Part shown: positions 1-64,000 of the stretch, in pieces
How positions within the stretch are numbered: position 1 is the first letter of the stretch
How the letters are laid out: every line of letters starts with the position of its first letter
DNA from: Alphaproteobacteria bacterium
GTDB taxonomy: Bacteria > Pseudomonadota > Alphaproteobacteria > UBA11073
Assembly: GCA_965246945.1 (NCBI GenBank)
Contig: CBDFFW010000001.1
Location: 1,064,311-1,128,310 of the forward strand
Length of the DNA: 64,000 nt
Reading direction: 5' to 3'
Notes under the pieces: generated by a model
The model's input: the letters and a program-made list of their open reading frames with translations, nothing else
Databases searched by the model: none
What the model was told of the DNA's origin: nothing
Position numbers and translations under genes: made by a program

Positions 1-1
1 G

Positions 2-277
2 TTTCTAGGTGTGGTTGCCTTGCCATTTGCCGGCGCTTCGCCAGCATCGGTGGCGGCACAATGGACTACCTCGGGTGCAATTGCTATTTTGGAAATTGCG
101 ATAGCGCTGGTGATGTATGTGATTATTTGGCTGTTCCAGGCCAATTTGATGGCTTTGGCTTATTATCATTTGGTGACAGCTAATGGCAGTACGGTTGATG
201 GCGAACCAGCCACTGCGCTAACCCCCATTCAGCGATTGGTAACAAAAAGCCAACGAATGGATAGTTTAGTGAATTAA
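2..277 (+). CDS. 3' end of a hypothetical membrane protein; the CDS is partial because it is open to the window start
   Basis: The ORF track gives 11..277, but the frame has no stop back to position 2, so the gene probably starts upstream of the window. There is a hydrophobic stretch (AIAILEIAIALVMYVIIWLF). I do not recognise the family. Confidence 0.3.
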   Translation, partial: FLGVVALPFAGASPASVAAQWTTSGAIAILEIAIALVMYVIIWLFQANLMALAYYHLVTANGSTVDGEPATALTPIQRLVTKSQRMDSLVN

Positions 278-325
278 ATATCCTTTCTCTTTGATCTTTG
301 CGGCCAATTTAGCTAATTAGGAGTC

Positions 326-805
326 GTGACTGAAGCTGCTTCTAATCAAACCGCAGGGATCAAGCGTCCGCTTTCCCCGCATTTACAGGTTTACCGTTGG
401 CAATGGTCCAATACCTTGTCGATTTTGCATCGGGCTACGGGCTGTGCTTTGGCGGTTGGGTTATTGGTGTTAACTGTGTGGCTGGTGATGGCGGCCATGG
501 GGCCAGCATCTTATACGGATTTTCAAAATTTCGCCGCGCAGCCGCTTAGCATTTTTTGCCTGGTCGGTTGGGGTTGGTGTCTTAGCTACCATTTGTTAAA
601 TGGTATTCGCCATTTGTTTTGGGATGCCGGTGCGGGTTATGAAATTAAAAATGCGGCGGCCAGTGGGTGGTCGGTGGTTTTTGGGTCATTTGTCTTAACC
701 GGTTTAATGTTGGCAGGTGCATATTATCAATACCAAATGGCACCTAAGCAGGTGAGTTATCAAAATGATACTGCACCTGTTGAACCCATGGGCGTGGAGG
801 AATAA
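326..805 (+). CDS. sdhC: Succinate dehydrogenase cytochrome b556 subunit SdhC
   Basis: GTG start preceded by AGGAG at 319-323. The N-terminus KRPLSPHLQVYRWQWSNTLSILHRATG is the conserved SdhC signature. Multiple TM helices. Directly upstream of sdhD and sdhA. Confidence 0.85.
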   Translation: MTEAASNQTAGIKRPLSPHLQVYRWQWSNTLSILHRATGCALAVGLLVLTVWLVMAAMGPASYTDFQNFAAQPLSIFCLVGWGWCLSYHLLNGIRHLFWDAGAGYEIKNAAASGWSVVFGSFVLTGLMLAGAYYQYQMAPKQVSYQNDTAPVEPMGVEE

Positions 806-807
806 TC

Positions 808-1194
808 ATGAAAACCGGTTCCCGCTTACAATCATCCCTTGGCCGTGTCCGTGGTTTAGGTAGTGCCAAATCTGGCGTACACCATTGGTGGGTGCAGCGT
901 TTAACTGCCATCGCTTTATTGCCGCTAAGCACTTGGTTAGTCAGTGCCATGATCATGCTAATCGGCCAACCTTATGACGTGTTTAAGTTGTGGATCAGCA
1001 CGCCCTGGTCGGCGGTGTTGCTGCTAGCGACCGTTTTTTTAATTTATTATCACACCTATTTGGGTTTGCAGGTAGTGCTGGAAGATTATTTAACCGGCCC
1101 GCGCTATTGGATTGTTTCGCTGGTGATTAAGGGCACCATTATGCTGTGCGGCGCACTCTCCCTTTTCTCTATTCTTAAAATTGCTCTAACTTAA
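808..1194 (+). CDS. sdhD: Succinate dehydrogenase hydrophobic membrane anchor SdhD
   Basis: 128 aa, three TM helices, the haem-ligand region HHWWVQRLTAIALLPL, and a start 3 nt after the sdhC stop. Confidence 0.8.
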   Translation: MKTGSRLQSSLGRVRGLGSAKSGVHHWWVQRLTAIALLPLSTWLVSAMIMLIGQPYDVFKLWISTPWSAVLLLATVFLIYYHTYLGLQVVLEDYLTGPRYWIVSLVIKGTIMLCGALSLFSILKIALT

Positions 1195-1196
1195 CC

Positions 1197-1649
1197 TTAA
1201 CCACCAATTTCAGGTGTTATAGTTTTGGGTGTTTTGGTAGTTTGCGTTGCGCGCGCCAAAGCTTGGGCAACATTATTTCTATTATCTTCATTGGAGGCAA
1301 CAATCACTTTTTGACCAGTTTTAGCAGCTTCTAAAACATTCTCTTCAATTCGCCAGCAAGCGTTGTTATTTATAACATTATAAGTTGCTGGTGTTGAAAT
1401 GGTTGCTAACCCTAAAAAATGGGTGATCGCTATAAATTTTAATCCTTTATTTCGATTTCCTAACCAGTCACCTATATCTCGATAATTATATTCAGCTCCA
1501 GAAAAAGGATCTAAACTTTTTTGAAAATAACCTTCGCGCGACTCTCTTACTAAACCTACCAGCTAAGCAGCAATTTCATCTTTGTCAGACTTTTCCGTAA
1601 AAGTACAACCATCAACATATTTTATTAATTCATTAATTTTAGAAGTCAT
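1197..1649 (-). pseudogene. Disrupted gene of unknown function in an AT-rich insert between sdhD and sdhA
   Basis: On the minus strand an ATG at 1649 opens a reading frame that hits an in-frame TAG at 1563-1565. The same frame then continues for 121 more codons to a TAA at 1197-1199. The product would be MTSKINELIKYVDGCTFTEKSDKDEIAA*LVGLVRESREGYFQKSLDPFSGAEYNYRDIGDWLGNRNKGLKFIAITHF...TPEIGG. Local GC is far below the flanking sdh genes. It is absent from the ORF track because of the internal stop. Confidence 0.45.
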
Positions 1650-1767
1650 TTATATGCCTTTGGTTAATTAAGCTCAATTTTTACATGTAACTATTATTAT
1701 ATCAAAATAAATTTCAAGCAATTCCTTTCTTGCTGTCTAAGCGACGCGCCGTTAATTAAGAGATAAT

Positions 1768-3558
1768 ATGGTTGTCGCATATCCCCTTACTTTTCACGAA
1801 TATGATGTCGTTGTGGTCGGCGCTGGCGGGGCCGGTTTGCGGGCAACATTTGGGATGGCCGAAAAAGGCTTGCGCACCGCGTGTTTAACCAAGGTTTTTC
1901 CGACCCGCTCGCATACGGTAGCCGCACAGGGCGGCATTTCTGCGGCGCTCGGCAATATGGGTGAAGATGATTGGCGCTTTCATATGTATGATACCGTCAA
2001 AGGGTCAGACTGGCTCGGCGACCAAGACGCAATTGAATATATGTGCCGCGAGGCCATTCCGGCGATTATCGAATTGGAACATTACGGCGTGCCGTTTTCA
2101 CGCACGGAAGATGGCAAAATTTACCAGCGCGCTTTCGGCGGGATGACCACGCATTATGGGCAGGGCACTGCTAAGCGCACCTGTGCGGCCGCCGACCGCA
2201 CCGGCCATGCGATGCTGCACACGCTGTATCAACAATCGCTCAAACACAAAGCCGAATTTTTTGTGGAATATTTCGCGCTTGATTTAATTATGGATGAGGA
2301 GGGTGCTTGTAAAGGTGTCCTTGCTTTGAATTTGGATGATGGCAGTTTACACGTTTTCCGCTCGCATCAAGTGGTGCTTGCTACTGGTGGTTATGGACGG
2401 GCTTATTTTTCCTGCACTTCGGCGCATACTTGTACGGGCGATGGCGGCGGTATGGTTGTGCGCGCTGGATTGCCATTGCAGGATATGGAATTCGTGCAAT
2501 TTCATCCAACCGGTATTTATGGCGCTGGCTGTTTGATTACCGAAGGCGTGCGTGGGGAAGGTGGTTATCTGACCAATTCTGAGGGCGAACGGTTTATGGA
2601 ACGTTATGCGCCATCGGCCAAAGATTTAGCCTCACGCGATGTGGTTTCCCGTGCGATGACGATTGAAATTCGCGAAGGGCGCGGTGTCGGCCCGCAGAAA
2701 GACCACATCTTTTTAAACTTACACCATTTGGATCCCGCCATTATTCACGAGCGTTTGCCAGGCATTGCGGAAAGTGCGCGGGTCTTTGCTGGTGTGGATG
2801 TGACCAAGGAGCCGATTCCAGTGCTGCCAACCGTGCATTATAATATGGGCGGAATTCCGACCAATGTGCATACGGAAGTATTAAACCCCACGGCGGAAAA
2901 TCCCCACCGGATAGTGCCAGGTTTGATGGCCATCGGCGAAGCGGCGTGTGTATCCGTGCATGGCGCGAACCGTTTGGGTTCAAATTCACTTTTAGATTTA
3001 GTGGTGTTTGGCCGCGCGGCGGCAATCCAGGCTGCGAAAACTGTAACGCCAGGCGCTACTCATAAATCTTTGCCGGCCACAGCTTATGATCATATTTTAG
3101 CACGTTTGGATAAAACGCGGAATGCGAATGGTCCGGTTAAAGTATCAGCCTTGCGCAATGATATGCAGCGCACCATGCAAAATAACTGTGCCGTTTTCCG
3201 CACAGGCGAGGTGTTGGAAAATGGTGTGCATGAAATTAATGCCATTTATGCCCGCCGGAACGACATCAAAATATCAGACCGTGGCTTAATCTGGAATTCA
3301 GATTTGGTTGAAGCATTAGAATTGGATAATTTATTAGCCAATGCCGTCACCACCTTGCATGCCGCCGTTAACCGCCAGGAATCACGCGGTGCCCATGCGC
3401 GCGAAGATTTTAGCGAGCGGGACGATAAACAATGGTTAAAACACACCATTATTTGGCTGGATGAAGCAGGCCAAAGCCGAATCGATTACCGGCCGGTTAT
3501 CCTGCATACGCTAACCAATGAGGTTGAGCCGGTGCCATTGAAGAAGCGGGTTTACTAG
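1768..3558 (+). CDS. sdhA: Succinate dehydrogenase flavoprotein subunit SdhA
   Basis: 596 aa. FAD motif [12 protein letters not shown], the covalent-FAD histidine context [10 protein letters not shown], and [15 protein letters not shown]. Full-length similarity to SdhA/FrdA. Confidence 0.95.
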
Positions 3559-3648
3559 TAAACATTTGAAATCAATACTTATGAGAAGCATACATATATT
3601 TGCAATTTGCTTCCTTGCATTTAAGCGAACGATATTTATAAGAGCCAA

Positions 3649-4881
3649 ATGTTCAAACGCACATTTGCGGCCATCGCTTTGGCTGCCACAGTTTTTCATG
3701 CATTACCTGCCAATGCGGGTGATCCATTTGATATCACCTTAACTGATACCACTTCGGGTGAGACGCGCAATTTTCATTTTAATAATGCTGAAGACGCGGT
3801 GAATACCTTTTCCAATACAAAATTGAGTCAATATCTCAGCACCTATAGCCCAACCCATGGGGTTACGGCTGCGGTAAGTTTACGGGGTTTGCCAGGCACT
3901 TTATCTTATGCGGCCGGTTCCAATACGCTGGTTTTAAATATTCCCAGCATCGGTCTCACCCAAAATTTCGTGGGCACTGGCGGGACGACAGCGGCCGCCC
4001 GTAATAATGCGCAAGACCAACTGGAAAATTTCTTTAAAGGGCAAAACGGCAGTGCGGTGCTGACCCAAATTTTAAGGGCACTGGCAGCCAAAACGCCGAT
4101 CGATCCAGTGGCAGGTAACCCCAATAGCCAATTATCATTGATGGGTGACCGTGATTTTAAATTGGGTACCAATTATTTGGAAGGTTTTAATTATAGCGCC
4201 AATAAAGATGATCGTAACCACTTTGAAACGGATGTCAGTGGCGGCCGGTTTAGCAATGATGTATCAGATCAAACCGTTATTACTGCCGCGCTGAACTATA
4301 ACCGCCGTTTGACCGATTCAAACGTGTCCCTGATTTTTGATCTGCCGTTTACTTATTCAGATAGTGAAGGGGCAAGCAGTTATGCGGCCTCATTTGGGAC
4401 AGGCGTGCGTGTGCCAATTATGCCAAACTGGGCGGTAACGCCATTGGTGCGGGTGGCCGGTGTTGGATCTGAAGATTTGGGCGCGGCAGCGGTTATTTAT
4501 TCAGGGTCGGTGACTAGTGATTTCCGCGTGCCGTTGGATAACAACAATGATTTCCAGTTAGGGAATATGATTGGTTATTATAAAACCAATGGTATTACCG
4601 TCGGCGATTACCATATTGATTACGATTTGGGCAATACCCGTTTGAAAAACGGCGTGGCCTTGGCCCACCGCTTTACGCCGGATAAAAATGCGTTAACGGG
4701 CCGGGTATTCTTTAACGATAGCCGTTTCTATGGTGATGATTTGTTTAATGATTATTACGAAGAAGTGGGCGTGTCTTTGTTGCAGCCATATACAGTAAGG
4801 ACGGGTCTAGAGCTAACCGGTTCTTATCTGTTTGCGGATAATTATAATGGTTGGCGCTTAAGCCTTGATTACAATTTCTGA
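3649..4881 (+). CDS. Outer-membrane beta-barrel protein, function unknown
   Basis: Signal peptide MFKRTFAAIALAATVFHALPANA. The composition is rich in Asn, Thr, Gly and Tyr with alternating hydrophobic residues. The C-terminus ...SLDYNF ends in Phe, the usual barrel signature. Confidence 0.5.
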   Translation: MFKRTFAAIALAATVFHALPANAGDPFDITLTDTTSGETRNFHFNNAEDAVNTFSNTKLSQYLSTYSPTHGVTAAVSLRGLPGTLSYAAGSNTLVLNIPSIGLTQNFVGTGGTTAAARNNAQDQLENFFKGQNGSAVLTQILRALAAKTPIDPVAGNPNSQLSLMGDRDFKLGTNYLEGFNYSANKDDRNHFETDVSGGRFSNDVSDQTVITAALNYNRRLTDSNVSLIFDLPFTYSDSEGASSYAASFGTGVRVPIMPNWAVTPLVRVAGVGSEDLGAAAVIYSGSVTSDFRVPLDNNNDFQLGNMIGYYKTNGITVGDYHIDYDLGNTRLKNGVALAHRFTPDKNALTGRVFFNDSRFYGDDLFNDYYEEVGVSLLQPYTVRTGLELTGSYLFADNYNGWRLSLDYNF

Positions 4882-4882
4882 T

Positions 4883-4910
4883 AAAAGCGGGCAATAGCCC
4901 GCTTTTTTAT
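4883..4910. terminator. Bidirectional rho-independent terminator
   Basis: aaaagcgggcaatagcccgcttttttat forms a GC stem with A-run and T-run flanks, between the convergent OMP gene and the glycosyltransferase gene. Confidence 0.7.
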
Positions 4911-6028
4911 TGGGTAATGCGGGTATAAAATTCGCCAATTTCACGGGCCACTTGCTCAGCTGAAAATGTATTCGCGACAAATGCCCGAGATTGTTGACCC
5001 ATTGCGGTGAGTATTTCGAGAGGCGTTGTAATCATCGTTTTAAGAGCGGCGATTAATTGCGCATGATTATCTAACCCCACGCGCCAACCTGTTTGGCCAG
5101 GTTGCACCACATCGCGGCAACCAGGGGCATCGGTGGTCAACACTGGCCGGCTGCAACTGGCAGCTTCCAGCAAACTTTTCGGCACGCCTTCACTGCGCGA
5201 AAGCAACACAGCAATATGCGCGCGCTGCCAAACCTGCCGCACATCACTAATTTTGCCCAGCCATTCAACACCTGGTAGTTTGGCCCAGGTTTGTAATTCA
5301 GCATCGGTGATGCTACTGGGGTTAGCAGGATCACTTTCGCCAGCTAGTATTAAATTTATATCGTGACCTTGTTCGCGGAGAATTTGTTGGGCTGCCACCA
5401 TTAAATGCGCACCTTTATGCCGCAGCATGCGGCCCGTATAGCCTAAAGTTAAGGGACCATTTGGCATTGGCAAAGCCGCGAAGTAATCGAGTTCAACGCC
5501 GGAGCCGCGAATAAGTGTCGCCGCGCCACGCTTTATCACACCGCGTTTTTCTAATTCGTGTTGATCGTCTTTATTTTGCAGCAACACATATGCGCCGTTT
5601 TGGCAGCAAAATAGTTTAAGGATAGGCACTAATGCCAAGCGAATGGTTTGCGCTTGCCAGCTATGGCCAAAGGCATAACCCAAACCCACAAATGCATAAA
5701 TGATATGGGGAATTTTAACAACTTGACGGGCCAACCCGCCCAGCATAATCGGTTTCAGGCCAACACAATGCAGGAGTATTGGTTCAATTTGCTGCACGAG
5801 TTGAATGAGTTGAGCGACCTCAGCACCCAAAGCAATCGGGCCAATTTTACACCGTTCCCAGTGCATGGGGTGCATATGAAATCCTTGGGCGCGAATGGCA
5901 TCACCATGTTGATCCACCTTGCAGGCCACATGCACTTCAAACCCAGCCGCGCGGGCAGCCTTGGCCATCGGCAAGCGATGGGACATAAACGACCAATCTT
6001 CGGCCACCACAAACAGCAAACGGCGCAT
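4907..6028 (-). CDS. Glycosyltransferase family 1 (GT4-like)
   Basis: 373 aa. The C-terminal GT-B motif region is ...LAGESD...SRSEGVPKSLLEAASCSRPVLTTDAPGCRDVV... Confidence 0.7.
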   Translation of the reverse strand: MRRLLFVVAEDWSFMSHRLPMAKAARAAGFEVHVACKVDQHGDAIRAQGFHMHPMHWERCKIGPIALGAEVAQLIQLVQQIEPILLHCVGLKPIMLGGLARQVVKIPHIIYAFVGLGYAFGHSWQAQTIRLALVPILKLFCCQNGAYVLLQNKDDQHELEKRGVIKRGAATLIRGSGVELDYFAALPMPNGPLTLGYTGRMLRHKGAHLMVAAQQILREQGHDINLILAGESDPANPSSITDAELQTWAKLPGVEWLGKISDVRQVWQRAHIAVLLSRSEGVPKSLLEAASCSRPVLTTDAPGCRDVVQPGQTGWRVGLDNHAQLIAALKTMITTPLEILTAMGQQSRAFVANTFSAEQVAREIGEFYTRITQ

Positions 6029-6343
6029 GGCATAACTATGCCAAGCCTGCGGCCAAGCTGCAAATTTAGTTATTAAGAATAAATTCCTTTACAATTATCA
6101 TGCGTTTTGTTATATAGACCAAGCGTGCAAACCGAAGACGCGGGTGCGTAGCGATGCTAGCTATGTTGCGCTTAATAACCTGCCGAGGGATGACGCCCAT
6201 CTGGCCCACACCGCCAGATGCACGCGCGCGTGAAATGTCTTCGCTCGTTTAAAGCGGTAACAGTGTTTCTTTTAACTTAAACAAATCCTGCTAAATTCTG
6301 CTTTTACAGCAATCATCGCCATGGCGATGTTAATATTACACAA

Positions 6344-6447
6344 CCTCATCTTGAGGAGCGCCATTGGCGCGTATCGAAGGATGTTTAATGAAGCCATATC
6401 GTTTAAGCAGCCTTCGATACGCAGCAAAACTGCTACTCAGGATGAGG
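6344..6447. repeat. Family A nested palindromic element, copy A1
   Basis: The outer inverted repeat is CCTCATCYTGAGKAG ... CTACTCAGGATGAGG and the inner one is GTATCGAAGGATG ... CAGCCTTCGATAC. The same architecture recurs five more times in the window. Confidence 0.85.
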
Positions 6448-6452
6448 TTTGG

Positions 6453-7586
6453 TTATAAAGGCAAAATATTGCTAGGCGGCTGTAATTGGCCTCGTACTTC
6501 TGCAAACGCTATTTGCTGCGTTGATTTATCCAGCTGATCAAGCGCGGCCAGAATTTTTTCTGCCGTGCAGTCCGCTTGCAGTAATTCGGGAATAACCAGT
6601 TTCCGCAAAACAATATTTACCAAATTGGCAAACGGCGTTTTGATTAAGTGTCGCGCCAGCCACACTGTTAAGGCATGCATTTGATAGGCAATCAGATGTG
6701 GGCAATTGGCCATTGCCAGTTCGAGTGTGACAGTACCCGAGGCCGCAATGGCCGCGCTGGCTGCGCGCATGGCTTGGTATTTTTCGGTGGGATTGCTAGT
6801 GATATAAATATTGGGCCGGTCGCCCATAATTTCACGCACATGGCTTTCCAGATGCGGCAGGGTGGGGATTAGTAGCCACGGCAAACTGCCATCGCGCTGG
6901 CATTGCTGCATGCGCCAGCTATCGGCGGCTTGTATAAAAATGGGCAGCAGTGCTGCTACCTCGCGTTGGCGGCTGCCAGGCAGTAAGCAAAGGGCATTCG
7001 CCGTGCCAATCACTAATTTCCGTTGCAGCGGGGCGGGATCGATTTTTTCGATATCCAATTGCGTGACGGGATGGCCGATAAAGCTCGCTAGCAAACTATA
7101 TTTTTCAAAATAGGGTGGCTCGAACGGAAATAAGCACCATAAATGATCGTATAATTGGGCAATTTTTTTGGCGCGGCCAGCCCGCCACGCCCAAACCGTG
7201 GGTGCCACTTCATGAATTAAGCGCAACCATTTTTTACGTAGCGGTTGTAACTTTTTGGCCAGGCGAAAGCTGAAATCCGGCACATCAATGGTAATCACAA
7301 TATCTGGCTGAAAAGCGGTGATTGCCGCCACGCAATCATTAATGCGCCGCAAGATAGCGGGAATACGCGGCACCACTTCTGCCAATCCCATTAGGGTTAG
7401 TTCACTATAATTAAACAGGCTGGTGGGCAAGCCAGCCGCCTGCATCTGCGGGCCGCCCACACCTTGCCAGGTAATATCCGGATATTGGGCATTCAGCTTG
7501 CGGATGGCATCTGCGCCCAAGGCATCGCCTGATGGTTCCCCAGCTAAAATAAAAATTTTCACGCTTTTTTGTAACACCAACCGCAA
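6453..7586 (-). CDS. lpxB: Lipid-A-disaccharide synthase
   Basis: 377 aa. IFILAGEPSGDALGADAIRKL, VGGPQMQAAG, TIDVPDFSFRLAKKL and VAPTVWAWRAGRAKKI align with the remembered E. coli LpxB motifs. Confidence 0.8.
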   Translation of the reverse strand: MRLVLQKSVKIFILAGEPSGDALGADAIRKLNAQYPDITWQGVGGPQMQAAGLPTSLFNYSELTLMGLAEVVPRIPAILRRINDCVAAITAFQPDIVITIDVPDFSFRLAKKLQPLRKKWLRLIHEVAPTVWAWRAGRAKKIAQLYDHLWCLFPFEPPYFEKYSLLASFIGHPVTQLDIEKIDPAPLQRKLVIGTANALCLLPGSRQREVAALLPIFIQAADSWRMQQCQRDGSLPWLLIPTLPHLESHVREIMGDRPNIYITSNPTEKYQAMRAASAAIAASGTVTLELAMANCPHLIAYQMHALTVWLARHLIKTPFANLVNIVLRKLVIPELLQADCTAEKILAALDQLDKSTQQIAFAEVRGQLQPPSNILPL

Positions 7587-7638
7587 ATTGCCACAGCAAT
7601 TATTTGAGCTTTCTGTCAGACAGGTTTAAGACAAAGTT

Positions 7639-9030
7639 ATGGCAAATGAATATGATGTAATTGTGATTGGGGCGGGGCCTGGCGGTTATGTCGCGGCAAT
7701 TCGCGCGGCGCAATTGGGCATGAAAACGGCTTGTGTGGAAATGGAGCCAAAACTGGGCGGCACTTGTCTGCGGATCGGTTGCATTCCATCGAAAGCATTA
7801 TTGCATGCTTCCGAGCGTTTTGATGAAACGCAGCATCATTTAGGGGCGCTTGGCATCGATGTGCCGAAGGCTATACTTAACTTGCCAATGATGATGAAAC
7901 ATAAATCTGATGTGGTGGAAGCCAATACCAAAGGTGTTGAGTTTTTGTTTAAGAAAAATAAAATTGATTGGCTAAAAGGCTTGGGCATTATCAAAGCGCC
8001 AGGCAAAGTAGATGTGGCGGGCACGGAATACAGCGCCAAACATATTATCATTGCGACCGGTTCCAGCGTGGTGCAATTGCCAGGTATTGAAGTTGATGAA
8101 CAACAGATTGTTTCTTCCACGGGTGCGCTAGCGCTGGGCGCTGTCCCAAAACATCTGGTGGTCATTGGCGGTGGTGTTATCGGTTTGGAACTTGGCACGG
8201 TTTGGCACCGCTTGGGTGCGGAAGTAACCGTAATTGAATATCTCGATCAAGTTCTGCCCGGTATGGATGGCGAAATACGTGTGGCAGCGAATAAAATGCT
8301 GACCAAACAGGGTTTAAAATTTATGCTGAGCACGAAAGTAACCGGCGCGAAGAAATCTGGCAAAAGCGTGGAACTTACCGTTGAAGCGGCGGCCGGTGGC
8401 AATGCCCAAAAAATAATGGCGGATGTGGTATTGGTGGCGATTGGCCGCAAACCGCATACCGGTGGTTTAGGTTTGGATAAAGCGGGCGTGAAAACGGATG
8501 AGCGTGGCCGCGTGGCCGTTGATGCGCATTACCAAACCAATATCCCAGGCATTTATGCCATTGGCGACGTTATCCATGGACCCATGCTGGCGCATAAGGC
8601 GGAAGAAGATGGCATGGCTTGCGTGGAAATGATTGCCGGCCAAAAACCGCATATTGATTATAATTTGGTACCAGGAGTGGTCTATACCATGCCGGAAATT
8701 GCCAGTATCGGCCAAACGGAAGAACAGCTGAAAGCCGCCGGTGTACAATATAAAGTGGGTAAATTCCCGTATCTAGCCAATGGCCGCGCCCGCGCAATGA
8801 ATGCCACTGAGGGTTTTGTCAAAATTCTGGCCGATGCGCAAACCGACCGGATTTTGGGCGGGCATATTTTGGGTGCCGAAGCGGGTAACTTGATCCACGA
8901 AATTGGCTTGGTAATGGAATTTGGCGGCTCTTCCGAAGATTTAGCGCGCACTTGTCATGCGCATCCAACCTTGGCTGAGGTGGTGAAGGAAGCGGCCTTG
9001 GCGGTTGAAGGCCGTCAGATTCATACCTAA
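7639..9030 (+). CDS. lpdA: Dihydrolipoyl dehydrogenase (E3 component)
   Basis: 463 aa. FAD motif VIVIGAGPGGY, redox-active disulfide GGTCLRIGCIPSKALL, NAD motif VVIGGGVIGLELG, and the C-terminal interface domain ending ...HAHPTLAE. Confidence 0.9.
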   Translation: MANEYDVIVIGAGPGGYVAAIRAAQLGMKTACVEMEPKLGGTCLRIGCIPSKALLHASERFDETQHHLGALGIDVPKAILNLPMMMKHKSDVVEANTKGVEFLFKKNKIDWLKGLGIIKAPGKVDVAGTEYSAKHIIIATGSSVVQLPGIEVDEQQIVSSTGALALGAVPKHLVVIGGGVIGLELGTVWHRLGAEVTVIEYLDQVLPGMDGEIRVAANKMLTKQGLKFMLSTKVTGAKKSGKSVELTVEAAAGGNAQKIMADVVLVAIGRKPHTGGLGLDKAGVKTDERGRVAVDAHYQTNIPGIYAIGDVIHGPMLAHKAEEDGMACVEMIAGQKPHIDYNLVPGVVYTMPEIASIGQTEEQLKAAGVQYKVGKFPYLANGRARAMNATEGFVKILADAQTDRILGGHILGAEAGNLIHEIGLVMEFGGSSEDLARTCHAHPTLAEVVKEAALAVEGRQIHT

Positions 9031-10175
9031 TGCAAAAATCCCTTCCCTTTGCTGCGCCGGAAGCTTATCCGCTGGCCAAGCCGGCCGAAATTATTGCCGA
9101 TTTAAAAGCAGGCAAGATGGTCATCATCACCGATGATGAAGACCGTGAAAACGAAGGCGATTTAATTATCGCCGCCGAGTTTGCCACTGCGGAAGCGGTT
9201 AATTTTATGGCCAAATTCGGCCGCGGGTTGATTTGTTTGGCCCTGGAATCGGCGCAGGTGCGCAAACTTGGCTTGCCCTTGGTTTTAAGCGAAACCGGCA
9301 GCGGGCGCAGCACCGCTTTCACAGTGTCGATTGAAGCGCGGGAAGGGATCACCACCGGCATTTCAGCCGCCGATCGTGCGACGACCATCGCGGCCGCCAT
9401 TCAGCCGGACGCGACCCCCAATCATATCAGCACGCCTGGCCATGTGTTTCCGTTAATGGCGCGGGATGGCGGCACGCTGGTACGGGCGGGGCATACCGAA
9501 GCTGCGGTCGATTTAGCGCGTGCGGCTGGGCTCATTCCAGCCGGTGTCATTTGTGAGATTATGAATGATGATGGGACCATGGCGCGCCTGCCGGATCTCA
9601 TCGGTTTTGCGCAATTCCATAATTTAAAAGTGGGCACCATTGCGGATTTAATCGCCTATCGCCGCCAGCATGAAAAGCAGATTGAATTGCTGTTAACCCA
9701 GCCATTGCAAAGCCAGTTTGGCGGGGATTGGACGCTTAAACTCTATGCTAACCGTGTCAGTTATGCCGAGCATGTGGTATTGATCAAGGGTGATATTAGT
9801 GGCGATGAGCCAGTGCATGTGCGCATGCATGCTTTGTCTATTTTAGGGGATATGCTGGGTGATATTCACAGTGCGGCTAGCGGTTCATTGCAAGCTGCCA
9901 TGGCGCAGATTGATGCCATCGGCCGTGGAGTGATTGTTTTGATTCGCGAATCAAATCCGCGTGCATTATCTGAAAGGCTAATCAACCGGCAAAATAATAC
10001 AGCCGGTCAAAATGAAACACAGCTGCGTGATTATGGCATCGGCGCGCAAATCCTGACGGATCTTGGCGTGCATGCAATGATTCTATTATCTAACCATCAC
10101 CGTCCTATTGCGGGATTGGAAGGCTATGGGTTAAAAGTATTAGGCTGGGAGTCGCTGCAAACATCAATTGCTTAA
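9030..10175 (+). CDS. ribB: 3,4-dihydroxy-2-butanone-4-phosphate synthase with a C-terminal GTP-cyclohydrolase-II-like domain that appears degenerate
   Basis: The N-terminal half carries the RibB signature (DDEDRENEGDLIIAAE..., HTEAAVDLARAAG). The C-terminal half has the RibA fold length but none of the zinc-ligand cysteines. The start overlaps the lpdA stop (TAATG). Confidence 0.8.
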   Translation: MQKSLPFAAPEAYPLAKPAEIIADLKAGKMVIITDDEDRENEGDLIIAAEFATAEAVNFMAKFGRGLICLALESAQVRKLGLPLVLSETGSGRSTAFTVSIEAREGITTGISAADRATTIAAAIQPDATPNHISTPGHVFPLMARDGGTLVRAGHTEAAVDLARAAGLIPAGVICEIMNDDGTMARLPDLIGFAQFHNLKVGTIADLIAYRRQHEKQIELLLTQPLQSQFGGDWTLKLYANRVSYAEHVVLIKGDISGDEPVHVRMHALSILGDMLGDIHSAASGSLQAAMAQIDAIGRGVIVLIRESNPRALSERLINRQNNTAGQNETQLRDYGIGAQILTDLGVHAMILLSNHHRPIAGLEGYGLKVLGWESLQTSIA

Positions 10176-10244
10176 GAATTTAGCAATCTGGTGCTGTTAG
10201 CTTAAATTGTTGATGCCAAGAACCGGCATAAGGGAGTTTAAAAT

Positions 10245-10709
10245 ATGTTACTTGATCTGCACTTAATGCTCATTCAGAGCAAGTTTAATCGCGATATTAC
10301 CGATCAGTTGGTCGATGGTGCGGTAAAGGTGCTGGAGCGCCATAAGGCCAGTTACGAGCATTACTTGGTGCCAGGTGCGTTTGAAACACCTGCCGCCATT
10401 CAATTTGCGATCAAAGGCATGGAATTTGCCAAAGCCCGCCGCCGTTTCAGCGGTTATATTCCGCTCGCTTGCATTATTAAAGGCGAAACCAAACATTTTG
10501 ACTTAGTCGCCGACGAAGTTTTCCGCGCGATTAGCGATCTTTCATTGCGTTACACTATTGCGATTGGCAATGGCATTTTAACAACTGATACTTATGACCA
10601 GGCGCTGGAGCGTGCGAATACCCAAGGCCGTAACTGGGGCGGTTTAGCCGCTGAAACCTGCATCGATATGATTGAGCTGAAAAGTAAATTTGCATTGCTG
10701 CGTGGTTAA
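10245..10709 (+). CDS. ribH: 6,7-dimethyl-8-ribityllumazine synthase, copy 1
   Basis: 154 aa lumazine-synthase fold (…GAFETPAAIQFAIKG…IPLACIIKGETKHFDLVADE…). Confidence 0.8.
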   Translation: MLLDLHLMLIQSKFNRDITDQLVDGAVKVLERHKASYEHYLVPGAFETPAAIQFAIKGMEFAKARRRFSGYIPLACIIKGETKHFDLVADEVFRAISDLSLRYTIAIGNGILTTDTYDQALERANTQGRNWGGLAAETCIDMIELKSKFALLRG

Positions 10710-10712
10710 TTA

Positions 10713-11177
10713 ATGTTGGGTGATTTGCATTTCATGATTATTCAAAGTGAAGCGAATCGTGAAATAACAGATAAACTAGCCGCTGGTGCGATTACCAAGA
10801 TTGAAGAAAATCACGGCAGCTATGAAATTTATTACGTTTCGCAATCACTAGAATTGGGTTTAGCCATCCAATATGCCATTAAAGGCTTGGAATTTACCAA
10901 AGCACGCCGCGCATTTTCCGGTTACATTCCACTGGCTTGCCTAGTTAAAGAGCAAACCACAAATTTTGATTTAATAGCGACTGAGGCGCTGCGTGGAATT
11001 ATTGATTTGGGCATGCGCTATACTATCGCGCTAGGTAATGGCTTATTGATTTGCGATACGGTTGAACAAGCACAAAAGCAAAGTAATTCTAATGCGCAAA
11101 ATTATGGGGCAATTGCCGCCAGCCAGTGTTTCCGAGCGATTGAATTAAAAAGCCAATTTTCACTGCTGCGTAAATAA
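10713..11177 (+). CDS. ribH: 6,7-dimethyl-8-ribityllumazine synthase, tandem paralogue (copy 2)
   Basis: Also 154 aa, roughly 50% identical to copy 1 over the full length, starting 3 nt after its stop. Confidence 0.8.
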   Translation: MLGDLHFMIIQSEANREITDKLAAGAITKIEENHGSYEIYYVSQSLELGLAIQYAIKGLEFTKARRAFSGYIPLACLVKEQTTNFDLIATEALRGIIDLGMRYTIALGNGLLICDTVEQAQKQSNSNAQNYGAIAASQCFRAIELKSQFSLLRK

Positions 11178-12476
11178 CCAAGTATTGGCATCGGCGGCGA
11201 TTTGTTCGCCGGTTTGCATATTTTTAACTTCATCACCAGCCCCATCAGCGCCCAAAAACCACACATACGGAATACTTTTTTTATCGGCATAACCCAATTG
11301 TTTCTGCACCTTTTGCGCTGCGTGATAGACTTCAACATTTAATCCGCGGGCACGAAAATCTTGGGCAAGTGCTTGGGCGCGCGGGCGGTCTTCCTCATTT
11401 AACAATGCGATTAAAATTTGGGTTGGAGAGGCAGGTATTGGTTGAATATGGCCTTCCTTAAGCAGCTTGCTGAATAGCCGCGTTAAACCGAAGGAAATGC
11501 CAACGCCTGGTAAATGCTTGTTGATATAAGAACCTGCCAAGTCATCATACCGGCCGCCGGCAATCACGGTGCCGAAATCGGGATAGCTGGTAAATTTTCC
11601 TTCATAGACGGTGCCGGTGTAATAATCCAAACCGCGCGCGATGCCGAGATTGGCGGCAACCGCACCGGCCGGTAAATCTTTCAAGTAAGACATCACAAAA
11701 CTAAGTTCTTCCATACCTTGCGCCAGCAATGCATGGGAAACGCCAAGGGCACTCACCTGTTGCGCAAAACCATTATCACTGGTTTTAATTTGCGCCAAGG
11801 CCAAGGCTTTGTTGGCAGCTTCAGCGTGCATACCCAAAGTTTGCAATTCCGCATGCACCATATCGGCGCTGGCTTTATCAAGTTTATCCAGCGCGCGAAT
11901 GGCGGCCATGGGTTCGGCCACATCCAAACCGCGCAAAAAGCCTTCGAGAATTTTGCGGTTGTTAAGATGGATTTGCACATCGCTAATTTTAAGCGCGGTT
12001 AGCAAATCAAACATGATCAACGGCATTTCCCCATCAAAATGCAGCGGTAGTTGATCAACTGCAATCACATCAATATCGCATTGGTAAAACTCACGGAAAC
12101 GCCCTTCTTGCGGGCGTTCACCGCGCCAAACGCGTTGAAGCTGATAACGTTTAAATGGAAAGCTGAGATTATTAAAATGCTGCGCCACATAACGCGCCAT
12201 CGGTACGGTTAAATCAAAATGCAGGGCCAGGCGCGCTTCCTTGGCTTCATCCGGATCGGTATGCAAGCGTTGCAAGACATATAATTCTTTGTCAGTTGCG
12301 CCTTTAGCATCAATCACTTCCAAAGCTTCCACACTTGGCGTTTCCAAGTTAATAAAGCCATAACTTTCAAACACGCGGCGAATGGTATCAAGCCATTGCA
12401 ATTCCACCCGCCGAATTTCCGGACTCCATTCAGGGAAACCACTGATTGGCTGGGGTTTGTGAATTACTTTGCTCAT
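11160..12476 (-). CDS. hisS: Histidine--tRNA ligase
   Basis: 438 aa. Class II motifs including RGLDYYTGTVYE, and a C-terminal anticodon-binding domain (...VKNMQTGEQ). Its 3' end overlaps the ribH copy 2 stop by 18 nt, convergently. Confidence 0.85.
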   Translation of the reverse strand: MSKVIHKPQPISGFPEWSPEIRRVELQWLDTIRRVFESYGFINLETPSVEALEVIDAKGATDKELYVLQRLHTDPDEAKEARLALHFDLTVPMARYVAQHFNNLSFPFKRYQLQRVWRGERPQEGRFREFYQCDIDVIAVDQLPLHFDGEMPLIMFDLLTALKISDVQIHLNNRKILEGFLRGLDVAEPMAAIRALDKLDKASADMVHAELQTLGMHAEAANKALALAQIKTSDNGFAQQVSALGVSHALLAQGMEELSFVMSYLKDLPAGAVAANLGIARGLDYYTGTVYEGKFTSYPDFGTVIAGGRYDDLAGSYINKHLPGVGISFGLTRLFSKLLKEGHIQPIPASPTQILIALLNEEDRPRAQALAQDFRARGLNVEVYHAAQKVQKQLGYADKKSIPYVWFLGADGAGDEVKNMQTGEQIAADANTWLFTQQ

Positions 12477-12508
12477 GGTTTTAGCATAATAAACAAAATT
12501 CCAGCTGA

Positions 12509-12766
12509 CTATTTTTCTAATAATTGTTGATTATATTTTGCCCAGCCTTGGCGGATAATTTCTAAATGTTCTTCCTTGATGTAACTTGGATAGCGGTAGT
12601 TGGGATAGGTGCCATTGCTATCGATAATTTTTTTTACTTCCGCATTCATTAAATTTTTTAAGATTTCAGGATCCGATAACAGATTGGATTTTGGCCCATT
12701 CATCTGGTTGGAAGATGGTGGTTGTGCCATCGCTTGATAATAAGGCAATTTGTTGAAAATTACCAT
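12509..12766 (-). CDS. Small hypothetical ORF overlapping the 3' end of the zeta-like gene
   Basis: The 85 aa ORF overlaps the upstream gene by 100 nt in another frame. An internal Met at 12649 would give a 46 aa product that does not overlap. No family recognised. Confidence 0.2.
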   Translation of the reverse strand: MVIFNKLPYYQAMAQPPSSNQMNGPKSNLLSDPEILKNLMNAEVKKIIDSNGTYPNYRYPSYIKEEHLEIIRQGWAKYNQQLLEK

Positions 12767-13250
12767 TATTCATATAAATGATCGTTTGGTTGCATAGCGG
12801 CATGAAAAGCTTGAATAAATAATGTAAGCCACGCTGATAACGGCGGCGGATATCTACTTCCGGCACATTATGGCCGCCTTTTAAAGCGCGGGTTTCAACG
12901 CGTTCAATCGCTAATTCGATATTTGGCACCCAAAGATAAATAAGTTGAATAATATATCCATTGGCTTTGGCTGTTTTTATTTTTTTAGCCAATGTCTGCG
13001 ATGATAAGGTTGTTTCGCTAACGAAACTTTGTTTCTGCGCAATCAACTCATCCATGCGTTTCAGCATGGTTTTGCCAGCGGTAATTGCGGCAGCCGCAGG
13101 GTCAAAAGGCGAAAGCCCTTTGGCGATTTCATCCGTATTTAAAAATAACGATGTGTTAAAAGCGGTTGGCAGTAAACCATAAGCTGCGGTTGTTTTACCC
13201 GCACCGTTGGGCCCAGCAATAATTGTCCAAACGGGTGATTGATCTATCAT
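12666..13250 (-). CDS. Zeta-toxin / AAA_33-like P-loop kinase
   Basis: Walker A IIAGPNGAGKTTAA at the N-terminus, Walker-B-like SFVSETTLS, and a size and layout typical of the zeta-toxin (UNAG kinase) family. No antitoxin-sized ORF lies upstream. Confidence 0.65.
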   Translation of the reverse strand: MIDQSPVWTIIAGPNGAGKTTAAYGLLPTAFNTSLFLNTDEIAKGLSPFDPAAAAITAGKTMLKRMDELIAQKQSFVSETTLSSQTLAKKIKTAKANGYIIQLIYLWVPNIELAIERVETRALKGGHNVPEVDIRRRYQRGLHYLFKLFMPLCNQTIIYMNNGNFQQIALLSSDGTTTIFQPDEWAKIQSVIGS

Positions 13251-13285
13251 TGGTCTTATTAACTAAAAAACCCGCATGGCGCAAA

Positions 13286-13451
13286 CTGACAGTGAAACTG
13301 TCATCCCGGACAAGAGAAGCGAAAGCGGAGCTTGAGTGGATCGCAGATCCGGGACCCAAAGAATATTACGTGCGCAGCAAAGCTGCACGCTTTATTTCTT
13401 TAGATCCCGGGTCAGCCGTTCGGCTATGCCTCACTGCCCGGGATGACAGTG
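13286..13451. repeat. Family B palindromic element, copy B1 (long-arm variant)
   Basis: The arms are GTCATCCCGG..N27..CCGGGATC on the left and its reverse complement on the right. It sits between the zeta-like gene and the rpsA 3' end. Confidence 0.8.
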
Positions 13452-13453
13452 TC

Positions 13454-15295
13454 TTATTCTTCGTCGGTTTCAGCCGTTTCACTGTCTTGGTTAGTTGTTT
13501 GGGCTTTGCGCAAGGCAGCACCTAAAATGCTACCTAAAGATGCGCCGGATTCGGATGAACCAAACTCGGCAATCGCCGCTTTTTCTTCGGCGAATTCATG
13601 CGCTTTGATTGATAGTTCGATGCGTTTGGCTGATTTCATCACTGCGATGATTTTGGCATCAACCTTATCGCCCACGGCAAAACGGTTGGTGCGCTGCTCT
13701 GCGCGGTCACGTGACAATTCAGCCCGTTTGATGATGCCGTAGATTTTGTCGTTCACCAACACTTCGATATTATCATCCCGCACGGCAGTTACCGTACCTG
13801 TTACCACATCACTTTTTTTCAGGGAGTTAATCGCGGTCATGGCCGGATCTTCACCCGTTAATTGCTTGATGCCAAGGGCAACACGTTCGCGGTCGGTATC
13901 GACATCCAAAACGCGGGCGGTGACTTGTGCACCTTTGGCGTAAGCTTTAACGGCTTCTTCACCCGTTTGATCCCATGACAAATCATTGATGTTGATCATG
14001 CCATCCACACCACCTGGCAGGGCGATGAACATCCCCAGTTCAGTAATGTTAACGAGCTCGCCGGTGTAATCCGAACCAGCAGGGTGGGTTTTGGCAAACT
14101 CAACCCATGGGTTATCGCTAAGTTGTTTGAGACCCAGGGAAATGCGGCGTTTTTCACGGTCGACTTCCAAAATTTGCGCTTCAATGGTTTGGCCTTCTTG
14201 CACAAATTTGGCTGGATCATTCTGCAATTTGCGATTCCAGGTCATTTCCGCGACATGGATCATACCTTCCATGCCATCGCCAAAAGTAACATAGGCGCCC
14301 AAATCGGTCACGCCGGTTACTTCACCTTTGATTTTTTGACCGACCTGTAATTGGTCATCTTTGCCTTCCCATGGATCGGCTTGCAATTGCTTCATGCCCA
14401 AGGAAATCCGTTGGCTTTCGCGGTTGAAACGAATCACCACGACTTCCACTTGCTGGCCAATGGTCAATGCATCGGATGGGTGGTTGAGACGCTGCCAAGA
14501 AATATCGGTCATATGCAATAAACCGTCAACGCCGCCCAGATCAATAAACGCGCCGTAATCGGTGATGTTTTTCACAGTACCGGTGAGTTGTTGGCCTTCA
14601 CGCAGGTCTGAAATCAATTCAGCCCGCGCATCCGCACGGGTTTCTTCAAGCACAGCGCGACGAGAGACAACGATATTGCCGCGCGCACGATCCATTTTCA
14701 AAAGCACGAAAGGCTGCGCTACATTCATCAATGGATTGGTATCTTTTAATGGACGGATATCTAATTGCGAGCCAGGCAAGAACGCAATCGCGCCGTTAAG
14801 ATCAACGGTAAAGCCGCCTTTGACTTTGCTGAAAATGGTGCCCATAACATGTTTGCCAGTAATATGGGCTTCTTCCAATTCCACCCAGATTTCTTCGCGG
14901 CGCGCCCGTTCGCGGGATAGCACCGCTTCGCCTTCTTTGCCTTCAATTTTGTCGACATAGACATCGACCAGGTCGCCAATCTGCACGGTAGTGGCATCGT
15001 CGCCCGCACCGAATTCACGGCGTGGTACGCGGCCTTCAGCTTTCATGCCAACATCGACCATTACGAAATCATGGGTGATATCGACAACAAGACCTTTAAC
15101 CACTGAGCCTTCAATCGAAGGGCCGCTGCCAAAATTTTCATTTAGCAGATTAGTAAATTTTTCTTTTTCTGCAGGAACGTAACCAGGTAATGGGAAATCC
15201 AAGCCATGGACATATTTACGGGTTTGGCCTTTGGCCACTTGAGATGCGCGCGGCATATTGGGGTGTCTTTCGTTTGGTTGTGTCATTCCGGACAA
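13454..15295 (-). CDS. rpsA: 30S ribosomal protein S1
   Basis: 613 aa with six S1 domains. Both ends of the ORF run into family B repeats, so the true start is probably the internal Met (MTQPNE..., near 15286) or later. Confidence 0.9.
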   Translation of the reverse strand: MSGMTQPNERHPNMPRASQVAKGQTRKYVHGLDFPLPGYVPAEKEKFTNLLNENFGSGPSIEGSVVKGLVVDITHDFVMVDVGMKAEGRVPRREFGAGDDATTVQIGDLVDVYVDKIEGKEGEAVLSRERARREEIWVELEEAHITGKHVMGTIFSKVKGGFTVDLNGAIAFLPGSQLDIRPLKDTNPLMNVAQPFVLLKMDRARGNIVVSRRAVLEETRADARAELISDLREGQQLTGTVKNITDYGAFIDLGGVDGLLHMTDISWQRLNHPSDALTIGQQVEVVVIRFNRESQRISLGMKQLQADPWEGKDDQLQVGQKIKGEVTGVTDLGAYVTFGDGMEGMIHVAEMTWNRKLQNDPAKFVQEGQTIEAQILEVDREKRRISLGLKQLSDNPWVEFAKTHPAGSDYTGELVNITELGMFIALPGGVDGMININDLSWDQTGEEAVKAYAKGAQVTARVLDVDTDRERVALGIKQLTGEDPAMTAINSLKKSDVVTGTVTAVRDDNIEVLVNDKIYGIIKRAELSRDRAEQRTNRFAVGDKVDAKIIAVMKSAKRIELSIKAHEFAEEKAAIAEFGSSESGASLGSILGAALRKAQTTNQDSETAETDEE

Positions 15296-15410
15296 GAGTA
15301 GCGAGGCGAAGGCCGAGCGGATCGCAGATCCGGAATCTAGGAGTTAATATGTGCGAAGCTTTGCTTCGCGCTTTGTTTAGTCACTAGATCCCGACTTTCG
15401 TCGGGATGAC
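15282..15410. repeat. Family B palindromic element, copy B2
   Basis: The left arm is the long variant (GTCATTCCGGACAAGAG...GATCCGGAATC). The right arm is the short variant (CACTAGATCCCGACTTTCGTCGGGATGAC). It sits between cmk and rpsA. Confidence 0.85.
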
Positions 15411-15436
15411 GGCCTTTGGCCGCCTGTGCAAAAACA

Positions 15437-16162
15437 TTAGCCAGCTGCTACCGCTGCCGGCAAAAGATGCGGATACACATGGCCGACCACACCGAGTGCT
15501 TGAGATAAGACCTCCTCAGCACTGAGATTGGTGGTGTCGATAACGACAGCGTCGGCCGCGGGGCGAAGCGGGGCGGTGGCGCGGGTTTGATCCCGTGTAT
15601 CCCGTTCCAGCAATTCAGCCAGCACCTGTTCTTGCGTAACGGCATGGCCCAGGTTTTGCAACTCTTGTGTGCGTCTTTGTGCGCGCGCGTTGATATCGGC
15701 CGTAATATACAGTTTGATCGGTGCATCTGGGCACACCACGGTGCCGATATCGCGGCCATCCAACACTGCGCCTTGGCCAACCGGCGGCTGGGCGGCGAAG
15801 TTGCGTTGCAGATCAAGCAGAGCAGCGCGCACGCCAGGAAAGGCGGAGATTTGCGAGGCGCGCTGGGCGACCTCATCAGCGCGCAAAGCTAGATTACGTA
15901 AATCATCTGCATTAAAATGTTCGGCCATATTTTGCGCGAGTACCTGAATGGCGGCCTCATCATCGGCAGTAATAAAATGACTGAGGGTTTGATAGGCTAC
16001 TGCGCGGTATAAAGCGCCGGTTTCCAGCCAGGCAAAGCCAAGGGTGCTGGCCAATTGCCGCGCCAGCGTGCCTTTACCACTGGCGGTTGGCCCATCAATT
16101 GCGATGACAAAAACTGGTTTATTCACCCTGACGCTTGTAGCTGGAAAACGAAGAATTGTCAT
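15437..16162 (-). CDS. cmk: Cytidylate kinase
   Basis: VIAIDGPTASGKGTLARQLA P-loop and the conserved cmk-rpsA gene order. The start was chosen at the internal Met (MTILRF...). The longest ORF would extend to 16213 and overlap the upstream gene. Confidence 0.85.
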   Translation of the reverse strand: MTILRFPATSVRVNKPVFVIAIDGPTASGKGTLARQLASTLGFAWLETGALYRAVAYQTLSHFITADDEAAIQVLAQNMAEHFNADDLRNLALRADEVAQRASQISAFPGVRAALLDLQRNFAAQPPVGQGAVLDGRDIGTVVCPDAPIKLYITADINARAQRRTQELQNLGHAVTQEQVLAELLERDTRDQTRATAPLRPAADAVVIDTTNLSAEEVLSQALGVVGHVYPHLLPAAVAAG

Positions 16163-16178
16163 CTTTCGCTTGCTTAGA

Positions 16179-18359
16179 TTAATTACCACCCATTGGTTGT
16201 AGTGTGGCTGCACTATTCCCTTTAGTGGCCAGTGGTGATGCTACAGGAGCTCCGACAGGCAGCTGGCCGCCAACTGTAGTTGCCGCATCACGAGAGTGCA
16301 TCTTATGAGGGCTTCCCATTGATGGATTGGTAACATTGGTACCGGCTGGCGATAAAGTTGGAGGTGCACCTTGTGCGGCCAGCCCAGCAAAGTCAAAACC
16401 TCCGGCAGCTTGAGCCGCACGCGCGCTAAGGAATGTTTTATCCGCGTCGGACAAGGCTGCCGGATCGATAGGAGGCGGATTGGCGAAAGTGATTGAAGGG
16501 TCAGTTGGATCGGTAGCAAAAGTATTATCAGTAGGTGCAACTGCAGCATTTGGATTGCTGGCCGTCGTTGCACCTAATGGTTGGCCTGTAAGTTGGGCGT
16601 AGGCTTGCTGAGTTTCAGCATCCAGGGTTTTACCATGGGCGTGCAATGTTTCAGCAAAGAATTTGAAGTCTTGGATTGATTTTGGACTGTTGTTTTGGGG
16701 CTTAACATTATAAACGTCTAAATCAAATGCCAATGCGGTTTGCACGGCCATCATACGCGTACGGTCATCTGCATTGCTGACGCTAACTTGCTGTTGGCCA
16801 ATGGTTAATTGAGAGGTCGCTGTCACATCGAAACGCACCGAACCATCAGCAAGCTGAGTGGCCGTGGTATAGTTATCTTGTAGAACAGCAGCGTAAAACG
16901 CGGGGGCATTTGGAATTTGTAAATTCGGAAGTGCAGCTATTACTGCGTTTTCATCTAATGCCGTGCCTGATCCAGTTGCTGGTGCAGCTGAGGCTGAACC
17001 GCCACCGCCAATAGTTACGCCTCCCGAAGGAGGCGCTGAGCCACCTCCTTGAACATTTGCACCGCCACTACCACCCAAATCATTGCCAGGAGCATTGCTG
17101 TTTATAAAATCATTTGGTTTAAAACGCGCAGTTGCACCAGCCCAATAGTCAACATCCAGTTTTGGATCAGTTAGATAGTTGAATTCATAGCCAAATTTAT
17201 CGGTTAATTCAGCGTTTAAAGCAGCAAGACGACGAAAAAATTCGGCTTTTTTAATTTCTCCAGCTTCTAATTCAGCATATAGATCAAGTACTTTAACATT
17301 ATGAGCATGCTGCGCTTTTAAATCTTGAATTATTTTTTCGCTCGCTATTTGGCCTGCAACACTGTGAAGAATTGCAAGCGTATCTTCATTTAAATTAAGC
17401 TCTTTAGCGATATCAGTGTAATTTAAATGGGTTTTTTCTAATTCATTTTCAGCAATATGATCTAAAAATTTCTGTAACTCTATTGAATAAGAAGATCCAC
17501 TATCAATTTCTTTTTGTATCAAACCGATAAAAGTTAGACCTTCATAATATGATAGCCAGTTATAACCACCTACATCATATGAAAGATCAATAAATGCTTT
17601 TAAATCTTCTGCAGTTGTATAAGTTTTTTCGCCAAAAACATTTGGACGTACCATCAACATTGCACTTTCATCGGGTACGCTATCGAATTGGCCACCTTTA
17701 ATTTTTAATACTTCTTCCCCTTCTTCATTCGGCCAACGCAACATAGTCCCCAAAATAGGTAATGCATCTGTTTGGTCAGCATAATAGCGCGCTAATCGGG
17801 CAGGAGCGCGATTTCCATCTTCAACAGGCGCACCTAAATCGCCAACTTCTAAGGCGTTACCTTTAATGTTTTCTGCCCCAACATCAGCTTCAATATTTTG
17901 ATGCGCGGTTTTAACTAAGTCTAAATATAAGCTACTGTTGCCATTTCTAAATTCTTCACCTACAGCCCCATAACTATTTAGGATAAAACCTGTTTCAGGA
18001 TGGTACATACGCAAGGCTGCACCAACGACTTCCGGTTCTTTAGCATTGATATCACCGCGAATAACAACATAAGCGTAATGCTTATTGTCGTAATCAGACT
18101 CGCCAACCAAATTGTTTTTGGTTAGTTGCCATTCAATATCAGCAGGCCAGGTCTCAAAATCAGGTTGAGCGATTAAAAAGTCACGTGCGCCACGTGCTAA
18201 GTTACCAAGCAAACTTGGATCTTCATCAAATTCAGCATCTTTTTTACCCTGCTTATTTTTGGGTAATTCATGTAAGCGAACTACGATTAATTTTTCACCG
18301 TTTGCTTCAACTTCTTGGGCGTAAGGCGGTAATTTTTTAAAAGGAATAGAAAAAGCCAT
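16179..18359 (-). CDS. Large hypothetical protein (726 aa) with a Gly/Ser linker and an Ala/Pro/Thr-rich tail
   Basis: No signal peptide and no recognisable catalytic motif. The N-terminal two thirds is encoded by strongly AT-rich DNA (about 17.2-18.36 kb). It contains GGSGGANVQGGGSAPPSGGVTIGGGGSASAAP. The tail is low-complexity (…NPNAAVAPTDNTFATDPTDPSITFANPPPIDPAAL…). Confidence 0.55.
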   Translation of the reverse strand: MAFSIPFKKLPPYAQEVEANGEKLIVVRLHELPKNKQGKKDAEFDEDPSLLGNLARGARDFLIAQPDFETWPADIEWQLTKNNLVGESDYDNKHYAYVVIRGDINAKEPEVVGAALRMYHPETGFILNSYGAVGEEFRNGNSSLYLDLVKTAHQNIEADVGAENIKGNALEVGDLGAPVEDGNRAPARLARYYADQTDALPILGTMLRWPNEEGEEVLKIKGGQFDSVPDESAMLMVRPNVFGEKTYTTAEDLKAFIDLSYDVGGYNWLSYYEGLTFIGLIQKEIDSGSSYSIELQKFLDHIAENELEKTHLNYTDIAKELNLNEDTLAILHSVAGQIASEKIIQDLKAQHAHNVKVLDLYAELEAGEIKKAEFFRRLAALNAELTDKFGYEFNYLTDPKLDVDYWAGATARFKPNDFINSNAPGNDLGGSGGANVQGGGSAPPSGGVTIGGGGSASAAPATGSGTALDENAVIAALPNLQIPNAPAFYAAVLQDNYTTATQLADGSVRFDVTATSQLTIGQQQVSVSNADDRTRMMAVQTALAFDLDVYNVKPQNNSPKSIQDFKFFAETLHAHGKTLDAETQQAYAQLTGQPLGATTASNPNAAVAPTDNTFATDPTDPSITFANPPPIDPAALSDADKTFLSARAAQAAGGFDFAGLAAQGAPPTLSPAGTNVTNPSMGSPHKMHSRDAATTVGGQLPVGAPVASPLATKGNSAATLQPMGGN

Positions 18360-18431
18360 ACCAATTTATGCCATAGAGAAGTTGCTGAAAGCTAGCGAAA
18401 ATAATAGTTGCATTAATATTTCATGGCATTG

Positions 18432-19484
<1,053 letters not shown>

Positions 19485-19498
19485 CTATACTGGCACAC

Positions 19499-19858
19499 AT
19501 GCTTAATGAACGTCGCTTTACATCTTACGACAAATCGCATGGTTACCATGCTTGGGTGCTGGCAATACAGCTTTTCTTTAGTATGCTGTTAGCGGCTTCA
19601 TTTTATTACTATTTATGGCTGTATAGCAGCACGGAAATCCCCAATGGGATGATTAGCTACTTCCATGCCATGCTGGGAATTTTTATCACGGCTTCATCTT
19701 TAATGGCGGCGATTTACTTTTACCAGTGGCGGCAGGTGGCTTTGCAAGGTGTGTTGTGCGTGTGTCTGCTGATGGAAGGTTTGCTGCTGGTTTCACCGAT
19801 TATTTGGAGCACAGTGTTCAAGCATCCGCTGGTTACCAGTTTTAACAGCTTTATTTAG
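19499..19858 (+). CDS. Hypothetical small membrane protein
   Basis: Three or four predicted TM helices. No known family. Confidence 0.3.
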   Translation: MLNERRFTSYDKSHGYHAWVLAIQLFFSMLLAASFYYYLWLYSSTEIPNGMISYFHAMLGIFITASSLMAAIYFYQWRQVALQGVLCVCLLMEGLLLVSPIIWSTVFKHPLVTSFNSFI

Positions 19859-19895
19859 ACTTTTCCTGCTGGTAGTTTTCGTATAGCACAAGAAA

Positions 19896-20567
19896 GTGCT
19901 TCTCGACGCGTTTGACATCATTATCCGGTACCATGAAGGCTTTTTAAAAGGCTTGTGGGTTACTTTGCAGCTGGCCAGTATTATTTGGACGGTTGGCTTG
20001 GCCGGTGGCACTTTAATCGGTTTATTGGCGGCGCGGCAGCCGACAAGTTATGGGCGCGGGCTGAGCGTTGCTGGATTTATCTTGGGCGGTCTGCCAACCC
20101 TGGTGCTGTTATTCTGGTTGCATTACCCGCTGCAAGCCATGTTGCATGTCGTGATTGATCCGTTTTTCACGGCGGCCTTTTGTTTTAGCATGTTAAACAT
20201 TTTGGCGGTGGCCGAAATTGTGCGCAGCGCGATTGGCGATTTTCCCAAACAATATGTACAGGCTGCCAAAGTTTGCGGGCTGTCGTCTAAACAAACTTTT
20301 TGGAAAATTGAATTGCCATTGATTTTAAGGCAATGCCTGCCAGCCTTACTGCTATCGCAAGTGGGCATGCTGCATTTAACCTTGTTTGCCAGCCTCATTT
20401 CGGTGGAAGAAATTTTTCGGGTGGCCCAGCGTATTAATGCCAGTATTTATAAGCCGATTGAAATTTATACCGCGCTCGGCATGTTCTTTTTACTGGTTTG
20501 CCTGCCGGTGAATGGTTTTGCTTATTTGTTAAAGAAAAAATACACGCGGAATATTTCGGAACAGTAA
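19896..20567 (+). CDS. Polar amino-acid ABC transporter permease (HisM/GlnP-like), orphan
   Basis: EAA-loop region EIVRSAIGDFPKQYVQAAKVCGLSSKQTFWKIELPL. No ATPase or binding-protein gene is adjacent. Confidence 0.65.
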   Translation: MLLDAFDIIIRYHEGFLKGLWVTLQLASIIWTVGLAGGTLIGLLAARQPTSYGRGLSVAGFILGGLPTLVLLFWLHYPLQAMLHVVIDPFFTAAFCFSMLNILAVAEIVRSAIGDFPKQYVQAAKVCGLSSKQTFWKIELPLILRQCLPALLLSQVGMLHLTLFASLISVEEIFRVAQRINASIYKPIEIYTALGMFFLLVCLPVNGFAYLLKKKYTRNISEQ

Positions 20568-20576
20568 TTGAATGGG

Positions 20577-20704
20577 TGATCCCGATAAAAATCGGGATCC
20601 AGTGATATAAATATGCGCGGTAGCGCTCAAGATAGTTTGTTTTGTGTCATGCTAATAAGCATGACGAGTTTGATCACTGGATTCCGGCTTTCGCCGGAAT
20701 GACG
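20577..20704. repeat. Family B palindromic element, copy B3
   Basis: GATCCCGATAAAAATCGGGATCCAGTG ... central GTCATGCTAATAAGCATGAC ... CACTGGATTCCGGCTTTCGCCGGAATGACG. Confidence 0.8.
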
Positions 20705-20707
20705 ATG

Positions 20708-21475
20708 CTACTTCAACCCAATCAAACTGATCTGGCGGCCATATTGCGTTTTTTTGTGGTGGGTGTTGTGGCGGTAGCTGAAATATTTATCGGGCTGGGT
20801 ATAAGTATCCGCTGCGCAATCATCAAACTGGATAATGCCCGCAGCAGTTAACTGTTGTTTAAGTATGGCGGGCACATCCAATAAATAGTGGTCAGCCCGC
20901 GTGGCCGGTTTAAACGCGGCCGCGTAGTTGGAATTTTTAGCGGTTGCTTGCGCATATACCTCCGCGCCAACTTCGTAACTGGCTTGGCGAATGCACGGGC
21001 CGATGGTTACGATAATATCGGCTAGTTGCGAACCGGCATATTCCATTGCTTGTAATGTCGCCGGCACAATGCCTGCGATCGCGCCGCGCCAACCGGCATG
21101 GGCGGCCCCCACAATTTCGGCGACCGGATCGGCAAACAGCACTGGCACGCAATCGGCGGTTAAGATACCCAATAATAATCCTGGGATACCGGTAATCATG
21201 GCATCCGCCTGTGGTGATTTGCCCATGCGCCAGGGTTCGGTCACCGGTATCACCTGATCGCCATGCACTTGGTGCAGCGTTAAAATATCTTTAGGGCTGC
21301 CGCCAAATTCAGCGGCGACCAAGGTCCGGTTTTCCCAAATATTTTCGGGGGCATCGCCAGATTTGCTGCCGCAATTTAAACTGGCAAAAATACCGGTGCT
21401 AACCCCGCCTTGGTTGCCGAAAAAACCATGTTGAATTCCCAGCTCCTCAGCTAAGCGTGGCGATTGAATAAACAT
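20708..21475 (-). CDS. pgeF: Peptidoglycan editing factor PgeF (YfiH/DUF152 family)
   Basis: TLHQVHGDQV, ADAMITG...LLGILTADCVPVLFAD and GAAHAGWRG are the signature motifs. Confidence 0.8.
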   Translation of the reverse strand: MFIQSPRLAEELGIQHGFFGNQGGVSTGIFASLNCGSKSGDAPENIWENRTLVAAEFGGSPKDILTLHQVHGDQVIPVTEPWRMGKSPQADAMITGIPGLLLGILTADCVPVLFADPVAEIVGAAHAGWRGAIAGIVPATLQAMEYAGSQLADIIVTIGPCIRQASYEVGAEVYAQATAKNSNYAAAFKPATRADHYLLDVPAILKQQLTAAGIIQFDDCAADTYTQPDKYFSYRHNTHHKKTQYGRQISLIGLK

Positions 21476-21491
21476 AATCGAATTTTAACAG

Positions 21492-22625
21492 CTATTTGCT
21501 GCATTCCGCAAGGCTTGGTGCGTGTAATTCTATGGCTTTAAATAAGGTGCCCATTTGGCTAGGCGCGGTTAGGCGTTGGTAACCATTTAATAATTCTAAA
21601 TTCGTTGGCATATCGGCCTTGGTTTGGAGCAATTTTAACCGTTCGGCGATGCCGAGCGCATGCAGCAAATCCGCTTGCGTGATAATTTTTGAAGGGCATA
21701 AATTTTGTGCAATGGCCCAAGTTTTTAAGGCGGCAAAGTTGACATGGCTGGTGAGATCGGCAGCGCCTGGATAAGCCAAAATATCGACCGGTTGATGATT
21801 TTTAACGGCTTGCAATGTGTTGCCAAAAGCATGTTCTGCAAAACCGTAATCAATGAACAAGGCGGCACCGCGTTGTTCTTTTAACTTGGCTGCCAATGGT
21901 GCCAAGGCTTGATGCCGTAAAGCGGAGGATTCGTAAATTGATGTAAACCCTCCCCTTGCGGGAGGGTCGATCCGTGTTAGCGGATCGGGGTGGGGTGGAA
22001 ACTTGTGATTTATTTTCCCCCACCCCGAAAACAGCTGCGCCGTTTTCGACCCTCCCGCCAGGGGAGGGTTAGCCTGTAAATGCAAAATACTATTTTTTTG
22101 CATAACATAAAGTTGCAGCCATTGCTGACCATCCCATTTATATTGTTCAACCGGCAGCGCATCCAAAAATTCATTGGCGAGCGTGATGCTGATGCCAGTT
22201 GGTATTGCCGCGATATTATCGGTCCATTGGGGCGATAAATGATAGGGGCTCCAAGCTTTTGCTTGCTGCCTGCGCAATTCTGGGCTGGTTTCGACGGCAA
22301 ATAGTTGGATACTTTCGCTTGGAATAAATTTTAAAATAACGCGCAAGGCATCAGCCATTAATGTGCCGCGGCCTGGGCCAAGCTCAATCAATTGCCATTG
22401 CGCAGGCTGACCTAAATTGTGCCATTGCTGTACGACCCAAATGCCGAGCATCTCACCGAATAGCTGGGAAATTTCTGGTGCAGTGATGAAATCACCTGTT
22501 TGGCCAATAACATTGCTTTGGGCATAATAATGCTGATTGCTCAGCGCCATATAGTGGCCGAAGGTTAATCGGCCATTATTATTGGCAAAGGCAGCGGCAA
22601 GCGGTTCAGGCAACAAGGGTAACAT
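21492..22625 (-). CDS. MidA/NDUFAF7-like class I SAM-dependent methyltransferase interrupted in-frame by a family C palindromic element
   Basis: FITAPEISQLFGEMLG and LIELGPGRGTLMADAL match the MidA family. A 41-42 aa low-complexity insert (…LAGGSKTAQLFSGWGKINHKFPPHPDPLTRIDPPARGGFTSI…) is encoded exactly by the palindromic element at 21946-22070. The start was set at an internal Met because the longest ORF overlaps lgt. Confidence 0.7.
   Translation of the reverse strand: MLPLLPEPLAAAFANNNGRLTFGHYMALSNQHYYAQSNVIGQTGDFITAPEISQLFGEMLGIWVVQQWHNLGQPAQWQLIELGPGRGTLMADALRVILKFIPSESIQLFAVETSPELRRQQAKAWSPYHLSPQWTDNIAAIPTGISITLANEFLDALPVEQYKWDGQQWLQLYVMQKNSILHLQANPPLAGGSKTAQLFSGWGKINHKFPPHPDPLTRIDPPARGGFTSIYESSALRHQALAPLAAKLKEQRGAALFIDYGFAEHAFGNTLQAVKNHQPVDILAYPGAADLTSHVNFAALKTWAIAQNLCPSKIITQADLLHALGIAERLKLLQTKADMPTNLELLNGYQRLTAPSQMGTLFKAIELHAPSLAECSK
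21946..22070. repeat. Family C palindromic element (three hairpins), in-frame inside a CDS
   Basis: AAACCCTCCCCTTGCGGGAGGGTCGA ... CGGGGTGGGG...CCCCACCCCG ... TCGACCCTCCCGCCAGGGGAGGGTT. It is about 125 bp and is more GC-rich than the surrounding gene. Confidence 0.8.
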
Positions 22626-23403
22626 GTTTACGGGGCCGCAAGATAAGCCATAAGCCAAATACAATCATGGGCGCTGATAGCAACTGGCCCATGGTGAGTG
22701 AGCCGAACATAAAACCGAGCTGTGCATCGGGTTCGCGGAATTGTTCCACGATAATACGGCATAGGGCATAGCCCACCAAAAATGCGCCGCCGATCATCCC
22801 TGGCTTGGCACGCATGCGTGGTTGGCGAATCATTAGCCATAGCACCGTAAATAAAACGAAACCTTCCAAACCCGTTTCATATAACTGGCTGGGATGGCGG
22901 GGCAAGGGACCACCATGCGGGAAGACCATGCCCCATGGCACATCCGTCACACGGCCAAACAACTCGCCATTAACAAAATTAGCCAAGCGGCCTAGCCCTA
23001 AACCGATTGGAGTGGCGGCCGCGAAATAATCCATCACGCTGAGAAAACGGATTTTTTGAAAATAGGTATATAAAGCGGCCGCGGTGATTACCCCCAGCAT
23101 CCCACCATGAAAAGACATGCCGCCTTGCCAGATATGCAAAATATCGGCCGGATGTTCCAGATACATCGGTAAATTATAAAACAGCACATAGCCTAAGCGG
23201 CCGCCCAAGATAGTCCCTAAAATCGCCCAGGTTACGGCATTTTGCAGATCGTCATAATTCGGGCGTTGCGGTGCAGGCGGCAGATACCTTTTGACGTAGG
23301 CAAGGCCAAGAATAAAACCGGCCACATAAGCCAGCGCATACCAGCGTATGGCCAGCGGGCCAATCTGTGCAGCGACAGGGTTGAATTCAGGTAAAATAAT
23401 CAC
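22606..23403 (-). CDS. lgt: Prolipoprotein diacylglyceryl transferase
   Basis: 265 aa polytopic membrane protein with the Lgt signature region (…YALAYVAGFILG…GGRLGYVLFYN…). Confidence 0.85.
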   Translation of the reverse strand: MIILPEFNPVAAQIGPLAIRWYALAYVAGFILGLAYVKRYLPPAPQRPNYDDLQNAVTWAILGTILGGRLGYVLFYNLPMYLEHPADILHIWQGGMSFHGGMLGVITAAALYTYFQKIRFLSVMDYFAAATPIGLGLGRLANFVNGELFGRVTDVPWGMVFPHGGPLPRHPSQLYETGLEGFVLFTVLWLMIRQPRMRAKPGMIGGAFLVGYALCRIIVEQFREPDAQLGFMFGSLTMGQLLSAPMIVFGLWLILRPRKHVTLVA

Positions 23404-23502
23404 AATTTCAAAACCTTGGGAATTTTGTCAGATTTTGTCAATGCCGGCCGCAAGTAAAGCATGGGCTATCTTTTGACCAGGCTTTCGGTTAAAAATTGAA
23501 TC

Positions 23503-24009
23503 ATGATGATGCAGAAATTAAGCCGCTTTATTGTGCCAGTGAATGATCCGCTGCTGGTGGCAGAAGAAGTAATTAACCGCCGCGGCTGGAGCCATGAGCG
23601 GCCTTCTAAGGCAGAAATAACCTTAACCCGCCAAGGTTCCTGGGGCAACTATCATTTGTATATGGCATGGCTGGAAGAAATGCAGATTATGCAATTCTGC
23701 TGCGTTTATGGTTTTTCGGTGCAAAATGCTAAACAGGCGCAATTACATGAATTGCTGAGCTTGTTGAATGAGCGCATGTGGCTCGGTCATTTTGAATATG
23801 ATAGTGCCGAACAATCGGTGTTATTCCGTCATAATATGCGGGTAATTGAACAAGAACAGAATATCGGCCAGCAAATTGATGATTTGATGCAAATTGCCAT
23901 TGAGCAATGCGAAAAATTCTATCCGGCTTTCCAATTTGTGTTATGGGGCGGCAAAAGTCCGGCGGAAGCGATTGAAGCATGCTTGCTGCCGGTGGCGGGT
24001 CATGCCTAA
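23503..24009 (+). CDS. YbjN-domain protein (putative sensory transduction regulator family)
   Basis: 168 aa, the size and hydrophobic pattern of PF10722-like proteins. Weak call. Confidence 0.45.
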   Translation: MMMQKLSRFIVPVNDPLLVAEEVINRRGWSHERPSKAEITLTRQGSWGNYHLYMAWLEEMQIMQFCCVYGFSVQNAKQAQLHELLSLLNERMWLGHFEYDSAEQSVLFRHNMRVIEQEQNIGQQIDDLMQIAIEQCEKFYPAFQFVLWGGKSPAEAIEACLLPVAGHA

Positions 24010-24018
24010 ATAAGGGCA

Positions 24019-25005
24019 ATGTCCTTTAATCATTTGTTACGACGTTTAACATATCGTCAAACCATCACCTTGCTAACCGCTGGCGTGCTGGCTGCCATTG
24101 TGTTTGTGGCCGCGGTTGCCTGGGTGCGCCATCCTGGTCCGCTTAACGCCTCGCAAACCGTGATTATTCCAGCGGGGCAGGGCCGCCAGCAAATTTCGGA
24201 AATCTTGAAAAACGAAGGGGTGATTAGCAGCGCCACTGCTTTTCAATGGCTTGTTTTACTTTATGGCCAGCATGGCAAATTAAAGGCGGGAGAATATTTA
24301 TTCCCGCCGCAAGCCAATATTGTACAGGTCATTATGCAAATGGCCCGCGGGGATGTGATTGTGCATCAGCTGACCATTCCTGAAGGTTTAACTGTGAAGC
24401 AGATTGTGGTATTGCTAAATAGCCATAATGACTTGATCGGCAATATTGAGAAATTACCGCCAGAGGGCAGCCTGTGGCCAGAAACCTATCAATATCGCTA
24501 TGGCGAAAGCCGCACAGCAATTTTGGCGCGGCTGCAACGCATGCAGCAAAAACAGATAGCGGCCTTGCAAGCAGTGGCGCCCATTTTGCCAGCTGAATTG
24601 CCGGATTGGCAGGCGGTCATTAATTTGGCGGCGTTGGTGGAACGTGAAACGGCGGTGGCCGCGGAACGGCCGCGCGTGGCCGGTGTTTATCTCAACCGCC
24701 TCCGCATCGGCATGCCGCTGCAGGCCGATCCCACTGTGATTTACGGAATTAGCGATGGCACGGCAACCATGTTGCATGGCCTAACCCACGCCGATTTGCA
24801 AACTCCTAATTCCTATAACACCTATTTAAATAAGGGGTTGCCGCCGACACCGATTGCCAATCCTGGCATGGCCTCAATCAAAGCGGTATTACAGCCAGAA
24901 GCGCATAATTATCTATACTTCGTCGCCGACGGCCATGGCGGCCATCGTTTCTCCGCGACTTACAGTGAACATCAGGCGAATATTAGGGAATGGCTGCGGC
25001 GTTAA
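24019..25005 (+). CDS. mltG: Endolytic murein transglycosylase MltG (YceG-like)
   Basis: N-terminal TM anchor, LKAGEY, ERETAVAAERPRVAGVYLNRL, DPTVIYG, YNTYLNKGLPPTPIANPG and YLYFVADGHGGHRFS. Confidence 0.85.
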   Translation: MSFNHLLRRLTYRQTITLLTAGVLAAIVFVAAVAWVRHPGPLNASQTVIIPAGQGRQQISEILKNEGVISSATAFQWLVLLYGQHGKLKAGEYLFPPQANIVQVIMQMARGDVIVHQLTIPEGLTVKQIVVLLNSHNDLIGNIEKLPPEGSLWPETYQYRYGESRTAILARLQRMQQKQIAALQAVAPILPAELPDWQAVINLAALVERETAVAAERPRVAGVYLNRLRIGMPLQADPTVIYGISDGTATMLHGLTHADLQTPNSYNTYLNKGLPPTPIANPGMASIKAVLQPEAHNYLYFVADGHGGHRFSATYSEHQANIREWLRR

Positions 25006-25012
25006 TCATGTC

Positions 25013-25099
25013 GTCATCCCAGCGCAAGCTGGCATCCAAACGCAACTAACAAATTCATTGTCGGTGCTGGACTAGATCCCGGCTTGCGCTGGGATGACG
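25013..25099. repeat. Family B palindromic element, short variant B4
   Basis: GTCATCCCAGCGCAAGCTGG ... CTAGATCCCGGCTTGCGCTGGGATGACG. It sits between convergent mltG and pyrF. Confidence 0.75.
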
Positions 25100-25107
25100 C
25101 TAGCATT

Positions 25108-25815
25108 TTAAATGCTTGCCAAAATTGCTTTAACCGCTGTTGCAGGATCAGCTGCCTGGCTGATCGGGCGGCCAATGACGAGGTGGGTGGCACCGGCTTT
25201 GATGGCTTCAACGGGTGTGAGCGTGCGGGCTTGGTCGTCGCCTTTAACTGCAGTATCAGCGGGGCGGATGCCAGGGGTGATGAAGATGGCTTCAGTTCCG
25301 AATTGTTCGCGCAGGCGGGCGACATCGGTGGCCGCACAAACAATCCCGTCGCAGCCGTTATTAAGCGCTAGGCCAGCCAACCGCTTTACCTGTGCTGAAA
25401 CATCATCGCTTTGCCCCACATCCATTAAGTCATTGCTGGCGAGGGAAGTAAGCACGGTCACGCCGAGCAATTGCGGGCGGGCGATGCCTAAGCGCGTGGC
25501 TTCGCTTGCCACGGCTTGGCGGGCGGCTTGCAGCATGGCCGCGCCGCCGCTGGCATGCAGTGTGATAAAATTGGGTTGCAGGGGCACCAAGGCTTTCAAT
25601 GCTTGGGCGACCGTATTGGGAATATCGTGTAACTTCAAATCCAGGAACAGGATCGAACCGGCTGGCCGCACCGCTTGAATACCGGCGGGGCCATGGGCGC
25701 AGAAGAATTCAAGGCCGAGTTTTAAAGTGCCGGTATGCGGTGTGGCGGCGGCGATTAGCTTTTCAGCTACTGTGCGGTCCGCCGTATCAATCGCACAAAA
25801 AATTAGGTTTTTCAT
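25108..25815 (-). CDS. pyrF: Orotidine 5'-phosphate decarboxylase
   Basis: LIFCAIDT, LKLGLEFF, FLDLKLHDIPNTV and GVTVLTSL motifs. The start is at the internal Met (MKNLIF...). The longer ORF would run through repeat A2. Confidence 0.85.
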   Translation of the reverse strand: MKNLIFCAIDTADRTVAEKLIAAATPHTGTLKLGLEFFCAHGPAGIQAVRPAGSILFLDLKLHDIPNTVAQALKALVPLQPNFITLHASGGAAMLQAARQAVASEATRLGIARPQLLGVTVLTSLASNDLMDVGQSDDVSAQVKRLAGLALNNGCDGIVCAATDVARLREQFGTEAIFITPGIRPADTAVKGDDQARTLTPVEAIKAGATHLVIGRPISQAADPATAVKAILASI

Positions 25816-25827
25816 CGCTCCCTCATA

Positions 25828-25934
25828 CCTCATCCTGAGTAGCCATGCAAAGTATGGCGTATCGAAGGATGCTTGACCAGAGTATAGCGTTGGAGCATCC
25901 CTCAATACGCGCTTTGCGCTACTCAGGATGAGGT
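25828..25934. repeat. Family A nested palindromic element, copy A2
   Basis: ACCTCATCCTGAGTAG...GTATCGAAGGATGC...GCATCCCTCAATAC...CTACTCAGGATGAGGT. Confidence 0.85.
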
Positions 25935-25940
25935 TGGTGC

Positions 25941-26669
25941 TTAATTCATTTTTGGCAATAATGCCAAAATGGTTTCGCCGCCTTGCACATTTTGATTTTC
26001 GTAAACGGACAAGGCAAAGCTCAGCGGAATATATAAGCGCATTAAGCCGCCAAAATGGCTGGCACCATAGCGCTGGCTTTGTAACAACAGATCGCCGGCT
26101 TGCGTGTCTAAATCAATTCGGGCAGGAATGATGCCGCCTACATGTTCAATAGCGATTTGCTGGCTGCCTTGGCTAATGATGAGCAGGCCGCGTTCTGTTA
26201 GCGGCGTTTCACCATCATCATTTTTTTGCCATTCGGCCAACCACTGACCCGTTTGGTAATCCAGGGCCGCAATGGTGCCAGAAATTGGACTGCGCAGGCT
26301 GTGGGGATGAAAGAGCCGCGAATAAATTTCAACACAGTGATATTCTTGCCAAGGTGCTTGGGCCAACCCACTGATGGTTGGCAAAGTACCTTTACTTACT
26401 TTTAGCACTTCGCCATCCACCGGACTAACCAATACACCTGGAATATTCGGTACCTGGCGTTTGGGTTCGCGGAATAGCCAAAAGCTGATCACGGCCAGCC
26501 AGCCAAACCAAAACGCCAGCGAGGATTGCAACAGTGAGAATAGCACCGTACCCGCGGCCGCAGCTAAAACATGAGGCAGACCAGCGGGGTGCAGGCGCTG
26601 TTGCCAGATAAAAGACAGATTGTGCTGAAGATAAGCACCCATCTGCCGGGCAATTTTTGACCACTGCAT
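25941..26669 (-). CDS. psd: Phosphatidylserine decarboxylase family proenzyme (short type), tentative
   Basis: N-terminal membrane segment, an SPVDGEV motif and a C-terminal Gly-rich region. The canonical GST cleavage motif is not obvious (the protein has ...YGASHFGG...), hence the moderate confidence. Confidence 0.5.
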   Translation of the reverse strand: MQWSKIARQMGAYLQHNLSFIWQQRLHPAGLPHVLAAAAGTVLFSLLQSSLAFWFGWLAVISFWLFREPKRQVPNIPGVLVSPVDGEVLKVSKGTLPTISGLAQAPWQEYHCVEIYSRLFHPHSLRSPISGTIAALDYQTGQWLAEWQKNDDGETPLTERGLLIISQGSQQIAIEHVGGIIPARIDLDTQAGDLLLQSQRYGASHFGGLMRLYIPLSFALSVYENQNVQGGETILALLPKMN

Positions 26670-26717
26670 TTGTGGGGATTATTAGTTATAATATACAAAT
26701 CTACAAGCTTCTCTTCA

Positions 26718-26823
26718 CCTCGTCCTGAGTAGGGCATCGCCCGTATCGAAGGATGCTCCAGCTATATACCTTGGTTAAGCATCCTTCGATACAAACGTTA
26801 AGGCGTTCTAATCAGAATGAGGT
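26718..26823. repeat. Family A nested palindromic element, copy A3 (right outer arm degenerate)
   Basis: CCTCGTCCTGAGTAG...GTATCGAAGGATGC...GCATCCTTCGATAC...CTAATCAGAATGAGG. Confidence 0.8.
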
Positions 26824-26874
26824 TTGTTGAATTTGTTGAAGCATGTTGCAGCGCATGGCACAAATAGTCGTTCA

Positions 26875-27471
26875 ATGTCTGAACTTCCTGCGCATATTAA
26901 GAATATTTGTGTTTATACCGGTTCTTCCATTCGGGTGGACCCGCTTTACCACCAGGTGGCCAAGGATATGGGCGCAGCGATTGCGGCGCGCGATTTGGGT
27001 TTGGTGTATGGCGGCGGGCGCGTTGGTTTAATGGGCTTATGCGCCGATGCCGCCCTGGCCGCCGGCGCACCGGTTACCGGCGTTATTCCCGCGCATTTGC
27101 AGCAATGGGAAGTGGAACATAAAGACCTGACCGAGCTTATCCTGGTGGATAGCATGCATAACCGGAAGCGCATGATGGTGGAACGGTCTGATGCGTTTGT
27201 GGTGCTGCCTGGCGGGTTTGGTACCTTGGATGAAACGTTTGAAATTATGACCTGGAAACAGGTGCATTTACACGATAAGCCGATTGTGATTTTGAATATC
27301 AACAATTATTGGGACCCATTATTGCAGTTAATCAAACATGTGGTCGATACCGGCTTTGCGCATGCCACGCATATTAATTTGTTTAAAGTTGCGTATAGTG
27401 TGGATGAAGTGTTTGAACTGCTGGCTGGTAATGAACCACCGGTAATTGGTCCAAGATTTAAATGGATGTAG
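26875..27471 (+). CDS. LOG family protein (TIGR00730 Rossmann fold, cytokinin riboside 5'-monophosphate phosphoribohydrolase-like)
   Basis: ICVYTGSS, VYGGGRVGLMG and PGGFGTLDE motifs. The longest ORF starts at 26824, the base after repeat A3, so the internal Met (MSELPAH...) was chosen. Confidence 0.75.
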   Translation: MSELPAHIKNICVYTGSSIRVDPLYHQVAKDMGAAIAARDLGLVYGGGRVGLMGLCADAALAAGAPVTGVIPAHLQQWEVEHKDLTELILVDSMHNRKRMMVERSDAFVVLPGGFGTLDETFEIMTWKQVHLHDKPIVILNINNYWDPLLQLIKHVVDTGFAHATHINLFKVAYSVDEVFELLAGNEPPVIGPRFKWM

Positions 27472-27474
27472 CAC

Positions 27475-28098
27475 ATGACAATTGCTGAAGTTCTGGTATT
27501 GACGACGATTTGTTTTTTGGGCATGGCCAGCCCAGGGCCAGATTTTATTTTGATTACGCGCAATGCGCTGACGCAAAAACGTGGGGCCGCATTGGCCACA
27601 GCGTTTGGCGTGATTGCCGGTTGTTTGGTGCACGCTACTTATTGCTTATTGGGTTTGGCCTTCATCATCACGCAAAGTATTTTGGTGTATAGCACGCTTA
27701 AATATCTGGGCGCTGGGTATCTAATTTATATTGGGATTAAAGGGTTGCTTAGTAAGAAACCGAAAGTAGATCAGTTACAGTTCAAAAGTGCAGCACCGCT
27801 GTCTTGGCGGGCGGCATTTATGCAGGGTTTTTTATGCAATGTATTGAACCCAAAATTGGCTGTGTTTTTACTAAGTTTGTTTACGCAATTCATTAAACCG
27901 GATGCGCCATTTGGGCAGAAAGCAATTTTAACCAGTATTTTTGTGCTAGAGTCAGCTATTTATTGGCCATTATTGGTGCTGGCATTTCAATTGCCCCTTA
28001 TCCGGCAGCGTCTGCAGATGCTTCAGCATCATATCGATAAAATTTGCGGTGTAATTTTGATTGGTTTGGGTGCGAAAGTGGCGTTGAGTAGAAACTAA
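27475..28098 (+). CDS. LysE/RhtB family amino-acid efflux translocator
   Basis: 207 aa, six TM helices, N-terminal ...GMASPGPDFILI... typical of LysE-type translocators. Confidence 0.75.
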   Translation: MTIAEVLVLTTICFLGMASPGPDFILITRNALTQKRGAALATAFGVIAGCLVHATYCLLGLAFIITQSILVYSTLKYLGAGYLIYIGIKGLLSKKPKVDQLQFKSAAPLSWRAAFMQGFLCNVLNPKLAVFLLSLFTQFIKPDAPFGQKAILTSIFVLESAIYWPLLVLAFQLPLIRQRLQMLQHHIDKICGVILIGLGAKVALSRN

Positions 28099-28195
28099 TT
28101 TCACTGTTATCCTCACTCGCTTTAAACCAAATTTAAATGGATATAAAATCATCGTTTCCATTGAAATATGGAAACGATGATTAAGAAATAATTAG

Positions 28196-28876
28196 TTATG
28201 GTGTTGCAACCGGAGCTGGGGTTAACACTGGCGCTTTGCCAACATCACGAGAATCAAATGCCGCTTCTGAAAAGCCTTCTTCGGTATATTCTTTTGCATA
28301 TTTGGTAGTAACAGCTGCAATCGCCTTTCTAACGGCTACTAAATTATCTGAATTGCCTAAAAACAAACCAATTCTATTCATCGTTGCATCGGCTTGTTCA
28401 ACTTTATCAGGCGATACATCATAATCATTTGTAAAATTAACATATGGTTCGACGTTTTTAAGTCCGTAGGTTAAATGACCGCTTTTAGTATCAACGTCGA
28501 CTGAAAAAGTTTTATTTCCAAATTCTACATTTGCAGTATTTCTTGAAGGTCTATAAATATTACCGCTAACTTCGACTTTAAAATTTTTACCACCAAGAAT
28601 TTTGACAATAACCTGCTTACCAAATGTTTTGCCTTTTATCAGCATAGTTTGCTGGCCTACTAGGCTGGCGACAGTTTGGACACATTTGTGATAACCCATT
28701 ACTGTTACCGGTGCGACGGTTATGGGTTGGCTTTTCTCTAACTGTTGTGTTTTACCACACCCGCTACCAAAAGCAGCAAATACAGTCATAGTAGCGGCAG
28801 CGCCAAATGCAGCTAAATATCTTGGAGTAAATTTTTTCATCATTTTTTCTGTGAGCAATTCGATTATTGCATGCAA
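28196..28876 (-). CDS. Hypothetical lipoprotein
   Basis: Signal peptide with a lipobox (…AAFGSGC GK). AT-rich coding sequence. No family recognised. Confidence 0.4.
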   Translation of the reverse strand: MHAIIELLTEKMMKKFTPRYLAAFGAAATMTVFAAFGSGCGKTQQLEKSQPITVAPVTVMGYHKCVQTVASLVGQQTMLIKGKTFGKQVIVKILGGKNFKVEVSGNIYRPSRNTANVEFGNKTFSVDVDTKSGHLTYGLKNVEPYVNFTNDYDVSPDKVEQADATMNRIGLFLGNSDNLVAVRKAIAAVTTKYAKEYTEEGFSEAAFDSRDVGKAPVLTPAPVATP

Positions 28877-28991
28877 TATAATGCAAGTATTGATATTTTA
28901 ACAATTAAATATGTTCTCACTAGGAATTCAGCTTATACAATTTCTGGCAGTACAGTTTGGCCAATATGGTCGATTTGCTAGCTGTAACTTA

Positions 28992-29252
28992 TCAAACAAA
29001 TGCATCTTCCATATCCAAACGGCGTTTGATGCGACCGACATCATCACCTAAGCGGTCTAAACGCAGTTGTATGCGGGCAATTGCGCCAGCCATGCTGTTT
29101 ATTTCTGATCGGGTACTGATAATATGCATATCCATATCGGCAATGCGTTCACGCTGTTCCCGCATTTCATCTTGCATACTGCCCAAAGTACTGCGTATTT
29201 GGCGTAAATGCTCCAGCACTAGATTGGTTGGCTCGTCGGTCATTATTAACAA
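28992..29252 (-). CDS. Small hypothetical coiled-coil protein
   Basis: 86 aa, charged heptad-like sequence (…MQDEMREQRERIADMDMHIISTRSEINSMAGAIARIQLRLDRLGDDVGRIKRRL…). Confidence 0.3.
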   Translation of the reverse strand: MLIMTDEPTNLVLEHLRQIRSTLGSMQDEMREQRERIADMDMHIISTRSEINSMAGAIARIQLRLDRLGDDVGRIKRRLDMEDAFV

Positions 29253-29296
29253 TTATATAGGTTTTTGGGGCATAAACCAATGAAATTTTGAATAAA

Positions 29297-30961
29297 TTAC
29301 TTGCGTTCGCGCCGGAAATACCAGCCCACAACAGTCTCGGGCGGGGCGGTTTGGCCGGTTAGCACAATTTGCCAGCTGCGGCGGGGTTGTTGTTCGTGGT
29401 TGAAGTAGATCGATTGTTCCAGGGATAACTGGCCGTGATAGGCGCGGAAGCGCCAGCCATTGCCGCTTGGCAGTTTTAATAATACGGTTTGGCCGTCCTG
29501 GGTCAGGCTGGCTTGTACGGTGGGGTGCAAATGAAAGCGCACGGTATAGGGCAGGGGTTTTGGCCCGCCCTTGATAAAATCCTCACCCACTAATTGGTCG
29601 CCCGCGGTATCCAGCACCAAACGGCGGCGATGGGTGATGCCGTAAGTTTCGCGGTAACCATCGTGGTGGCCTTCAAATAAAATGCGGTCTTGCGGATCAT
29701 CCCGCCAGCCATTGGCCACGCATTGGCGGCGTTTGCTGCGGCGCATCTTTTCAAAATAACTGAGCGGAAAAATATTGGTGTCATTCACCGTTAGTGTTGA
29801 ATGCGCGGCCGAACCGGCCAGCATCGGCGACCAGGCGCTTTCGGTTTTATGACTGCCGCAATTCACCACCAGGCGTTCACGGCCAATGCTTAGCTCAAAC
29901 GAAAAAGTGCTGGCATGCGTGCTGAAATCGGGTTGGGTGGGCGCGCCGCCGCAATCAATAATCACCAAAGTGCGGCCGAGCTGTAAACGCTCATAACCCG
30001 TTTGCGGCGCGGTTTTGACCATGCGGTTTTGCGCGTTGGATTTGGTGACCACCGCATCGATCAATAGCTGATCGCCCTCCACCGCATGGTAAAATTGCGC
30101 CAGGCCATGATCGCCATGGCGGAAGAATTTTAGCAATGGCACGCCGCGTTCAATCGCGCGGGTCACTTCTTCCGGCACCGGCAATTTGGCGTGATGCAGC
30201 GCCGAACGGAACTCAATTAATTGCTGGAGAATTTTGAGCAGATAAGCGGGGGAGCGCGAAATATGCCCACCATCGCTGAGCATCTGCGCCACCAATTCTT
30301 TGCGGTACAGCTTGATAATAAAATCTTGCTGTTCATTGGGCAGTTGCAGCGCCAGCGCGGCCAGGGTCGCGCCATGCACGGCTTGCAGCAATGGCAGGCC
30401 TTTCAACCCATCGGGTAAAATGCGCAGCAGGTGGCAGCTTTGCTGGGCGATGCTGTCATAAACGGCAAAGCGAAAGGCATCATCGGCACTGGCGCAGAAA
30501 AAATCATGCAGCAATAGCCAATGCGTTAGCCGTTGGCCCATGACAATCGGGTCCCAGGCCACCGCATCCCAATGTTTAAAATTTTCAATCCAATCGCTGA
30601 CCCATTTGCGGGCCTGGCGGCGGGCGTGGTCGCCGCCCAACACTTTTAAATCGCGCAACCACCCGAAGCTATGCATGTCATATTGCCAATTACGGCTGGC
30701 GGTGGGCGGCGCCCAATCCGGTTCAGCACATTGAATGGTTTGATTGGCGGCTTGAATATAACCGCGGCTGAAAGCCATGCCGCGCTCGGCATTGCCTGGC
30801 CAAATATCTTGCGGCGGAACGGCCAATTGTGCGGGCCGGTCATAAGACAGCGTGAGTTGATACAGCGGGTTGCTATATAACCACTGGCGCATTTGTTGGT
30901 GCACCGACTTGGTTGCAGACGGTGGAGTTTTCCCAATTTTGGCTTTACGGGCAGCCATCAA
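29297..30961 (-). CDS. Heparinase II/III-like family protein
   Basis: 554 aa. The central region (…HWLLLHDFF…, …SDGGHISRSPAYLLKILQQL…) resembles the PF07940-type proteins common in alphaproteobacteria. It lies immediately upstream of rpe. Confidence 0.55.
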   Translation of the reverse strand: MMAARKAKIGKTPPSATKSVHQQMRQWLYSNPLYQLTLSYDRPAQLAVPPQDIWPGNAERGMAFSRGYIQAANQTIQCAEPDWAPPTASRNWQYDMHSFGWLRDLKVLGGDHARRQARKWVSDWIENFKHWDAVAWDPIVMGQRLTHWLLLHDFFCASADDAFRFAVYDSIAQQSCHLLRILPDGLKGLPLLQAVHGATLAALALQLPNEQQDFIIKLYRKELVAQMLSDGGHISRSPAYLLKILQQLIEFRSALHHAKLPVPEEVTRAIERGVPLLKFFRHGDHGLAQFYHAVEGDQLLIDAVVTKSNAQNRMVKTAPQTGYERLQLGRTLVIIDCGGAPTQPDFSTHASTFSFELSIGRERLVVNCGSHKTESAWSPMLAGSAAHSTLTVNDTNIFPLSYFEKMRRSKRRQCVANGWRDDPQDRILFEGHHDGYRETYGITHRRRLVLDTAGDQLVGEDFIKGGPKPLPYTVRFHLHPTVQASLTQDGQTVLLKLPSGNGWRFRAYHGQLSLEQSIYFNHEQQPRRSWQIVLTGQTAPPETVVGWYFRRERK

Positions 30962-31618
30962 TTATTTGCCCCGCAATTGCTGAATGGTTTGCGCATAGGG
31001 TTGCGGCGCTTTGAATAGCGCAGTGCCGACCACCAAGCTATCTGCACCGGCAGCAATTAATTGTGCGGCGTTATCAGGATTCACACCGCCATCAATTTCC
31101 AGGCGGATCGGGCGGCCAGTGGCGGTGATGCGGCGGCGGACTTCTTTAATTTTATCGTATAATGGAATGAAACTTTGGCCGCCAAAACCAGGGTTGACGG
31201 TCATAATTAAAACCAAATCTGTGATATCTAGTAAATGATCAAGGACTTGCACCGGTGTGCCTGGGTTTAAAACCACGCCAGTCTGGCAGCCTAATTTTTT
31301 AATGGTTTGCAAGGTACGGTGCGGGTGGGGTTCGGCTTCCGGATGAATGGAAATTAAATTCGCGCCAGCATCCGCAACACTTTCCAGCAGATAATCCACC
31401 GGCGAGATCATTAAATGCACATCAAATGGCAGATTTGAATGTTGGCGCAGGACTTTGATAAGGCCAGCGCCAAAGGAAATATTGGGCACATAATGCCCAT
31501 CCATCACATCCCAATGCAGCCAATCGGCACCGGCTGCGGTTACTTGGCGAATATCTTCGCCTAAGGCAGCAAAATCGGCAGCCAAAATCGATGGCGCGAT
31601 GACGAGTGGTTGGGTCAT
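30962..31618 (-). CDS. rpe: Ribulose-phosphate 3-epimerase
   Basis: IAPSILAADFA, HWDVMDGHYVPNISFG, HLM and GGVNPDN motifs. Confidence 0.9.
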   Translation of the reverse strand: MTQPLVIAPSILAADFAALGEDIRQVTAAGADWLHWDVMDGHYVPNISFGAGLIKVLRQHSNLPFDVHLMISPVDYLLESVADAGANLISIHPEAEPHPHRTLQTIKKLGCQTGVVLNPGTPVQVLDHLLDITDLVLIMTVNPGFGGQSFIPLYDKIKEVRRRITATGRPIRLEIDGGVNPDNAAQLIAAGADSLVVGTALFKAPQPYAQTIQQLRGK

Positions 31619-31712
31619 TTACGAGAATCTTACCAAGCCGTTTGCCGCTTGTCATCGGGGATCATGATCGTATTTTTTGCCAAAATGCGACGAACTGTCT
31701 AATTTAAGCAAA

Positions 31713-32030
31713 ATGACAACGATTTATGTGATTGATCCACAGCATAAAAAGCATGCGCTGGCGGCAACCGATGGCTGGCGGGTGATGGAAGTGATCCGCG
31801 AAGCAGGTTTGCCGATGCGGGCGGATTGCGGCGGCTGTTGCGCCTGTGCCACTTGCCATGTGTTTATAGAAGCCGGTTCACCAGCCCTGCTGCCACCAGA
31901 ACTGGAAGAAGAAGGTATGCTGGAAGAAAGTTTCCATAAACAGGAAAATTCCCGCCTGTCTTGCCAATTAATTGTATCGCCGGAAATTGACGGCTTAACG
32001 GTTACATTAGCGCCTGATGCGGTGGAATAA
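31713..32030 (+). CDS. 2Fe-2S ferredoxin (adrenodoxin type)
   Basis: Cluster ligands in …ADCGGCCACATCHV… plus a later Cys (…SRLSCQLIV…). The start is at the internal Met (MTTIYV...). Confidence 0.7.
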   Translation: MTTIYVIDPQHKKHALAATDGWRVMEVIREAGLPMRADCGGCCACATCHVFIEAGSPALLPPELEEEGMLEESFHKQENSRLSCQLIVSPEIDGLTVTLAPDAVE

Positions 32031-32073
32031 TATACGCGTAACTTGAACTTTCACCGCCGAAGGTGCACCTTAG

Positions 32074-34569
32074 ATGAACATGTCTACTGAAGTTACTCAT
32101 TCCCTTGAAGATGGCCGCTTGCCGATTTTGCCGTTGCGCGATATTGTTGTTTTCCCGCAGATGATTGTGCCGTTATTTGTTGGCCGCGAAAAATCGGTGG
32201 CAGCACTGGCCGCGGCGTCGCAAGGCGGCAAGCAAATCATTATGCTAACCCAAAAAGATCCGCAGCAGGATGAGCCGGAAATTGATGGCTTATACGATGT
32301 TGGTGTGGTTGGCCGGTTAATCCAATTATTGAAATTACCGGATGGGACGGTCAAAGCGCTGGTGGAAGGGGAACGCCGTGTAAAAATCAGCAAGCCGCAA
32401 ACGGAAGGCGCGTTTTACACCGCGCAATTTGATTTGGTGTCTGATCAAGCGGTTAAGTCTGATGAAAAAAGCCAAAGCGGGGTGAAGGCGATGATCCGCG
32501 CCCTGCTGTCACGGTTCGAAGAATATGCCAAAACCTATAAACGCATCCCCAGCGATGCAGTGCAAAGCTTTGCCGATAGCGATGATGCCGGTAAATTGGC
32601 CGATCAAGTAACTGCCTTATTAAATGTTAAAATCGAAGAGAAACAAAAAGTGCTGGAAACGCGCCAGCCATTGAAACGCTTGGAATTGGTTTACCGATTA
32701 TTGGAAACCGAAATGGATGTGTTGAGTGTGGAGAAAAAAATCCGCACGCGTGTGAAAAAGCAAATGGATAAATCGCAACGCGATTATTATTTGAATGAGC
32801 AAATGAAAGCCATTCGCCGCGAAATGGGTGATACCATTGAAGAGCAGGAAGAAAACGAGCTTGGCGAGCTGCAAAAAAAAATTGAAAAAAGCCTAATGCC
32901 GAAAGAGGCCAAAGAGCGCGCAATGACCGAGCTGAAAAAGCTAAAGGCCATGCCGCCAATGTCTGGCGAAACCACAATTGTGCGCAATTATTTAGATGTA
33001 TTGCTGGAATTACCATGGGGTAAAAAAGGCAAACTGAATAAGGATATGCGTGTGGCGCAGGAAGTGCTGAATAAAGGGCATTATGGTTTGGAAAAAGTCA
33101 AAGATCGGATTATGGAACAACTCGCAGTGCAACAGCGGGTTGATATTATGAAGGGGCCGATTTTATGTTTGGTGGGGCCGCCTGGGGTGGGTAAAACGTC
33201 ATTGGCGAAATCGATTGCCGATGCCACTGGCCGGCAATTGGTAAAAGTGTCTTTGGGCGGCGTGCGCGATGAGGCAGAAATTCGCGGCCATCGCCGGACT
33301 TACTTAGGTGCTTTGCCAGGTAAAATTATTGCGGGCATGAAAAAAGCCAAGACGAATAATCCATTATTTCTGTTGGATGAGATTGAGAAAATTTCACAGG
33401 ATTGGCGCGGCGATCCGGCTTCGGCCTTGTTGGAAGTGTTAGACCCAGAACAAAATGCCAATTTCAACGATCATTATTTAGAATTGGATTATGACCTGTC
33501 TAAAGTGATGTTTGTCTGCACGGCGAATAGCTTGAAAATGCCGCAACCGCTGATCGACCGGTTGGAAATCATTCGCCTTTCTGGTTATACCGAAGATGAA
33601 AAGGTTGGTATCGCAGAAGAATATTTAATCCAAAAGCAAATGGATTTGGCAGGCTTGAAAGCAGGCGAATTGGAAATTCAGGAAAGCGCTATTCGGGATT
33701 TAATCCGCTATTACACACGTGAAGCAGGGGTGCGGAACCTCGAGCGGGAAATTGCGACGCTGTGCCGTAAAGTATTGAAAGAAATTTTATTGGCTGCGCC
33801 AAGTGATGATAAGCCGGCCGCTAAAAAGAAAGCTAAAAAAGCTGCGCCAGGATTAATTATTACGGCCGAAAACTTAGGCAAATATGCGGGCGTACGCCGC
33901 CACCGGTATGGTGAGATTGATGAAGAGGATCAGGTGGGTATGGTTACGGGCCTGGCCTGGACCGAGGTTGGCGGGGATATCCTGACCATTGAATCGGTGA
34001 TTTATCCGGGCAAGGGCAAAGTGACGATGACTGGCAAGCTCGGCGATGTAATGAAGGAATCTATCCAAGCTGCAGAAATGCTAGTCAAATCCCGCGCCGC
34101 CTCCCTTGGTATTCATCCAAAGATTTTCCGCGAGAAAGATATCCATTTGCATGTGCCGGAAGGGGCCACACCGAAAGACGGACCATCTGCGGGTATTGCG
34201 ATGGTAACATCCATGGTGTCGGTCCTCACCGGCATTCCCATTCGCCGCGATATTGGGATGACGGGTGAAATTACCTTGCGCGGCCGCGTGTTTCCGATTG
34301 GTGGCTTGAAAGAAAAACTGATTGCCGCGATGCGGGCTGGTATTAAAACGGTACTTATTCCAGCGGATAACGTAAAAGATTTGGAGGAAATTCCAGATAA
34401 TGTGAAAGCGGGTTTGGAAATCATTCCGGTTAAGGTAATTGATGAAGTATTGGGGCATGCGCTGGTGCGGCAACCACTACCTATTGTGTTTACCGAGGCC
34501 GAACAGCAGGCAGAAAATGCTGCCAATAAAGCCGATAATTTTAATTCCGCAGCGGTTGTAAGACATTAG
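32074..34569 (+). CDS. lon: ATP-dependent Lon protease
   Basis: N-terminal LON domain, Walker A GPPGVGKTS, Walker B LFLLDEIEK, catalytic DGPSAGIAM and the lysine in TGEITLRGRVFPIGGLKEKL. It carries a Lys/Ala-rich insert (DDKPAAKKKAKKAAPG) and a C-terminal extension. Confidence 0.95.
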   Translation: MNMSTEVTHSLEDGRLPILPLRDIVVFPQMIVPLFVGREKSVAALAAASQGGKQIIMLTQKDPQQDEPEIDGLYDVGVVGRLIQLLKLPDGTVKALVEGERRVKISKPQTEGAFYTAQFDLVSDQAVKSDEKSQSGVKAMIRALLSRFEEYAKTYKRIPSDAVQSFADSDDAGKLADQVTALLNVKIEEKQKVLETRQPLKRLELVYRLLETEMDVLSVEKKIRTRVKKQMDKSQRDYYLNEQMKAIRREMGDTIEEQEENELGELQKKIEKSLMPKEAKERAMTELKKLKAMPPMSGETTIVRNYLDVLLELPWGKKGKLNKDMRVAQEVLNKGHYGLEKVKDRIMEQLAVQQRVDIMKGPILCLVGPPGVGKTSLAKSIADATGRQLVKVSLGGVRDEAEIRGHRRTYLGALPGKIIAGMKKAKTNNPLFLLDEIEKISQDWRGDPASALLEVLDPEQNANFNDHYLELDYDLSKVMFVCTANSLKMPQPLIDRLEIIRLSGYTEDEKVGIAEEYLIQKQMDLAGLKAGELEIQESAIRDLIRYYTREAGVRNLEREIATLCRKVLKEILLAAPSDDKPAAKKKAKKAAPGLIITAENLGKYAGVRRHRYGEIDEEDQVGMVTGLAWTEVGGDILTIESVIYPGKGKVTMTGKLGDVMKESIQAAEMLVKSRAASLGIHPKIFREKDIHLHVPEGATPKDGPSAGIAMVTSMVSVLTGIPIRRDIGMTGEITLRGRVFPIGGLKEKLIAAMRAGIKTVLIPADNVKDLEEIPDNVKAGLEIIPVKVIDEVLGHALVRQPLPIVFTEAEQQAENAANKADNFNSAAVVRH

Positions 34570-34592
34570 CTGGATGTGTAAACGAGCACTCG

Positions 34593-34703
34593 CCTCATCC
34601 TGAGGAGCCAAGCATCGCTTGGTGTCTCGAAGGATGCTCTAGTGGAATTGCCAGCTTAAGCATCCTTCGAGACGCAGCTTATTAGCTGCTCCTCAGGATG
34701 AGG
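34593..34703. repeat. Family A nested palindromic element, copy A4
   Basis: CCTCATCCTGAGGAG...GTCTCGAAGGATGC...GCATCCTTCGAGAC...CTCCTCAGGATGAGG. Both arms carry compensatory changes, so the pairing is preserved. Confidence 0.85.
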
Positions 34704-34914
34704 TGGGGCGCTATATGTCTTGGTTTGCAAATCTTGGCAAGCACAATATCTTGTGTTTTTTTGTGATTAACCCATTGCAAGCCGCCTATTTCCCTGCTTA
34801 GAGTATTTTCAGCGTTAGCAGATCTAGCATTTAAGCGGGTTTGCGGCGTGGCAGAGATTGCAGGACCAGTAAACTGGCGGGTCTCTGGCTTAAACATCAT
34901 TGAAGGGGATTCCC

Positions 34915-35238
34915 ATGAATAAAGGCGAATTAATTGACTACATCGCGGAAGGCGCTGAGTTAAGCAAAGCAGATGCTGGCCGTGCATTAGATGCAGTGGT
35001 TGAAGGTATCACCGCTGGTTTAAAACAAAATGGCGAAGTACGCCTGGTTGGTTTCGGTACTTTCTTGGTCGCGAAATCTGAAGCGAAAACTGGCCGCAAC
35101 CCACAAACGGGCGAAGCGATCAAAATCAAAGCCAGCAAACGGCCTAAATTCAAAGCCGGTAAAGCATTGAAAGATGCCGTGAACGACAACAAAGCAGCGC
35201 CGAAAAAAGCAGCAGCCAAGAAAACCGCTTCTAAATAG
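34915..35238 (+). CDS. hupB: DNA-binding protein HU with a lysine/alanine-rich C-terminal tail
   Basis: [12 protein letters not shown]...GFGTF...RNPQTGE... is the HU fold. There is an extra tail [18 protein letters not shown]. Confidence 0.85.
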
Positions 35239-35260
35239 TTATTTTTAAAGCTGATAATGA

Positions 35261-35290
35261 ACCCGCCGAAGATAACTCGGCGGGTTTTTT
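35261..35290 (+). terminator. Rho-independent terminator of hupB
   Basis: acccgccgaagataactcggcgggtttttt. Confidence 0.8.
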
Positions 35291-35293
35291 GTT

Positions 35294-35418
35294 GTCATCC
35301 CGACGAAAGTCGGGATCTAGTGGTATAATCTGCGCGAAGCGCTCAAAATTATTATTTTGCATTACGCTAAAGCATAATACTTTTTAATCACTGGATTCCG
35401 ACTTTCGTTGGGATGACG
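35294..35418. repeat. Family B palindromic element, copy B5
   Basis: GTCATCCCGACGAAAGTCGGGATCTAGTG ... CACTGGATTCCGACTTTCGTTGGGATGACG. Confidence 0.85.
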
Positions 35419-35422
35419 ATAT

Positions 35423-36043
35423 CTAGAAAATCTGTTGCCACTTTTCTTGCAACACTGCATCTACCTCCGCCATGCCCACTTGTTTACCAAGCGCATGTAT
35501 GGAGGTCACACCGAATTCGCTGATGCCGCAGGGGATGATGCCGATATAATGGGATAGGTCTGGGTTTACATTTAAGGCGATGCCGTGAAAGCTAACGCCG
35601 CGGCGCACGCGCAGGCCGATGGCGGCAATCTTAGCTTCTTGCCCGCGGTTATCTATAGTCCAAATGCCAACGCGGCCAGACCGTCTTTCGCCCTTAATAT
35701 CAAATTCGGCCAGGGTTTGAATCAGCCATTCTTCCAACTGACAGACCAAGCGGCGCACATCAAGCTCGCGTTTGAATAAATCTAGCATGACATAGGCGAT
35801 GCGCTGACCTGGTCCGTGATAAGTATATTGCCCGCCGCGGCCAGTTTGATGCACAGGGAAGCGTGCTTGCAGTAAATCTGCGGCTTTGGCACTGCTGCCA
35901 GCGGTGTACAGGGCAGGGTGTTCTAATAGCCAAACCAGCTCATCGGCATCGGCAGCGCGGATTGTCGCCACGCGGGTTTCCATGGCCGCAACTGCCGCTG
36001 GATAATCCTGCAATTCCTTGCTTATTTGCCATTCGAGGGTCAT
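35423..36043 (-). CDS. lipB: Octanoyltransferase (lipoyl(octanoyl) transferase)
   Basis: 206 aa with the LipB catalytic region (…[12 protein letters not shown]…, …[19 protein letters not shown]…, cysteine in …IIPCGI…). Confidence 0.85.
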
Positions 36044-36108
36044 AGGCTTGCCATTATTTGAATTGCTTGCACTTCGAGATGCAAGCTTTTAGCTTGAAAT
36101 CTGAGTGT

Positions 36109-36194
36109 GCGCTCATGGCGGAATGGTAGACGCGCAGCGTTGAGGTCGCTGTGGGGGCAACCCCGTGGAAGTTCAAATCTTCTTGAGCGCACCA
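36109..36194 (+). tRNA. tRNA-Leu (anticodon GAG)
   Basis: The acceptor stem GCGCTCA pairs with TGAGCGC. The anticodon stem-loop is CAGCG-TTGAGGT-CGCTG. It has a long variable arm (type II), a T-arm GTTCAAATC and an encoded CCA. Confidence 0.85.
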
Positions 36195-36256
36195 GGTTTC
36201 GCTCTGCGAGCTACGTTTGGCGCAGCCAGGCCGGCTTTAACAACTTTAAGAAATAA

Positions 36257-36346
36257 CCTCGTCCTGAGTATTGAAGGATGCTTAACTGGGGTATATCGCT
36301 GGAGCATCCTTCGATACGAACGCGCTGCGTTCTACTCAGGATGAGG
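36257..36346. repeat. Family A nested palindromic element, copy A5 (left inner arm shortened)
   Basis: CCTCGTCCTGAGTA-TTGAAGGATGC...GCATCCTTCGATAC...CTACTCAGGATGAGG. Confidence 0.8.
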
Positions 36347-36401
36347 TTATGTATTAATAAGGGCATTTGCTAAAAAGCGTTTATGTGATTAATTTAATTG
36401 T

Positions 36402-37115
36402 ATGAATAAAAGCTACAGCGCAGCAGTTTTATTGATTGGTAATGAATTGCTATCGGGGCGGACGAAAGATGCCAATTTAAGTTTTATCGCGGAATTTTTA
36501 ACGCCGCATGGGATTCAATTGCGCGAAGCGCGGGTGGTGCAGGATGTGCAGGCGGAAATTGTGGCAGCGCTGAATGCGTTGCGCATGAAATACGATTTTG
36601 TATTTTGCACCGGCGGCATTGGCCCTACGCATGATGATATTACGGCTGAAGCGGTCGCGGTGGCGTTTGGCGCCGAATATGGTTTAAAGCCGGAAGCGCA
36701 TCAAATTTTGATTGAACATTATGGCACCACGGAAATTAATGAGGCGCGTTTGCGCATGGCCAAAATGCCATTAAATGCGACTTTGATTGATAATCCGGTG
36801 ACGCGTGCGCCAGGTTTTCAAATAGAAAATGTTTTTGTGATGGCGGGCGTGCCCAAAATTATGCAGGGCATGATGCATTCATTGGCGGTGCGTTTGCCGC
36901 AGGGCGCAATTATGCATAAAGCTGAAATTAAAACCGATAAAAAGGAAGGCGATATTGCGCAGTTGTTAAAAGATACCGAAGCTAAATTTCCAAACGTGCA
37001 AATCGGCAGCTATCCCCATTTCGCGGAGGGCAGTTTCAGCCTGACAATTGTATTGCGCAGTATTGATGAAACGCAGTTGCAAGCGGCAAGCACTTCTTTA
37101 TCTTGTAAATTATAA
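36402..37115 (+). CDS. CinA-like molybdopterin-binding (MoCF-biosynthesis) domain protein
   Basis: AAVLLIGNELLSGRTKDANLSFIAEFL and FCTGGIGPTHDDIT are typical of the CinA N-terminal / MogA-like domain. Confidence 0.65.
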   Translation: MNKSYSAAVLLIGNELLSGRTKDANLSFIAEFLTPHGIQLREARVVQDVQAEIVAALNALRMKYDFVFCTGGIGPTHDDITAEAVAVAFGAEYGLKPEAHQILIEHYGTTEINEARLRMAKMPLNATLIDNPVTRAPGFQIENVFVMAGVPKIMQGMMHSLAVRLPQGAIMHKAEIKTDKKEGDIAQLLKDTEAKFPNVQIGSYPHFAEGSFSLTIVLRSIDETQLQAASTSLSCKL

Positions 37116-37122
37116 TACTGAC

Positions 37123-37225
37123 CTCTTCCTGAGTAGCGCTGCAAGCGCGTATCGAAGGATGCCTATGGTTCCACCCTCATTAAGCATCCTTCGATACAAA
37201 TGCTGCGCGTTTTACTCAGGATGAG
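37123..37225. repeat. Family A nested palindromic element, copy A6
   Basis: CCTCTTCCTGAGTAG...GTATCGAAGGATGC...GCATCCTTCGATAC...TTACTCAGGATGAG. Confidence 0.85.
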
Positions 37226-37247
37226 ATTTGTTTAAGGTATAAAAATT

Positions 37248-38030
37248 CTATTTAATCGCTTTCCAGGCAGCCGTCATCTGGTCAAGTGTGGCAGCGGTTG
37301 GATCAATTTGCTGATTTTGTAGATGCTGCACCATGGCTTTGAAGCGCGCCGCATATTTCTGATTATTGGCGCGCATCACGGTTTCAGGGTCCATATCGAA
37401 ATGCCGAAATAGGTTGACCATCACGCATAACACATCGCCGAATTCATCCATGAGTTTATCACGATCGGGTGGGGTTTCCGCCAATACAGCTTTCACCTCA
37501 GCCACTTCTTCATCCAACTTGCTGATAATCTGTTCGATATTCTGCCAATTGAAGCCGATTTTTGCAGCGGATTTTTGTAGTTTCAAGGCGCGGCTGAGGG
37601 CGGGCATCGCGGGTGAAATGCTATCCAATAAATTGGCGGGATCAGTTGCTTGCTTAGTTTTAGCGGCATTTTCCTGTGCTTTCATTGCCTCCCAGGCATG
37701 GTTTTGGTCGGCCGTGGTTTTAATCGAAGTATCGTCGCCAAAAACATGCGGATGGCGGCGGATTAATTTATCGTTGAGAGTGGCAACCACATCGGTGAAA
37801 TTAAACGCGCCGGTTTCAGCGGCAATCTGGCTGTAGAAAACCACCTGTAATAATAAATCGCCCAGCTCTTCTTTTAAATGTTGCGCATCGCCGCGCTCCG
37901 CAGCCTCGGCCACTTCATAGGCTTCTTCAATGGTATGCTTGGCCAAACTCTGCCAATTTTGTTCGCGGTCCCATGGGCAGCCGCGGGTAGGGTCTCGCAG
38001 TTGCGCCATGATTTTTAATAATTCGTCCAT
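37248..38030 (-). CDS. mazG: Nucleoside triphosphate pyrophosphohydrolase MazG
   Basis: Two tandem MazG repeats (EEAYEVAEA..., EELGDLLLQVVF...; second EEVAEV..., DEFGDVLCVMVNL...). Confidence 0.85.
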   Translation of the reverse strand: MDELLKIMAQLRDPTRGCPWDREQNWQSLAKHTIEEAYEVAEAAERGDAQHLKEELGDLLLQVVFYSQIAAETGAFNFTDVVATLNDKLIRRHPHVFGDDTSIKTTADQNHAWEAMKAQENAAKTKQATDPANLLDSISPAMPALSRALKLQKSAAKIGFNWQNIEQIISKLDEEVAEVKAVLAETPPDRDKLMDEFGDVLCVMVNLFRHFDMDPETVMRANNQKYAARFKAMVQHLQNQQIDPTAATLDQMTAAWKAIK

Positions 38031-38088
38031 AGCGCCAATTATGCATTTTGTCTGGTGACAGCAAAGGGTTATTCGCTAAACTATTGAA

Positions 38089-39375
38089 ATGAGTTTGCTG
38101 ATCATCAGCATGATTTGTGCCGCGCTGATTATTGGCGCGGGCGTGGGTGTTTTGTTTTATCGCCATTACCGTAACCGCACGGTCAGCGAATTGGTGCATT
38201 ATTTGCAGGCCAATGCCGCATTGGCCGATACCAGTTATTCGCCGCCACTACCGATTGATCCAACCTTTCGGTCTTTGACCCAAGCGGTAGATTTATACAG
38301 CCGTCATCAGCAATTACGCCAGCAGCAATTGGGGGAATATCTCAACCAGGAACAGGCATTGGTTGAATCGCTGCATGAACCGGTGTTATTTTTAAATGCC
38401 GAGCGGCTTATTGTGCGGGCCAATCGGGCGGCCTTTCGGTTGTTGGGCGAGAAAATATTAAATACGGATATCGCGCAGTGGCTGAGCGCCAGCCAGATTG
38501 TGCCAGCCATCCAGCAGGCTTTGGAAGGTGAGAATGTGCCGGCCGTGCCGATTACGATTGAAAAGCCGGTTACGCATCATTTAATGGTACAACTGCATTT
38601 ATTGCCGCAAAATGAAGTGCGAACGAAACAGGCGGCCCTTTTATTAATTCTGCAAGATATCACCCCGCTTAAAAAAGCGGAGGAAAGCCGGTTAGATTTC
38701 ATTGCGCAAATTAGCCACGAATTGCGTACACCGCTGGTTTCACTGCTTGGGTTTATTGAAACCATTCGCGGACCAGCCAAAAATGATTCGGAAGCGGTGG
38801 ACCGATTTTTAGGAATTATGCATGAACAGGCTGGCCGGATGGCCAATCTGGTGACTGATTTGTTGGCCCTTTCCAAGGCCGAATTGCAGGAGCATGAAGC
38901 ACCGACCGAAGCGATTAATGTGATTAAGTTGTTAGGTAATCTGTTGGCGGCGACCGAGCTGCGGGCCCAGGAAAAAGAAATTACTTTGTTTGTGGATGCG
39001 CCGCGCGAATTGCCGGATGTGTTAGGCGATAGCGATCAATTGCAACGCTCGATCCAAAATCTGATTGAAAATGCCATGAAATACGGCCAATCCCCTGGGC
39101 AAATTGATATTACCGCTCGGCTAGAAGGCAATATGGTGGCCGTTAGCGTGCGGGATTATGGGGAAGGGTTAACACAAGAACAGGTCGCGCGGTTAAGTGA
39201 GCGTTTTTACCGGACCGAACAGGCCAAGGCCAAAAAAATTCCTGGCACCGGCCTGGGCTTGGCGATTGTCAAACATATTGTGAAGCGCCATCGCGGCCGT
39301 TTAATGGTCGCCAGTGAGCTGGGACAGGGCACCACCTTCACCATTTTATTACCAATTGCGATAAGCGAGGCATAA
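38089..39375 (+). CDS. Sensor histidine kinase, PhoR-like (TM anchor + PAS + HisKA + HATPase)
   Basis: H-box ISHELRTPL, N-box NLIENAMKY, G-boxes DYGEG and GTGLGLAIVK. No cognate regulator is adjacent. Confidence 0.7.
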   Translation: MSLLIISMICAALIIGAGVGVLFYRHYRNRTVSELVHYLQANAALADTSYSPPLPIDPTFRSLTQAVDLYSRHQQLRQQQLGEYLNQEQALVESLHEPVLFLNAERLIVRANRAAFRLLGEKILNTDIAQWLSASQIVPAIQQALEGENVPAVPITIEKPVTHHLMVQLHLLPQNEVRTKQAALLLILQDITPLKKAEESRLDFIAQISHELRTPLVSLLGFIETIRGPAKNDSEAVDRFLGIMHEQAGRMANLVTDLLALSKAELQEHEAPTEAINVIKLLGNLLAATELRAQEKEITLFVDAPRELPDVLGDSDQLQRSIQNLIENAMKYGQSPGQIDITARLEGNMVAVSVRDYGEGLTQEQVARLSERFYRTEQAKAKKIPGTGLGLAIVKHIVKRHRGRLMVASELGQGTTFTILLPIAISEA

Positions 39376-39415
39376 AGATTGGCAAACGGATTTGCCGCTG
39401 TTATGTTTTCCTTAT

Positions 39416-39489
39416 GCGGGTGTAGTTCAATGGTAGAACTCCAGCCTTCCAAGCTGATTGTGAGGGTTCGATTCCCTTCACCCGCTCCA
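39416..39489 (+). tRNA. tRNA-Gly (anticodon TCC)
   Basis: The GCGGGTG acceptor pairs with CACCCGC, the anticodon loop is CTTCCAA, the T-arm is GGTTCGATTCCC and CCA is encoded. Confidence 0.9.
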
Positions 39490-39497
39490 TTTTTCGC

Positions 39498-40313
39498 ATG
39501 AAAAAGACCGCCCTTATCACCGGCAGTGCCAAACGAATTGGTGCGGTAATTGCGCAGCATTTGGCGGCCGCTGGTTATGATATTGTTATTCATTATCACC
39601 GCAGTGTTGTTGAAGCTAAGCAGTTGGCAGACCAATTAACCACACAATATCGGGTTAAAGCTTCAACAGTTGCCGCTGACCTAGCCAATTTGGTGCAAGT
39701 TGAAAATTTATGGCAGCAGATAATTGCGCAAGCAGGCCAAATTGATTTGCTGATAAATAATGCGGCCTGGTTCGATCCTGCCAATGATCCAGTTGAACAT
39801 AGCGATCCGCAAATTACTAAAACAGTCTGGCAAATTAATACGCATACACCGCAGCGTTTAAGTGAATTATTTGCCGCGCAAAACGGTTTAACAAATGGCC
39901 ATATCATTAATATTTTGGATTATCGGGTCTTGAAACCCAGTGGGAGCTTTCCAATTTATACCGCTAGCAAAACTGCTTTATGGCAAGTTACTCAGCAGCT
40001 TGCATTGGATTACGCGCCAACTGTTCGCGTAAATGCGTTGGCATTAGGCATGGCGATGCGGGCCAATGACCAAACGCAAGAACATTTTGAAAAGCATATT
40101 ATGGCAGCACCTTTGCAACGCAGCGGCGATGCGGATGAAATTGCCTGTGCTGTTTTAGCGTTAGAAAATCTATCGAGTGTGACCGGACAAATTTTGGCTT
40201 TGGACGGCGGTATGCATTTAACCAACGTCATCCCGACGAAAGTCGGGATCCAGTGGCCAACAGTACAATGCGAAGCTTTGTTCAAAAAATTAATTTTATT
40301 TGCATCACGCTAA
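39498..40313 (+). CDS. SDR-family oxidoreductase (pteridine/monapterin reductase-like); the last ~30 codons come from repeat B6
   Basis: TGSAKRIGAVIA cofactor motif and catalytic Y..K in ...YTASKTAL.... The SDR fold ends near ...ALDGGMHL. The remaining tail (…TNVIPTKVGIQWPTVQCEALFKKLILFASR) is encoded by the repeat. Confidence 0.7.
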   Translation: MKKTALITGSAKRIGAVIAQHLAAAGYDIVIHYHRSVVEAKQLADQLTTQYRVKASTVAADLANLVQVENLWQQIIAQAGQIDLLINNAAWFDPANDPVEHSDPQITKTVWQINTHTPQRLSELFAAQNGLTNGHIINILDYRVLKPSGSFPIYTASKTALWQVTQQLALDYAPTVRVNALALGMAMRANDQTQEHFEKHIMAAPLQRSGDADEIACAVLALENLSSVTGQILALDGGMHLTNVIPTKVGIQWPTVQCEALFKKLILFASR

Positions 40314-40360
40314 AGCGTGACAATTATAATCACTGGATCCCGACTTTCGTCGGGATGACG
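40227..40360. repeat. Family B palindromic element, copy B6, overlapping the 3' ends of two convergent CDS
   Basis: GTCATCCCGACGAAAGTCGGGATCCAGTG ... CACTGGATCCCGACTTTCGTCGGGATGACG. Read on either strand the arm encodes VIPTKVGIQ. Confidence 0.85.
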
Positions 40361-41079
40361 AGGCCTAAAACATCCTGCATATCGTATTGACCAGGCGGTT
40401 TATTTAAAACCCAGCTGGCGGCATGCACTGCGCCGCGCGCAAAAATGGCGCGGTCCGTGGCGCGGTGGGTTAGCTCTAGCCGCTCTTGCTGGCCGAAGAA
40501 AAAGGCTGTGTGTTCACCGGCAACGTCACCGCCGCGGGCGACACTGAAGCCGATATGGCCAGTTGCGCGCACACCAGTATGGCCATCACGAGCCGCAACT
40601 TTATTTGTTGCTAAATCTATATTCCGGCCCTTCGCAGCAGCCTGACCGAGCATTAATGCCGTACCACTTGGCGCATCAACTTTTTGATTGTGGTGTGTTT
40701 CAAAAATTTCAATATCGAATAATTCGGGCGGCAAGGTTTGCGCAGCGCGTTCGATCAGCCAGTTGAGTACATTCACGCCCAAGGAATAATTGGCGGCATA
40801 AACCACGGCTTGATTTTGCGCATAGTTTTTGATCAGCAGTTCCTGATCTGGGGATAATCCCGTGGTGCCAATCACCAGGCGGGGCTTGGTCGATTGTTGG
40901 GCAGCCCAATTTAATAAGGCTGCCGTTGCTTCCGGCGTGCTGAAATCAATGATTACAGCGCTGCCGGCCAACGCCGCCAAATCATCACCGCGGTCGACAG
41001 CTTTGAATAAATGATTGCCTGCCAGCTGAACCAATTGCTGGCCCATACGCCCCTTGGCACCGTGAATACTGATTTTCAT
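40330..41079 (-). CDS. dapB: 4-hydroxy-tetrahydrodipicolinate reductase
   Basis: MKISIHGAKGRMGQ NAD(P) motif and the DapB catalytic region (…FETHHNQKVDAPSGTAL…). The last 9 codons (VIPTKVGIQ) come from repeat B6. Confidence 0.85.
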   Translation of the reverse strand: MKISIHGAKGRMGQQLVQLAGNHLFKAVDRGDDLAALAGSAVIIDFSTPEATAALLNWAAQQSTKPRLVIGTTGLSPDQELLIKNYAQNQAVVYAANYSLGVNVLNWLIERAAQTLPPELFDIEIFETHHNQKVDAPSGTALMLGQAAAKGRNIDLATNKVAARDGHTGVRATGHIGFSVARGGDVAGEHTAFFFGQQERLELTHRATDRAIFARGAVHAASWVLNKPPGQYDMQDVLGLVIPTKVGIQ

Positions 41080-41169
41080 AAGCTATTGATGTGCGCAAAA
41101 AGCTGGTGTTGCAAATGATTTTCACCTACATAGAAAGACAATTAAACCACTTTAAAAGGACGAAAAGAC

Positions 41170-41712
41170 ATGCTGACCATTGGCGATACATTCCCAAGTT
41201 TTAAACTAAAAGGTGTGGTTTCGAGCGATCCCAAAACCGCGTTTAAAGATTTTTCGGCCGATAGTCACAAAGGCAAATGGGCGGTTTATTTTGCCTGGCC
41301 GAAAGATTTTACCTTTGTATGCCCCACTGAAATTGCCGCTTTCAGCAAAATGGCCAAGGAATTCGCCGACCGTGATTGCGTGGTTTATGGGTTGAGCACT
41401 GATAATGAATTTGTGCATTTGGCCTGGCGCACCCATCACGACGATTTAAAAAATCTGGCCATTCCCATGCTGTCTGATTTGAAGCGTGAATTGTCCGAAC
41501 AATTAGGTATTTTGCACAAAGAAGACGGTGTGTGTTTGCGTGCGACTTACATTGTGGATCCGGAACAAGTGATCCGTTTTGTTTCGGTTTACGATATGTC
41601 GGTTGGCCGTAATCCGCAGGAAGTTTTGCGGACATTGGATGCGTTGCAAAGCGATGAGCTGTGCCCATGCAACTGGCAAAAGGGCGAAGAGCATTTAAAG
41701 AAAGCAGCGTAA
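41170..41712 (+). CDS. ahpC: Peroxiredoxin AhpC (2-Cys)
   Basis: Peroxidatic Cys in …DFTFVCPTEI…, resolving Cys near the C-terminus (…ELCPCNW…), and a good RBS (AAAAGGA). Confidence 0.85.
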   Translation: MLTIGDTFPSFKLKGVVSSDPKTAFKDFSADSHKGKWAVYFAWPKDFTFVCPTEIAAFSKMAKEFADRDCVVYGLSTDNEFVHLAWRTHHDDLKNLAIPMLSDLKRELSEQLGILHKEDGVCLRATYIVDPEQVIRFVSVYDMSVGRNPQEVLRTLDALQSDELCPCNWQKGEEHLKKAA

Positions 41713-41715
41713 CCT

Positions 41716-42273
41716 ATGAACTTTGAAGAGCTGAAAGACAGCATCCCGGATTATGCCAAGGATCTCCGCCTAAATCTGTCATCTTTGCGGACACCCATTC
41801 CGGGAATGACTGAAACACAAGTCCTGGGCTGCATGCTGGCCTGTGCGATTGCTGCAAAAAATCCATTATTGGTGCAAGCGGTTTATGATGAAGCGCAAAG
41901 CCAATTGCGGCCAGAAGATATTGCTGGTGCGCAAACGGCCGCCGTATTGATGGCGATGAATAATGTGTATTACCGTTTCCTGGATCAATCTGGCCATGAA
42001 GATTACGGTAAGGCACGGGTAAATCTGCGTATGAATGGTATGGTTAGCCAACCGGCCCATGCCGCCGATTTCGAGTTATGGTCGCTCGCGGTTTCTGCGA
42101 TGAATGGATGCAGCACTTGTGTGAAATCACACCGCGCAAAACTGGAAGAAGAAGGGGTTGACCCTGAGATTATTCGCCAGGGCGCGCGCATTGCAGCCGT
42201 TATTCAAGCAGTGGCCACTGTGCTGACATCGCAAGATATAATGATTGCGCCGCAAATTGCTGAAGCGGCATAA
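41716..42273 (+). CDS. ahpD: Alkyl hydroperoxidase AhpD (carboxymuconolactone decarboxylase family)
   Basis: Catalytic …NGCSTCVKSH… motif. It starts 4 nt after ahpC, in the mycobacterial-type ahpC-ahpD arrangement. Confidence 0.8.
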   Translation: MNFEELKDSIPDYAKDLRLNLSSLRTPIPGMTETQVLGCMLACAIAAKNPLLVQAVYDEAQSQLRPEDIAGAQTAAVLMAMNNVYYRFLDQSGHEDYGKARVNLRMNGMVSQPAHAADFELWSLAVSAMNGCSTCVKSHRAKLEEEGVDPEIIRQGARIAAVIQAVATVLTSQDIMIAPQIAEAA

Positions 42274-42279
42274 GTTATT

Positions 42280-43233
42280 ATGTCGCATTCCCTGCAGCCA
42301 TCGGATCAACCGGATAGTATTGCCGATACGCACAAGCTGTTCGGGTTTAAATTTGCGGCCGATGTACCCGCTTTTAAAGAACCGAATGATTGGGTGCCAC
42401 CGGCGGATAACGCTTATCAATTTGACCGGCTGACCACCGAGGCGATTTTAAGCGGTTTAGCGTTTAACCGGCGCGTGCTGATTCAAGGTTTTCACGGCAC
42501 CGGAAAATCCAGTCATATCGAACAGATTGCCGCGCGGCTAAACTGGCCGTGTGTGCGGATTAATCTGGATAGCCATGTCAGCCGGATTGATCTGCTGGGC
42601 AAAGATGCGATTGTGCTGCAGGACGGCAAACAAGTAACGACGTTTCAAGAAGGTTTGTTGCCCTGGGCTTATCAACGGCCGGTGATTTTCGTGTTGGATG
42701 AATATGATGCGGGCCGGCCGGATGTGCTATTTGTGATTCAGCGGATTTTGGAAAGTGAAGGGCGGTTAACGCTGCTGGAAAAAAATCAGGTGATTGATCC
42801 GCATCCGTATTTTCGGTTATTTGCAACCGCGAATACGGTTGGTTTGGGTGATGCCAGCGGTATGTATCATGGTACCAATCCGTTAAACCAAGGACAGTTG
42901 GATCGCTGGCAAATTATCACCACATTAAATTATCTGGAACCGGAACACGAAACGGCGATTATCTTAAAAAAGCAGCCGAAACTAGATACGACGATGGTGC
43001 GCCGGATGGTGGAACTGGCGAATATGACGCGGACGGGTTTTGCGGCCGGTGATATCTCCACATTAATGTCACCACGGACAGTGCTGACTTGGGCGGAAAA
43101 CTATACTATTTTTAACGATCTCGCGCGCAGTTTTCAGCTCACTTTTGTCAACCGCTGCGATGAACTGGAACGCACGATTATCGCCGAATATTACCAGCGC
43201 TGCTTCGCCGAAGAATTGGCGCTTGCTGCTTAG
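42280..43233 (+). CDS. cobS: Aerobic cobaltochelatase subunit CobS (MoxR-like AAA ATPase)
   Basis: Walker A GFHGTGKSS, Walker B VIFVLDEYD and a CobS-typical length and C-terminal region. No cobT is adjacent. Confidence 0.8.
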   Translation: MSHSLQPSDQPDSIADTHKLFGFKFAADVPAFKEPNDWVPPADNAYQFDRLTTEAILSGLAFNRRVLIQGFHGTGKSSHIEQIAARLNWPCVRINLDSHVSRIDLLGKDAIVLQDGKQVTTFQEGLLPWAYQRPVIFVLDEYDAGRPDVLFVIQRILESEGRLTLLEKNQVIDPHPYFRLFATANTVGLGDASGMYHGTNPLNQGQLDRWQIITTLNYLEPEHETAIILKKQPKLDTTMVRRMVELANMTRTGFAAGDISTLMSPRTVLTWAENYTIFNDLARSFQLTFVNRCDELERTIIAEYYQRCFAEELALAA

Positions 43234-43242
43234 TTAGCGCCG

Positions 43243-43372
43243 TCATTCCGACGAAAGTCGGAATCCAGTGGTTGATAAGTGCAATGCATCGCATTGCTCA
43301 AACAATAATTATTTTGTGTCATGCTGCGCATGACGAGTCTGGGTCACTGGATCCCGATTTGCATCGGGATGA
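43243..43372. repeat. Family B palindromic element, copy B7
   Basis: GTCATTCCGACGAAAGTCGGAATCCAGTG ... central GTCATGCTGCGCATGAC ... CACTGGATCCCGATTTGCATCGGGATGACG. Confidence 0.85.
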
Positions 43373-45739
43373 CGATTCTGTTTCAATCAAATGTGCTAGG
43401 AAATCAGCAGGACGTTTGTTGGAATCTTGCGCCATCCATTGGTGATAGATAACGGTGGATGGCGTGAGACCTGGCAAAGTATTGGCTTCGATCAGCAGCG
43501 CTTGATCGGTTTTGATGTTAAAGAAAATATCGAGACGGGCGTAGTTTTGGATGCCGAGTGTCGCAGCCGCCTTTTCGATTTTGCTTTCAATTATTGTCCG
43601 TTGCGCGGCGCTGATGATACTGACCGGCGGCGGCGTTAAATTCACGCCTGTCCCACCTTGGAATTTTTCTTCCAAGCTTAAGACCGCATTGGCCGCCACC
43701 GTGATACTTGGCGGCAGGGATTGATATATACCGTTTTGCTCCAGAACACCAACGGTCAATTCAATCCAGCCAGTGTGGGCTTCATGTTTTAATTCTGTAC
43801 CGACAATTTGCAGGTGATCGGTTTCAATGTAAGGTTCTAAAATATACTTACTGCTGTGTGCGCTGGCGAGTTCGACAATTTCTGGTTGTTCGGCAAAACT
43901 ATGCGGCGGAAAAAAGCTGGCACCTGCACGCAGGAATTTGCCGTAAATGGCAAGTTGGACAGCATCGCTGAGTTTAATCACGCCAGCCGAACAGCCTTCA
44001 TCTTGTGGTTTTAGGATCAATTTTTGGGACTGCCAATTGGTGGTTAATTCCTGCCACAAGTCAACCCAATCGGTGCTGGCATTTTCCAGATCCGCTTGGC
44101 TTAGATGATGTTTGGGGCAGGCAGTTAACTGTTTATCGCGCAGGGCATCAATCGCAGCGCCGGTTGCGAGTTTATCCATGCATAATGCCGAAGCCGCTGA
44201 ACCCGAACCGTTATAATGCAGACCGCGCCCATCAAGCTCTGCCTGCAACCGGCCATCTTCACCCATGCCGCCATGCAAGCCTAAAAAGACAAAGGCATTT
44301 TGTGCTGCCGCTTTCTGTAAGAAGTTTTCTAATGATAAAGATTGCGGTTCGGCTAATGCGGCTTGCTGTTCGATTTCACTATAGCCAAGCGCCGGTAAAA
44401 TTTGTGGTAGATACGGCTTCAAACTGGCCGTGATACTGGCGCTATCGGCACAGCTGTGCATAATTTCTTCAACCGTGTGTTGCAGGGCATAAGCATAGGG
44501 CAATTGCCAGATGGTTTGCGCATCGGTGCCAAGTAGAAATAGCTGCGGTGAACAATTTGCCGTCTGTTGCAATTTCAGCCAAACATTGGTCCCGCTCATC
44601 AATGAAACTTGCCGCTCGGCCGTGCTGCCGCCACAAATTACGGCGACCAGCTCTGTGCCATTACGCGGTTGGGCCGGCGGTAAGACAACGCCATGCCGCT
44701 GGGCCGCACTGTTTAGAACATGGCGTAAAACCTGGCGGTGGGTGAGGCCGATGCGGGCGGCTTGTTGGAATAAAAAGCTGTTCTGTTCCATTCCGCTAAT
44801 CGGGTTTAAATCAGAAAATAAAACGGTGCCGTCTTTTAACCACCAGCCATCCAAGCGCGCAAAATCCTGCATGCCGAATAATTTAAAAATCTGCGCTGCC
44901 TGCTGGCGGATGGTGTTAATCACATTGGTAGGAAAACGCGGCGGGCAGAAATAAGCGGCTTGGTTGGTGGGTAGATATTTGCGGCGAAAATCGAAGATTT
45001 GATTGTCTTGGTAACTAACTGCGATTTCGCTGGGTAGCAATGCAACGGGTTCGCCGTCTGTGCCGGTTAGCACAACAATAGTAAATTCCTGGCCATCACA
45101 AAATGGTTCAATCATCACACGGCTATCATGCGTCTGGGCGAGCAGTTTATCGGCCGCAGCAGTGGCGGCTTCAGCGCTAGCCACCGAATGCACGCCAATG
45201 CTGCTGCCACCGGCCACGGGTTTAACGACAGCGCGCTGCAAATTATGTGTGCGCCAAAAAACGGGAATGGCCGTGCTTTCTTCCGCTTGGCTGACGGTGA
45301 GACTGGGCAGCGTGGCCAGGCCATTGGCCCGCAATATACTGGCCGCAACATCTTTGAAAAACATTTGGCGGCAGGCGGCGGCTGGGCTGGCAACATATGG
45401 AATATCATGCTGCTCTAAAAAATTCTGGAGCTGACCATCTTCGCCGTAAGCGCCATGAATGGCGGGGAAAACCAGATGGCAAGCTTGCAGTGCTTCAACC
45501 ACCTGTTTTTCATTCAAAACCTGTGCGGTTTCGGCGAGTTTGAAATCGAAATCAGAAGGCGTGTTTGAATAAAGTTGGGTGGTGGAAAGCCGATAAAATT
45601 TCAGTTTCTCATCCACATAAAATGGCACAATTTCGATATTGCTATCGGCGATATGATCAAGCAGGGAACGAGCAGAATTAAGGGAAATACCCCGCTCGGC
45701 CGATGGCCCGCCACAAATCACTGCAAGTTGAAATGACAT
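43319..45739 (-). CDS. Tandem fusion of two D-alanine--D-alanine ligase-like ATP-grasp modules (806 aa)
   Basis: Two N-terminal Ddl-type motifs (LAVICGGPSAERGISLNSA and VAVICGGSTAERQVSLMSG), each followed by an ATP-grasp region. The last ~17 codons (…ESSSRCKSGSSDPDSSCAA) lie inside repeat B7. Confidence 0.65.
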   Translation of the reverse strand: MSFQLAVICGGPSAERGISLNSARSLLDHIADSNIEIVPFYVDEKLKFYRLSTTQLYSNTPSDFDFKLAETAQVLNEKQVVEALQACHLVFPAIHGAYGEDGQLQNFLEQHDIPYVASPAAACRQMFFKDVAASILRANGLATLPSLTVSQAEESTAIPVFWRTHNLQRAVVKPVAGGSSIGVHSVASAEAATAAADKLLAQTHDSRVMIEPFCDGQEFTIVVLTGTDGEPVALLPSEIAVSYQDNQIFDFRRKYLPTNQAAYFCPPRFPTNVINTIRQQAAQIFKLFGMQDFARLDGWWLKDGTVLFSDLNPISGMEQNSFLFQQAARIGLTHRQVLRHVLNSAAQRHGVVLPPAQPRNGTELVAVICGGSTAERQVSLMSGTNVWLKLQQTANCSPQLFLLGTDAQTIWQLPYAYALQHTVEEIMHSCADSASITASLKPYLPQILPALGYSEIEQQAALAEPQSLSLENFLQKAAAQNAFVFLGLHGGMGEDGRLQAELDGRGLHYNGSGSAASALCMDKLATGAAIDALRDKQLTACPKHHLSQADLENASTDWVDLWQELTTNWQSQKLILKPQDEGCSAGVIKLSDAVQLAIYGKFLRAGASFFPPHSFAEQPEIVELASAHSSKYILEPYIETDHLQIVGTELKHEAHTGWIELTVGVLEQNGIYQSLPPSITVAANAVLSLEEKFQGGTGVNLTPPPVSIISAAQRTIIESKIEKAAATLGIQNYARLDIFFNIKTDQALLIEANTLPGLTPSTVIYHQWMAQDSNKRPADFLAHLIETESSSRCKSGSSDPDSSCAA

Positions 45740-45783
45740 GCGTTAATGCTAATAATGTTAAAGGCTTTTGCCTAGCAAAAGCC

Positions 45784-45910
45784 GTCATCCCGACGGAAGT
45801 CGGGATCTAGTGATAAATTAATGAATCATGCTGGCATGATACAAAATTATTCTTTTTTGAGCGCTACGCGCAGTTTTAGTCACTGGATCCCGACTTTCGT
45901 CGGGATGACG
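45784..45910. repeat. Family B palindromic element, copy B8
   Basis: GTCATCCCGACGGAAGTCGGGATCTAGTG ... central ATCATGCTGGCATGAT ... CACTGGATCCCGACTTTCGTCGGGATGACG. Confidence 0.85.
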
Positions 45911-45911
45911 A

Positions 45912-46592
45912 TTATAACAATCCCAACTGGCGGAAACTGGCATGGGCGGTTTTGGCGATGATGATGTGGTCGTGCAGTAAAATGCCGACGGCGGCGGTGG
46001 CTTGGTTGATTTGTTGGGTGAGCAGAATATCGGCCTGGCTGGGGGTCGGGTCACCGCCTGGGTGGTTGTGGACCATGATTAACGCAGAAGCGCCATGATT
46101 TAACGCGCGTTTGATAATTTCACGCGGATAGGCGGGCGTATGATCAATCGTGCCTTCCTGTTGCACTTCATCGGCGATTAGCCGGTTTTTCTTGTCTAAA
46201 AATAACAGGCGCAATTGTTCGCGGTTCACATGCGCCATGGCCATATGGCAATATTCAATTAGCTGCTGCCAATTGCTTAGCACCGTTTTGTTGTGCACCT
46301 GCTGCTGCGCCATCACCAGGGCGGCGGCCTGCACGGCTTTGAACAGCGCAATGGCACCATAACCCAAACCTTTGAACTGTTGCAGTTCATCCACATTGGC
46401 GGCGAGCAAGCGGTTGAATGAACCAAATTGTTTTAACAAATCCTTGGCCAGCGGTTTTACATCGCGCCGCGGAATGGCATAGCATAACAGCAATTCCAGT
46501 AATTCATATTCCGCCACGCCCGCCACACCGGCGGTTAAAAATCGGGCCTTTAGCCTGGCGCGGTGGCCGCTGTGATCTGGTACATCACCCAT
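45912..46592 (-). CDS. radC: RadC-like JAB-domain protein
   Basis: N-terminal HhH-like region and the C-terminal JAMM motif (…MVHNHPGGDPTPSQADILLT…). Confidence 0.8.
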   Translation of the reverse strand: MGDVPDHSGHRARLKARFLTAGVAGVAEYELLELLLCYAIPRRDVKPLAKDLLKQFGSFNRLLAANVDELQQFKGLGYGAIALFKAVQAAALVMAQQQVHNKTVLSNWQQLIEYCHMAMAHVNREQLRLLFLDKKNRLIADEVQQEGTIDHTPAYPREIIKRALNHGASALIMVHNHPGGDPTPSQADILLTQQINQATAAVGILLHDHIIIAKTAHASFRQLGLL

Positions 46593-46651
46593 CTATAAAT
46601 AACTTAACCAAATCGCTTGTCCGCATCTAGTATAAATGCTTAGACAGCCAG

Positions 46652-47683
46652 ATGAGTTTCATTCGCCTATTGGCATTTCTGTTGGTGATTGCATTGGGGA
46701 CACAGGCCCAGGCCCATGACACATTGCAACCAATTGCAGCCCAACCGGATGACCATGCCCCCATCGGCGTGATGGGCGACCATACCCATGCCAAAGGCAG
46801 TTGGATGCTATCCTATAGTTACGATTGGCAGCATATAACTGGGCTGCGTGCTGGCACTAGCCGTGAGAGTACCGATGATGTGTTTGCGCAAGGGTATATG
46901 ATGGCCCCCACTAAAATGGATATGCAAATGCATATGCTGGGTTTGATGTATGGCGTAACCAAGCGGACAAGCTTAATGTTAATGGCCCCCTATAATATCA
47001 ATGATATGGATGAGGTCGATAATATGGGCACCCGCAGCAGCATGCATAGCGAAGGCTGGGGCGATCTGCAGCTGACCAGTTTGACCAATATCTGGATGCG
47101 GCATAATCCCAGTACCGGCCGCAGCGATCATATAAATGTTAATTTGGGTCTCAGCATACCCACCGGTTCGATTGATAAGCGGGATACGATGATGGGTTTG
47201 CCCAACCAAAAACTGCCATATATGATGCAATTGGGTTCCGGCACTTGGGACCCGAAATTTGGGATTACTTATTCTCGCCAATACCAAAAATGGTCGCTGG
47301 GGTTGCAAGGTAATGCGACCATGCGGGTGGGGCAGAATGATCAGGGATACCGGCGCGGCAATGAATATGATGCCAGTTTCTGGCTGGCCCGTAATTTAAA
47401 CCGTTATTTTTCCGGTTCACTGCGTTTGAATGGTAAGCGGTGGGATAATATTCATGGGTCAGATAATGAATTAATGCCAATGATGGATCCCACCAATCAG
47501 GCTAATTTGCAGGCAGGTGAACGGGTTGATGCTTTAATCGGGATTAATCTTTTAAAACCAAATGGGTGGGGGGCGCGCAATCGTTTAGGCGTTGAATTTG
47601 GCGTGCCGGTTTATCAACGGCTGGATGGCCCGCAATTGGAAACCGATTACCGATTAACGGCCGGTTGGCAATATAGCTTTTAA
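46652..47683 (+). CDS. Met/His-rich outer-membrane beta-barrel protein (CopB-like or MetA-pathway transporter-like), tentative
   Basis: Signal peptide MSFIRLLAFLLVIALGTQAQA. Met/His-rich segments (DHAPIGVMGDHTHAKG, MDMQMHMLGLMYG). C-terminal ...WQYSF. Confidence 0.45.
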   Translation: MSFIRLLAFLLVIALGTQAQAHDTLQPIAAQPDDHAPIGVMGDHTHAKGSWMLSYSYDWQHITGLRAGTSRESTDDVFAQGYMMAPTKMDMQMHMLGLMYGVTKRTSLMLMAPYNINDMDEVDNMGTRSSMHSEGWGDLQLTSLTNIWMRHNPSTGRSDHINVNLGLSIPTGSIDKRDTMMGLPNQKLPYMMQLGSGTWDPKFGITYSRQYQKWSLGLQGNATMRVGQNDQGYRRGNEYDASFWLARNLNRYFSGSLRLNGKRWDNIHGSDNELMPMMDPTNQANLQAGERVDALIGINLLKPNGWGARNRLGVEFGVPVYQRLDGPQLETDYRLTAGWQYSF

Positions 47684-47722
47684 AGTTTTGGCTATAATGC
47701 CTGACATGCCGTAAATAGCCTT

Positions 47723-49624
47723 ATGCCCGCTGACCAAACAGCAGAACAACCACCTAATGACAGCGATACTGGCGCTGTACAATTGCCACGTGAAAAGGCG
47801 ATTAATCTTAATGTAAAAGATGTGGTGAAAGCGGGTTTAATGAACCGCTTCATCATGGATCCGGCCATGGCTGCGGCGGGTATTATAGTGCCTGGTGGCT
47901 GGATTGCGATGACTTTGTTGGATTTATTTTTAATCCATCCGCTAACCGGCCGTTCGCATCACAGTTTAAACTATATCAAAGCCAGTTTACCGCGTGAATG
48001 TGCCACATTTATGCGGGCGGTGTTGATCCGTGATGATCACGACGCTTTGCGCAGTGCCATTGATACACAGCAAGTAGCCGCTGGTCCCGAGCAAGGGAAT
48101 TTAAATATTTTAAACGCCAAAGGCTATGCCCTGTTGCAGTTAGAAAATCAAGAATTGAAAGACCCACAAACGGGGCCGATGCATTGCATTTTGGCAGAAA
48201 TGCTACGCTTTCAGACCGAAAGCAAAATGACACTGAATGATGCCAGCTTGGAAGATAGCCGTAATCCTTTAAGCGTGAATGGCAAGGTTTCACGGGCGCA
48301 GCAAGTTGCCGCTGACGCAATTGAGGCGTTAACCAAAACCCAGGAAGGCAAAAGTTTTTTATGGCAGGCCGACCGTATTGCCGGTGCCAAAGTATTGCCG
48401 GAAGAATTGATGCAAGCGCTTAATAATTATGCCGTAACAACAGCGGCTAAACGGCACAGCCAAGTTGCGATATTTGACCAGCCAGATGGCACTGACATGA
48501 TTATGCCGCAAACCCAAGGTATTGGCTCGCCATATAAAACGGATGTTTATACAATCCATACATTACCTGATGGCCAGCGAATTGGTTACCGCGTTAGAAA
48601 CGGGGAATATGAAATCAAATCTCTCACGGCATTATATGATCAGTTGCGCCAGGAAACAGCTGGGCGTGAACCGGTTATATTCAGACCAAACCGGTTTTAT
48701 ACCGCGCTTTTAAATCCCAATGACAATGGTTGGCGAACTGCGTTAAAAGCTGCCGGAATAGTGGGGGGAGAAGTGATACCAACTGCAATTACGCCTAAAA
48801 ACATTGTGCCTGCATCATCCAATATTTCTCTCGCAACACTTTTTGGCGTACCAGCCGATAAAGTAGTGCCGGCCAATATTTTTGGCATTGTATCGTCAAA
48901 GAATGTAGCTAGTGAGCCAGCGGTTGAAATACCGAAAGTTAATGTAGTTGTAAAACCCATAACCGTAACGGTTTTTGCCACGCCTGGCTGCCCGTTTATC
49001 GAAAATATTGTGGGGCCAATTCTGCGCTTGCTCAATCAAAAATTAAGTGAACAGCAGTCTCCTAATAAAATTCAAGTAACCGTAATTGGCACCGATGCCG
49101 ATGCCAGTAAATTACGCAAAACAATTGCCGGCAATGTGATGGTTAATGCGGGTAGTGCCAGTTTGCTAAAGCCATATAATATCCGTTATTCATGTGATTA
49201 TGTTATCGCTAGTCCAAATCAAGCGCCGCAGGTTAGAAAAGGCTGGTCGCAAGGTTATGTCTTAGAATTAGCCGATAAAATGGGTTTATACGCTGATGTT
49301 AAAGATAAAGACGAACGCATCAAATTGTTTAAAAACGACATCCGCAAAAATAAAGACGCGTATGATGCCTATATTGCACTTCCTAAAATTGGCGAACATT
49401 CTATTGAGGGCTGCGAGTTTATGCTGCACCGCACAACACAAATTGTGCCGCCTGCAGCCTCAATTAATGGTAACCCTATCGTATTCTTAAACGCCCAATC
49501 GCTAATTCGCTATCAACTTGCCGGCCGCACCAATAATTTTGCAGTAGCCACAAATTTGAAAACCGAAAATTTAGCCAATAGCTTGCTAGCTGATAATATA
49601 GCAAATGTTGTATTTAAATCGTGA
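47723..49624 (+). CDS. Large hypothetical protein (633 aa), no recognisable domains
   Basis: No signal peptide, one hydrophobic segment near the N-terminus and no enzymatic motifs. Coding DNA is moderately AT-rich. Confidence 0.5.
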   Translation: MPADQTAEQPPNDSDTGAVQLPREKAINLNVKDVVKAGLMNRFIMDPAMAAAGIIVPGGWIAMTLLDLFLIHPLTGRSHHSLNYIKASLPRECATFMRAVLIRDDHDALRSAIDTQQVAAGPEQGNLNILNAKGYALLQLENQELKDPQTGPMHCILAEMLRFQTESKMTLNDASLEDSRNPLSVNGKVSRAQQVAADAIEALTKTQEGKSFLWQADRIAGAKVLPEELMQALNNYAVTTAAKRHSQVAIFDQPDGTDMIMPQTQGIGSPYKTDVYTIHTLPDGQRIGYRVRNGEYEIKSLTALYDQLRQETAGREPVIFRPNRFYTALLNPNDNGWRTALKAAGIVGGEVIPTAITPKNIVPASSNISLATLFGVPADKVVPANIFGIVSSKNVASEPAVEIPKVNVVVKPITVTVFATPGCPFIENIVGPILRLLNQKLSEQQSPNKIQVTVIGTDADASKLRKTIAGNVMVNAGSASLLKPYNIRYSCDYVIASPNQAPQVRKGWSQGYVLELADKMGLYADVKDKDERIKLFKNDIRKNKDAYDAYIALPKIGEHSIEGCEFMLHRTTQIVPPAASINGNPIVFLNAQSLIRYQLAGRTNNFAVATNLKTENLANSLLADNIANVVFKS

Positions 49625-49744
49625 TCCTAATATAGCTTTAAACATTATTCATTTTTACTGGTTTAATTTAAAATATAACAGATGTTTCATGTGCCGCCGA
49701 TAATTTTACTTTATGTTATTGTAATGTCATTATAATGGTGACTG

Positions 49745-50404
49745 ATGCGCCTATTACTGGTTGAAGACGATGCTATGTTGGGCAAATCGCTGAAGCGTGG
49801 TTTAGTGCAGGCTGGGCATGCCGTTGAATGGGTGCAAGATGGTGAAAATGCTTTGGCTGCCATTATTGCCAATGATTTTGATTTAATTATCTTGGATATG
49901 AATTTACCAAAAATTTCTGGGATTGAAGTTCTGACGCAGCTTAGAAGTGGTGATAAAACCAATCAGCCAGTGTTGATGCTTACTGCCATGGATAGCACAG
50001 AATATAAAATTAAAGGTTTAGATGCTGGCGCTGATGATTATTTAACCAAGCCATTTGACTTTGAAGAATTGCTGGCCCGCATTCGGGCACTGACCCGCCG
50101 TGTACAGGACCGGCAGGATGCTGTATTACGCTGTCAGGATATTGAGCTAAACCCGCAGGCCAAAACGCTGACCAAGGCCGGCGAAGTAATCATTTTAACC
50201 GCTAAAGAACTTACGGTTTGCAATCTATTGATGGAGCGGCGCAATCGCATCGTCAGCAAAACGCAGATTGAAGAAGCCCTATATGGCTGGGATGATGATG
50301 TGGATAGCAATACGGTAGAAGTTGCTGTTTACAATTTACGCAAAAAACTGGGTAAGGATTTCATTCAAACCTTACGCGGTATTGGTTATATGGTGCGGGC
50401 ATGA
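49745..50404 (+). CDS. OmpR-family response regulator
   Basis: Receiver domain (LLVEDD..., DLIILDMNLP, phospho-acceptor Asp) plus a winged-helix C-terminus (…VEVAVYNLRKKLG…LRGIGYMV). Confidence 0.85.
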   Translation: MRLLLVEDDAMLGKSLKRGLVQAGHAVEWVQDGENALAAIIANDFDLIILDMNLPKISGIEVLTQLRSGDKTNQPVLMLTAMDSTEYKIKGLDAGADDYLTKPFDFEELLARIRALTRRVQDRQDAVLRCQDIELNPQAKTLTKAGEVIILTAKELTVCNLLMERRNRIVSKTQIEEALYGWDDDVDSNTVEVAVYNLRKKLGKDFIQTLRGIGYMVRA

Positions 50405-51762
50405 AACCATTATCACTTACTCTGAGATTATTTTTTAGCCTAACCTTTTTAATTCTCATTACTTTATTGTTGGTTGCCTTGCTTGGGCTGCGCAGTGCCA
50501 ATAAAGAAATCACCGAAGATTATGACGCGCAGTTGATTACCGAAAGCCAGGTTTTATGGCAAATTACCCAAGAAGATTTGGGCGAAGGTGTTTTTAAAGA
50601 ATATAATATTGAAGACAGCCTGGTCGCATTAGATCCAAGTTATCAACAAGAATTATCGCAATATGCCCAGTGGCGCGGTTTCCGCATTTGGAAGAATGGT
50701 AAGGTTATTCTGCAGTCTGATAATACCGATGATATGCTTTCAGAACCGGCGACTGTTGGCTTTCATAATTTTACAGTAAACAATGATCGCTGGCGCGTAT
50801 TTGCCCTGCATGCACCGGATGATGTGATTGTTGAAAGTTTTGAAAATCTGAAAAATCGTGAAATTTTGCAGCATGATATTCTGTTAGGTATCGTTGATCC
50901 ATCTTTATGGATGTTACCTATTTTGGGTTTATTATTATTTTTCGGTATTCGCTATGGCCTACGTAAATTACGTGATTTAGCCAGCACCTTGGATGGTCGC
51001 TCGCCAACCGATTTATCGCGCCTACCGGTGCAAAAGATTGCCACTGAATTAATGCCATTGGTCAATGCAGTGAATGGTTTACTCAATAAACTAGAAGCAT
51101 CATTGGCGCGGGAGCGTGAATTTACCGATCATGCGGCGCACGAATTACGGACACCGTTAACGACTTTAAAACTACAAACCCAGCTGATTACGAAAAATTT
51201 TAAAGCAGCAGACCGTACGCCAGTTGATGAATTATTAGCCAGTGTCGACCGCACCACGCGCCTGGTTGATCAATTATTATTACTGGCACGCTTATCTCAA
51301 CAACCCACTAACCTTGCCCCGGTTAATTTATTTGAAGAAGTTCACTTGGTAATTGCGCTTTATGCAACCCGCGCTTTGGATAAAAAAATTACATTTTCCT
51401 TAACAGGTGATGACAATTTGTATATTAATACGCAAGTAGAATTGCTCCACATTATGATTGGGACATTGTTGGACAATGCCATTAAATATACGCCTATCTC
51501 TGGCGAAATTAATATTCGCATAGAAAATCAAAATACCAAACCCAGTTTAATTATTCAGGATACTGGCCCCGGTATTGCTGAAATTGACCAAGCGCAAGTT
51601 TTTAACCGCTTTTACCGCGGCAATGGATTGGCCGAACCAGGTAGCGGTTTGGGTTTAGCGATTGCCCAGCAAATTGCTGAATTGCATCAAGCCAGCATTC
51701 ATTTAACCAATATGGTTAACGCAACCGGTTTGATGGTAAGGGTTATCTTTCAAAACAAATGA
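50401..51762 (+). CDS. Sensor histidine kinase (PmrB/QseC-like), cognate to the preceding regulator
   Basis: Overlaps the regulator by 4 nt. Two TM segments, then HAMP, H-box AAHELRTPL, N-box LLDNAIKYT and G-boxes DTGPGI and GSGLGLAIA. Confidence 0.8.
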   Translation: MKPLSLTLRLFFSLTFLILITLLLVALLGLRSANKEITEDYDAQLITESQVLWQITQEDLGEGVFKEYNIEDSLVALDPSYQQELSQYAQWRGFRIWKNGKVILQSDNTDDMLSEPATVGFHNFTVNNDRWRVFALHAPDDVIVESFENLKNREILQHDILLGIVDPSLWMLPILGLLLFFGIRYGLRKLRDLASTLDGRSPTDLSRLPVQKIATELMPLVNAVNGLLNKLEASLAREREFTDHAAHELRTPLTTLKLQTQLITKNFKAADRTPVDELLASVDRTTRLVDQLLLLARLSQQPTNLAPVNLFEEVHLVIALYATRALDKKITFSLTGDDNLYINTQVELLHIMIGTLLDNAIKYTPISGEINIRIENQNTKPSLIIQDTGPGIAEIDQAQVFNRFYRGNGLAEPGSGLGLAIAQQIAELHQASIHLTNMVNATGLMVRVIFQNK

Positions 51763-51806
51763 TCATACCATCATTTTCGCATCAGATAACGCTCAGTTTT
51801 CCATCA

Positions 51807-51851
51807 GCCAGGCCCATTAGTACTTCAGCCAGATGGCCTGGCACATTTTTT
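51807..51851 (+). promoter_or_regulatory. GC-rich stem-loop with a T-run that overlaps the start codon of the next gene
   Basis: GCCAGGCC-(20 nt loop)-GGCCTGGC followed by ACATTTTTTG. The ATG of the HAD gene (51833) lies inside the 3' arm. It could be the histidine-kinase terminator or a structure that occludes the start codon. Confidence 0.4.
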
Positions 51852-52537
51852 GTGATTTTGATAATACGATAAGTCTAGCTGATTGTACGGATGTTATTCT
51901 AGAAGCTTATGCCGCTTCTGAATGGCATGATATTGAGACAGAATGGGAAGCCGGTAAGATTGGCTCACGCGAATGTATGCAGCAACAGATTGCTTTGCTG
52001 CAGGCCACACCTTTTCAAATGGATCAGTTAATCGATCAAATCGAAATTGATCCGTATTTCATTCGCTTTGTCGAATATTGTGAAGCCAAGAAATTACCGC
52101 TAACCATTGTCAGCGATGGTTTGGATTATGTGATCCAGCGAATTCTCGCACGCTATCAGCTCGGTCATTTACCGGTTATTGCAGGCAATTTTAGTCAACG
52201 AAACAACCAATGGCAGCTCGCCACCCCTTATGCAGTGCCAACTTGTGCAGCACGGGCAGTGACGTGTAAATGTCAGGTAGTGCAACAATGTCAGCGTGCG
52301 CAGCAAATTATTTATATTGGTGACGGTCGTTCTGATTTTTGTGTGAGCAGCCAAAAAGCGGATGTTGTGTTGGCTAAAAGATCGTTACTGACCCATTGCC
52401 AAACCAATCAATTACGGCATTTTGCCTTCGAAAATTTTGCCGATGTGCAAGCCATTATTACCCAACTCACCGCGCAGTCACCGATGCGTGTTGTTATCCC
52501 CCCATCTATGGAGAAATCACATGCAAACTGTGCTTAA
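51833..52537 (+). CDS. HAD-IB family hydrolase (PSPase/MtnX-like phosphatase)
   Basis: Motif I FCDFDNTIS at the N-terminus. Motif III/IV region (…IYIGDGRSDF…). Confidence 0.65.
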   Translation: MAWHIFCDFDNTISLADCTDVILEAYAASEWHDIETEWEAGKIGSRECMQQQIALLQATPFQMDQLIDQIEIDPYFIRFVEYCEAKKLPLTIVSDGLDYVIQRILARYQLGHLPVIAGNFSQRNNQWQLATPYAVPTCAARAVTCKCQVVQQCQRAQQIIYIGDGRSDFCVSSQKADVVLAKRSLLTHCQTNQLRHFAFENFADVQAIITQLTAQSPMRVVIPPSMEKSHANCA

Positions 52538-53945
52538 TAAAGTTATCTCACTGCCATCTCGGACCAATGACGCGTATTCCGAAACAGAATTACGGGCAAT
52601 GGAAGCACAATATTGTTCGTTCGGCGATACCGTTCATTATTTGCCAGAACCTAAAATTTTTACCAATTGTGAAGGTTCATTTTTATATGATGCCCAGCAA
52701 ACACCATTTCTCGATCTGCAAATGTGGTATTCAGCCGTTAATTTCGGTTACCGCAATCCGCGCTTAAATAATATTGTGCATGATCAATTAGAAACGCTGC
52801 CCCAGGTAGCATCACAATATTTGCACCGGCAGAAGATTGAACTTGCGGCGATGATTGCGCGCGATGCCGAAACCAAATTTGGCGCTAAAGGCCGTGTACA
52901 TTTCAACGTGGGTGGTTCGCAGGCAATCGAAGATTCTTTAAAATTGGTACGAAATTATAGCGGTGGTAAAAGCCTTATGTTTGCCTTTGAAGGCGGCTAT
53001 CACGGCCGCACGCTGGGTGCCTCGGCGATCACTTCCAGCTATCGTTACCGCCGCCGTTATGGGCATTTTGGTGACCGTGCCCATTTTATCCCATTTCCCT
53101 ATAGCTTCCGCGCCCCGCGCCATATGAGCAAAGAAGAATATGGCGAAGAATGCGTAAAGAATTTCGCGCGTTTATTCGAAACCGAGTATCATGGGGTTTG
53201 GGATCCAAAAGCCGGTAAATGCGAATATGCCGCATTTTATGTGGAACCATTACAAGGCACGGGTGGCTATATCGTGCCGCCGATGAATTTCTTCAAAGGC
53301 CTTAAAAAGGTTCTGGATCAATATGGTATCTTAATGGTGGTTGATGAAATTCAAATGGGTGTTTACCGTACCGGCAAATTATGGTCGATCGAACATTTTG
53401 GGGTCACCCCGGATGTGCTGGTTTTTGGGAAAGCCATCACCAACGGCCTTAATCCGCTATCTGGTGTGTGGGCGAAAGAAGAAATAATTAATCCAACCAT
53501 TTTCCCGCCAGGTTCAACCCATTCCACCTTCGCCAGCAACCCCATGGGCACCAGCGTGGCCTTGGAAGTGCTGAAGATGGTAAGCGAAGATGATTATGAA
53601 ACCATGGTCATGGCCAAAGGTGCTTACTTTTTACAAGGCCTGCAGGAATTACAGCGTGAGTTCAAAATTATTGGTGATGTGGATGGTCTAGGCTTGGCCT
53701 TACGCCTGGAAATCTGCGCCGAAGATGGTTTCACGCCCGATAAAGCGATGATGGATAAAATTAATGAAGAAGCGATGCTGGGTAATTTAATGGTCGGCCA
53801 GCAAAATTATGGTTTGGTTTTGGATGTTGGCGGTTACTACAAAAACGTGATTACCTTCGCGCCATCCTTGCATATCAGCTATGCGGAAATTGATTTATCG
53901 ATCGAATTATTAAGGCAGTTGCTGGTCCGTGCCACTCGGAAATAA
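52521..53945 (+). CDS. Class III (omega-type) PLP-dependent aminotransferase
   Basis: GGSQAIEDSLKL, AFEGGYHGRTLGA, VDEIQMGVYRTGK and the PLP lysine in VFGKAITNGL. The start was chosen at the Met preceded by GGAGAA (52510-52515). The longest ORF begins at 52422. Confidence 0.8.
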   Translation: MQTVLNKVISLPSRTNDAYSETELRAMEAQYCSFGDTVHYLPEPKIFTNCEGSFLYDAQQTPFLDLQMWYSAVNFGYRNPRLNNIVHDQLETLPQVASQYLHRQKIELAAMIARDAETKFGAKGRVHFNVGGSQAIEDSLKLVRNYSGGKSLMFAFEGGYHGRTLGASAITSSYRYRRRYGHFGDRAHFIPFPYSFRAPRHMSKEEYGEECVKNFARLFETEYHGVWDPKAGKCEYAAFYVEPLQGTGGYIVPPMNFFKGLKKVLDQYGILMVVDEIQMGVYRTGKLWSIEHFGVTPDVLVFGKAITNGLNPLSGVWAKEEIINPTIFPPGSTHSTFASNPMGTSVALEVLKMVSEDDYETMVMAKGAYFLQGLQELQREFKIIGDVDGLGLALRLEICAEDGFTPDKAMMDKINEEAMLGNLMVGQQNYGLVLDVGGYYKNVITFAPSLHISYAEIDLSIELLRQLLVRATRK

Positions 53946-53956
53946 GAGATATCGTT

Positions 53957-54466
53957 ATGGAAGAAATTGATGTGCCAGTTGAGCATTTAAGTGAAGAGAT
54001 CCATCATAAGGCCGCGCACGCCAAAATTGGCTGGATGACTTTGGCGGCCTTGTTATCAACTTTGCTAGCCGTATTGGCCGCAATTACGGGTTTGCAATCC
54101 GGGCATTATGCCAATCAAGCGATGCGCCTGCAAATTGCCGCTTCTGATGATTGGGGCTATTACCAGGCAAAAGGCATTAAAGCAGCGATTGCAGAACTAG
54201 CCCCAAAATCTGCCATTCAGGAAACAAAGCTAAAAAAATATGAGGATGAACAAGCGGCCATTAAAGCGGACGCCGAAAGCAAAAACCGGCAGTCTGAACA
54301 GTATTTAGAGCGCCATGAAATTGTCGCCCGGGCGGTTACGATGGCGCAAATAGCCATCGCCATGATTGCCATTGCAGTGCTGATGAAACGACCATATTTT
54401 TTATGGCTATCGGCAATTTTGGGATTAATCGGTTTATACTTTTTTGTACAAAGTGCGCTTGGTTAA
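53957..54466 (+). CDS. DUF4337-like membrane protein
   Basis: 169 aa. A TM segment, a charged coiled region and a C-terminal TM pair. The family call is tentative. Confidence 0.4.
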   Translation: MEEIDVPVEHLSEEIHHKAAHAKIGWMTLAALLSTLLAVLAAITGLQSGHYANQAMRLQIAASDDWGYYQAKGIKAAIAELAPKSAIQETKLKKYEDEQAAIKADAESKNRQSEQYLERHEIVARAVTMAQIAIAMIAIAVLMKRPYFLWLSAILGLIGLYFFVQSALG

Positions 54467-54469
54467 TAG

Positions 54470-55420
54470 ATGCAGCCGTATTTACTCCACCTCGATGATG
54501 CGTTTGAAAAGCAAAACCTGTTTGTGCAGCAGATTGCTCGGCTGGCTGGGCAGCAGATCAATGCACGGAAGCAAGCCAGACTAATACGTTTATGGGGCAA
54601 TGCGAATGCCTTACAAAAATTAAAAGCATATCTGCGTGAACAACTATATAACCCAGCCAATCAGCAGCCCAAATTAATATTTATGGGTTCTGGCGATTTT
54701 CACCATGTCAGTGCTTTGCTGATCGAGTTATTAGCAGAAACAACCACTGAACCTTTTACCATTATTCATTTTGATCGTCATCCAGATTGGGTAAAATTCA
54801 ACAATGGTATGCATTGCGGTTCATGGGCGCAGCATATCCTTAAACACAAACAGGTTACCCGGGTAATCACCATCGGGGCTGGGGGAAAAGACTTTTCTCA
54901 ACCTGAAAAAGCAGGGGCAGCACTTGATTTTATCGCCGACGAAAAGCTAATCGTGCTACCATGGGAGCCAACCATCAGCCTGGTGAAAAAGCAATATAAC
55001 TGGGGGGCAGGGCACAAGCAATTTGGGAGACAAATAATTTGGGAAGCAGTTAACATGATGGCACCCAATGTGCTGGCTGATTTTTTAATCAGGCAAATAC
55101 CCACTCGGCATATTTATATGACAATTGATAAGGATGTCTTGCCAGCCGCCGATGCTGCGACCAATTGGGACCAAGGCGGTATGCCACTTGCACATTTAAT
55201 CCAAGTTGTTCAGTCTTTGCAGAAAAATAGTATTTTAATTGGTGTGGATGTTATCGGCGATTACAGCAAGCCACGTTACGGCGGTAGTTGGTTTAGCCAA
55301 ATCGCCAAATGGTTTGAAGCGCGTTTGGATCAATCTTGGCAACCGCCAAAAAAAATCAGCGATATTAATACGGCCAGCAATTTGCGCCTGTTGGAATGTT
55401 TCATGGAAGCAGCGACATGA
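54470..55420 (+). CDS. Arginase/deacetylase-fold metallohydrolase (ureohydrolase-like), divergent
   Basis: Metal-ligand-like motifs in the expected order: GSGDFHHVS, HFDRHPDW, TIDKDVLPAADAATNWDQGGM and DVIGDYS. Confidence 0.55.
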   Translation: MQPYLLHLDDAFEKQNLFVQQIARLAGQQINARKQARLIRLWGNANALQKLKAYLREQLYNPANQQPKLIFMGSGDFHHVSALLIELLAETTTEPFTIIHFDRHPDWVKFNNGMHCGSWAQHILKHKQVTRVITIGAGGKDFSQPEKAGAALDFIADEKLIVLPWEPTISLVKKQYNWGAGHKQFGRQIIWEAVNMMAPNVLADFLIRQIPTRHIYMTIDKDVLPAADAATNWDQGGMPLAHLIQVVQSLQKNSILIGVDVIGDYSKPRYGGSWFSQIAKWFEARLDQSWQPPKKISDINTASNLRLLECFMEAAT

Positions 55421-55737
55421 CTTATACGCTTATCTTCCTTTGCGTTCTGCTCGTCATCATGCGGGAGCTTTGTTTCAAACAAGGTGCTAGCCAGTCGCGT
55501 TATCAATGGCTTGTTGGTTGCGGTATAACATTATGGATCATTGAAATTTTGCTCTGGGCACGCGTTTTGCAACTGATACCACTATCTATCGCTTTCCCAT
55601 TTATGAGTTTGTGCTATGTGGGTATTCCCTTATGCAGCAATTGGCTGTTATGTGAACCAATTGGTAAAAAGCAGTGGTATGGCATTGGCCTAATCAGTTT
55701 TGGTGTCACATGTATTGGCCTAAGTGGTCTAGGTTAA
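55417..55737 (+). CDS. Small EamA/DMT half-transporter (ArnE/ArnF-like), copy 1
   Basis: About 106 aa with four TM segments. C-terminal …PLSIAFPFMSLCYVGIPLCSNWLLCEPI…WYGIGLISFGV… matches the EamA/SMR-like pattern. Its ATGA overlaps the upstream gene. Confidence 0.45.
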   Translation: MTYTLIFLCVLLVIMRELCFKQGASQSRYQWLVGCGITLWIIEILLWARVLQLIPLSIAFPFMSLCYVGIPLCSNWLLCEPIGKKQWYGIGLISFGVTCIGLSGLG

Positions 55738-55748
55738 GGAGAAATAAC

Positions 55749-56645
55749 ATGAGTAAAAGTAAACCAACTAAAATTTTCGCTTATTCAGCATGGGACATTG
55801 TACCTGTGCTGGCTGGCATCGTTCATTTGGCTTTTGTCGTGGGTCTATATTTTGTGTATCCAATTGCGCCATGGTGGTTACTGATCATTTGGGGTGCGCT
55901 TTATGCGGTTAGTATTTCTTGGAGTATTAACAGCGTTTCGCATAATTTTTTGCATAATCCCTATTTCACTTCCAAAATGCTGAACCGTATTTTCAGTTTG
56001 ATTTTGTCACTCGCCAACGGTTTCTCGCAATGTTTTTACACCTGGGTGCATTTACGGCATCACCGCGGTAACAGCGATAAACCCAATGAAAATGGCGAAA
56101 CGATTGATTGGTTATCCATTTACCGGCACGGCAAAAATGGCAAGGCCGAACATGTTTTAAGCTACACATTCTTGGGGTTTTTTCGTGAAATGTTCAGCAA
56201 TGAAGGCGCAGAATTATATGCCAAATTGAAAAAGCGCAATCCAGCCGATGCCCGTTTTGGCAGTTTTGAATATGGCACTTTTATTGGGCTGGTTTTAATT
56301 GCGGCAGTCTTCAATTGGCATGCGGTGCTATTCATGGTGCCATGGTATTATTTGGGTAATTGCCTATCTTCCCTCAACGGTTACTACCGGCATTATGGCG
56401 CTGATCCGGATACGCCCATTGCCTGGGGGGTAAGCACCTATGCTAAATTTTATAACTGGTTATGGTTCAATAATGGTTACCACGCTGAACATCATTACCG
56501 CCCACGCACGCATTGGACCAAAATCCAAGAATTGCATGAACAAATTAAAGAAAAACAAGCCGCCGCCGGTGTGCGGGTTATTAAAAACTGCCATGCCTTA
56601 GGATTTTTGGAAGCCGATAAAGGAATTATCCATGAAGGATCTTAG
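55749..56645 (+). CDS. Membrane fatty-acid desaturase family protein
   Basis: Three histidine boxes, HNFLHN, HLRHHRGN and HAEHHYRP, on a polytopic membrane protein. RBS AAGGAG at 55736-55741. Confidence 0.65.
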   Translation: MSKSKPTKIFAYSAWDIVPVLAGIVHLAFVVGLYFVYPIAPWWLLIIWGALYAVSISWSINSVSHNFLHNPYFTSKMLNRIFSLILSLANGFSQCFYTWVHLRHHRGNSDKPNENGETIDWLSIYRHGKNGKAEHVLSYTFLGFFREMFSNEGAELYAKLKKRNPADARFGSFEYGTFIGLVLIAAVFNWHAVLFMVPWYYLGNCLSSLNGYYRHYGADPDTPIAWGVSTYAKFYNWLWFNNGYHAEHHYRPRTHWTKIQELHEQIKEKQAAAGVRVIKNCHALGFLEADKGIIHEGS

Positions 56646-57432
56646 TTTTTATTTGCCAGGCACCAATGGCAAAGCAGTTTTACTGATCCATGGTTTAACT
56701 GGTGCGCCAGCTGAAATGCGGCCAGTGGGCCGTATTTTAAACCGCAAAGGTTATACGGTATACGCACCACTATTGGCTGGCCATGGGTTGGATGAAAAAA
56801 CGCTGGTTAAAACGTGCTGGGAAGATTGGCTTGCTGGGTTGGTGCCCGCGATAGATCGCCTAACTGCTGAAACCGACCACGTTTATGCTGCAGGTATTTG
56901 CGTGGGCGGCAAATTGGCCATGATGCTAGCACATACTCGGCCCCGCAGTTTGCGTGCAACGGCCATCTATTCCGCGTGCTTTAACTATGATGGTTGGGAT
57001 ACGCCAAGTTACTATAAATTGGCACCTTTCGTGCCTTTATGGGTCACAAAATTACCGCTTATTCGAAATTTAAGCTTTGCAGAAACGGGTAGTATGGGTA
57101 TTAAAAGCGAACGTTTGCGCCGTTGGATGTCTATGCAATCAAGTGAAGGGGTGTTGGATAAGTTTCCGGCTTTGGCATTGGCAGAAATGTTTCGGCTCGG
57201 CCATGCATTAAAAAAGGCACTACCAAACATGCAAACGCCCAACCTTATTCTGCATGCGCGCGAGGACGATCTTAGTAATATTCGCAATGCAGAATATATT
57301 AATCAGCATATCGCTGCGCCGCACGAAATGCATGTGCTAGAAAATAGCTATCACATGATTCATGTTGATCAGGAATATGGTAAAACTGCTGATTTAACCG
57401 ATCAATTTTTCAGTCGCTATGCTAATGCCTGA
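56632..57432 (+). CDS. Alpha/beta-hydrolase with a Cys nucleophile elbow (dienelactone-hydrolase-like)
   Basis: HGLTGAP and HG boxes. The nucleophile elbow is G-I-C-V-G-G (Cys in place of Ser). Candidate acid (REDD) and His (SYHMIHVD) follow. Confidence 0.6.
   Translation: MKDLSFYLPGTNGKAVLLIHGLTGAPAEMRPVGRILNRKGYTVYAPLLAGHGLDEKTLVKTCWEDWLAGLVPAIDRLTAETDHVYAAGICVGGKLAMMLAHTRPRSLRATAIYSACFNYDGWDTPSYYKLAPFVPLWVTKLPLIRNLSFAETGSMGIKSERLRRWMSMQSSEGVLDKFPALALAEMFRLGHALKKALPNMQTPNLILHAREDDLSNIRNAEYINQHIAAPHEMHVLENSYHMIHVDQEYGKTADLTDQFFSRYANA

Positions 57433-64000: not shown

Follow-up and report, generated by a model that had tools for sequence, protein, structure and literature searches.

An open reading frame at positions 43319..45739 of the (-) strand of the window (the whole stretch of DNA analysed, 64,000 nucleotides) encodes a protein of 806 amino acids followed by a stop codon, which is a genuine covalent fusion of two non-identical modules of Ddl (D-alanine–D-alanine ligase). 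The product is probably (roughly 0.7) the peptidoglycan D-Ala:D-Ala ligase of this bacterium, in the same double-Ddl form as in plants and algae.

The gene was delimited from the ORF list and from full-length homologs; according to the ORF list, it starts with ATG and forms a single 806-aa frame with no internal stop codons. The N-terminal motif of Ddl is present twice, at residues 5-20 (LAVICGGPSAERGISL) and at residues 365-380 (VAVICGGSTAERQVSL), and two domains Dala_Dala_lig_N and two domains Dala_Dala_lig_C were found in the protein by the Pfam scan. The C half, when scanned alone, gave PF01820 with 1.6e-16 and PF07478 with 3.6e-11, and matched solved Ddl structures at 6e-18; the N and C halves align with each other over the whole length with 23% identity (E 1e-13). 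The AlphaFold2 model of the tandem protein (mean pLDDT 89.4, pTM 0.89) is represented by two ATP-grasp bodies. In the fold search of this model, the top PDB matches were all Ddl/Van ligases, each spanning one half only, and no solved structure with the two-module single-chain form was detected among them. Accordingly, the uninterrupted ORF, the doubled Pfam N and C domains and the two-body model uphold the claim of the sequence-only reading of one chain with two complete Ddl-like ATP-grasp modules, each opening with the Ddl N-terminal motif.

The protein, encoded throughout on the (-) strand, consists of an N module of the Tyr-type Ddl (44690..45739, residues 1-350), a poorly conserved inter-module linker (44654..44689, residues 351-362), a C module (43376..44653, residues 363-788), which is a divergent Ddl with insertions at ~418-480 and ~592-632, and a C-terminal tail with the stop codon (43319..43375, residues 789-806, SSSRCKSGSSDPDSSCAA), encoded by a palindromic repeat. 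Mean pairwise identity in the family alignment is 0.57 for the N module, 0.52 for the C module and 0.15 for the linker. With the model TIGR01205, the cutoff of which is 245.65 bits, the whole protein, summing both modules, scores 309.2 bits; by themselves, the halves reach 194.2 (N) and 120.5 bits (C). In the relative P0146, the whole-protein score of 304.8 bits comes entirely from one stretch, the N module (residues 3-345).

The same ~800-aa architecture was found in at least 568 GTDB species genomes and in at least 267 representative clusters at E<=1e-30, and the family also takes in plant and algal DDL, already described as a two-gene fusion (PMC9954125); the idea of the tandem as an oddity of one genome is therefore not supported. 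At least 120 full-length homologs were listed, with 50-82% identity and 97-99% coverage. The length is uniform across the family, nearly all members being ~780-830 aa long and their C module lying at ~365-790. Carriers belong to the Alphaproteobacteria, Gammaproteobacteria, Chlamydiota, Bdellovibrionales and many CPR lineages, and include environmental chlamydiae (Protochlamydia, Parachlamydiaceae), Micavibrio- and Bdellovibrio-like predators, Rickettsiales, Holosporaceae and many uncultured Proteobacteria. In the tree, the protein of the window is located among Alphaproteobacteria, beside OZ251979.1. The double-Ddl family is thus large and spans bacteria and plant and algal DDL. In the literature searched for tandem, fused or double bacterial Ddl, nothing was found beyond MurC-Ddl and the plant fusion.

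Active-site residues were surveyed in an alignment of 40 family members, and a subset was re-checked in 130-154 diverse representatives. The N module contains the intact triad E15, S179 and Y255, corresponding to E15, S150 and Y216 of DdlB, and also retains K254, R295, D297 and N312; E270 of DdlB is conservatively replaced by Asp (D310), and Leu282 by Phe. In the C module, all ATP, Mg and catalytic residues are retained, namely E375, K523, K577, K692, R735, D737, E751 and N753, while the triad is E375-C583-F693 in place of the Glu15-Ser150-Tyr216 pattern, and S281 and L282 of DdlB are replaced by T762 and V763, position 282 being Val or Cys across the family. The DdlB residues K97, K144, E180, E187, K215, R255, D257, E270 and N272 are unchanged in the two modules of all 40 members, with the exception of E270, which is Asp in the N module; K215, R255, D257 and N272 are invariant in both modules wherever aligned in the 130-154 representatives, from CPR to green algae. 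In the C module, Phe occupies the position of Tyr216 in 149 of 152 representatives, and Cys that of Ser150 in 151 of 154. The fixed Cys, Phe, Thr and Val argue against the C module being a plain duplicate of the first Ddl site, and the suggestion that the two sites could diverge is matched by strictly conserved signatures, Glu-Ser-Tyr for the N and Glu-Cys-Phe for the C module.

In canonical Ddl, two identical subunits of ~300-360 aa form a homodimer, whereas the tandem protein is a single 806-aa chain of two dissimilar fused modules. Each half has the three-domain ATP-grasp fold of canonical Ddl (EC 6.3.2.4; E. coli DdlB, 2DLN/1IOV; Salmonella DdlA, 3I12), with TM-scores of 0.78-0.88, normalised to the target, against canonical Ddl structures. 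All catalytic residues of canonical Ddl are present in the tandem, and the ddl slot of the dcw cluster is likewise shared in relatives; the differences are Asp270 and Phe282 in the N module and Cys150, Phe216, Thr281, Val282 and the two insertions in the C module. The MurC-Ddl of Chlamydiaceae resembles the tandem as a covalent Ddl fusion of a host-dependent lineage (PMC5814848, PMC3935232), but the partner of Ddl there is a Mur ligase, while in the tandem it is a second Ddl. The model NF011171 for MurC-Ddl gave 118.7 bits against a cutoff of 1015, no Mur ligase domain was found in the tandem by Pfam, and the environmental chlamydiae Protochlamydia and Parachlamydiaceae carry the tandem form instead of MurC-Ddl.

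Two DDL genes are fused in plant DDL (PMC9954125), and the DDL of plants and green algae, the plastid peptidoglycan D-Ala:D-Ala ligase, including PpDdl of Physcomitrium patens and DDL of Arabidopsis, is one polypeptide with two Ddl units, as in the tandem. HMMs of the two bacterial halves, N and C, match the N- and C-terminal modules, respectively, of the algal DDLs of [Myrmecia] bisecta (P0221) and Tetraselmis astigmatica (P0231), so the N-type module precedes the C-type module in the same order as in bacteria. Where aligned, the algal N module contains Ser and Tyr, and the algal C module Cys, Thr and Val, as in the tandem; the position of Tyr216 in the algal C module is Phe in Myrmecia and Val in Tetraselmis. 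Eukaryotic DDL is longer (about 900 to 1,900 aa) owing to N-terminal extensions, SAP domains and large insertions, whereas the protein of the window is compact. Identity between eukaryotic and bacterial tandem proteins is 31-40%, and all bacterial groups are equidistant from algal DDL, with no donor lineage emerging. Functional data on this type of enzyme come from the moss homolog: knockout of DDL in moss blocks plastid division (PMC7432710, PMC12681378).

The neighbourhoods of relatives were compared at 80 loci. The tandem gene (X) occupies the ddl slot of the dcw cluster, in the order murE-murF-mraY-ftsW-murG-murC-murB-X-ftsQ-ftsA(-ftsZ-lpxC). A look for a separate ddl near ftsQ had been proposed in the sequence-only reading, and in relatives the slot beside ftsQ is filled by the tandem gene itself. 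The dcw clusters of L013 and L040 contain no murD between mraY and ftsW. The gene alr, encoding alanine racemase, adjoins the tandem gene at eight loci; the gene of PBP1A follows it immediately at three loci and lies 1-2 ORFs away at two more; genes dapB-dapA-dapD precede it at L005 and L014. At two of the 80 loci (L028 and L030), a Peptidase_M15 D-Ala-D-Ala dipeptidase of the VanX/DdpX type is encoded directly downstream, and serine-biosynthesis genes flank the tandem gene at L055 and L065. Natural fusions of the composition Ddl-Ddl-MurF (P0146) and Ddl-Ddl-MurF-Alr (P0213) were also found, with MurF and Alr above curated cutoffs, and the MurF adjoining the tandem gene at L013 passes the D-Ala-D-Ala-adding equivalog.

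In the window, the gene radC, encoding a RadC-like JAB domain (45912..46592, (-) strand; PF04002, 6.9e-43), is located directly upstream on the same strand, an arrangement common to L002 and L023, and a convergent gene for an AAA_5 ATPase is located downstream. Cell-wall genes do not adjoin the tandem gene, the nearest related one being dapB, three genes away, and no dcw genes were found within the 64-kb window. The tblastn search of the window with E. coli DdlB matched the two halves of the tandem ORF only, and the scan for promoters and terminators around the gene gave numbers at the level of chance. Two other candidates arising from the comparison of loci were rejected: an extra match at L081 has no GGxSxE motif and is not a canonical Ddl, and the second module is not a MurD substitute, bona fide murD being present at L009 and L007 (TIGR01087, 358 and 355 bits).

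The ddl slot of the dcw cluster, the company of alr, PBP1A, DAP and VanX-like genes and the fusions with MurF and Alr make a housekeeping D-Ala-D-Ala ligase the most likely function. Against it weigh the place of the gene in the window, away from cell-wall genes, and the scores of the halves, each of which alone is below the TIGR01205 cutoff. The two modules may pack as a fixed intramolecular pseudo-dimer, as suggested by the pTM of the predicted model. The N module, with its intact triad, would phosphorylate D-Ala with ATP and condense it with a second D-Ala, and MurF would then add the dipeptide to UDP-MurNAc-tripeptide. The C module is putatively a working ATP-dependent ligase site as well, since none of its residues for the nucleotide, Mg2+ and the transition state varies. 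The pocket for the second substrate has changed (Ser150 to Cys, Tyr216 to Phe, Ser281 to Thr, Leu282 to Val/Cys) and has since stayed constant; the C module therefore most probably produces D-Ala-D-Ala as well, differing in kinetics or regulation, or takes an alternative nucleophile. A bolder form of the latter idea, only tentatively put forward, is that the C module, conserved from CPR to green plants, is a second, chemically distinct ligase site joining D-Ala to a non-D-Ala nucleophile (a D-hydroxy acid, D-Ser or another D-amino acid), or a catalytic sensor tuning the output of D-Ala-D-Ala.

Other explanations differ mainly in the role assigned to the C module. If the enzyme were bifunctional, with the N module producing D-Ala-D-Ala and the Phe-type C module producing D-Ala-D-lactate, D-Ala-D-Ser or another D-Ala-X, alternative precursor termini would result; the near-universal Phe and Cys of the C module are in accordance with this, and the Y216F and S150A mutants of DdlB studied by Park, Lin and Walsh in 1996 reportedly gained D-Ala-D-Lac activity. 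The omega-loop Phe is common to the C module and to LmDdl2 of Leuconostoc mesenteroides, a D-Ala-D-lactate ligase whose structure (1EHI) is among the best structural matches of the tandem model, and in lactic acid bacteria a single Phe/Tyr residue decides between depsipeptide and dipeptide activity (PMC5996685). The downstream VanX/DdpX-type dipeptidase at L028 and L030 and the serine-biosynthesis genes at L055 and L065 could point in the same direction. However, Van systems include VanH or VanT together with VanX, whereas no VanH-like D-lactate dehydrogenase or serine racemase (VanT) recurs in the 80 neighbourhoods, and VanX-like genes are limited to the two loci mentioned. The sole 2-hydroxyacid dehydrogenase, detected at L055/L065 by a signature regex and considered as a D-lactate dehydrogenase, has an ACT domain and SerB-like HAD and SerC-like aminotransferase neighbours (Pfam), and is therefore SerA. 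The D-Ala-D-Lac and D-Ala-D-Ser ligases (VanA/B/D, LmDdl2, VanC/E/G) are single-module enzymes, and the tandem is far below their NCBIfam cutoffs (best D_ala_D_lac score of 141 bits against 550, VanG 197.9 against 495). The D-Ala-D-Ala-adding MurF at L013 also speaks against such termini, as does the moss with DDL of the fused type, which accumulates the same D-Ala-D-Ala pentapeptide as Gram-negative bacteria (PMC9434261). Bifunctionality in this sense is accordingly considered unlikely.

Much less probable is a non-catalytic C module, serving only as a dimer interface or sensing ATP or D-Ala allosterically, with all the chemistry in the N module. The greater divergence of the C module, evident from its lower TIGR01205 score, its two lineage-specific insertions and its broken Glu-Ser-Tyr triad would fit this explanation, but its ATP, Mg and transition-state residues are invariant wherever alignable, from CPR to green algae, and its overall constraint is about equal to that of the N module. 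Pseudo-enzymes normally lose catalytic residues. An artefact, in which a frameshift from sequencing or assembly merged two ddl genes, or membership of another ATP-grasp family is hardly credible. Nothing in favour of an artefact was found, apart from the existence in metagenomes of a few stand-alone C-half proteins of ~405-434 aa; the one example examined as a stand-alone enzyme, P0126, starts at base 20 of a 1,994-bp contig and is thus most likely a fragment. The frameshift and the RimK-like or cyanophycin-synthetase-like identity, both named in the sequence-only reading as grounds for dropping the double Ddl, can be set aside: the ORF is continuous, hundreds of independent assemblies, drawn from many phyla, show the same fused length, above cutoff only Ddl families match, and all fold matches are Ddl/Van. 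Models of RimK and cyanophycin synthetase gave no match to the tandem protein in Pfam and NCBIfam, and matches to other ATP-grasp models were weak and overlapping (ATP-grasp_4 with 31.5 bits, GARS_A below cutoff, and ATP-grasp_3). The D-Ala:D-Ala ligase of this bacterium in double-Ddl form remains the preferred reading.

The 3' end of the gene has been altered in the source genome by a repeat. Family B elements had been noted on both sides of the gene, and palindromic MITE/RPE-like units of ~130 nt are indeed present at 43241..43374, where the unit extends into the 3' end of the ORF (families D1 and D3; inverted repeats I14, I18 and I22), and at 45783..45910, in the gap that separates radC from the tandem gene's start (I20, with arms 45783-45813 and 45880-45910, 94% complementary); further copies occur elsewhere in the window. 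The arm of the 3' element covers 43342-43374, and the last 18 codons of the ORF come from the element. The homolog P0002 (82% identity) ends in ...LIETATSK, and the protein of the window departs from it exactly at the element; pLDDT is <50 at residues 797-806 (AlphaFold2). In the homolog L001/L002, 4 bp are shared by radC and the tandem gene. Insertion of one copy of the repeat has thus separated radC from the tandem gene, and a second copy has taken the place of the final few codons with their stop.

Ddl is a validated antibiotic target (D-cycloserine), and reprogrammed Ddl causes vancomycin resistance. The heterotypic covalent double Ddl is the form used across CPR, environmental chlamydiae, predators, Rickettsiales, Holosporaceae and uncultured Proteobacteria, and the automatic label 'D-alanine--D-alanine ligase' on such proteins rests on the sum of two sub-threshold modules. 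Plastid DDL of plants and algae has the same design and the same two flavours of active site, the Tyr type and the Cys/Phe type, and the compact bacterial tandem may serve plant biologists as a model for the puzzling plant DDL fusion. The tandem also frames a precise question, that of the role of the second site. If the C module were a chemically distinct site or a sensor, organisms with double Ddl, plastids included, would make or regulate cell-wall termini beyond the reach of canonical Ddl, and the concentration of this form among epibiotic, predatory and intracellular lineages would stem from a need to be distinct from, or to withstand, the wall-targeting enzymes and glycopeptides of the host or prey.

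The tandem Ddl gene (43319-45739, minus strand) is a single open reading frame of 806 codons with an ATG start and without internal stops. The Ddl N-terminal motif occurs twice in the encoded protein, at residues 5-20 (LAVICGGPSAERGISL) and 365-380 (VAVICGGSTAERQVSL), and two copies each of the Pfam domains Dala_Dala_lig_N and Dala_Dala_lig_C were found in the whole protein. The C half by itself matches both domains (1.6e-16 and 3.6e-11, respectively) as well as solved Ddl structures (6e-18), and it aligns end to end with the N half (23% identity, E 1e-13), relative to which it carries two insertions. The sequence-only reading of this gene as two Ddl modules in one polypeptide was thus correct, and a frameshift or an error of assembly is ruled out, since the reading frame is continuous and the fused length recurs across the family. 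Scores against TIGR01205 (cutoff 245.65 bits) were 194.2 bits for the N half, 120.5 bits for the C half and 309.2 bits for the whole protein; as only the sum passes, the automatic name 'Ddl' hinges on adding both modules. The AlphaFold2 model, for which 40 family members served as input, has a mean pLDDT of 89.4 and a pTM of 0.89; judged from these scores rather than from the coordinates, the relative arrangement of the two modules would be fixed. The top Foldseek matches in the PDB were all single-module chains (Ddl, VanA, VanG, LmDdl2), each of which spans roughly half of the model (TM-score 0.78-0.88 target-normalised, ~0.35 query-normalised), and no tandem form was found among the solved structures by this search.

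Both halves of the 40 family members were aligned with E. coli DdlB, in agreement with the HMMER alignments; its sequence and residue roles were taken to be those known from Fan et al. 1994 and the work of the Walsh laboratory. Residues E15, S19, H63, E68, K97, K144, S151, E180, E187, K215, R255, D257 and N272 (DdlB numbering) are invariant in both modules. The differences between the modules are fixed and lie on the substrate side: at DdlB positions S150, Y216, E270, S281 and L282, the N module contains Ser, Tyr, Asp, Ser and Phe/Tyr, whereas the C module contains Cys, Phe, Glu, Thr and Val. The same pattern was found in 130-154 far more diverse representatives, with Cys in 151 of 154, Phe in 149 of 152 and Thr in 145 of 147 C modules, and with Ser in 119 of 121 and Tyr in 126 of 128 N modules. 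The divergence of the two sites that had been suspected is therefore real, as Ser/Tyr in the N module versus Cys/Phe in the C module, and is fixed across the family. The modules have mean pairwise identities of 0.57 (N) and 0.52 (C), compared with 0.15 for the linker (residues 351-362); the two modules are under similar constraint, and neither has the look of a decayed pseudo-enzyme.

The covalent tandem, regarded initially as unusual, is not unique to this genome. A word-indexed search revealed at least 120 full-length homologs of about 790-840 aa (50-82% identity, 97-99% coverage), including those of Candidatus Protochlamydia phocaeensis and P. naegleriophila. Among genomes scanned at one per GTDB species, 568 encode a relative; as the scan depended on two peptide patterns, this is a minimum. 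Of the 568, the best 80 belong to Alphaproteobacteria MAGs (including Micavibrio, Rickettsiales and Holosporaceae), Gammaproteobacteria, Parachlamydiaceae and other Chlamydiota, Bdellovibrionales and many Patescibacteria/CPR lineages. Judging by record titles among these 80, the carrier lineages are mostly known or suspected dependents on other cells, namely CPR epibionts, Chlamydiota, Rickettsiales, Holosporaceae, Micavibrio and Bdellovibrionales; plants and algae carry tandem Ddl too. With the C half alone as the query, an exhaustive HMMER search reached E<=1e-30 for 267 representative clusters, and the match almost always lay at residues ~365-790 of a ~780-830-aa protein; the sole 'stand-alone C half' examined was a fragment cut off by the end of its 2-kb contig. 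In the neighbour-joining tree, sequences group broadly by phylum, and the window protein is placed among Alphaproteobacteria, beside OZ251979.1. Identities are flat, 0.52-0.55 within and 0.47-0.50 between groups, a pattern that fits an old, tightly constrained enzyme.

Additional domains occur in several members. P0018, P0037, P0044, P0047, P0103 and P0110 (about 900-927 aa) have an XRE/HigA-type helix-turn-helix at the N terminus, which suggests self-regulation of a cell-wall enzyme; P0143 contains a GNAT acetyltransferase and P0243 a PASTA domain. A second tandem class of about 900-920 aa, from metagenomes (P0244, P0249, P0256, P0268, P0271 and P0243), combines a typical C-type module (~480-890) with a larger (~450 aa), much more divergent N module, which keeps Ser/Tyr and Asp270 and matches the N-type HMM no better than does E. 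coli DdlB.

Open reading frames were called in 80 loci of relatives and in the window and clustered by BLAST, and recurrent neighbours were annotated. In locus L013 the order is MurE, MurF, MraY, FtsW, MurG, MurC, MurB, tandem gene, FtsQ, FtsA; parts of it are present in L004, L007, L009 and L040, some of them reaching as far as FtsZ and LpxC. Accordingly, the tandem gene occupies the exact ddl position of the canonical dcw cluster. The pair ftsQ-ftsA is adjacent or near-adjacent to it in 13 loci, and the separate ddl proposed to be sought near ftsQ is, in the relatives' dcw clusters, the tandem gene itself. Compared with the canonical order, ftsW directly follows mraY without an intervening murD in L013:3241-5448 and L040:291-2963; murD is present in L009 and L007. 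The gene alr adjoins the tandem gene in eight loci, mostly of CPR, and PBP1A is the next gene in L005, L014 and L077 and is found at a distance of 1-2 ORFs in L019 and L047. Genes dapB-dapA-dapD and a desuccinylase-like gene precede it in L005 and L014, and in Chlamydiota it is followed by lnt in nine loci, several of which extend to lpxC, fabZ and lpxA. Rosetta-stone evidence is provided by two long fused members, P0146 (1,262 aa, Ddl-Ddl-MurF; TIGR01143 319.7 bits, cutoff 288.6) and P0213 (1,638 aa, Ddl-Ddl-MurF-Alr; MurF 352.8 bits, Alr TIGR00492 295.7 bits, cutoff 168), the latter combining the entire D-alanine branch of peptidoglycan synthesis in a single chain.

Additional Ddl-like paralogs accompany the tandem gene in some genomes: a 308-aa single Ddl-like ORF directly upstream in L070 (305-1228), and a Ddl-like ATP-grasp ORF lacking the GGxSxE N-terminal motif ~5 kb downstream in L081 (17400-18700). 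In a Saccharibacteria MAG (L065:9229-14694), tandem ddl is flanked by a SerB-like HAD gene on one side and serA-serC on the other, and in a Nomurabacteria MAG (L055:812-3789), SerB-like HAD and SerA form a fused 635-aa protein adjoining the tandem gene; ddl in L065 thus appears to lie between the two parts fused in L055.

Neither another Ddl-like sequence nor dcw genes were found within the 64-kb window, where the neighbours are radC, a convergent AAA_5 ATPase gene, ahpD, ahpC and dapB. The gene radC (45912-46592) lies immediately upstream on the same strand, as in alphaproteobacterial L002 and L023, and may form an operon with tandem ddl. The family B elements reported on both sides of the gene are real: they are ~130-nt palindromic MITE/RPE-like units with arms CGTCATCCCGACGAAAGTCGGGATCCAGTGA and its complement, present in at least six copies in the window (43241-43374, 45783-45910, 40227-40374, 35294-35432, 20576-20718 and 15375-15425). 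Copy 45783-45910 lies between radC and the tandem gene, two genes that overlap by 4 bp in L001/L002. Copy 43241-43374 overlaps the 3' end of the tandem gene: the closest homolog, P0002 (82% identity), ends in LIETATSK, whereas the window protein continues with LIETESSSRCKSGSSDPDSSCAA exactly where the element starts. The element-encoded tail, SSSRCKSGSSDPDSSCAA, is a low-confidence region of the AlphaFold2 model. The C terminus VIPTKVGIQ of dapB (40330-41079, minus strand) is encoded by the same family of elements in another frame. Family B copies repeatedly overlap gene 3' ends, supplying the last codons and the stop, a behaviour similar to that of Rickettsia palindromic elements. A second, unrelated intergenic palindromic family (GCGTATCGAAGGATG...CATCCTTCGATACGC, with flanks CCTCATCCTGAGTAG and CTACTCAGGATGAGG) has at least six copies in the window, at 6334-6457, 25828-25944, 26717-26833, 34593-34714, 36264-36357 and 37121-37237.

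Two long SAP-domain relatives come from green algae, [Myrmecia] bisecta and Tetraselmis astigmatica. In both, the HMM of the bacterial N half matches the N-terminal module and that of the bacterial C half the C-terminal module, and the signature residues are shared by the bacterial and algal proteins where alignable; the comparison singled out no bacterial group as closest to the algal proteins. For plants, DDL has been described as two DDL genes fused into one (PMC9954125). In moss, Ddl knockout leads to macrochloroplasts, and D-Ala-D-Ala is present in the chloroplast envelope (PMC7432710, PMC12681378); the peptidoglycan precursors contain the same pentapeptide as those of typical Gram-negative bacteria (PMC9434261). 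Taken together, the module matches, the shared residues and these papers identify the window protein as a compact bacterial representative of this double-Ddl kind. This family is widespread, and its architecture and genetics are already known from plants; no description of the bacterial tandem form or of heterotypic active sites was found in the open-access papers searched.

The preferred interpretation, with a probability of about 0.72, is that the tandem protein is a housekeeping D-Ala:D-Ala ligase, in which the two modules would form a covalent pseudo-dimer in one chain, the N module providing a classical Tyr-type Ddl site and the C module a catalytically competent site with a remodelled second-substrate pocket. 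The sole functional data for the double-Ddl kind, those from moss, point to ordinary D-Ala-D-Ala synthesis. That the Phe-type C module makes another product is unlikely, although Phe or Tyr at the same position determines depsipeptide versus dipeptide synthesis in lactic acid bacteria (PMC5996685), and the next gene after the tandem gene in two loci (L028 and L030) encodes a Peptidase_M15 D-Ala-D-Ala dipeptidase (VanX-like). No recurrent VanH-like or serine-racemase partner was found in the neighbourhoods of the 80 loci, where the only 2-hydroxyacid dehydrogenase was SerA; scores against Van-type models are far below the cutoffs, and the moss pentapeptide is normal. A purely regulatory or structural C module is considerably less probable still, given the invariance of all catalytic residues, and an artefactual tandem is excluded by the recurrence of the same fused architecture in the family.

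Follow-up and report, generated by a model that had tools for sequence, protein, structure and literature searches.

The outer-membrane protein (OMP) encoded in this interval appears, by its sequence, to be a beta-barrel of the PF13557 (COG4313) fold family. It belongs to a very large, uncharacterised subfamily that is found in many phyla and defined by invariant Met/His motifs. The OMP family shows a significant association with copper-sensing leader ORFs of the CutF/CruR type, and the OMP is probably a copper channel. We lean, with confidence a little short of even, towards reading the interval as three separable things: a copper-conduit OMP, a 633 aa protein and a generic two-component pair, and not as one system. 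Throughout, the window refers to the whole stretch of 64,000 nucleotides that was analysed.

Gene layout and the two-component pair

The four ORFs of the preliminary description are real, and their coordinates were reproduced exactly for the OMP, the 633 aa protein, the regulator and the kinase (Table 1). radC lies on the minus strand, divergent from the OMP gene, and the two-component system is followed by a cluster of HAD phosphatase, aminotransferase, DUF4337, arginase-like, desaturase, hydrolase and FemAB-like genes. Other large domain-less ORFs are also present in the window.

Table 1. Features of the interval, in window coordinates.
Feature	Position	Strand	Details
Divergent intergenic region radC/OMP	46593..46651		59 bp; no trace of a leader ORF and no room for one
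OMP gene	46652..47683	+	343 aa
Predicted Sec signal peptide	46652..46714	+	residues 1-21; cleavage after AQA; read from translation
N-terminal motif HAPIGVMGDHTH	46754..46789	+	residues 35-46; directly before first conserved barrel segment
Met ladder MDMQMHMLGLMYG	46916..46954	+	residues 89-101
OMP/633 spacer	47684..47722	+	39 nt; no terminator-like site; no significant structure (z 0.62, -0.20)
Unknown-protein gene	47723..49624	+	633 aa
Domains of 633 aa protein	47723..49624	+	conserved residues 1-335; variable linker; C-terminal thioredoxin-fold domain
Hydrophobic stretch around conserved MPGGW	47864..47944	+	residues about 48-74; pLDDT <50
Variable linker	48728..48952	+	residues 336-410; Pro-rich in two relatives (alignment)
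C-terminal thioredoxin-fold domain (predicted)	48953..49432	+	residues about 411-570
633/regulator spacer	49625..49744	+	120 nt; AT-rich; promoter-like hexamers; no terminator-like site
Response regulator gene	49745..50404	+	219 aa
Histidine kinase gene	50401..51762	+	453 aa; 4-nt ATGA overlap with regulator gene

No cop/cus box (TGACAA-N2-TTGTCA or T[GT]ACA-N5-7-TGTAA) was found upstream of the OMP gene, where a search had been suggested, or anywhere else in the window. PmrA-box-like repeats and CueR-like patterns were likewise absent throughout the window, and the upstream regions share no motif that we could find. A promoter-like site at 49675-49704 in the longer spacer has 9/12 matches, and such sites occur at chance frequency (20 vs 17.3 +/- 3.9). 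The same spacer has no significant structure (z 1.64). A riboswitch or leader RNA was rejected, as Rfam gave no matches in the region and the spacers are without significant structure. The OMP/633 spacer is kept in a second genome (locus L001; 39 vs 40 nt, junction 86% identical). This conservation suggests co-expression of the two genes, which are probably co-transcribed in the window. A step in GC3 at the OMP/633 boundary was rejected as a sign of a foreign 633 aa gene. It is ambiguous because the low GC3 in L001 extends to the housekeeping genes ackA and pta, the OMP being the GC3-rich gene.

The regulator (Response_reg, Trans_reg_C) and the kinase (HisKA, HATPase_c) contain all four Pfam domains of a generic OmpR-family two-component system above cut-offs. 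In NCBIfam, the regulator scored 209.9 against PmrA (cut-off 330), 206.2 against QseB (345) and 195.3 against cztR_silR_copR (279.2), and the kinase 229.4 against QseC (475), 168.4 against PmrB (314) and 151.5 against cztS_silS_copS (292.55). Both proteins thus miss the cut-offs of the heavy-metal subfamily models TIGR01386 and TIGR01387. The earlier assignment to an OmpR/PmrB type holds for the OmpR-family domains and for the best models (PmrA/QseB and QseC/PmrB), but these scores remain below the equivalog cut-offs. To judge from these comparisons, the kinase is not a CopS/CusS ortholog. The pair resembles QseBC/PmrAB (BasRS) in its OmpR-family regulator, two-TM kinase, periplasmic loop (about 130 aa) and overlapping genes; it differs in falling far under the equivalog cut-offs (regulator 210 vs 330, kinase 229 vs 475) and in the lack of PmrA-box-like repeats. 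The deep alphaproteobacterial position of the host makes it unlikely that the pair is orthologous to the enterobacterial systems. Two ExxE motifs, read from the translation, are present in the periplasmic loop and carry little information.

The search of 76 other OMP loci gave no similar regulator or kinase: QseC/PmrB-like kinases are absent there, as are close relatives of the regulator. The two-component system that does recur beside the OMP family is RegB/RegA, of an unrelated type, and a link via other genomes was rejected on this ground. The local regulator and kinase form a generic pair, and their place beside the OMP and 633 aa genes more likely reflects synteny than function. We also rejected a Legionella-type reading, with a PmrA regulon and the 633 aa protein as a Dot/Icm effector, because the best named relatives of Lon are from Alphaproteobacteria (61-63% identity) and the window has no PmrA-box-like repeats.

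A Met/His-motif subfamily of PF13557 barrels

[quoted passage not shown] Its N-terminus reads as a Sec-type signal, MSFIRLLAFLLVIALGTQAQA, followed by HD in the translation, and its C-terminus (...GWQYSF) as an aromatic beta-signal. In an alignment of 27 diverse homologs, the N-termini are likewise hydrophobic and the C-terminus is kept across the family. The match to PF13557 (40.7 bits vs a cut-off of 22, E 3.8e-10) covers residues 125-253, only the central third of the protein, and a second Pfam match, to OMP_b-brl, is sub-threshold. More than 3,342 homologs were found at about 40-50% identity, most of them with a precomputed PF13557 match, in Alpha- and Gammaproteobacteria, Cyanobacteria, Bacteroidota, Gemmatimonadota, Nitrospirota, Planctomycetota and others. 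Cultured carriers include Kordiimonas (L068, with a leader), Ruegeria, Spectribacter and Sulfuriflexus, and the OMP at L001 is 76% identical to that of the window. A subfamily profile matched no solved structure among the PDB sequences, Pput2725 included, and registering the OMP on a solved COG4313 barrel by sequence was dropped. Because the profile detects no solved structure and the Pfam match is partial, the subfamily appears to be a distant clade.

With 24 Met residues (7.0%), the OMP is the most Met-rich of the 44 window ORFs of at least 200 aa, for which the mean is 2.37% and the runner-up has 4.1%. His is not enriched overall (2.9% vs 2.75%) but is grouped with Met in HAPIGVMGDHTH and MDMQMHM, which are invariant or nearly so in the 27 homologs. 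Thus, of the Met/His clusters reported earlier, the Met richness and the conserved clusters stand, and a general excess of His does not. M52, M89, M93, H94, M95, M99, M111, M119 and M192 are invariant in these sequences, and M41, H44, H46, M60, M62, M83, M91 and M109 are at least 90% conserved. Within the N-terminal motif, P37, G39 and V40 reach the same level of at least 90% as M41, H44 and H46, and in the ladder Y100 is invariant along with its Met and His residues other than M91, across many phyla. Two motifs make up the subfamily consensus: the segment HAPIGVMGDHxH near the N-terminus and the Met ladder MxMxMHMxGxMYG. In Pput2725, a COG4313 barrel of solved structure, ~14 residues preceding strand 1 sit in the lumen (PMC4493636). 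By analogy, HAPIGVMGDHTH is a candidate metal-binding segment that may be inserted in the lumen. We take the OMP to be a probable passive conduit for copper in the outer membrane, whose path would be lined by Met/His ligands of the Cu(I) type.

The genomic neighbourhoods of the family point to copper. In 17/72 loci under strict criteria (controls: reverse strand 0, downstream 3), and in 26/72 under relaxed criteria (controls: 0/72 and 0/70), the OMP gene is immediately preceded by a short ORF for an exported peptide that has a Cys motif and an R[AGS]PP tail at its C-terminus. Pfam DUF2946 is the most frequent upstream family (6/31 upstream neighbours). For the DUF2946 proteins CruR and CutF, copper sensing as leader ORFs at the head of copper-homeostasis operons has been shown experimentally (PMC9426467, PMC9973294). 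Further copper-related neighbours are multicopper oxidases (3 positions), Sco (once) and a cupredoxin (once), and one OMP homolog, P0084, is a NosL fusion. Because the remaining neighbours are heterogeneous, the leader is the single consistent partner of the family. The OMP family thus shares the architecture of cruR-bfrG and cutF-cutO in 24-36% of other genomes, with a leader that has an RAPP-type arrest motif. The led gene is here a small 12-strand-class barrel, whereas it encodes BfrG/OprC-type TonB-dependent importers or the CutO oxidase in the known cases. Such barrels are not named among the downstream partners in the main text of the leader surveys (PMC9426467, PMC9973294). The copy in the window differs from these operons: a scan of 1 kb upstream found no leader ORF, and since this genome's copy has none, the window OMP would not be copper-controlled via a CutF/CruR leader.

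The preliminary description compared the OMP with CopB/PcoB (PF05275). The two are alike in being outer-membrane barrels with Met/His-rich motifs and copper as a suspected ligand, and a copper link is made plausible by the conserved Met/His residues and the leaders. Membership of the CopB/PcoB type did not hold up: the OMP has no PF05275 match at E <= 0.01 and passes PF13557. CopB/PcoB carry their Met/His motifs in a disordered N-terminal extension, whereas those of the OMP lie in a short pre-barrel segment and within conserved barrel segments. The CopA/PcoA oxidase and CopRS/PcoRS of the CopB/PcoB operon are also absent here, with no copA/pcoA-type multicopper oxidase among the scanned flanking genes (about 42-58 kb). 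The copper reading had been said to fall if the OMP grouped with MetA-pathway OMPs. The OMP does pass PF13557, but this yardstick is too blunt for a family whose Met/His motifs are conserved and which has leaders of the copper type.

The 633 aa protein

The start of the 633 aa protein is set by an in-frame TGA at 47702-47704 and by an MPAD N-terminus that is conserved in the L001 homolog. The ORF is a real gene because homologs at 35-61% identity occur on two other contigs. An exhaustive HMMER search of 1.84 billion cluster representatives, or about 15 billion proteins, gave a family of three members: the window protein, the L001 homolog (P0124 plus P0002) and P0123. A scan of JGI metagenomes for the motifs ATP[KG]CPFI and KGWSQ added no members, and neither did a profile search of all ORFs from 80 OMP loci and the window. 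The protein has no match in Pfam, NCBIfam, PADLOC or PHROGs, and a PDB profile search returned nothing meaningful. P0125 was rejected as a distant relative, being a cadherin-repeat protein that matches a 27-residue stretch only. Within the reach of these searches, the protein is a lineage-restricted near-orphan. Its earlier designation as the novel component is therefore borne out, and the absence of a signal peptide is confirmed.

The label "domain-less" is correct for family matches but not for the predicted structure, which shows a C-terminal thioredoxin fold. The N-terminal two thirds resemble nothing known, and residues 320-410 are modelled at pLDDT <50. Cys423, in the motif ATPGCPFI, is invariant and lies at the N-terminus of helix alpha-1 (CPFI in the window, CPFINYC in P0123, CPFIDF in L001). 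The second invariant Cys is Cys564, in GCEF. The domain is predicted to be a monothiol thioredoxin fold of the TlpA/ResA/Sco type, lacking the CxxC (TlpA/ResA) or the CxxxC plus His (Sco) active site. Redoxin, AhpC-TSA, Thioredoxin and SCO1-SenC of Pfam gave no match at E <= 1 with the C-terminal half or the homologs. Compared with TlpA/ResA/CcmG (DsbE)/Sco, the protein also lacks a signal peptide and a conserved TM anchor, has a 410-residue N-terminal extension, and in the window copy is without the GRYP segment before strand beta-3. A conserved TM anchor was considered for the hydrophobic stretch around MPGGW and rejected, as hydropathy is not conserved among the three members (Kyte-Doolittle 19-residue maximum 1.89 in the window protein, 1.08 in P0123, 1.27 in the L001 homolog). 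The stretch is short and bipartite, and membrane association is possible. The 633 aa protein may perhaps have a thiol- or metal-handling accessory role.

Competing readings and meaning

The preliminary description took the OMP, the 633 aa protein and the two-component system as one metal- or envelope-stress-responsive unit, in which the regulator would control the two upstream genes. All four genes are indeed co-oriented, with gaps of 39 and 120 nt and no terminator-like site between them. The kinase is PmrB/QseC-like, and metal and envelope signals are the classical stimuli of PmrAB-type systems; the ExxE motifs of the loop, of low information, would fit as well. We nevertheless regard a single unit as quite improbable. 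The adjacency is absent in L001, where the OMP/633 pair is followed by ackA-pta, in L082 and in the 76 other OMP loci; elsewhere the OMP gene is solitary or forms a leader-plus-OMP pair. The missed heavy-metal cut-offs and the lack of common upstream motifs or known boxes argue in the same direction, and the downstream HAD phosphatase-to-FemAB-like cluster is a plausible alternative target of the regulator.

The three-part reading can itself be challenged on the OMP and on the 633 aa protein. The OMP could simply be one more COG4313 channel, akin to TcpY, SphA and Pput2725, that passes hydrophobic or aromatic molecules and whose Met richness is unrelated to metals; we judge this unlikely. It passes the PF13557 threshold, resembles these channels in size (about 320 mature residues), Sec signal and C-terminal aromatic, and shares the conserved segment before the first strand, whose equivalent in Pput2725 plugs the lumen (PMC4493636). 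All functionally assigned COG4313 proteins are implicated in hydrophobic-compound uptake (PMC4493636), and Met is itself hydrophobic, so that a ladder along one face of a strand might point to the lipid or to a greasy lumen. However, lipid-facing positions normally vary, whereas the Met/His residues of the OMP are invariant across phyla, and these motifs are not reported for characterised members in PMC4493636. The partial Pfam match and the absence of a detectable solved structure speak for a distant clade, and in place of aromatic or lipid catabolic genes, none of which recur near the family's loci, the sole recurrent partner is the copper-type leader ORF. The 633 aa protein could be functionally unrelated to the OMP: a fast-evolving, lineage-specific product, such as an effector that is secreted or inserts into membranes, of an alphaproteobacterium with a small genome and possibly a host. 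We consider this rather unlikely. The protein is a near-orphan without a Sec signal, has the short hydrophobic stretch at MPGGW, and evolved more rapidly than the OMP when the same pair of genomes is compared (about 52-61% vs 76% identity). Its third member stands alone at L082, between a toxin-antitoxin pair and a serpin gene, and the genome is of a deep alphaproteobacterial lineage (contig 1.79 Mb) with other large domain-less ORFs in the window. Against this, the data examined hold no sign of a secretion system or host association, the two invariant Cys and the conserved thioredoxin-fold domain suggest an enzymatic or redox role, and the 633 aa gene adjoins the OMP gene in the window and in L001 with a short spacer that suggests co-expression.

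We advise against annotating the four genes as a single copper or envelope-stress operon. The 633 aa protein is of narrower importance, and its value hinges on whether it works with the OMP. The route of copper across the outer membrane of Gram-negative bacteria is still ill defined; TonB-dependent receptors of the OprC/NosA/BfrG type and general porins have been discussed as candidates. Our broadest proposal is tentative, with the balance against it. The Met/His clade of PF13557 barrels (>3,000 members) would be an unrecognised general copper channel that passes Cu(I) along a Met/His path through a small 12-strand-class barrel, with synthesis set by CutF/CruR-type copper-sensing arrest peptides in about a third of genomes, and with a dedicated monothiol thioredoxin-fold partner in this alphaproteobacterial lineage. 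If true, a widespread small Met/His barrel with copper-sensing leaders would be a concrete, testable candidate for the outer-membrane step of copper passage, and thousands of genes now called "phenol/MetA-pathway transporter" by default would need another label.

Gene layout and the 633 aa protein

The four ORFs claimed in the preliminary description, encoding an outer-membrane protein (OMP), a 633 aa protein and a response regulator with its histidine kinase, all lie exactly where it placed them. The 633 aa protein had been described as lacking both a domain and a signal peptide. We likewise found no family match in Pfam, NCBIfam, PADLOC or PHROGs, and no signal peptide. An in-frame stop 18 nt upstream, together with an MPAD N-terminus conserved in a homolog, fixes the start codon of this gene. 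The protein is novel, as had been proposed, and a monothiol thioredoxin-fold domain is its sole recognisable part.

Features of the window and their coordinates
Feature	Position	Strand	Remarks
Outer-membrane protein (OMP)	46652-47683	+	343 aa ORF
Unknown protein	47723-49624	+	633 aa ORF
Response regulator	49745-50404	+	219 aa ORF
Histidine kinase	50401-51762	+	453 aa ORF, overlaps regulator gene by 4 nt
Same-strand cluster directly after kinase	51833-58543	+	Pfam/NCBIfam domains
Palindromic repeat, ~125 nt	45784-45909; 35294-35417; 40227-40359; 43242-43373		
Palindromic repeat, single arm	15387-15410		
Domain-less ORF	3649-4881	+	410 aa ORF, no Pfam family
Atypical ORF	16179-18359	-	726 aa ORF, no Pfam family
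Double Ddl protein	43319-45739	-	806 aa protein

At a locus from another genome (L001), an OMP homolog of 76% identity is followed, after a 40-nt spacer, by a homolog of the 633 aa protein, and this spacer aligns with the 39-nt spacer between the two genes in the window. Neither spacer contains a terminator-like site or significant structure, so the OMP and 633 aa genes are probably co-transcribed. Beyond the 633 aa homolog, L001 carries ackA-pta on the opposite strand and no two-component system. A further homolog, P0123 (locus L082), stands alone, flanked by a HEPN/nucleotidyltransferase pair and a serpin gene, and no relative of the 633 aa protein was found at any other OMP locus. Since only L001 and the window pair the two genes, the pairing is limited to two close relatives, in which it could be either a functional link or simple synteny.

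L001 is a 7,082 bp metagenome contig of 2x coverage in which no fewer than three genes appear to be frameshifted: those for the 633 aa homolog, a short-chain dehydrogenase and an Nramp transporter. Given the low coverage and the several affected genes, sequencing error, not pseudogene formation, probably explains why the 633 aa homolog is split. The serpin-family gene of L082 (PF00079; 11762-12985, minus strand) directly adjoins the stand-alone homolog; serpins are uncommon in bacteria.

The two-component system and the genes downstream

The preliminary description had joined the OMP, the 633 aa protein and the two-component system in one unit. The interpretation as a whole is partly supported. 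Neither comparison among loci nor motif searches showed a link between the two-component system and the OMP and 633 aa genes. The regulator and kinase have domains of the generic OmpR-family type (Pfam). Their top NCBIfam models are PmrA/QseB (regulator) and QseC/PmrB (kinase), with all scores far under the equivalog cut-offs, and the cut-offs of the heavy-metal subfamilies are not reached either (kinase, 151.5 against 292.55; regulator, 195.3 against 279.2). In 76 other OMP loci we found neither a QseC/PmrB-like kinase nor a close relative of the regulator, the lone match being an OmpR-family regulator of 25% identity, four genes from the OMP (L033). A search for cop/cus boxes had been proposed; no cop/cus-, PmrA- or CueR-like pattern was found anywhere in the window, and no motif recurs among the upstream regions. 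The 120-nt AT-rich spacer 5' of the regulator contains no terminator-like site, and its promoter-like hexamers are no more frequent than expected by chance; read-through from the 633 aa gene into the regulator is therefore possible.

Directly downstream of the kinase, a same-strand cluster encodes an MtnX-like HAD phosphatase, a class-III aminotransferase, a DUF4337 protein, an arginase-family protein, a member of the fatty-acid desaturase family, an alpha/beta hydrolase and a FemAB-like/GNAT protein. The cluster, possibly one for amino-lipid synthesis or envelope modification, is a candidate target of the two-component system and no less plausible as such than the OMP and 633 aa genes. The start codons of the HAD gene (51823-51835) and the OMP gene (46642-46654) lie in the same sequence, CAGCCAG-ATG, and neither has an obvious Shine-Dalgarno sequence. 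In the kinase, two ExxE motifs of low information content, EITE (residues ~36-39) and ESFE (~146-149), mark the two ends of the periplasmic loop; they recall the Fe(III)-binding ExxE motifs of PmrB.

The two-component system that recurs beside the OMP, at no fewer than seven gammaproteobacterial loci, is the redox system RegB/RegA (ActS/PrrB), which belongs to a different family. RegB/RegA (ActS/PrrB-ActR/PrrA) adjoins the OMP gene in gammaproteobacterial MAGs (L019, L024, L029, L052, L060 and L017, divergent; L080, downstream). In Rhodobacter, this system neighbours the Sco homolog SenC/PrrC, so that its adjacency would be a further indirect link of the OMP to cytochrome-oxidase copper supply.

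Host genome and other features of the window

The window proteins that were tested are each singletons at 90% identity, all on one 1.79 Mb contig, and the nearest named relatives of Lon belong to Rhodospirillales and Sphingomonadales (61-63% identity). These data identify the host as a small-genome alphaproteobacterium of a deep branch and rule out a Legionella-type reading. GC3 steps at the OMP/633 boundary (~47700), from 0.50-0.61 through the OMP gene to 0.37-0.47 from the 633 aa ORF to the window's end (64000). The housekeeping genes ackA and pta of L001 are likewise low in GC3, and its OMP gene is high; thus, the step is not clear evidence of horizontal transfer.

Elsewhere in the window, the 726 aa ORF is strongly atypical in GC3 (0.285, against ~0.4-0.6 in its neighbours) and is a candidate foreign or fast-evolving gene, and the 410 aa ORF is another domain-less protein of this genome. 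In the 806 aa protein, two D-Ala-D-Ala ligase units are fused in tandem, with Dala_Dala_lig_N and Dala_Dala_lig_C (Pfam) matched twice each; such a double Ddl is unusual. The palindromic repeat has inverted arms of 24-31 nt (GTCATCCCGACGAAAGTCGGGATC), with a nested hairpin in each arm. Its arms were matched nine times, against zero expected by chance, always between genes or at their ends. Just downstream of radC, one copy matches Rfam WsnRNA46 (Wolbachia sRNA 46) over its full length and on both strands at a sub-threshold 36.6 bits (gathering threshold 65.3). The element looks like a REP/MITE-like repeat family.

The Met/His barrel family and copper-sensing leaders

The OMP has a typical Sec signal (…GTQAQA/HD) and ends in …GWQYSF. 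The Met/His clusters that had been noticed in it are genuine: its 24 Met residues (7.0%) are the highest share among the 44 ORFs of 200 aa or more in the window (mean 2.37%, second 4.1%), and His content is ordinary (2.9% against 2.75%), yet the His residues are grouped with Met. Pfam PF13557 (Phenol_MetA_deg, COG4313) matches at 40.7 bits (cut-off 22) over residues 125-253 only, and there is no CopB/PcoB Pfam match. More than 3,342 homologs share ~40-52% identity, most of them unnamed or annotated "transporter". Among 600 matches listed in species-representative genomes, at least 589 were confirmed as members; carriers among the matches listed include Alpha- and Gammaproteobacteria, Cyanobacteria, Bacteroidota, Gemmatimonadota, Nitrospirota, Planctomycetota, Verrucomicrobiota and others.

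When 27 diverse members were aligned, the Met/His clusters proved to be the most conserved features of the family. Invariant positions are M52, M89, M93, H94, M95, M99, M111, M119 and M192, and conservation is 90% or higher at M41, H44, H46, M60, M62, M83, M91 and M109. The clusters are thus the mark of a clade, not an accident of composition. Two consensus motifs emerge, HAPIGVMGDHxH, immediately ahead of the first conserved barrel segment, and FMVAPxxMxMxMHMFGxMYG. A profile search linked the clade to no solved structure, the COG4313 barrel Pput2725 included. In Pput2725, a 12-stranded barrel, ~14 residues preceding strand 1 fold into the lumen (PMC4493636), and by analogy the HAPIGVMGDHxH segment could form a metal-binding plug.

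ORF calling in the 80 retrieved OMP loci gave 515 neighbours up to four genes away. These fell into 422 clusters, indicating a very heterogeneous context; same-strand genes downstream are heterogeneous too, and a Pfam census of 120 further neighbours gave no recurrent family. The exception is the same-strand gene directly upstream, which often encodes a 100-170 aa protein that bears an export signal, has a CxxC-type motif and carries RAPP or RSPP at its C-terminus. DUF2946 is the commonest Pfam family among upstream neighbours (6/31, sub-threshold; best E 7.3e-6). A motif scan placed leader-type ORFs upstream at 17 of 72 loci, against none on the reverse strand and three downstream. A second definition (export-signal-like segment, PP in the last 14 residues, and at least two Cys or at least four His) gave 26/72, against 0/72 and 0/70 in controls. 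Cultured carriers of the OMP include Kordiimonas, whose locus L068 has such a leader, as well as Ruegeria, Spectribacter and Sulfuriflexus.

Two DUF2946 leaders have been described as copper sensors. In CruR (DUF2946) of Bordetella pertussis, a CXXC senses copper and a RAPP arrest motif controls the downstream TonB-dependent transporter (PMC9426467). CutF (DUF2946) of Rhodobacter capsulatus is reported to sense periplasmic copper while being exported and to control translation of the multicopper oxidase CutO (PMC9973294). According to these accounts, DUF2946 leaders mostly precede copper-homeostasis genes, and some clusters look Ni/Co-related (PMC9426467, PMC9973294). PF13557 barrels go unnamed in the main text of these surveys, and our literature search found no paper tying them to copper. 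Other hints of copper near the OMP family are three neighbour positions occupied by multicopper oxidases, a Sco and a cupredoxin seen once each, and the fusion P0084. In this 469 aa family member (cluster of 6 sequences), the barrel is fused to an N-terminal domain of NosL (PF05573), the copper chaperone of nitrous-oxide reductase. The window OMP itself has no leader upstream, since the divergent radC is only 59 bp away.

The leader association and the motifs make the copper role suggested in the preliminary description plausible, on firmer ground than a likeness to CopB, in a PF13557-clade barrel rather than a CopB/PcoB protein. From the observed association we infer transport, and consider the Met/His-motif OMP clade a probable copper-related channel of the outer membrane. 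The most interesting result lies at the level of the family, beyond the window: a very widespread clade of Met/His barrels is associated with copper-sensing leader peptides.
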